Assembly: GCA_003990765.1 (NCBI GenBank)
Contig: RBNJ01000277.1
Span: 1 to 34,336, forward strand
Reading direction: 5' to 3'
Origin: Jimgerdemannia flammicorona
Lineage: Eukaryota
Length of the DNA: 34,336 nt
Under the pieces are notes generated by a model. It made no database searches and was not told where the DNA came from. It saw nothing but the letters and a program-made list of their open reading frames with translations. The position numbers and the translations under genes are program-made. The first letter of the stretch is position 1. Each line of letters begins with the position of its first letter. Shown piece after piece: positions 1-34,336 of the stretch.

Positions 1-3000
1 CACTACACCAAACCCCTGCAGTACCCCCCACCCATCCCCCAACCCTGCCACCAGCTATTCAAAATGTCCAACAGCAACCATTCCCACCATACCACCTTCT
101 CACCAACCCCAACCTAATGCCTGTCCTCAAATACATATACCCAATGCCCCACCAGCCCAACCCACATAGCCAAGGCCCAGCCAAGGGTTGGCCATTTGTC
201 CCCAACCCCACCCACTAATTACTGGTGAAGCTCTCCCCATCTCCCCCCTCCCTCTCCTCCCCCAGCCCCCAACCCTACCCTGTCCATAATACATCTCCAG
301 AACTCCCCCAAAACCTCACACTCATCAAGCCAATGTTCAGGCATTTGTACCACTCCACCCTCCTGACCAACATTGAAACAATCCTCATACTCGAATACCC
401 CACTATCCACTAAGTGACCAGACTGAAAGTTCAACATCACATTCCGCCATAGGATCTGCCACCACACCAACCAGAACTTGGGGGGCAGCCACTGCCTCAC
501 CCATTTGCTCCAAAGCCAGAGCCCATTCCAATCCCATTCCTCCCTGATTCCAACCCTCTGCCAGGCTTCAGCCACAGGTCTCCACCTAAGCCTCGCAGAT
601 ACTCCAGACTCTCGCCAAGCTGAAAGTCCTCCACCAGAACACCACCCAATAGAAGCCTGTCCCATCTCCACATCTGTGATCCCCAAACCTCCTCGGCCTC
701 ATCACCTCACCACCAAAGTCCAATTTTCTTAGCACCATCTACTGCTCCCCACTAAAAGCCTGTAAACCACATCCTCCAGCTCCCTTCTATGGCCACTATT
801 GCAAGCAGGTCACTGGAGCCACCACATGGGGAATATCGAACCTCCCACAACCTCTGCATGAGTGGCACCCACTCCCAACCTCTAAGCTCACTTGCCCTCC
901 TTAGCCATCAGGCCCTCAGACATAGAAGCTGTTTAGTAAAGTCCACTAAGCCCAGCCCACCTCTTTCCAAGGGCAGTGTGAGTACCTCCCAACCAATCTG
1001 GCTCTGCCGCCCTCCCCAAATCCATGACCTCGCCATTTTCAACAACCCCTTAACCACCCAAGGTGGGAAATCCAAATGATATCCAACATACCATAGCTTC
1101 GGCATCCAGTACACATTCAATACCATCATCCTTCTGGCTAGGGACATATGCTGGCCTCTCCATCACATCAAGACATTACCCCACTCCAGCAGTTTACGGT
1201 CCCACCATGCCCAGGGGAGAAGAAATCTGAACACCGAGAAGTAGATCCCCAAGTAGCGCACTGGTTCACCAGCCAGAACCACTATTCCAATAACATCGCC
1301 GCCAACAATTCCAGCACCCAGCACCAGCATCTTGCATTTGTGCCAGTTCAGTTTAGCACCAGAACCCCGCTCATACCATTCTGCCATCCCCTGTAACTCT
1401 CTAACATCCCACAAGAAACCCAGCCTGACCACCATATCATCAGCAAAGGCCCCCACCTTCCAGTTCACCCCTAAAATGTCCAAACCTCCAATCTTATGCT
1501 GAATCCTGTCCAGTAGTGGCTCCAGGGAAAGGGCATACAATATGGGTGATAAGGGGTCCCCTTGTGGCACCCCACAGCCCAGGGGGAAGGTCACCCCCTG
1601 GTGGCTATTGATGACCAGTGCCACCTGACTGTCCTCCAAGAGGCTGATTAATGAACCTCGGAACCCCAGGGGGATACCAATCCACTTCAGCACTCCCTCC
1701 AGCCATATTCTCCACACTCTATCATAAGCCTTCTCCTGGTCCAGAAACACCAATCTGCCATCCACCCCTGTAGCCTGGGCACCTTCAATCACTCCATGAA
1801 CCCAGGCCATCCTATCTCGAATCAACTGACCACCGACAAACCCACGTTGCTCCAAACTGAGCACCTGCTGAGCGATCCCTTGCAACCTCATCACCAAGAT
1901 TTTCATCACCAGTTTGTGGTCCATGTCCAGAAGCATAATTGGTCACCAGTTCCTCCAATCCTCACACCTGCCCTTGTTCTTATATAGCAAGGAGACTAGT
2001 CCCAAGTGCTGTCATCCAATCCAGGCACCAGACCGAAGAACTTCATCACACATAGCAATCATTTCTTCTAGCACCTCACTCACCCCTGTCATCTTCTGCC
2101 AAAAATCCCAGAGGAGTCCATCCTCTCCCAGGGCTGTCCCTTTACTCATAGAGGCCACCACCTTGTAGATCTCCTCGCCACTCACTGGGTCCCCCAATGC
2201 CCCAAGTCCCATTGCAGGGTCCAGGTACCAATCCCCCAGCTGCCTTTCAACATCCAGAGCACCCAGTCCCCCTTCATCCTCACTCCAAAGATTCCCCCAC
2301 TGGGATCGCAATAGGCCTAAAATTACCAGGGTCCCCACCACCAGCTCGCCATTCTTGTCCAAAACTCCCTCCCACTGCTGCCTCATTTGTCTTGCTTGTA
2401 ACAACCACAACAAGAACCTGGTAGGTCTCTCCCCTTCCTCAAGCCCCTGCCATCACAAGCGGGCCACCATCCCCTGCAGCTGCTCCTCTTCCTCCCTTCT
2501 TAGCACCCCTTTGAGCTCCTCCACCTCCTGCCAGATTCTTGCAATATGCCAATCAGCCTCGGCCCTATTCTCCAGCACACCTGCCCATCTCTCCATGAGC
2601 ACTGCCAGACACCGTGAGGCCCACATCACCCACTGCCTTCACTGGGCACTCTTTCCTTTCTCTGCTTCCCTCCAATACCCCTGAGTCTTCACCTTCAACC
2701 TTCTCCAGCTGTCCCCAATTGCCAGTCCTTGATCCCGCCATCTGCCAATATCTCCAACCACCTCCATTTCCCAGCCCTCCCACAACACTCTATCCTCCAA
2801 CAAGGAAGAATTTAGCTGCCAATGTCCAGGCCCATCCTCCTTTCCCCCAAACCTCCCCCCTCCAAGCAACCCCCAATGATTAGACCATGGACACCATATG
2901 ACTCCCAGCACCATCCAGACATCTGCTCCCCAACACTCTACTGTTAAAACCCAGTCAATCCTAGAGCCCAGTCCTGCTGCCCAATGGGTGTATACCTGCC

Positions 3001-3555
3001 GATCAGCCCAAAAATGTCTCCCCGAGTCCACTAACGAACACAACCTTTCCATCTCCAACCAGTCTGCCAACCCACCACTTTCACCTCATATGCCTCTTCC
3101 TCCATCAGTTCTGTCCAACTCCTTATCCCGTACCATGTTAAAGTCACCCCCCATACAGTCAAGCCCAACTTCTCCCAATAAATCAGCCTCTTTCAATCTG
3201 CGAATTCAATCCACTCTCTCCCCTCTCTCAGCTGGGCAGTAACAAGACCCAACCATCAGTGAGCCCCTTCCAGACCTCTTCCACACTCCCCACACTATCC
3301 GAGACCCCCAATGTCCAATGTCCCCAATGTCCCCCATCCCTTTCCAAACAAGAATACCCACTTTCCCCCTCCAAACTGCTGCACCCCCCATTCCTTAGTC
3401 CAATCCTGTAAATCCACATCTGCATCATACCAAACATCCTATAACAAGAAGAGGTCTGCATCCAGACCCTGAAGCCAACCAAAGATGTACTTCCTCCTAG
3501 CCACCCCCCATAACCCATTAATGTTCAATGAGAATATCCTAGTTGTACTGTTCAT
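1..3555 (-). pseudogene. LINE-A ORF2 (APE endonuclease - reverse transcriptase - zinc finger), disrupted
   Basis: ATG at 3555 (MNSTTRIFSLNING), 31 nt after the ORF1 stop. Fragments 3206-3391, 2639-3070, 2012-2413, 1163-1936, 908-1147 and 219-686 carry the motifs in the expected order. Confidence 0.92.
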
Positions 3556-3586
3556 ATTGAATAGACATTGTAGAAGAGACCCCAAT

Positions 3587-5502
3587 CTATAATTCCATGC
3601 TCATCTCATCCCTCGCTAGGTCCAAGCACTGCTCAGCTTCCAATTCATCCTCTGCAATATCCCGAGCATCCAGTGCCCCCAAGATTTCCTGACACTCCAC
3701 TCTGTCCACCTCCTCCATATCTGCCTGGTAATCCAAGCAGACTGCACACCACTTCTCTAGTCCCTTCCTTGAATTCCACAAGAAAAGTGCCCTGTCACTC
3801 GCAATCCCTCTAAGTTCCTCCTCTCCCCGATCATCAACCTGATACTCAACCGACTCCAGGAGGACAGCCAAGATCTCATTCCTCATCTTCCTCAGCACCT
3901 CTTCCCCATGTAGAATCTCCTCCCAATACCTCTCCTCCATCACTCTGAAGTCCTCACCCCCCAGCTCTTCAGCCACTACCCCTTCCAGAGTCTTCCACAT
4001 CCACTTCTCCTCATCTACTGCCTCCGCCGCCCCCTGAGCAATTTGACCCCCATCTACCTCAGGGTCCACCAGCACACTCCTCCTCACCGACTCATCCCAC
4101 TCCTCATCTGGCATATCCATCAGCTCCTCCTCGCCTTCTGCCCCATTCAGTACACTATACTGAGGGTGCCCACCTTCACCCATTTCAGCATCTGCCTCCA
4201 AAATAACCTCCCTCCCCTCCCCAACTCCAATCTGAGCCCTGCCCTGGGCCAACTCTCCCCCTTCAGCCCAGGTACTCTCCTGCAACCCTGCAACCCCCTC
4301 CCCAGAACTTCCACCAGCCCTACCCCCACCCAACTTCGCCAATAACTCCTTCTGGATTCTCCTCCCCTGCATCTTCTCCCAGGCCCCTTTCTCCATCTGG
4401 ACCCTCTTCCCATCCACCTCCCCCACCACCATTCGGGCCTCAAACTCCTTCCAGGCCAATCTCCTCCTTGCAGCTGCCCCTTCCAGGTCCTCCAGAGCCT
4501 CCAACAGATCCTCCTCCTCCTCCTGAGTCCCCTTCACCCTAGTGACCTTACACTCCACTGGTCCCCACCTCAGTATTGCTGGCTAGTCCCTCGACTTCCC
4601 CATGTTCTCCTTTCTAGCCAGCCTCACTCTGACATCGATGTCGCCAGTTCTAAGCTCCATGCCCTCCCAGACCTTGAACCCAACATCCACAATCTTGCCA
4701 TACTCCTTGATCGCCTCCACAACCAACTCCCTGGTCCTTTCCTTCAACACAGTAGGAAGGTCCAACACTGTCAACTGTACCACCCGAGGGTCTCAGTGCA
4801 TGCATCAGGCCATAGGGACCACAACTCCACCAACCATTACCCCCTTCTCCATGGCTGCCAACAAGGCATCTTCCTCCTCAAACCCCACCTCAACCCCTTC
4901 CTTTCCCCTCAAGAACTTCACCAATGCTGCTCCCTTAGCCTCCTGTGCCACCAGCTCCAAAATCATCCTCACCGTCATGGCCAAGCCCCAGAAGCACATC
5001 ATGACCATGAATTCTGACCTCAACTTCTTGAGTAATGGGGCCGACACCATGCCCATCACCCCATCAGCCAGGTCCCTGGGCCTCATGCCCACTCCAAGTC
5101 TGGAATCACCAACTGCCATCACATCTGGATTTTTGGCCAGATCCCCAGTCACAGCCCCATTAGCAGTCACACCTCCAGCCCCTACTCTGGCTCCTTCCCT
5201 ACTACCAGAAGTACCCCAGGGTACACCTCCCAAACCCCCAGCAGCAGCCATCAGTGTCTTCCCCAGCCCAGCCAACCATCTAGCCCAGAAGCCATCTTCC
5301 CCATTCTGACCTTGTCAGCAAAGGTCGACCTCTCCCCTCCTCTCTGCCTCAGACTGCCCCTCCCTCCACCACTAGGGCCTCAGCTAGCCATTGAGGTCCC
5401 TGGCATCCCCAGACCATCTCCCCTCCTCCCCACCTGCTGCCAGCCAAAGGCACCATCACCCCCCTGGCCAGTATGCTCACCAGTTTGATCATTGCCATCC
5501 AT
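3587..5502 (-). pseudogene. LINE-A ORF1 (RRM-like region plus acidic helical C-terminus), disrupted
   Basis: ATG at 5502 (TAACATGG) gives MDGNDQTGEHTGQ, homologous to LINE-B MATDRQSEVHTGQ. STFADKVR motif. Fragments 4805-5275, 4583-4783 (EYGKIVDV..RTGDIDVRVRL) and 3587-4558 are separated by stops or a frameshift. Confidence 0.8.
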
Positions 5503-5606
5503 GTTATTAGTCATTGGACACCAAAAATGTTGTAAAAAGTGTTGTCTGAGTCTTGTGTCACCCCAATGTTACTGTGCCATGCATGCCTCTTCAAGGTTTT
5601 CAAAAT

Positions 5607-7835
5607 CAACTCTGAAAGAAACCAAGCCCAACAGACTGAGGAATCCAAACAAGACAACTCTCCTTGTAAAGGATGGAGAGAAACTGACTTCAAGGAGACT
5701 GACAGCAATTGGGACAACAACAATGAAGATGAAGAGCTCAATACCATCAAGAAGAAGGACAGTTGCATCAAGTTCACAGGCCATGTCTACAGACAGAATG
5801 TCAATGTCTTGCTTGATAGTGGTACTACTGGAAACTATATCAGTACCAAGACCACCAAGAGGATTGGAGCTCTAAACAGACCAGTAACTGAGAAAAGAAG
5901 TGTTACCTTTAGTGATGGAAAAACTGCACCATTGACCAAGATCTGTGAGGATCTCTTGCTCAAGATTGGCAAATATCAAGAGAAGTTGGACTTCAGCATT
6001 GTAGATCTCCCAGGACAAGATATTATCTTAGAAAAAGCCTGGTTGACCCAGTATAACCCAGACATCAACTGGAGAACCAATGAGGTTAACCTGACCCATG
6101 AAGGCAGAAAGATCACCCTGATACCCCAGGAAGGTACCAATTACCAAGAAATCAAAATCATCTTGGCCATTCAAATGAAGAGACTTTCTCAAAAAAAGGA
6201 AAACACCTACTTCATCTGTATAGTACAAGAAGTCACTGAAGCTATCAGTAGCCCAATTCCAACAGAAGCTCAAGAACTATTCAAAGAATTCCAAGATGTA
6301 TTCCAAGACCCCCAAGGACTTCCACCCAAGTGCCAAATCCAACATGGAATTGATCTTATCCCAGGATCTGAACCCCCATACAAGAGTATCTACCAACTGG
6401 TCCAACCAGAGCTCAAGACCCTCAAGGATGAATTGACCAAACTACTGGCCCAAGGATACATTGAATCCAGCCACTCTCCATTTGGAGCCCCTATTCTATT
6501 TGTCAAGAAGAAGGATGGCTCTCTGCGAATATGTATTGACTACAGAGCCCTCAACAAGATCACCATCAAGAACCAGTATGCCATACCTAGAATTGATGAG
6601 TTGCTATACCAAATCTTCAAGGTCAAGACCTTTTCTCTACTGGACTTGCAAAATAGCTACCACCAGATTCTCATTGATGAGAAGGACATTGAGAAGACAG
6701 CTTTCCAAACACGGTTTAGACACTACTAGTTCTGAGTCATGCCTTTTGGATTGACCAATGCACTAGCAACATTTCAGTATCTGATGAATGACATCTTTGG
6801 ACCACTCCTCAACATCTGTGTCCTTGTGTATATTGATGATATACTAATCTACAGTGAGACAGTAGAGCTACATTACACCCATCTCAGACTACTGACCCTC
6901 CTGCGGGAACACCAGCTCTATGCCAAGATAAGCAAATATAAGTTCTATCAAGACCAGATTGAGTACTTAGGATACATCATCTCTGCCAAAGGTATCAATG
7001 TGGACCTCTGAAAGGTATCAGCCCTTAAGAATATTTCTATCTCTACTACCCTCAAGCTACTCCAGTGCTTTCTGGATATTGCTGGTTATTACTGAAGGTT
7101 TATCTAAGGATACTCTGCTATTGCAGCTCTATTAACCAGCCTGACTCACAAAGGAGTGAACATCAAAACTGAATGGACCCCTGAATACACTCTGGCTATG
7201 GACCATCTCAAGAGACTCCTTACTGAGGCCCCAGTACTAATTGCACCTGACCCTACCAGATCATTCACCCTGACCACAGATGCCTCTGACATTGCTATTG
7301 GAGCAGTACTCAGCCAAGAAGACCACCCAGTGGCCTATCTTTCCCAGAAGCTCAAGCCAGCTGAGACCCAGTATATCACCCACAAGAAGGAACTCCTGAC
7401 TATTGTCACTGCACTTCAGGAATAGCACCATTTCCTCCTAGGACAGCCATTTGTGGCCTACACTGATCACTATACATTATGGTATATCCACACACAGCCC
7501 ATGCTGACCCACAGACAAGCCCGCTGGATGGAAATTATTGCTAACTTTGATATGGAAATCAAGTATATCTCAGGCAAAACCAACCATGTGGCTGATGGTT
7601 TCTCTATGTATATGGAAGATGAACTTGTCTTCATGGTCAAGGTAATTGGAGACCTCACTCAGATGATCAAGGAAGACTACCAGCAAGATAGCCCCCTGAC
7701 GAAATTTCTTCAATTCTGCCAAGACCCAGAGGCCGAGGTTCCAGAACCCATGAGGCAAATGGCCAAGAGATTCACCTATCATGATGGACTTATCTACAGA
7801 GACCATGACAGAGTGGTTGTACCCAACAATGATAC
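5607..7835 (+). mobile_element. Gypsy-A: Ty3/gypsy pol fragment (aspartic protease, RT, RNase H), truncated before the integrase core
   Basis: LLDSGTTGNYI (protease); SPFGAPILFVKKKDGSLRICIDYRALN, MPFGLTNA and YIDD at 6829-6840 (RT); TTDASDIAIGAVLSQ, KELL, YTDH and NHVADG (RNase H). Multiple in-frame stops. Confidence 0.95.
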
Positions 7836-7934
7836 TTGATTCGATTCAAATCAAATTGAATTGGACCCTTGATTCAATTGAATCTAATTGAGTTTGGGCC
7901 AAATTTGATTTGATTCGATTTATTGGGAGCACTA
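7836..7934 (-). mobile_element. Probable terminus of a hAT-like DNA transposon or MITE
   Basis: The minus strand begins TAGTGCTCCC, fitting the hAT (T/C)A(A/G)NG start, followed by dense direct and inverted degenerate GATTC/AATCG pentamer repeats. No homology to Gypsy-A or to the 3' LTR. Only one end is visible. Confidence 0.5.
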
Positions 7935-8010
7935 ATAGTTACTCATGCCTGCCATACTTATAATTAGTCAGAATATCAAATTGAGGTTATTTATCTATAT
8001 TCTGAGAACA

Positions 8011-8090
8011 CTCCTATGTCTGGCAGTCACACTCATGTCCTACAGATATACTTATGTCCTATAGACACACTCATGTCCTGTAGATATACC
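8011..8090 (+). repeat. LTR-internal ~20-bp tandem repeat (actcatgtcctgcagacac-like, ~4 copies)
   Basis: Visible directly; counterpart at ~31726-31805 in the 3' LTR. Confidence 0.8.
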
Positions 8091-8430
8091 CAAATATTAT
8101 TAGAGATAGTAAATTTATAATTATCCAGATAGCAATCAGATAGCAACCATAATATATAAAATACCCCAGAGATAAGAGTGAATAAATCTCAGTTCAAATT
8201 GAAGTACAAACCAAAGAAATCTCTAAAGATTGAGCATTGGTCCCCTTTTCCCACTTCAGTCCACTTTCTGATATAAAGAATGAGTCTGTTTTTGGTTTGC
8301 TTATCAGATAAACCAAAAGAATTCAAAAAATCTACCAAGTTCAAGAAAGAACTTCATCACTATTCAAGTAATCTGCTGCTTAAGAAATAAGCTACAGTTT
8401 TCAAAAAGGAGTTCACCATCTTGTCACCAA

Positions 8431-8650
8431 AGCCAGTCTGTTGATGCAACTTTACAGTAGAACCAGTCTATTGACATAACTCCACATAAATGAAGCCAGT
8501 CTTGATGCAACTTTGCTCAAGAAGTCTGCATTCCCAGAGATCTCTTAAGGAATCTTGCCACAAGCCAGTCTCTTGATGCAACTTCACAGTAGAGCCAGTC
8601 TATGATATAATCCCATGCAAATGAAGCCAGTCTTTGATGTAACTTTGCCA
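8431..8650 (+). repeat. LTR-internal AGCCAGTC..TGATGCAACT array (6 cores; a 3-unit block duplicated with a ~132-bp period)
   Basis: Cores at 8431, 8461, 8494, 8563, 8593 and 8625; counterpart at ~32144-32360. Confidence 0.85.
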
Positions 8651-8808
8651 AGAATCCACCATCTGAGCTACCCGAGTTATCAAATTATCCAATATTCCCA
8701 GAAGAGCCAATTCAGAAAGAACCTGCATCACCTAAGTTATTCATGCTATCTGAGTTATTTCCCAAGAGCCTGCCGATTCAGGAAGAATCCATGTCATCTG
8801 CTGTTTTC

Positions 8809-8890
8809 GAGTTATCTGAATTATCTGCCCTCTGAGTTATCCGAATTATCTGCCCTCCAAGTTATCTGAATTATCTGCACCATCCGAGTT
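8809..8890 (+). repeat. LTR-internal 25-bp tandem repeat (gagttatccgaattatccgccctcc), 3 copies
   Basis: Units at 8809, 8834 and 8859; the 3' LTR has 4 units at 32522, 32547, 32572 and 32597. Confidence 0.88.
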
Positions 8891-9322
8891 ATTCACTCGT
8901 TCCCAGTGAGCCCAATTCAGGAGAATCTGTGCCAAACCAAGTTATCCGCCAAATCACATAAGGAAATCTGCCAAGATTGTCATGTTACACAGATATCACC
9001 CGCCACTCAAGAAGGAAACTGCTAAATTACCAGATTGTTCCACATAAGGAATCTATCCCACTATACAAAAGATTATCAAATAGAAATCACATACTTTTGG
9101 AGAATGCATATGCTAGAATTGCTGCTACACCCAGCCAATAAGAAAATCAACACACAAATCGACCATTGTATCCAGACTTAACAATTATACCACTAAACAC
9201 TAAGGACATTAGGAATCCTAGAACATTTTGTTGCTTTTTGACAAAGTAGCTAGGGGTGCAAGCCAAACTACATTAATCCCCAAACTTATAATTTGCCTCC
9301 ATTGAGCTGGGCACATTACATT

Positions 9323-9340
9323 TGGGAGCTCAACTGAGAA
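9323..9340 (+). promoter_or_regulatory. Putative primer-binding site, possibly tRNA-Pro
   Basis: TGGGAGCTCAACTGAGAA, 2 nt after the LTR end. Matches the classic tRNA-Pro PBS TGGGGGCTCGTCCGGGAT at 12/18; 4 of the 6 mismatches are G->A or C->T. Confidence 0.55.
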
Positions 9341-9704
9341 GATTTCAAAATTGAAATGACTTTTCAGCTCACAAGAACCCACAATCAAACTGGATACATT
9401 TGATACAACACCAATCTCAGTTACTATAGAAGAATCAGTCATCACCAGTACTTGGACAGAAAGAGAAGTAATTACTTCAAGACTTGCCAACTATCCAGTA
9501 TCAGAGGGATCCCAACCAGAAGTCAGTACAGTATAGAATTCCCAGCCAGCACTAATAGACTTATTACAGTATCAACTAGATGAACTAGATTATACAGTCA
9601 GCTCTGCTAGAGCTTTTGATAAGCTAGCACAACAACTTCAAGACCTCATTGAACAAGCCTGATTTCCCACAGAAGACTGACTAATTTTACCTATTGACTC
9701 TCTA

Positions 9705-12700
9705 TATATATATATTTTTTTTTTTTTATAGTTACTTGGACTTCACCATTTATTACTAATCTATTAATAAGTTTACAGTATTTTCTCCCACTACTCTATC
9801 CCCATAGGGGAACCTCTCCCCATATCCTTATAAATAAAAACCACCTTCTAACCCACCACTCAAACCCTCCCCCCACTCTGCTTACAGATTTTCTCTACCA
9901 AATGATACCTTTGACCACTCTGCAACCCCCAATCAAGCCACCAGCTTGTTAAGGTGTCTTCTATAAGGCTATGCCAATGCAACAGCCAGACCCCCAAGCC
10001 TAGTCTCCTCCTATCCTCAAAAACAAATAACTTGTGACTGGCCAGCCTGATCCAAATGACCAAAGCCCAGCCTAATGTAAGCCACTCCTTTCCCACCCCC
10101 TCCACCAGTCTATCCCTCAAATCCTCCCACCACCCCTGCATGCTACCTCCCCTACACACTACCCCCAAACAATCTCCAATGGCCCACCAAAAGTCATTAA
10201 GTATCTCATACTCTCCTAGTCAATGTTCAGGTATCTGCATATATTCCTATTTCTGTCCTACATTATAGAACTTCTTACAGTTGAAGCAACCTCTCTTAAT
10301 AAGGTGACCCAAGCCAAAGTTGAGCATTATATTTCTCCTTAGTATATGCCACTAAGCCACCCAGTACTTTGGTGGCATCCATCTCCTCACCTCAGCACTT
10401 CAGGCCCAAATGCTATATCAGTTCCACTCTTTTCTGATTTCTACTCCTTACCAACCACTAGGCCACAGATCCTGGCCTGGTCCCCTCTGGCATTCTACTC
10501 CATCACCAATGTCAAACTCTATTAAGGGAGTGCTACCCAGCAACACTTGGTCCCATCTTCACATTGCTAGATCCCAAGTCACCTCTCCTTCATTTTCCTG
10601 TCAATGAATTCCAATACAGTACACCCCCTCTGCTACCCCTCACCAGAAGCCTTTGTATTACAATTGTTCAGTGTTCTGAAGTCCAACCAATAATAGGAGA
10701 TCTCCTATCAAACCTCCTGGCAAGGACCTTATCTCCCAGACCTTCTGCAATAGAGAGACCCATTCTCTCTCTCTCTCAACTCCATGGCTCTCTTTAATCA
10801 CCATGCTCTCAAGCAGTGCAACCTCTTTGGAAAGTCAACCAGCCCAAGTTCACTACTTGTCACTAGTAAAGACAAGACCTCCCAGCTGATCTGACTCCTT
10901 CTTCCAGCCCAGATCTACCCCTTGGCCAGCTTCATCAATCTCTTCATCACCCAGGCAGAGAAGTCCAGATGATAAGCCAGATACTATAACTTCAGCAGCC
11001 AATAGACATTCAAAATCAAGACACACTCTGCCAGAGACAATTGGTGACACCCCCAACTCTGCAGGGCCTTCCCCCAGATTCCAACCTACTGCTCCCACCA
11101 AGGTCTGGATAGAACTGATCCATATACTGACAAATAAATACCCAAGTACCATACTGTCTCACCAGCAGAGATGATTGTTCCAATAACCTCCCCTCCTACC
11201 AGACTATTGCCTAACACTATTGTTTCACACTTATGCCAGTTAAGCTTAGTCCCAGAGTTCTCCTCATACCACTCCACTATCTCCTGGAGCTCCTCAACAT
11301 CAGCAATTGATCTCAGGCTGACCACCATATCATCCGCAAAGGCCCCAACTTTCCACCCAATGCCAAAGATGGAGAGTCCCACTAACTTTTGTCTGATTCT
11401 GTCCATGAGAGATTCTAGGAAAAGAGCATACAAAATGAGAGACAGTGGGTCCCCCTGGGGCATTCCCCTATCTAGGGGAAATACTACCTCTCTATTTCTA
11501 TTGTACATAAGTGCAGCCCTACTCCCTTCCAGTAGGCTGACTATTACTGATCTGAACTGGTACAGAACTCCAGTCCTATTCAATACTCTTACCAGCCAGA
11601 CTTGCTGCACTTAGTCATAAGCCTTCTTCTGGTCCAAGAAGACCAGTTGTCCATCCAGTCCACTAGATCATGCTCCTTCAATAACTCCATGTACTCAGGC
11701 TGTTCCATCCCTACTGAGCTGGCCTCCTACAAAGTCCCTCTGCTCAATATCCAAGACTTGCTGGACCACCTTTTGTAGCCTTGCGACCACTATCTTAGTA
11801 ACCAACTTTCTGTCCATATCCAGCAGCATAATTGGCTGCCAGTTCTTCCAGTCCTCTCACCTTCCTTTATTCTTATAAAGCAATGTCACCAGCCTCAGAT
11901 CCTACTCCCCCACCCATCTCTCTGTCTATAGTATAAAATTACACAATGCTGTCATCTCACTCAGTACTTTAGGAAAACTCACCATCTTCTTCCAGAAGTC
12001 TCTGGGCAGACCATCCTCTCCAGGCACTGTACCCGATGTTATCACAGCAAGAACCTGGCAGATCTCCTCTTCTTGTACTGGCAACACCAAGTCACCCAGC
12101 CTATTTACTTGTGGAGAGTGCTAATCCTCCAATGCCTGGTCAATAGCAGCAGTATCTGCCCCACTCTCTTCCTCACTCTACAGTCCACTCTATTGCTCCT
12201 TTAACAATTCAAGAATGTCTTGTATACCATGTACCAGTATACCATCAGTATCAAGCACCCCCTACCACCTTTGTTGCACTCTTCTTGCCTAAAGGGCCCT
12301 TGTGAGATACTTTGAGGGTCTCTTTTCTTCCTCCAAACTCTGCCAATGAAGCTGCACCACCAAGCTCTGTACTCTTGCCTCTTCCTCTTCCTGCAATACC
12401 TATTGTAGTTCACAAACCTCCATTTTTACCCTCATTAATCTCCAATCCTCTTCCCCCTCTAACATCACCAGCCATGCCCATTCCTTTAAGAGTCTAGACA
12501 GTCTACTAGAAGCCCATCTCACCTGTCACCTCCTCTGTTTCCCAGCCTCCTTGCCAGCCTCACTCCAGTATGTCCTGGCCAACTCTTTCATCCTCATCTA
12601 CCAAACACCAACTGGGGCACCTTCCTGCCTCCAGTGCTCCACCCTTAGTTAAATATCTGCAGCCCACTCATCCTACCAGATCTTGTTATCTAATAAGGAA

Positions 12701-15601
12701 GAATTGAGCTACCAATGTCCAGGCCCATCCACACTTTCCCCAAAATGCTCCTGTTCTAAAAGCTCCCAATAATCTGACCATGGACACCATTCCACCTTCA
12801 GTGACTTCCAAACATCCAAGCCCCAGTAGCTGGCTGTCAGAATCCAGTCGATTCTCATCCCCAGGCCCTCTGTCCAATGTGTGTATACCCTCCTATCCCC
12901 CCAGCACTCCCTACCCACATCTACCAGAGCACTCAGCCTTTCCACTTCCTCCCATGCTGCTAGCCCTCCACTCTGACCCTCAGCTCCCCATCCTCTATCT
13001 GTTCTATCTATCAGTACATCCCAGACTATATTGAAGTCTCCACCAAGCATATCCACCCCAGCCTCTACAAGGATCCCACTCTCCTGGAGACCCTTCACCC
13101 AATCCATATGCTCACTCTATACAGCAGGGCAGTAACAGAAGTCCACTGTGACTGGCTTTCAACTGGTATATATTCACTCTCTCCAGGCCAGTCTATCCCC
13201 CCAGCTCCTCATTTCCCTTATCTCCCCTCTGTCTTTCTGTACCAGAATCCCAATGTTGCTCTTCCAAACTGCCTCACCTCTCCATTCTTTCATCCATTTC
13301 AGCCTATCCAAATCATCCTCACACCTGACATTTTGCAAGAGAAAGAGATTGGCCTCCAATCCCTTCAGCCAAGTAAAAATGTTCCTAAATCGATAAGCAC
13401 TCCATAACCCATTCATCTTCAAAGAAAAAATGTTGGTTGTACTATTCATAATGAAATATGGTGTGTTATCAAGTCCTTCTCTACTGCTCCATGTTCATCT
13501 TCTCCTGCACCATGTCCAGATTATGTTCCACAATCACCTCCTCCTCTTCAGCCCTCTGAGCCTCCAATCCAGCCAGCAGCTCATTTATCTCCCCATTCAC
13601 CTTCTCCTTGAATTCCTCCTGGTACTCCAGGCAGGCTTTCTGCCAGAGCTGCAATCCATGATACTTGGTCCAGCAATATTCAGCCCTCTCCCCAGCGACT
13701 CTCATCAGCTCCACCTCTCACTCCTTATCCACCTCATAACCTTCCTCCTCCAGATATACTGCAAGAATTTCTGCCTTCAAGGCCATTACCACTCCATCTC
13801 CCTGCAGGATTCACACTCAATGCTCATTGCTCATTACTCTCAAATCCATCTCTCCCAGCTCTTTAGCCACCAGATTATTCATCATCCTGTATATCCAAAG
13901 TAGATTCCCCACCTCCTTCCCTCCAGGAGTCACTGGCCTCCCTCTATCCAGTATTGTGGTGTCAGCCCCAGTACTTGCAGACTCATCCCACTTCTCTGGG
14001 ACATCTACCAGTTTCTCCTCTCTGGCTGCTGCCACTTGTCCACCATTTGCTACCTCCAGAACTCCAAATTGCACTTGCTGGGCCCCCTGCATTAGCACAT
14101 CCTCCACCACCCTACTTTAGAAAGCTAGACCTTATCTGATGAGAGAAGTAGGGGTAGGAGAACCCTCCCCTGTCTCCTCCCAAACCTCAAGCATACCATC
14201 AGCATATGGATCATTGCCAGTTACCTCCCTGTTCTTGCCTGTCTCCTTCCCAGTACTCCCTCCACCCTTGCCTGCCCAGACACTTGCTTTAGTACCCCCT
14301 GTACACACCATTCTGCTCACATCCTTTAGAGATCTGCCTTCCATCTTAGCCAGCAGTTTCTTCTGTCTCTTACATCTCTGATCTCTTTCCCACTACTTCT
14401 TGTCCACTCAAATCCACTTCCCATCCACCACTTCCAAGTATATTTACTCCTCAAAAGCCTTTCAAGCCTTCACCTGCTGCTCCACAGCACCACTCAGCTC
14501 TTCCAGAGCTCTCAATAAGTCCTCTTCCTCCTCCTCACTCCCCTTTACCCTCATTACCTTACACAAGATCACCCCCCAGACCATCTCCAAAGGCCAGTCT
14601 CTTGTCTTCCCAGTAGCTTCTTTTCCTACCAGCTAAATCCTCACATCCATGTCTCTAGTCCTGAGTGAGGTCCCTTTCCAGACTCTGAATCCAATATCCA
14701 CTATCTCACTATACTCTGCCATGACCTCCTCAACTCTCCTTCTCATCTTCACTACTATCACCATGGGCACTCTTTTTACCAGCAGTTGGACCACTCTGGG
14801 ATCCCATTTCAGACAACATGCCATCAGAACACACACCTCCCTAACTATCAATCTAACCTTCAGCACTTCCTCCAAAGGCTCAGCCTCCTCAAAGCCCACC
14901 TCCACTCTCTCCAATCCCTCCAGAAACTTTATAAAAGCTGCTCCAGCCATCTGCTTAGTGATAAGCCCCAGCACTATTTTTGCCATCACTACTAGGCCCT
15001 GGAAGCACAATGTCACTACAAACACTGAGATCAATTTTTTGAGTAAAAAAGCCACTACCAGGCCCATCACACCATCTACCAAATCTTCTCACCTTCCAAG
15101 CCCCAGCCACTCAGCTGTGTCATCAGCAGTTATATCTGGATTTTTTTCCAGATTGGCAGTCCCATCACCATTAGTCATCATGCTCCCCCCAGCCACTACA
15201 CCTCTAGCACCACTGCCCCCCCTGCCAAGGGCTACTCTCCTATATACTGCTGCCTTCTCCATCTCCTTGTCATTTCTCAGCTAACCCTCTAGCCCCAACA
15301 CCTACTGTCTCCCCTTTACCATCTCTGCAAAGCTTGCCCTTCCAGACCCCTGTCCTCCACTACTGCCTCCTCCCCTTCCACATCCTCCCATCAGCAGCCC
15401 CCTCATACCCCCCCCCCAGGCCAGAGCCTCTCCCCACCTACTGTCAGTTGAATGCACTCAGACCACTCTGCCCAGTATGTACCTCAGATTGCCTATCAGT
15501 CGCCATGTTACTAGTCTCTTTTCTCCAAAAATGATATTGTAAATACTTTTCCAAAGGTTGTGTAACCTGAGTGGTACTAGAGAAAGATCATTCATCAAAA
15601 T
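9705..15601 (-). mobile_element. LINE-B: full-length (~5.9 kb) L1/Tx1-like element inserted in the Gypsy-B gag frame
   Basis: Poly(A) tail with (TA)n at 9705-9727 and AATAAA at 9749-9754. ORF2 from ATG ~13449 (NIFSLKMNGL, MLGGDFN, MRIDW, GMPQGDPLS, GAFADD). ORF1 from ATG 15506. TSD cctattgactctcta at 9690-9704 and 15603-15617. Confidence 0.95.
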
Positions 15602-17146
15602 GCCTATTGACTCTCTACCACCAGCTAGTACAGAATAGAAAAATCAAGGAATAGTTCCTTCAAGAAAACCCAGATCTATTTCACCCTGTCTGAGATCTTT
15701 TACACCATCTTCAGAATACCCAAGTATCCTGAACTCCAGCAATAACTCAGAAAGTAAATCAGAATCAGTACTAGAAATAGAATTAGAATTGAAATCAGAT
15801 TTAGTATCAGGATCAGAATCAGAACTAGAACCAGAAGACAGTGATAACAAAATAGCCATCCTATTGCCAACCTTTGCAGAATATCTTGAAAAAGACCCAA
15901 GAGAATTCCTTGATGGAATAGAAAGAATCACAGCTCTGAAAAACCTTACCTCTGAAAGAAAAATTGCCCTCTATAAGACTCAACTCAGAAAATCAGAAAA
16001 GGAATTTTTATCTGAGCAAGCAATGATCCAAACTCAGACCTTGGAGCAGCCATTATAGTAGCAACAACATGGCTAACAGAATACCAAGCCATGACCTATT
16101 GGCTCATTAAGAAGTATACAGAAAACAAGACCCACCATAGGGCTCAAGAATCTATCATGAGAATGAAGATGAATCTTAGAGAATTATCCAGAGAATTCTT
16201 TACAAGAATTCAGAAGAGAATGCATACAGCTGGGTTCAATGCTACCAACTAAGATATCATAGGTCCAATGACCTTTATGAATGGAATTCTGCCAAACATT
16301 ACTCAGCATATCTATACCCTAGGCATCAGATGACCTAAAGAAAAAGTAGATACAGTCTAAGGATTTTTTGATATCAGATAAGGAACTACCTGGAGTGACT
16401 ATGACAAGAAGAATAACAAAGAAGACATCCTGATTAAAGCCCTACAAGGACTCCTTCATAGACAGGAAAGATCAGAAGAAAGAAGACCAGCTATAGAAAT
16501 AAAGAAGGATAGGAACAAAATTAAAGACCTCAGTTCCAAGTTGGACCAATTGGTTGGACAGATTGAAAAACTGACCATATGTGAAAATTAGAGTTATCAA
16601 CAAGACAACAGAGAATATCCACTACTGAGGAATCAAGGTTATCCACTCAGAGATAATCGAAACTACCAGCAAGAAGAAAGAAGATACTCTGTCTGAGATA
16701 GAGTCTAAGTTCAATGCTTCTACTATAGACAATTTGGACATTATGCTACTGAATGTAATAATAGAAGAAGTGACCAAAGAGACTCAGAACCACCAAACTC
16801 AAGGAATGAAACTCAGTACAAGAAGACTGAAGTACATTCTGTTGAATACTTTGAAGAAGAAAGCAATAGTAAAGACTACAGTAACCTAGACTTGTACTCA
16901 GCTAAAGCTATTATCCAAAAGACAGTTTACCTAGTAGAGAAGAGAAAGAGACCCATAGAAAGACTGTCCAGAAATACTAGTAAAAGAATCTAAGAAGATG
17001 AAGAACATAAAGAGAAATAAGTAGAAATACCTCCTAGGTCTCTCTTACCTTTTGTCTCCAAAACAAATGAACTGCCCCCAGAGGATGAAGAAATAGAGCA
17101 AGAAGAATGGAAACATGCTGTCTCAAAGCCCAAGAAGAAGTATACT
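15602..17146 (+). pseudogene. Gypsy-B gag (capsid-like region plus CCHC zinc knuckle), disrupted
   Basis: LLPTFAEYLEKDPREFLD (gag N-terminal LPxF..DPxxF motif); knuckle C-F-Y-Y-R-Q-F-G-H-Y-A-T-E-C at 16715-16756 (second Cys read as TAT, probably from TGT). Confidence 0.85.
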
Positions 17147-19948
17147 CTGAAGACCATACCCAGAGACACCTACAATGAAGCCTGGCAGAAGATTTAAGAA
17201 GCTAAAATGGAAGTCTCTCTCTTGTAGTTCCTGCAACTGATAACAGCTGTAGTCAGAAATAAATTGCTGAGGACCACCAGATCTAGCACTGGCTTAGTCT
17301 CAATTCTACAACAAGAACCAGCTCCCATCCTATACAATCTACAGAGAGACATATCAGCATCTATCTCCATGGAGTTATTGGAGAACAAAAGGCGAAAATC
17401 ATTATAGATATAGGAGCAGCTGTCTGTGTTATTGCCAAATGATTCCTGGATATCCTCCAATAGCCCATTGATGGACTATCCAACCTCAGCTTCATAGTAG
17501 CAGATGGAGCCTGAACTCAACCTCTTAGAGAAGTACAAAACATTACCATCTCTCTTGGACATATTTAGTTCTCTATCCTGAAAGCTGTTGTCACCAAAGC
17601 TGTCACCTATGACATGATTCTTGACACCAATTAGATGAAGGAAATGAATGCAGTTATTGATATTGATCAACAAGTACTCAAGTTTGACTATTGAGACAAG
17701 AAGTACAGAGTTAAGATGACTAGCTATAAGCAATCAAAGAAGAAGAAGAAAGTCACTATATAGGAGAAATATGCCAGCAGTGAAGAATCTACTACAGAAG
17801 AGGAAGAAGAATATGAAAATAGAAATAATCCCAGGCTCAATTCCTGAATCAACCTAGTAGATGATAGACCAGAAGATAATGTGTGGGTTAGGAACACTGT
17901 CCCCATCACTATTGGAGACATTGCAGGAAAAATCAAAGAATGCCCAATCTGTCTCAAAAGACACAAGTGTCTCAAGCACTCCTCCATGATCATTGGGACA
18001 AGAAATTCGCCTGGTACAACCTGCCCTGAGTATAGAAGAAAGGAGAAGAAATACAGATATATTCCAGAGATACCTGTAGCTGAAACTGCAGAAGTACAAG
18101 CAATTTGGGGTTGAGAATCATCTGAGGAGAAAGAAACTTCTAAATAGAAGGTTCCTGAACAAGAAGTACCTAATGAAGAAGAGATCCATGAACTCATTCT
18201 CTGAGATAATTCTCACTAGACACTACCTAAAGATAATAATCCCTGGAATATTAAAAAAGAACCCAGCACAATTCTCATTATTCTCAAGTAAGAAACACAA
18301 CAAGAAAGAGCCTTTTAGCTAGGAAGATGTCTACATCAAATGGCCTTCCACTCTTCCCAAGACTACTGCTATCAGTGCCATCTATTGGATCAATAATAAA
18401 GATAGAGAACCTAAAGATTAGAACTCCCAACTACAGTTGTACAGTCAACCACCTTTCAGAAGGTCACCACAAAGTTGTAAAGCTGATTTAGAGAACAAGG
18501 TCTCTTTATCTGAACAGAAGTATATCCCTTGGCCACCCTTCTACCAACTTATGACTAAGATGGATACTGATTCCCAAGACAATAAGTGATCAATAACTAA
18601 GAATAGCATTTTTGAGCAATGGGATATTGCAACTATAGAAGACACCCAGACTGCCAAGACTGCAGACTTCAGAAGATTCACCTTAGCCAGGATGTTACAA
18701 TCCATATTTTGAAGAGAGGAGATAACAGAGGTCAGATCCAAAAAAAGCCAGACCAAGATACTAGGAATTAGAACTCTCAAGATCTATAATTTGGAAGAAG
18801 ACATCTCAGCTCTCATCAGACATACAATCTGTCAAGAATGGGTAGAAGATGCCACCAACTTCATGGAAGCCCTAGACCCTATAGAAAAAAGGGAATTAAT
18901 TATCTCTGAGATCCCTCTACTGAAGCCAGATGGCTGCACCTCAACCTCAGAGCTTGAAGACTTTCTGCCACTGGAGCTTCAGCCCAAGGATAGTCCAAAC
19001 TCAGTAAAGATATTGCCTAGTGTATCCTGCTACATTCCAAGGCCAAACCTCCAACCAAAGCTCATCAAGACGATATAGGATATGATCTCTACAGTCTGGA
19101 GGATGAATCCATCAAATCTGGAAGAACACTGATATTCAGAACCAGACTAGCCATACAGCCACCCCAAGAAACTTACATCCAACTGATCTCAAGGTCTGGA
19201 CTTTCCAGACAAGGAATAACTGTAGAAGGAGGAACCATAGACCCAGAATATACAGGAAAAATTAAGGTCATTCTGTACAATAGTAATATAGAATGGTACC
19301 AAATTATTTAAGAATAGAAGATTGTCCAAGTAGTCTTCATAAAAGTCAAGACCCCACAATTCCAAGAAGTCTCCAAACTGACTGAAGGAGTAAGACAAGC
19401 TGAAGGATTTGGAAGCTCCGATAAGAAGGAAGTATATCTCCTTCAGATCAATTATCTCAAAAAGAATGTCCCTCATTAAGTATACTGTCAATCAGTCAAA
19501 CTGTTCAAGAATCTCATCCTGGAGCCTAGAGACCAAACCACCTTCGAAATCTTTGCACCAGGAATCTCTTCTTTGAACCCAATGAAGATATCCTAAGTCT
19601 AGATATTAAAGGATATACATTCCCGACAAGATGAATCAAGTTCACTCCTGAGCAACCAACCAAAGCTGGGAAAGCATTATCTTGCCAAAAGGAACCATCA
19701 TAGGATATCTAGTGCCCTTCCTTAACTGAATCCACAGAGAAGTCTATGAGCTAAACCTATCAAGAAATGGCAAAAGATTTCAGAAGAAAAGAAAAACCCC
19801 TCAGTAACCCAAGAGACAGTAAAGCCTTTCACCATTATTATACTGGAGAGGAATTAATACCTCAGCAACAGCAACAACTAGAAGAACTTCTCAATAAATA
19901 TATATTAAGATATCTTTACTACTGATTATGATAACCTGCTATACAACC
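17147..19948 (+). pseudogene. Gypsy-B pol copy 1: protease - unknown Cys/His region - dUTPase - RT N-terminal linker
   Basis: IIIDIGAAVCVI at 17398-17433 (copy 2 reads ILIETGAA; consensus DTG). Linker N..WESIILPKGTIIG and QQQQQLEELLNKY, then cut by LINE-C. Confidence 0.88.
19024..19422 (+). pseudogene. dut: Trimeric dUTPase domain in Gypsy-B pol, copy 1 (2 in-frame stops)
   Basis: Manual translation: ILLHSKAKPPTKAHQDDIGYDLYS...LISRSGLSRQGITVEGGTIDPEYTGKIKVILYN...II*E*KIVQVVF...VRQAEGFGSSD; all five dUTPase motifs in order. Confidence 0.95.
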
Positions 19949-22026
19949 TTTTTTTTTTTTTTTTTTTTAAAAGTTACTTGGACTTCTTTCTTTATTAATA
20001 CCCATCTATCTCATATAAATACATTGAGCCCACCCCTCATTTAATCCCCCTTGGGGGGCCCCCCTCCCCCACCCCTACTTGATGAAAGGCCACTTTATCT
20101 AACACTATCTCTACTTGCCCACTACTCTGTTCACAGATCCTTTCCACCAGACTGTAATGTTGCCAACTCTGGAGACTCTAATCCACCCACCACCCAGTCA
20201 GCAGATCCCCCATCAACCTCTCACACCTTAACAACTTCTCCTGTAAACCCATCTGTTATCTCTCCTCAAAAACAAAAAGCCAATATCCTGTCAGTCCCAC
20301 TCACACTGCCAAAACCCACTCTACAGTGAGCCAACTATTGTTCACACCACTCACTAGCTGAAATTTCAAATCCTCCCAGTGGCCTCTCACACTATCCAGC
20401 CTTCTCTCCACACCCAGCCTATTCTCTACTTCTATCCAAAAGTCCCCCAAAACCTCACACTCTCCCAGCCAATGTTCTGGCATCTGTACAAATCCCCCAA
20501 CTTGTCCTATATTATAACACTCCTCACAATCTAATTGGCCACCTTCTACCAGATGCCCTGCATGGAAATTCAACATGACATTCCTCTGCAGCATTCTCCA
20601 CCATACCACCCAGAACTTGGGAGGAAGCCATGTATATACCTCAGTACTCTATGACCAGATACCTGCCCAGTCCCACTCCTCACCAATCCTTACTACCTGC
20701 TAGCCACTTGGCCAAAGATCCTGACCAAGACTCTGCTAACACTCCACTCTATCCCCAATATCAAACTCAGCAAGCAGAGCATCCCCCAGAAGTAGTCTGT
20801 CCCATTGCCACATATCTGGACCCCACATCACCTCCCCCTCATTACCTCACCAGCACAGGCCAATTCTGTATGCTCCATCTACCACCCCCCACCAAAAGCC
20901 CTTAAACCACAGCCATCAACTTCTATTCAGCCTCACCAAAGAGAGTAAATCTCCTGAGGACCCTCGAGGGGAGGATCTCATCTCCCACACCTTCTGCAAC
21001 AGTAGCACCCAACCCTCTCCCTGCAGTTCAACAGCTCTCTTCAACCACCAGGCTTGCAGGCAGTACAACCTCTTAGGGAAATCTACAAGACCTAGACCTC
21101 CCCTAACCACCAGTGTTGCAAGAGTTTCCCATCTGACCTGAGACCTCCTCCCTACCCAAATCCAATCTCTAGCCATCTTCATCAGCCTCTTTACCACCCA
21201 AGCTAGGAAGTCTAGATGATAGGCCATATACCATAGCTTGGGGAACCAATAGACATTCAGAATTGACACCTGCTCTGCCAGAGAGATATGGTGGCCCCCC
21301 CACCCTCTAAGGGCCTCTCCCCAAATACTCACCCTGCTTTCCCACCATACTTATGACAAGACAGATCCATATACAGAAAGGAAGTTGCCCAGATATTGCT
21401 CCACCTCACCAGTAGGGACAATTGTTCCAATGATGTCTCCACCCACTAGCTTATTTCCTAGCACTATTGTCTCACACTTATGCCAGTTGAGCTTCACCCC
21501 AGAGTGTGCCTCATACCATTCCACTGTCTCCTTAAGTGCCTCAACATCTATCACAGAACCAAGTCCAACTACTATGTCATCAGCAAAGGCTCCCACCTTC
21601 CACACTATACTATATATAGAGAACCCTGCCATCTTCTGGTGAATCCTATCCATTGAAGATTCTAATGAAAGGGCATAGAGAATAGGAGACAGTGGGTCTC
21701 CCTGAGGAACTCCTCTTCTAAGAAAAACACCAGATCTCAGTGACCATTACACATTAGTGCTGCCTGACTGCCCTCCAACAGATTCAATATAGAAGTCTGA
21801 AATTGTGGTGGGACACCAATTCCATCCAATACCTTGCTCAGCCAAACCCACCATACATAGTCATTGGCCTTCTTCTGGTCTAAAAAGACCAATCTACCAT
21901 CCAGTCCATAAGCCCAGGCCCCTTCAATGACACTATACACCTATGCAGTCCTATTCCTTATAAGCCTGCCTCCAACAAAGCCCCACTACTCCTCACTCAG
22001 TACCTGTTGGGCAACTTTCTATAGCC
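19949..22026 (-). mobile_element. LINE-C: 3' part of an L1/Tx1-like element closer to LINE-B, interrupted by LINE-D
   Basis: Poly(T) 19949-19968 on +, AATAAA at 19991-19996, CEEC...HWLGEC zinc finger, GAFADD, LVFLDQKKA. Confidence 0.93.
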
Positions 22027-25000
22027 TTTTTTTTTTTTTTTTTTTTTTATAGTCCCTTGGACTGCCCTTTATTACCGAAGTCTATAATGTAAACAATACA
22101 ATGTCACCCCTATCCTCAACCAATGCCCCGGGGGCCCAAACCTCCCCCCTCATCCTCTCCCTGCCCAAGCACCACCCAATTACCCACTATCCGAACCCTC
22201 CCACCACTCTTCTGGGCGATATGCTGCACCAGAACCCTGCAGTACCCCCCACCCATCCCCCAACCCCGCCACCAGCTATTCAAAATATCCAACATCAACC
22301 ATTCCCACCGGACCATCTTGTCACCAACCCCAACCTGGCGCCCTTCCTCAAATACATAAACCCAATGCCAGCCAGTCCAACCCACATAGCCAAAGCCCAA
22401 CTAAGGGTCAGCCATTCATCCCCAACTCCACCCACCAGTCGCTGGTGGAGCTCTCCCCATCTCTCCCCTTCCTCTCCCTCCCTGGCACCCAGCCCTACCC
22501 TGTCCATAATACCTCTCCAAAACTCCCCCAAAACCTTGCATTCACCAAGCCAATGTTCAGGTATTTGTATCACTCCTCCCTCCTGACCAACATTGAAACA
22601 ATTCTTGCACTTGAATACCCCACCATCCACCAAGTGTCCAGACCAATAGTTCAACATCATATTCCACCATAGGACCCACCATCACACCACCCAGAACTTG
22701 GGAGGCAGCTACTGCCACACCCATTTGCTCCAAAGCCAGAGTCCATTCCATTCCCACTCCTCTCCAATTCCAACTCTCTGCCAGGCTTCTGGCCACAGGT
22801 CCCCACCTAGGCCTCACAGACACTCCAGGCCCTCACCAAGCTGAAAGTCCTCCACCAGGACCCCACCCAATAGAAGCCTGTCCCACCACCACATCTGCAG
22901 TCCCCAAACCTCCTCAGCTTCATCACCTTGTCACCGAAGTCCAATCTTCTTAGCACCATCCACCACCCCCCACCAAAAGCCCATAAACCACATCTTCTTG
23001 CTCCCTTCCATGGCCACCATCACAAGCAGATCCCTGGAGCCACCACGTGGGGAGTACTGAACCTCCCACAACCTCTGCATGAGTGGCACCCACTCTCACC
23101 CCCTGAGCTTGCTTGCCCTTCGCAGCCACCAGGCTCTCAGACATAGAAGCTGCTTTGTAAAGTCCACTAGGCCCAGCCCACCTCTTTCCAAGAGCAGTGT
23201 GAGCACCTCCCAACCAACCTGGCTTCGCTGCCCTCCCCAGATCCATGACCTCGCCATCTTCAACAACTCCTTAACCACCCAGGTTGGGAAATCCAAATGA
23301 TATCCAACATACCACAGCTTTAGCATCCAGTACACATTCAACACCATCACCCTTCCGGCAAGAGACATATGCTGGCCTCCCCATCTCAGCAAGATATTAC
23401 CTCACTTCAGAAGTTTATGGTCTCACCATGCCTGGGGAAGAAGAGATCCAAACACCGAGAAGTAGATCCCCAAGTAGCACACTGGTTCACCCGCTGGTAC
23501 CACCATCCCAATAACATCACCACTAACAATGCCAGCACCCAGCACCAGCATCTTGCATTTGTGCCAGTTAAGTTTAGCACCAGAACCTCGCTCATACCAT
23601 TCCACAGTCCTCTGTAATTCTCCCACATCGCCCAAGGAGCCCAGCCCGACCACCATATCATCAGCAAAGCCCCCCACCTTCCAGTTCACCCCTAAAATGT
23701 CCAAGCCTCCAATCTTGCACTGAATTCTGTCCAGTAGTGGCTCCAGGGAAAGAGTATACAATATGGGTGACAAGGGGTCCCCCTGTGGTACCCCATGTCC
23801 CAGGGGAAAGGTCACCCCCTAGTGGCCATTGATGACCAATACTGCCTGACTGTCCTCCAAGAGGCTGATTAATGATCTTCAGACCCCTGGCGGGATGCCA
23901 ATCCACTTCAGCACTCCCTCTAGCCATATTCTCCATACTCTATCATAAGCCTTCTCTTAGTCCAGAAACACCAATCTGCCATCCACCCCTGTTGCCCAGG
24001 TACCTTCAATCACTCCATGAACCCAGGCTGTCCCATCATGAATTAACCGACCACCGACAAACCCACGTTGCTCAACACCAAGAATCTGCTGAGTGATGCC
24101 TTACAACCTAATCACTAAGATTTTCATCACCAATTTGTGGTCCATGTCAAGAAGCATAATTGGCTGCCAGTTCTTCCAGTCCTCTTGCCTACCCTTATTC
24201 TTAAAGAGCAAAGAGACCAGCCCCAAGTGCTGTCCCCCAATCCAGGCACCAGACCAAAGAACTCCATCACACATAGCAGTCATTTCCTCTAGCACCTCAC
24301 TCACCCCAGTCATCTTCTGCCAAAAATCCCAGAGAAGCCCATTCTCTCCTGGAGCTGTCCCCTTACTCATTGAGGCCACAACCCTGCAAATCTCCTCACC
24401 ACTCACCAGGTCCCCCAATGCCCCAAGTCCCATCGCAGGGTCCGGGTGCCAATCCCCCAGCTATCTTTCAATGTTCAGGGCATCCAATCCCCCATCCTCC
24501 TCACTCCAAAGATTCCTCCACCAGGTTCACAGTAGGTCCAGAATTGCTGGAGTCTCTACCACCAGCTCGCCATTCTCATCCAAAACTCCCTCTCACTGCT
24601 GCCTTGTTTGTCATACCTGTAACAACCATGACAAGAATCTGGTAGGCCTCTCCCCCTCCTCAAGCCCCTGCCACCGTAGGCAGGCCACCATTCCCTGCAA
24701 CTGCTCCTCCTCCTCCCTGTGGAGTACCCCTTTGAGCTCCTCCACCTCCTGCCAGATCCTCACAATATGCCAATCAGTTATGGCCCCATCCTCCAACACA
24801 CCTGCCCATCTCTCCATGAGTGCTGCCAGATGCCGCAAGGCCCACAGTATCTGCCACCTTTACTGGGCACACTTCCCTTTCCCTGCTTCCCTCTAATACT
24901 CCTGAGCCTTTGTCTTCAGCCTTCTCCAGCAGTCCCCAATCACCAATCCTTGTTTCCACCACCTGCTTATATTTCCAACCACCTCTGATTCCCATCTCTC

Positions 25001-26179
25001 TCACAACACCCTATCTTTCAACAGGGAAGAATTTAATCACCAATATCCAGGTCCATCCTCATTACTCCCAAATCTCCCCCCTCCAAGCAGTCCCCAGTGA
25101 TCAGACCATAGACACCATATGACTTCCAGCACTGACCAGACATCTGTTCCCCAACACTCTGCCATTAGAACCCAGTCAATCCTGGAGCCCAGTCCTGCTG
25201 CCTGATGGATCCACCGATCACCCCAAAAATGTCTTCCTGAGTCTACTAGAGAACATAACCTCTCCATCTCCAACCAGTCGCCCAACCCACTACTTTCACT
25301 CCGCATACCTCTCCCTCCATCAGTCCTGTCCAACTCCTTATCCCGTACCATGTTGAAGTCACCCCCCATACAGTCTAACCCAACTTCTCCCAACACACCA
25401 GCCTCTTTCAATCTGTAGATCCATTCCACCCTCTCCCCTCTCTCAGCTGGGCAGTAACAGGACCCAACCATCAGCAGGCCCCATCCAGGCCTCTTCCACA
25501 CTCCCCACACCACCTGAGACCCCCAATGTCCAATGTTCCCAATGTCCCCCATCCTTTTCTGAACAAGAATACACACTTTCTCCCTCCAAACTGCTGCACT
25601 CCCCCATTCCTTAGTCTAATCCTGTAAGTCCACATCTGCCTCATAATGAACATCCTGCAGTAAGAAGAGGTCTGCATCTAGTCCCTTAAGCCAACCAAAT
25701 ATATACTTCCTCCTAGCCGACCCCTGTAGCCCATTAACGTTCAATGAGAAAATCCTAGTTATACTGTTCATATTGAAGAAATGTTGCAATAGAGACTCCA
25801 ACCTATAATTCCATACTCATTCCATCTCCCGCCAGATCCAAGCACTGCTCAGCTTCCAATTCACCCTCTGCATTATCCTGAGCATCCAGTGCTCCCAAGA
25901 TTTCCTGACATTCCACCCTGTCCACTTTCTCCATATCAGCCCTGTAGTCCAAGCAGACAGTGCACCACTTCTCCAGTCCCTTCCTCGAATTCTACAAGAA
26001 AGTCGCTCTGTCACTCGCAATCCTCCTAAGTTCCTCCTCCCACTGATCATCAACCTGATACTCAACCGACTCTAGGAGGACTGCTAGGATCTCATTCCTC
26101 ATCTTCCTCAGCACCTCCTCCCCCTGTAGGATCTCCTCCCAATGCTTCTCCTCCAACACCCTGAAGTCCTCACCCCCCC
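22027..26179 (-). mobile_element. LINE-D: LINE-A family copy, lacking its 5' part (breaks inside ORF1)
   Basis: Poly(T) 22027-22048 and AATAAA at 22068-22073. ~22220-26177 is colinear with 1-3962. APE, RT (GVPQGDPLSP, GFADD) and CKNC...HWLGEC motifs. No TSD at the right junction. Confidence 0.95.
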
Positions 26180-29100
26180 CTAAAGACTATACCCAAAGAC
26201 ATCTATAATGAAGTCTGGCAGAATATTCAAAAAGCCAAAATGGAAGTCCCTCTCTTGTAGTTTCTGCAACTAATACCAGCTGAAGTCAGAAACAAATTGA
26301 TAAAGACCACCAGGTCTAGCACTGGCTAAGTTCTAATTCTATAGCAAGAACCAGCTCCCATCCCTATCCAATCTGTAGAGAGATATATCAGTATCTATCT
26401 ATATAGAGATATTGGAGAACAAAAGGCAAAAATTCTCATAGAAACAGGAGCAGCTATCTGTATCATTGCCAAATGATTCCTGGATATCCTCTAATGGCCC
26501 ATTGATAGACTATCCAACCTCAGCATTATAGTAGCAGATTGAGCCTGAACTCAACCCCTTGGATAAGTATGAAACATCATTATCTCTCTTGGACATATTC
26601 AGTTCTCTATCCTGAAAGCTGTTGTCACTGAAGCTATCACCTATGACATAATTCTTAGCACCAATTGGATGAAGACAATGAATGCAGTTATTGATATTGA
26701 TCATTAAGTGTCCATGTTTGACTACTGAGACAAAAAGTACAGAGTTAAGATAACTAGCTATGAGTAATTAAAGAAGAAGAAGAATCTGAAAATAGAAATA
26801 ATCCCAGGCTCAATCTCTGAATCAATCTAGTAGATGACAGGCCAGAAGATAATGTATGGACCAGAAACACTGTCTCCATCACTATTGGAGCCATTGTAGA
26901 AGAAATCAAAGGATGCCCAATCTGTCTCAAAAGATACAAGTGTCCCAAACACTCCTCCAAGATCATTGGGATAAGAAATTTTCCTGGCATAGCCTGCTCT
27001 GAGTACAGAAGAAAGAAGAAGAAATGCAGACATATTCCAGAGATACCTGCAGCTAAAGCTGCAGAAGTAGAAGTAATTTGGGGTCAAGAATCATCTGAGA
27101 AGAAAGAAACTTCTAGAACAAGAGGTTCTTGAACAAGAAGTATCTGAAGAAGAAGAGGTCCATGAACTCAATCTCTGGGATAATTCTCACTAGATACTAC
27201 CTAAAGACAATAATCCCTGGAATGTTAAAGAAGGACCCAGTATAATCCCCATTATACCCAAGTAAGAAATATAATAAGAAAAAGCCTTTCAACTAGGAAG
27301 ATATCTACATCAAATGGCCTTCCACTCTCTCCAAGACTACTGCTATCAGTGCCATCTATTAGATTAATAAGAAAGACAGAGACCCTAAAGATTAGAACTC
27401 CCAATTACAGTTGCACAGTCAACCACCTTTCAGAAAGTCACCACAAAGATCCAAAGCTGATTTAGAGGACAAGGTCTCTTTACCTGAACAGAAGTATCTC
27501 TCTTGGTTACCCTTCCATCAACCTATGACTAAGATAGATACTAATTCCCAAGACAATAAGAGATCAACAACTGAGAACAGCATTTTTGAGCAATGGGATA
27601 TTGTAATCATAGAAGACACCCAGACTGCCAAGACTACAGACTTCAGAAGATTCACCTTAGCTAGGATATTGCAATCCATATATTGAAGAGAGGAGATAAT
27701 AGAGGTCAGATTCAAAAAAGCCAGACCAAGATATCAGGAAGAAGGACCCTCAAGATCTACAATTTAGGAGAAGATATCCTAGCTCTCATCAGATATAAAA
27801 CCTGCCAAGGATGGGTAGAAGATGTCACCAACTTTATGGAAGCCCTAGATCCTATAAAAAAAAGAGGAATCAATTATCTCTGAGACCCCTATACTGGAGC
27901 AAGATGGTCACACCTCAACCTCAGAGCTTGGAGACTTCCTGCCACTAGAGCTTCAGCCTAAGAATAGCCTGAACTCAGCAAAGATGTTGCTCAGTATACT
28001 CTGCTACATCCTAAGGCCAAACCTCCAACCAAAGCTCATCAAGAAGATATAGGGTATAATCTCTACAGTATGAAGAATGAACCTATCAAACCTGGAAGAA
28101 CACTGATATTCAGAACTGGAATAGTTATACTGTTACCCCAAGGAACTTATATCTAACTAAGCTCAAGATCTGGACTTTCCAGATAAGGAATAACTGTAGA
28201 AGGAGGAATCATAGACCCAGAATATACAGGTGAAATTAGGTCATTCTGTATAATAATAGTACAGAATGGTACCAAATTATTTAAGAACAGAAGATTGCCC
28301 AAGCAGTCTTCATGAAAGTCAAGAGCCCACAATTCCAAAAAGTCTCCAAACTGACTGAAGGAACAAGGCAAGCTGAAGGATTTGGAAGCTCAGATAAGAA
28401 GAAAGTATATCTCCTTCAGGTCAACCATCTCAAAAAGAATGTCCCTTAGCAAGTATACTGCCAACCAGTCAAACTGCACAAGAATCTCATCCTGGAGCCT
28501 AGAGAGCAAACTACCTTCGAAATCTTTGCACCACCTGATCCCAGAAATCTCTTCTTTGAATCCAATGAAGATATCTTGAGTCTAGATATTGAAGGACACA
28601 TACTCTCTAATAAGATGAATCCAGTTCACTCCTGAGCAATCAACCAAAGCTGGGAAAGCATCATATTACCTAAAGGAACCATCATAGGACATCTAGTGCT
28701 CTTCCTCAACTGAATCCACAGAGAAGTCTATGAGCTAAACTTATCAGAAAATGGCAAAAGATCCTAGAAGAAAGGAAAGACCCCTTCGTTATCCAGGAGA
28801 CAGTAAAGTCTTCCACCAATATTAGAGAGGAATTAACACCTCAGCAATATCAACAACTAGAAGAACTTCTCCCTCAACCAGCTCTTGAATTAGTCCTATA
28901 CTTATATATTGTACCAAAGAAAGAAGGATGGAGACTCTGTGTAGACTACAGAAAACTCAATTCAGTAACCAAAAAGGATACCTATCCTTTGCCCAGAATT
29001 GATGACCTTTCAGATAAGTTATAAGATATCAGATACTTCTACAGTATAGACCTTTTTACGATCCAAAGACATTCAGAAGACAGCCTTACTTACTCTGGAA

Positions 29101-30011
29101 AAACTGTTTGAATACATCTGAATGCCCTTTGAACTTTGCAATATATCTCCTATCTTCTAGAGAATAATGAATTTGGTCTATACTTCTCTGATCCACTACT
29201 TCTGATTATATATATAGATGATTCAAACATCTATTCAGCAAATTTCAAAGAATATCTATATTACCTTGAAGAATTCTTCAAGCTCACCTACAAAAATCAT
29301 CTGAGACTCAATGTCAAGAAATACTTTCTTGAGAAACAGAAACTTGAATTTCTTGGATTTATAGTTTTGAAAGAAGAAACCCATGCAGACCCAAAAAACA
29401 TTGAGAAGATCAACAATTGACCAGTACTCAAGACTCTAAAGAAAACACTATCCTTTCTGATACTAGTATCCTACTATAGAAGGTTTATCAAGAACTTTGC
29501 CCAAATTGCTACCCTAATTTGAATCCTTCTCAAGAAAGAAGTATCTTATAAATAGACAGAATTACATGAACTAGCCATTAAGGAACTCAAGCACTACATG
29601 ACTACAGCACTAATCCTTGTGTGCCCCAATCTATAGAAGTAATTCATCTTATATATAGATATCTCTAAAGATGGCCTGGGAACAGTTCTAGCTCAAGAAG
29701 GATTTAAACAATAACACTATATAATAGCTTATGCAAGTCAAGCTACCAATCAGCAGCAGATGAACTATGATAGCACTAAATTAGAATGTCTTATAGTTAT
29801 ATAAGTAGTCACTCTATTTAAGCATTACCTTATCAGAAAAAGATTCAATCTAATAACTGACCATATAGCTCTCAAATAGCTATTCAACTATAAGAAACCC
29901 ACTAGAATCCTAGTCTGCTAGATCCTTATCCTTCAGGATTACAAAATAACCATTATTCACAAAGTAGGAAAAGTCCACAACAATGTTGATATACTTTTCC
30001 ACCAATCCTAA
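26180..30011 (+). pseudogene. Gypsy-B pol copy 2: protease - unknown region - dUTPase - RT - RNase H, disrupted
   Basis: 26180-28870 is colinear with 17147-19892. It continues into [61 protein letters not shown] and HNNVDIL. Internal deletions at ~28870 and ~29057. Confidence 0.92.
27998..28395 (+). pseudogene. dut: Trimeric dUTPase domain, copy 2 (stops plus a 1-bp deletion)
   Basis: LLHPKAKPPTKAHQEDIGYNLYS...SSRSGLSR*GITVEGGIIDPEYTGEI...EQKIAQ...TRQAEGFGSSD. Confidence 0.93.
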
Positions 30012-31053
30012 TGAACCAGAAGAAGGATGTACTAAGTAACTATACCCTAAAGGAAGCTCTACTGACTATTAAGATATAAGAAGATCTCATTTGAAAAGAA
30101 TACCAGAAAGCCCATCAAGGATAAGTGAATATAGAAGAAAAGCTATAAACAATATATCAACATTGGCCCAATCTCAGAATATAGGTCCAGAATATACTTA
30201 AGAAATTTGACACTTGCCAGAAGTATCAAAGAAGAAAGAACCACCAAGTATCATTATAATCAATTGTACCACCAGACAATATCTTTCAGAGATGGAGAGT
30301 AGATATAATTAAACTCTTACTAGTTACAATAAGAAGAAACAAGTATATCTTTATATTTGTAGAATATCTGACCAAGTGGCCCAAGGCTTTCTCAATGGAA
30401 ATTTCAGATACCTTGACCATTGTAGTCCTCCTCCATAGACTCACACTTAGATATAGACCTTCAGAAGAACTTATCTCTGACTAAGGCACAGAATTCATCA
30501 ATAATATAGTTATAAGTTATGCCCAAATCCACAAGATCTACCTCAAATAGACTATATCATATTATCATCAGACCAATGATATGACAGAAAGAATGAACCA
30601 AACTATTAAGAAAGAACTTATCTGAGTCAATCCTTCCAACTGGGACCTCTGCTTATCTGAGATCCTATGGGAAATTCAGAATATCCCTGCTATCTCTACT
30701 AAACAAAAGCTCTTCTAAATGATGTTTACTAAGAAAACCAGAACTGCTGATTATGAGAACCTTGGAGACCTCCTCAAGAAAGCAGAGCAGTTATATAATC
30801 AAGCCTGAGTTCAGATTATTAAAGCCCAAGAAAGATAAAAGAAGTACTATAATCAGAAGCAGAAGAATCAGAAGATTAAGATCAGAGATCAAGTAGAAGT
30901 ATGATCAAAACAAACTTTGCGAAGAATTTTATCTTATACACAATATCAGAGGGACCAGCATCTATGTACTTAAGTAGCATAGATAGACAAACCCTGAGAA
31001 CACCAGTATATATCAATTGTCTCAAGATGTATCTCTCCCCATACCATGAATAA
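30011..31053 (+). pseudogene. Gypsy-B integrase (H2C2 remnant, DDE core, C-terminal module; no chromodomain seen)
   Basis: KAHQG..HWPNL..DTCQK; WRVDII..NKYIFIFVEYLTKWPKAF; ELISD*GTEF; HQTNDMTERMNQTIK; ends ...LKMYLSPYHE* at 31053. Confidence 0.9.
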
Positions 31054-31558
31054 GAGAATTGATAACTACCTCCAGACCCTTATTCTCAGTTTCTTCCAAG
31101 CTCTACCAGTTTCTCTATCATAGTTCTGAGAACCCAATAGAATATATCTTCAAAGAATCCAGGTTTGTTAAGAAAACCTCACTCTGGCTGAAAGATTACT
31201 CCAGATCCACCAGCTGCAGGCCTATTATGTAATTGGATAATAGTTGCAGAATCTTCCCCCCTCAGATCTGGTCTATATCTACAACACTACTAGCCTAAAC
31301 AGAAGGAATACCACTATTGTAGAAAGACTATATACAATCTATAAACAGAACCCTTTAGCTTTAACCCAGGTCTAGTTCTCTCTGAATAATCTCCAAAGGA
31401 TTACCCTATCCATCTACCTCAGTATCATATACTAAGTTGAGACCCTATTCCTCAAAAAAGAAGAGGAGCTCTTAGAATGGAGTGACTACAATATAAATAA
31501 TAATGATAGAACAGATATAGATACAGAAGCTGCTTATACTTATTGGGATAATGACTGA
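31046..31558 (+). pseudogene. Putative extra ORF (~170 codons) between integrase and PPT, unknown function
   Basis: ATG overlaps the integrase end (ATGAATAA). It reads MNKRIDNYLQTLILSFF...LQAYYVIG...IVERLYTIYKQNP...AAYTYWDND* if internal stops are reverted to CAR/CGA and one frameshift is allowed. Confidence 0.5.
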
Positions 31559-31585
31559 AAAACAGTCTGGGGCAAACTATTCTTC

Positions 31586-31597
31586 AGTGGGGGCTGA
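31586..31597 (+). promoter_or_regulatory. Polypurine tract (short, imperfect)
   Basis: agtgggggctga immediately before the TG start of the 3' LTR. Confidence 0.65.
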
Positions 31598-33102
31598 TGT
31601 GATAAGCAAATAGTATAATATAGTCAGATGATGTGACCTTCTAGTATAGCATAGTTACTCATATCCACCATACTTATAATTAGCCAAGATATCAAATCAA
31701 GGTTGTTTATCTATATTCTGAGGACACACCTGTGTCTGGTGGATACACTCATGTTCTGCTGATACACTCATATCCTGCAGACACACTCATGTCCTGAGAA
31801 TATACCTAAACATTACCAGAGATAGTAAATCTATAATTATTCAGATAGCAACCAGATAGTAACCACAATATATAAAATACTCCAGAGATAAGTGTAAATA
31901 AACCTCAGTCCAAATTGAAGTACAGTCCAAAGAAGCCTCTAAAGATTGAGCATTGGTCCCCTTTTCCCACTCCAGTCCACTTTCCAACACAAAGAATAAG
32001 TCCATTTTTGGTTTGCTTGCCAGATAAGCCTGAAGAATCTGAGAAATCTGTCAAGTTCAAGGAAGAACTTTGCCATCATTCAAGTAATCTGCCACTTAAG
32101 GAATAAGCCACTGTTTTCAAAACGTCTGCCATCTTGTCACTAAAGCCAGTCTGTTGATACAACTTCACAGTAGAGCCAGTCTATCAATGTAACTCCACAT
32201 AAACAAAGCCAGTCTTGATGCAACTTTGCTCAAGAAGTCCACATTCCCAGAGAGCCCTTAAGGAATCTTGTCACAAGCCAGTCTCTTGATGCAACTTCGC
32301 AGTGGAGCCAGTCTATGATGTAACTTCATGCAAACAAAGCCAGTCTTTGACGTAACTTAGTTAAGAATCCGCCATCTGAGCTACCCGAGTTATCAAGTTA
32401 TCCAATATTCCCAGAAGAGCCAATTCAGAAAGAATCCGCATCACCCGAGTTATCCACGCTATCTGAGTTATTTCCCAGAAGCCCGCCGATTCAGAGAGAA
32501 TCCGCATCATCTGCCGTTTTTGAGTTATCCGAATTATCCGCCCTCCTAGTTATCCGAATTATCTGCCCTCTGAGTTATCCGAATTATCCACCCTCCAAGT
32601 TATCTGAATTATCCGTGCCATCCGAGTTAATCACCCTTTCCCAGTGAGCCTGATTCAGGAGAATCCATGCCAAATCAAGTTATCTGCCAAATCGCATAAG
32701 GAAATCTGCCAAGATCGTCATGCCAGAAATCGTGTACTTTTGGAGATCGTCGTGCTACACAGAGATCACCCACTACTCAAGAAGGAAACCGCTAAATTGC
32801 CAGATCGTCCCACATAAGGAACCCATCCCACTATACAAGAGATCATCACACAGAAATCACATACTTTTGGAGAACGCCAATGCCATGCAAATCACCACTA
32901 CACCCAGAGAACCATCCCAATAAGGAAATCAACATACAAATTGACCATTGTATCCAGACTTGACTATTATATCACTAAACACTAAGGACATCAGGAATCT
33001 TAGAACATTTTGTTACTTTTTGTCAAAGTAACTGGGGGCTCAAGCCAAACTACATCAACTCCCAATCTTGTAATTTGCCTCCATTGAGCTGGGCACATTA
33101 CA
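31598..33102 (+). repeat. Gypsy-B 3' LTR (1505 bp)
   Basis: TGTGAT...ATTACA termini (imperfect inverted repeat); colinear with 7935-9320. Confidence 0.93.
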
Positions 33103-33343
33103 TTATAAATATATAAGTAGTATAAAAGAAATTAAACAAGATAAATAAAATAAGCAAAATATAAAAAATAATATATTGAATACTCTGAACATTAAGCTAT
33201 AGTATATAGATTATAATAAGATATTGCTTAATATAGTAACTTATAGTTTTGACTAAAAATTACATAGATATAATAATATATCTAATTTATTAACTTGAAA
33301 TTTATATATATTGCTTAGCTAAAACCTATTTACTATTAACTAG
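33103..33343. other. Very AT-rich low-complexity flank (probably old eroded repeat DNA)
   Basis: Strongly A/T-biased and TpA-rich; no ORF. Confidence 0.5.
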
Positions 33344-34054
33344 TTTTTTTTTTTTTTTTTTTTTTTTTTCTATACTCATTTATTCCAAACACAGGTACAT
33401 AGTGAACAGCAGGAAAAACATCCCCCAGATTACCTGACAAGAAAGTAAGTAGAGTCAGGCCCTGAAAAGAGTAGTCTCAGGCTACTCAACACCTAACCTT
33501 GGCAAGGCCAAGATGGCCAGAGCCTGGTTCTCTCTGTCCTGAGCTACTCCCACCCTCCCCTTCTTGCCCATAACAATGCTCTACCAAGGCCACAACTGGC
33601 CTCCTCATACAAATAATATATACAATAGTGAAGAGAAATGAAATGGCATACAGGCCTGATAAATCCCCAATCATAAGTTACTCCACCCCATCTTGGCTAC
33701 TCAGCATTAACCTATATACTTAATGAATGGGTCTGCCATCCAACTGCTGCTCTCCCTGCTCAACTCTGAGTCAGAAGTCACCATCTGACTTGTGACATCA
33801 GCACCTCAAGTAGCACCACCATCATATCTGATCTTACCCCAAAGGGCCACTAAATGTGACCCCAGCACCTCAAGTACCCCTGCAGTGTACACCCAGCCTA
33901 TCAGCTCCTCTCTCCCCAAAGTGGTGAAGTAGTCACTTTACTGATCTCCCTGCTGATCATCACACCATCACTGGCCAATCACCTGGCCCAATTGTCACTG
34001 TCATCTTGAATCACACCATCTGATATCTACCAATCACCAGTCACCATCACACCA
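33344..34054 (-). mobile_element. Unclassified polyadenylated retroposed element (SINE-like, LINE 3' UTR or retrocopy)
   Basis: 26-nt poly(T) at 33344-33369 on +, AATAAA at 33379-33384 on -, CpG-depleted body with short internal repeats. No homology to LINE A-D 3' ends; no TSD found; right boundary approximate. Confidence 0.55.
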
Positions 34055-34066
34055 TGTGTCGAAATC

Positions 34067-34336
34067 ATGATGGAACTCCATAAGCCTCGCCACAACCTCG
34101 AGGCAATCCCCACAGCATCCCCTTTTTGTGGACGTAGGAAGGAACTTTGCGAATTGTACTCTAATCTGCGACGTATGGTGAATCGTGGGACAGATTCTCA
34201 TCTCATTTGCACCATTTTGGGCATCCGCGGCCAGGGCAAGACAGCGTTGGCCAAGGAAGCAGCAGAACGGATGGCCCGTCTCTTCCCCGGTGGAATCTTT
34301 GCCTGTCAAATCGATGGCATGGAGCTGTCAGTCACT
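34067..34336 (+). CDS. NB-ARC/STAND-type P-loop NTPase (NLR-like), partial, runs off the window end
   Basis: 90 open codons: MMELHKPRHNLEAIPTASPFCGRRKELCELYSNL...ICTILGIRGQGKTALAKEAAERMARLFPGGIFACQ. Shows HNL..FxGRxxEL, Walker A GxxGxGKT at 34220-34243 and FPGGIF. CpG-rich, no stops. True start uncertain. Confidence 0.85.
   Translation, partial: MMELHKPRHNLEAIPTASPFCGRRKELCELYSNLRRMVNRGTDSHLICTILGIRGQGKTALAKEAAERMARLFPGGIFACQIDGMELSVT

Follow-up and report, generated by a model that had tools for sequence, protein, structure and literature searches.

A decayed Ty3/gypsy lineage in Jimgerdemannia flammicorona carries a dUTPase followed by an apparent second dUTPase-fold domain without catalytic motifs

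The stretch of Jimgerdemannia flammicorona DNA analysed here (the window; contig RBNJ01000277.1, 34,336 nucleotides) is very probably a nest of dead retroelements, in which one Ty3/gypsy-type element has left two incomplete and decayed copies together with a 3' fragment (Table 1). In this reading ORF1 of the element combines Gag (with a CCHC knuckle), an aspartic protease, two Cys/His knuckles, a trimeric-type dUTPase and a motif-less second dUTPase-fold domain. Three more ORFs come after it (RT-RNase H, integrase and ORF4), each shifted to -1 relative to the preceding one, and the element has no chromodomain. By self-BLAST, positions 17147-19892 are ~87% identical to 26180-28871. Copy 1 ends where a minus-strand LINE starts, and is collinear with the better-preserved relatives P0067, P0001 and ORF2 of contig L001 (tblastn). 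Its protease active-site motif has decayed to DIGAA (17398-17421), and the second of its Cys/His knuckles aligns with residues 1-20 of P0001 and with GYCECG...CFYC of P0067; a Pfam search matched no family to the two-knuckle spacer. The 5' end of copy 2 adjoins a LINE copy (26178/26180), and Pfam matches to dUTPase, RVT_1, RT_RNaseH and rve are spread over three frames of copy 2. The L001 proteins were located in it by tblastn, ORF2 at 28737-29996 (residues 47-118 unmatched, 28871/28908), ORF3 at 29993-31038 and ORF4 at 30917-31258.

Table 1. Features of the dUTPase-bearing element in the window
Feature	Position	Strand	Basis or remark
Third fragment of the family, 3' region only	7935..9322	+	~84% identical to 31651-33104 (self-BLAST)
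Copy 1, 5' part: gag to first ~60 RT codons	15855..19948	+	self-BLAST, tblastn
Copy 1 gag Zn knuckle CFYYRQFGHYATEC	16715-16756	+	motif search
Copy 1 aspartic protease	17347..17730	+	tblastn with P0067 residues 383-515, 36% identity
Copy 1 spacer with two Cys/His knuckles	17941..18660	+	CPICLKRHKC 17941-17970; MGYCNYRRHPDCQDC 18619-18660
Copy 1 dUTPase domain	19021..19428	+	Pfam PF00692; all five motifs, 2 in-frame stops
dUTPase motif 1, IGYDL (copy 1)	19075-19089	+	
dUTPase motif 2, SRSGLS (copy 1)	19189-19206	+	
dUTPase motif 3, GGTIDPEYTG (copy 1)	19228-19257	+	
dUTPase motif 4, KIVQ (copy 1)	19318-19329	+	
dUTPase motif 5, RQAEGFGSS (copy 1)	19393-19419	+	
Copy 1 tail, apparent second, motif-less dUTPase-fold domain	19429..19850	+	tblastn with P0001 residues 268-404, three pieces
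Candidate -1 frameshift site (ORF1 into RT), counterpart of the L001 G_GGA_AAC heptamer	19762..19768	+	three-way alignment
Copy 2: protease to ORF4	26180..31258	+	Pfam, tblastn
Copy 2 dUTPase domain	about 27995-28401	+	Pfam in two frames, tblastn
Copy 2 tail, apparent second dUTPase-fold domain	28393..28797	+	72% identity to L001 tail; one frame with 4 stops

The order protease, RT, RNase H, integrase, together with a Gag CCHC knuckle, was found across the window copies, P0067 and L001. In a search for LTRs with a target-site duplication, self-BLAST showed no direct repeats flanking the copies; both adjoin LINE copies, and the element ends may be missing. Since no LTRs were found for the window copies, they are assigned to Gypsy by their domain order and Pfam families. 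A further Gypsy element, at 5745-7548 of the window, contains PR, RT and RNase H domains without a dUTPase, and the dUTPase is therefore a trait of the lineage that bears it.

The original prediction held that the element carries a complete dUTPase with five motifs, and proposed a search with the Pfam dUTPase profile as a check. That search returned a match for copy 1 that is far beyond chance (E 2.5e-26, 92.4 bits against a gathering cut-off of 22 bits for PF00692, profile 3-128 of 129, translation of 19018-19428 with X at the stops). Copy 1 keeps every key residue: Asp (motif 1), Arg-Ser (motif 2), Asp and Tyr (motif 3), Gln (motif 4), and Arg and Phe (motif 5). Motif 3 reads IDP(E/G)Y here as against IDEDY in the aligned solved vaccinia enzyme, with the catalytic Asp and Tyr retained in the alignments. 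The five motifs are thus all present, but the domain is complete in its motifs only, as two in-frame stops (TAA at 19309, TAG at 19315) interrupt it. A dUTPase in the other copy had also been predicted and is indeed there, though frameshifted, with three stops (28154, 28184, 28282) and with motif 1 changed to IGYNL (Asp to Asn). It matches Pfam in two pieces, profile 3-77 at E 4.5e-12 and profile 77-128 at E 3e-5, and its split over two frames therefore points to a 1-base frameshift near 28240-28273. Judged by these lesions, both dUTPase copies in the window are dead and have no function now.

Only four distinct relatives with the same type of ORF1 were found, all of them metagenomic (P0001, P0003, P0067 and P0128). 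P0001, an intact 404-aa protein whose cluster has 19 members, shows 60% identity to the copy 1 dUTPase and matches the Pfam dUTPase family at E 3.3e-27, its best match among solved dUTPases being vaccinia 2okd (E 1.5e-22). In a 35-row alignment it holds all invariant residues (R192, S193, Q237, R259, G265, S266) and all near-invariant motif residues (G154, D156, G205, D208, Y211, G213, G263, F264). The dUTPase part of its AlphaFold model has a pLDDT of 94-98 and superposes on the Entamoeba dUTPase 3lqw with an rmsd of 1.1 over 129 columns and a TM-score of 0.95 by target (Foldseek), so that this relative's model shows the beta-barrel fold. P0067 is a single ORF of 1179 aa with zf-CCHC at 169-184, protease at 400-485 (gag-asp_proteas/RVP_2) and dUTPase at 897-1021; tblastn aligns it collinearly with the two copies in the window, and it gives the ORF1 order as Gag(CCHC)-protease-Cys/His knuckles-dUTPase-tail. 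On the metagenome contig L001, ORF1, whose dUTPase has one in-frame TGA where P0001 has Arg, is followed in the -1 frame by RT-RNase H (1310-2794), and the 72 bases shared by the two ORFs contain G_GGA_AAC; integrase comes next (2770-3855), its ORF linked to the preceding one by an ATGA stop/start overlap, and after it ORF4.

As the reading frames of these relatives stand, the dUTPase is the 3' part of ORF1 and not part of the RT frame, RT-RNase H being encoded next, at -1. The original prediction, a dUTPase inside pol and between protease and RT of a Ty3/gypsy element, is borne out in the order protease, dUTPase, RT, RNase H, integrase, and is refined in that the enzyme lies outside the RT frame. 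The further claim that the copy 2 dUTPase is in frame with the upstream polyprotein is correct, the copy 2 frame agreeing residue for residue with the intact P0001. A programmed -1 shift into the dUTPase had also been considered, because copy 1 seemed to have an open frame before 19020, relative to which the dUTPase is at -1; it was rejected, since in P0001 and in copy 2 the knuckle region runs on into the dUTPase without a change of frame, and copy 1 reaches that frame only via compensating indels. As to the shift into RT, the G_GGA_AAC heptamer is present in one contig only (L001), the two copies in the window both carrying mutations in it (in copy 2 the corresponding site is at ~28746), and the RNA 3' of the candidate heptamer folds no better than shuffles (z -0.47).

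Directly after the dUTPase lies a conserved tail of 135 aa. In copy 1 it is broken by indels (10-base and 1-base gaps), and in copy 2 it has stops at 28447, 28633, 28711 and 28765. A model of the tail, built from a relative's sequence, has a core pLDDT of 82-93, and in a wide structural search with it the top 22 rows were all dUTPase or dCTP-deaminase folds (Z 6.9-11.1; next row Z 5.9). The best match is domain II of the Epstein-Barr virus dUTPase (Z 11.1, rmsd 1.8 over 81 residues), and others are cytomegalovirus pp71 (8qdo, Z 10.4), murine herpesvirus ORF10 (7byf, Z 9.3) and the Mason-Pfizer virus dUTPase (2d4l, Z 8.8); Foldseek matches against the PDB and a viral library agree with a dUTPase fold. 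None of the five catalytic motifs occurs in the tail alignment, all five being in domain 1, and sequence kinship between tail and dUTPase went undetected by hhalign (probability 4.5%). On the predicted structure, the tail thus seems to be a second dUTPase-fold barrel without the catalytic motifs.

Few relatives were found in the collections searched. From the tail, jackhmmer over 172 stored proteins retrieved only P0001, P0003/P0172, P0067 and P0128, and the tail profile gave three matches among the 'longer' proteins, all previously known relatives, and no match in a scan of viral contigs. A metagenome scan yielded one locus, a word-indexed search of 'longer' proteins with dUTPase one match, and residues 740-1179 of P0067 as query four matches including itself. 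A feature search with the tail placed it nearest to clusters whose commonest taxa are Rotifera, Oomycota and Arthropoda (scores 0.94-0.96), which is a weak lead, recognition being 2223 and thus below the 2300 mark.

The dN/dS ratios between L001 and the window were 0.22 for the dUTPase (with copy 1, 133 codons), 0.26 for the region before it and, with copy 2, 0.15 for the tail (131 codons); between copy 1 and copy 2 the ratio was 0.6. Codon comparisons of this kind indicate that purifying selection has acted on dUTPase and tail, and that the dUTPase is a constrained part of the element.

A dUTPase between protease and RT had been thought to occur in only a few fungal Ty3/gypsy lineages and to be possibly novel here. 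The first view was too narrow, and the second finds no support in published work, which places the domain between protease and RT in the Postia placenta element PosPlaTy3-5, cases in Phanerochaete chrysosporium and in Tmt1 of Tuber melanosporum having been reported earlier (PMC2864245), in the bdelloid rotifer elements Juno, Vesta and TelKA (PMC5408684) and in giant planarian Gypsy elements (PMC6431247). The element described here resembles PosPlaTy3-5, the Phanerochaete elements and Tmt1 in being a fungal Gypsy-type retrotransposon with a dUTPase, but the hosts of these are Dikarya, and Additional file 2 of PMC2864245 assigns their dUTPase domains to Gypsy elements that have a chromodomain. 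In the present element none is found after the integrase: ORF3 of L001 ends right after the GPY module with Pfam matches only to Integrase_H2C2, zf-H2C2, rve and rve_3, and copy 2 has no Chromo match. The present element is also set apart by a polyprotein split over four -1 frames and by the apparent second dUTPase-fold domain after the enzyme, none being mentioned in the passages of PMC2864245 consulted. The rotifer elements, in the portions of PMC5408684 consulted, are alike in being Gypsy-like and without a chromodomain, with the dUTPase between PR and RT, and Juno also has a Zn knuckle associated with the dUTPase; however, that knuckle comes after the dUTPase whereas two Cys/His knuckles precede it here, the hosts are animals, env-like or enzymatic ORF3s are frequent, and no second dUTPase-fold domain is reported in those portions.

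Likenesses extend to viruses. In the betaretroviruses (Mason-Pfizer monkey virus, MMTV), too, the dUTPase is encoded before RT, and a -1 shift lies between its frame and pol. Their dUTPase stands before the protease and is reached via a shift from gag, whereas here it stands after the protease and in the same frame as Gag (P0067). The two-domain dUTPases of herpesviruses (Epstein-Barr virus, 2we1/2bsy) have two dUTPase-fold barrels per chain, as the P0001 model appears to have, and an alignment of that whole model with 2bsy spans 244 columns. The herpesvirus enzyme divides its catalytic motifs between both domains; here, in contrast, all five are in domain 1 and none in domain 2.

Several alternatives to an inherited, catalytic dUTPase deserve consideration. 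That the dUTPase is a host-gene fragment or pseudogene lying by chance in the repeat nest is a reading to which we give practically no credence: nothing but the general messiness of the locus speaks for it, while the domain occupies the same place in two copies ~87% alike, is encoded, in P0001 and P0067, in a single frame together with the preceding knuckle region and the following tail, and lies immediately 5' of RT in L001. The shared position in both copies and the relatives' reading frames refute it. A rather unlikely alternative is a fresh, independent capture from host or virus by this lineage, as opposed to inheritance from an ancestor common to other dUTPase-bearing Gypsy elements. Fungal elements apparently gained the domain independently and from different sources (PMC2864245), the element lacks a chromodomain, unlike the described fungal chromoviruses, and in a dUTPase tree the window and P0001 stand apart from other retroelement-borne dUTPases (P0142, P0022, P0109, P0134, P0066/P0084). 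However, the tree (133 rows, with the host dUTPase and the published elements' sequences left out) should be interpreted with caution, since it is poorly supported: 65 of its 130 inner branches fall below 80, nine are starred, and the window lies in no starred clade. Moreover, P0067, the flanking domains of which are clearly homologous, is still placed elsewhere, and a clade of window, P0001, P0067 and P0128 is not rejected (p-AU 0.228); the position in the tree consequently says little. Among the ten proteins looked up, the tree neighbour P0015 is a dUTPase of Linderina pennispora.

It could also be hypothesized that the module has been diverted from catalysis to signalling, assembly or the binding of host factors, like herpesvirus dUTPase-related proteins, with the motifs kept for ligand binding only. 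The motif-less domain directly 3' is the more constrained of the two (dN/dS as above), and the best structural matches of the tail include pp71 and ORF10, which we take to be inactive dUTPase relatives. Such inactive relatives are usually without the conserved motif residues; the first domain here, however, retains the five motifs and all invariant residues of 35 aligned dUTPases, and we consider this hypothesis improbable. We propose, tentatively and as a possible rather than a probable reading, a Gypsy lineage with a two-part dUTPase module at the end of the Gag-protease frame, immediately ahead of the shift to RT. In this module a trimeric-type domain competent for catalysis would be joined to a conserved motif-less barrel, more constrained than the enzyme, that may serve as its functional partner, e.g. 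by controlling the oligomer state, docking the enzyme in the particle or binding host factors; the barrel would then be a retrotransposon counterpart of herpesvirus dUTPase-related proteins.

In active elements of this family, enzyme output would equal that of Gag, since the dUTPase coding region precedes the shift into RT, and that shift may use the heptamer seen in L001. By analogy with trimeric dUTPases the enzyme would assemble as a homotrimer; dUTP would be hydrolysed near the reverse-transcription complex, so that less uracil would enter the cDNA and less cDNA would be lost by uracil excision. A uracil-limiting role has been proposed for retroviral dUTPases (PMC4531489). It had been argued that the dUTPase would not protect against deamination, and this reasoning is sound with regard to the C-to-T decay seen.

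In conclusion, a Gypsy dUTPase between protease and RT is here extended to one more host group beside Dikarya, rotifers and planarians, which is useful for annotation and unsurprising. The point that appears new, going by the modelled fold, is the motif-less second dUTPase-fold domain after the enzyme; no description of a second or inactive dUTPase-like domain in retrotransposons was found in a narrow literature search, which is a thin basis for novelty. With the enzyme in the Gag-protease frame, this lineage would be expected to make it in structural-protein amounts. If the tail has a role, the lineage would offer a small, testable system for uses that retroelements make of dUTPase folds beyond dUTP hydrolysis, and the same question arises for herpesviruses and phages.

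The prediction of a complete dUTPase within a Gypsy pol is borne out as an observation. In copy 1 of the element, 19018-19428 matches the Pfam dUTPase profile from 3 to 128 of 129 (E 2.5e-26, 92.4 bits, stops read as X), and all five dUTPase motifs that had been named are in place. The second copy also carries the domain (27995-28401), with a Pfam match in two frames. The copy 1 domain has in-frame stops at 19309 and 19315, and that of copy 2 is broken by three stops and a 1-base frameshift, with GYNL in place of GYDL. A programmed shift into the dUTPase of copy 1 was considered and rejected, the apparent frame change being made up of compensating indels. The predicted position between protease and reverse transcriptase (RT) agrees with the plan of two metagenomic relatives, the protein P0067 and the contig L001, which are collinear with the window copies; the dUTPase is read in the Gag-protease frame and not in the RT frame.

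A word-indexed search of longer proteins returned P0001, a protein of 404 residues that stands for a cluster of 19 sequences and is 60% identical to the window dUTPase. HMMER, run exhaustively over 1.84 billion representatives, gave 18,620 proteins resembling dUTPase with E no higher than 0.001, and P0003 (a 70% identical fragment) and P0067 were among the best 150 of these. A Pfam scan covered 44 of those 150, chosen as longer or multi-stretch matches, and found retroelement domains in seven (P0022, P0066, P0067, P0084, P0109, P0134 and P0142), Copia-type proteins with dUTPase among them. P0109 and P0134 are Copia-type polyproteins (gag_pre-integrs, SH3_retrovirus, RVT_2) with the dUTPase between integrase and RT, and thus dUTPase is also borne by Ty1/copia-like elements in the database. 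Two or three full dUTPase domains stand in tandem in 20 of the best 150 matches (P0002, P0004, P0007, P0013, P0014 and others), which are apparently covalently linked “trimers”.

P0067 is a single ORF of 1179 residues, collinear with both window copies, with two Cys/His knuckles and a tail of 158 residues. Both knuckles, for which Pfam has no matching family, are conserved in P0067 and likewise in P0001. L001, the sole metagenome locus recovered (4101 bases, 99% identical to P0001), has a 72-base overlap of ORF1 and RT containing G_GGA_AAC in the position of a canonical -1 slippery heptamer. This candidate frameshift signal is mutated in both window copies, and no RNA structure was predicted downstream of it (z -0.47). 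No chromodomain follows the L001 integrase. The fourth ORF (30917-31258 in the window, 3699-4100 in L001) sits in the -1 frame of the integrase, matches no Pfam family, and is 43% identical between window and L001 over 118 residues. In tblastn, copy 2 lacks a match to residues 47-118 of L001 ORF2, the N-terminal part of RT; this break, at 28871-28908, coincides exactly with the end of similarity to copy 1.

Coordinates of features in the window and in related sequences (P0067 in residues)
Feature	Location	Strand or frame	Remarks
C-rich, strongly skewed blocks	1-5500, 10000-15500, 20000-26000		
Non-LTR retrotransposon, four copies/fragments	3-5400, ~10000-15400, ~19950-22050, 22224-26178	minus	
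Gypsy element without dUTPase	about 5745-7548	plus	RVP_2, RVT_1, RNase H in one frame, few stops
dUTPase-Gypsy 3' fragment	7935-9322		
dUTPase-Gypsy copy 1	about 15855-19948		
dUTPase-Gypsy copy 2	26180 to about 33100		
Copy 1 Cys/His knuckles	17941-17970, 18619-18660		CPICLKRHKC, GYCxxxxxPxCxxC...H; protease-dUTPase spacer
Copy 2 Cys/His knuckles	26914-26943, 27593-27634		
Copy 1 tail	19429-19850		
Copy 2 tail	28393-28797		
P0067 CCHC knuckle	169-184		
P0067 protease	400-485		
P0067 dUTPase	897-1021		
L001 ORF1	ends at 1382		
L001 RT-RNase H	1310-2794	-1 relative to ORF1	
L001 integrase	2770-3855	-1 again	ATG overlaps RNase H stop as ATGA
L001 fourth ORF	opens at 3699		

Directly after the dUTPase, ORF1 continues into a tail of about 135 residues that is conserved in P0001, P0003, P0067 and P0128 and shows the strongest constraint among the measured parts (dN/dS 0.15 over 131 codons). 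Pfam gave no match in the tail. AlphaFold models it, within P0001 and alone, as an all-beta domain with a core pLDDT of 82-97 from only five aligned sequences. The top Foldseek matches in the PDB are all dUTPases (FIV 1f7o, E 8.6e-4, TM 0.53/0.62). When 48,161 chains were searched exhaustively by structure, the first 22 were dUTPase or dCTP-deaminase folds, led by domain II of the Epstein-Barr virus dUTPase (Z 11.1, rmsd 1.8 over 81 residues) and including cytomegalovirus pp71 (Z 10.4), EIAV dUTPase (Z 10.0) and human dUTPase (Z 9.6); the first different fold scores Z 5.9. A search of a viral structure library agrees. The tail has none of the five dUTPase motifs, and hhalign detected no sequence kinship with dUTPase (probability 4.5%). 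ORF1 is therefore predicted to end in a dUTPase that looks active and, after it, a second, motif-less barrel of the dUTPase fold.

P0001 retains all invariant and near-invariant residues in a 35-row dUTPase alignment, and its model (pLDDT 94-98 across the domain) superposes on solved dUTPases (3lqw: TM 0.95, rmsd 1.1). Between L001 and copy 1 the dUTPase dN/dS is 0.22 over 133 codons, at a saturated dS of 1.2; between copies 1 and 2 it is 0.6, as expected of decay after insertion.

The window is made up of nested, dead retroelements, and its base composition switches between C-rich and A-rich blocks. The C-rich blocks are minus-strand copies of a non-LTR retrotransposon (RVT_1 E 1.7e-21, reverse translation of 1-5400), whose G-rich coding strand gives a GC skew of about -0.5 on the plus strand; 3-3962 and 22224-26178 are 86% alike. 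T-runs near 9900, 19900 and 22050 lie near the low-coordinate ends of these blocks. The A-rich blocks (about 37-43% G+C) contain a Gypsy element without dUTPase, in which just 134 residues separate protease and RT and whose RT shares 36% identity with its dUTPase-family counterpart, and three pieces of the dUTPase family itself. Short tandem duplications at 8418-8659 and 32131-32629 (with repeat units of roughly 110 and 50-60 bases) fall in the 3' region of the latter, downstream of ORF4. Copies 1 and 2 both terminate exactly at non-LTR insertions.

The two larger pieces overlap in element coordinates (17147-19892 and 26180-28871, about 87% identity) and are thus two copies, about 9 kb apart, and not a single element split by insertion. 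Across 355 codons of ORF1 that align with a relative, each has ten in-frame stops, five of them at the same codon in both (18907-19805 against 27881-28789). Three of these five are CGA to TGA and could be parallel hits; the remaining shared stops suggest that both copies derive by DNA duplication from one already-dead copy, rather than from two transpositions. After the split copy 1 underwent 65 changes and copy 2 underwent 82, of which 46 and 47, respectively, are C-to-T or G-to-A, with C-to-T outnumbering G-to-A on one strand (30 to 16 in 18767-19948, 30 to 17 in 27739-28930). Decay is mostly in CpA and CpC contexts, and CpG is nearly exhausted (observed/expected 0.09 in copy 1, 0.04 in copy 2).

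The original prediction was upheld only in part where it turned to interpretation. It had proposed an independent capture, and the dUTPase domain is too short for its source to be traced by tree. Our quick maximum-likelihood tree took 133 domains from 155 proteins with a match, leaving out 20 proteins with at least two dUTPase stretches and two partial ones (P0003, P0152), and its resolution is poor, with 9 of 130 inner branches starred and 65 under 80. The window dUTPase groups with P0001 and, weakly, with three short proteins; P0067 is placed apart, and a forced clade of window, P0001, P0067 and P0128 was not rejected (p-AU 0.228). The claim of novelty fails because the same placement between protease and RT is already described for PosPlaTy3-5 of Postia placenta (PMC2864245), the rotifer elements Juno, Vesta and TelKA (PMC5408684) and giant planarian elements (PMC6431247). 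The first of these papers also places the dUTPase elsewhere in PosPlaTy3-3 and -4, and cites prior reports for Phanerochaete and Tuber Tmt1.

Retroviral dUTPases are proposed to keep dUTP low where cDNA is made and so to lessen uracil in cDNA (PMC4531489). By analogy, the role in this family is likely the same: in active elements the dUTPase may hold dUTP down at cDNA synthesis, cutting uracil entry. The window family differs from the published dUTPase-bearing Gypsy elements in host group, in being without a chromodomain and in its four-frame layout, as well as in its second, predicted dUTPase-fold domain. Our literature search, a thin basis, found no published report of such a motif-less second barrel, and it is this predicted domain that constitutes the main point of interest of the family.
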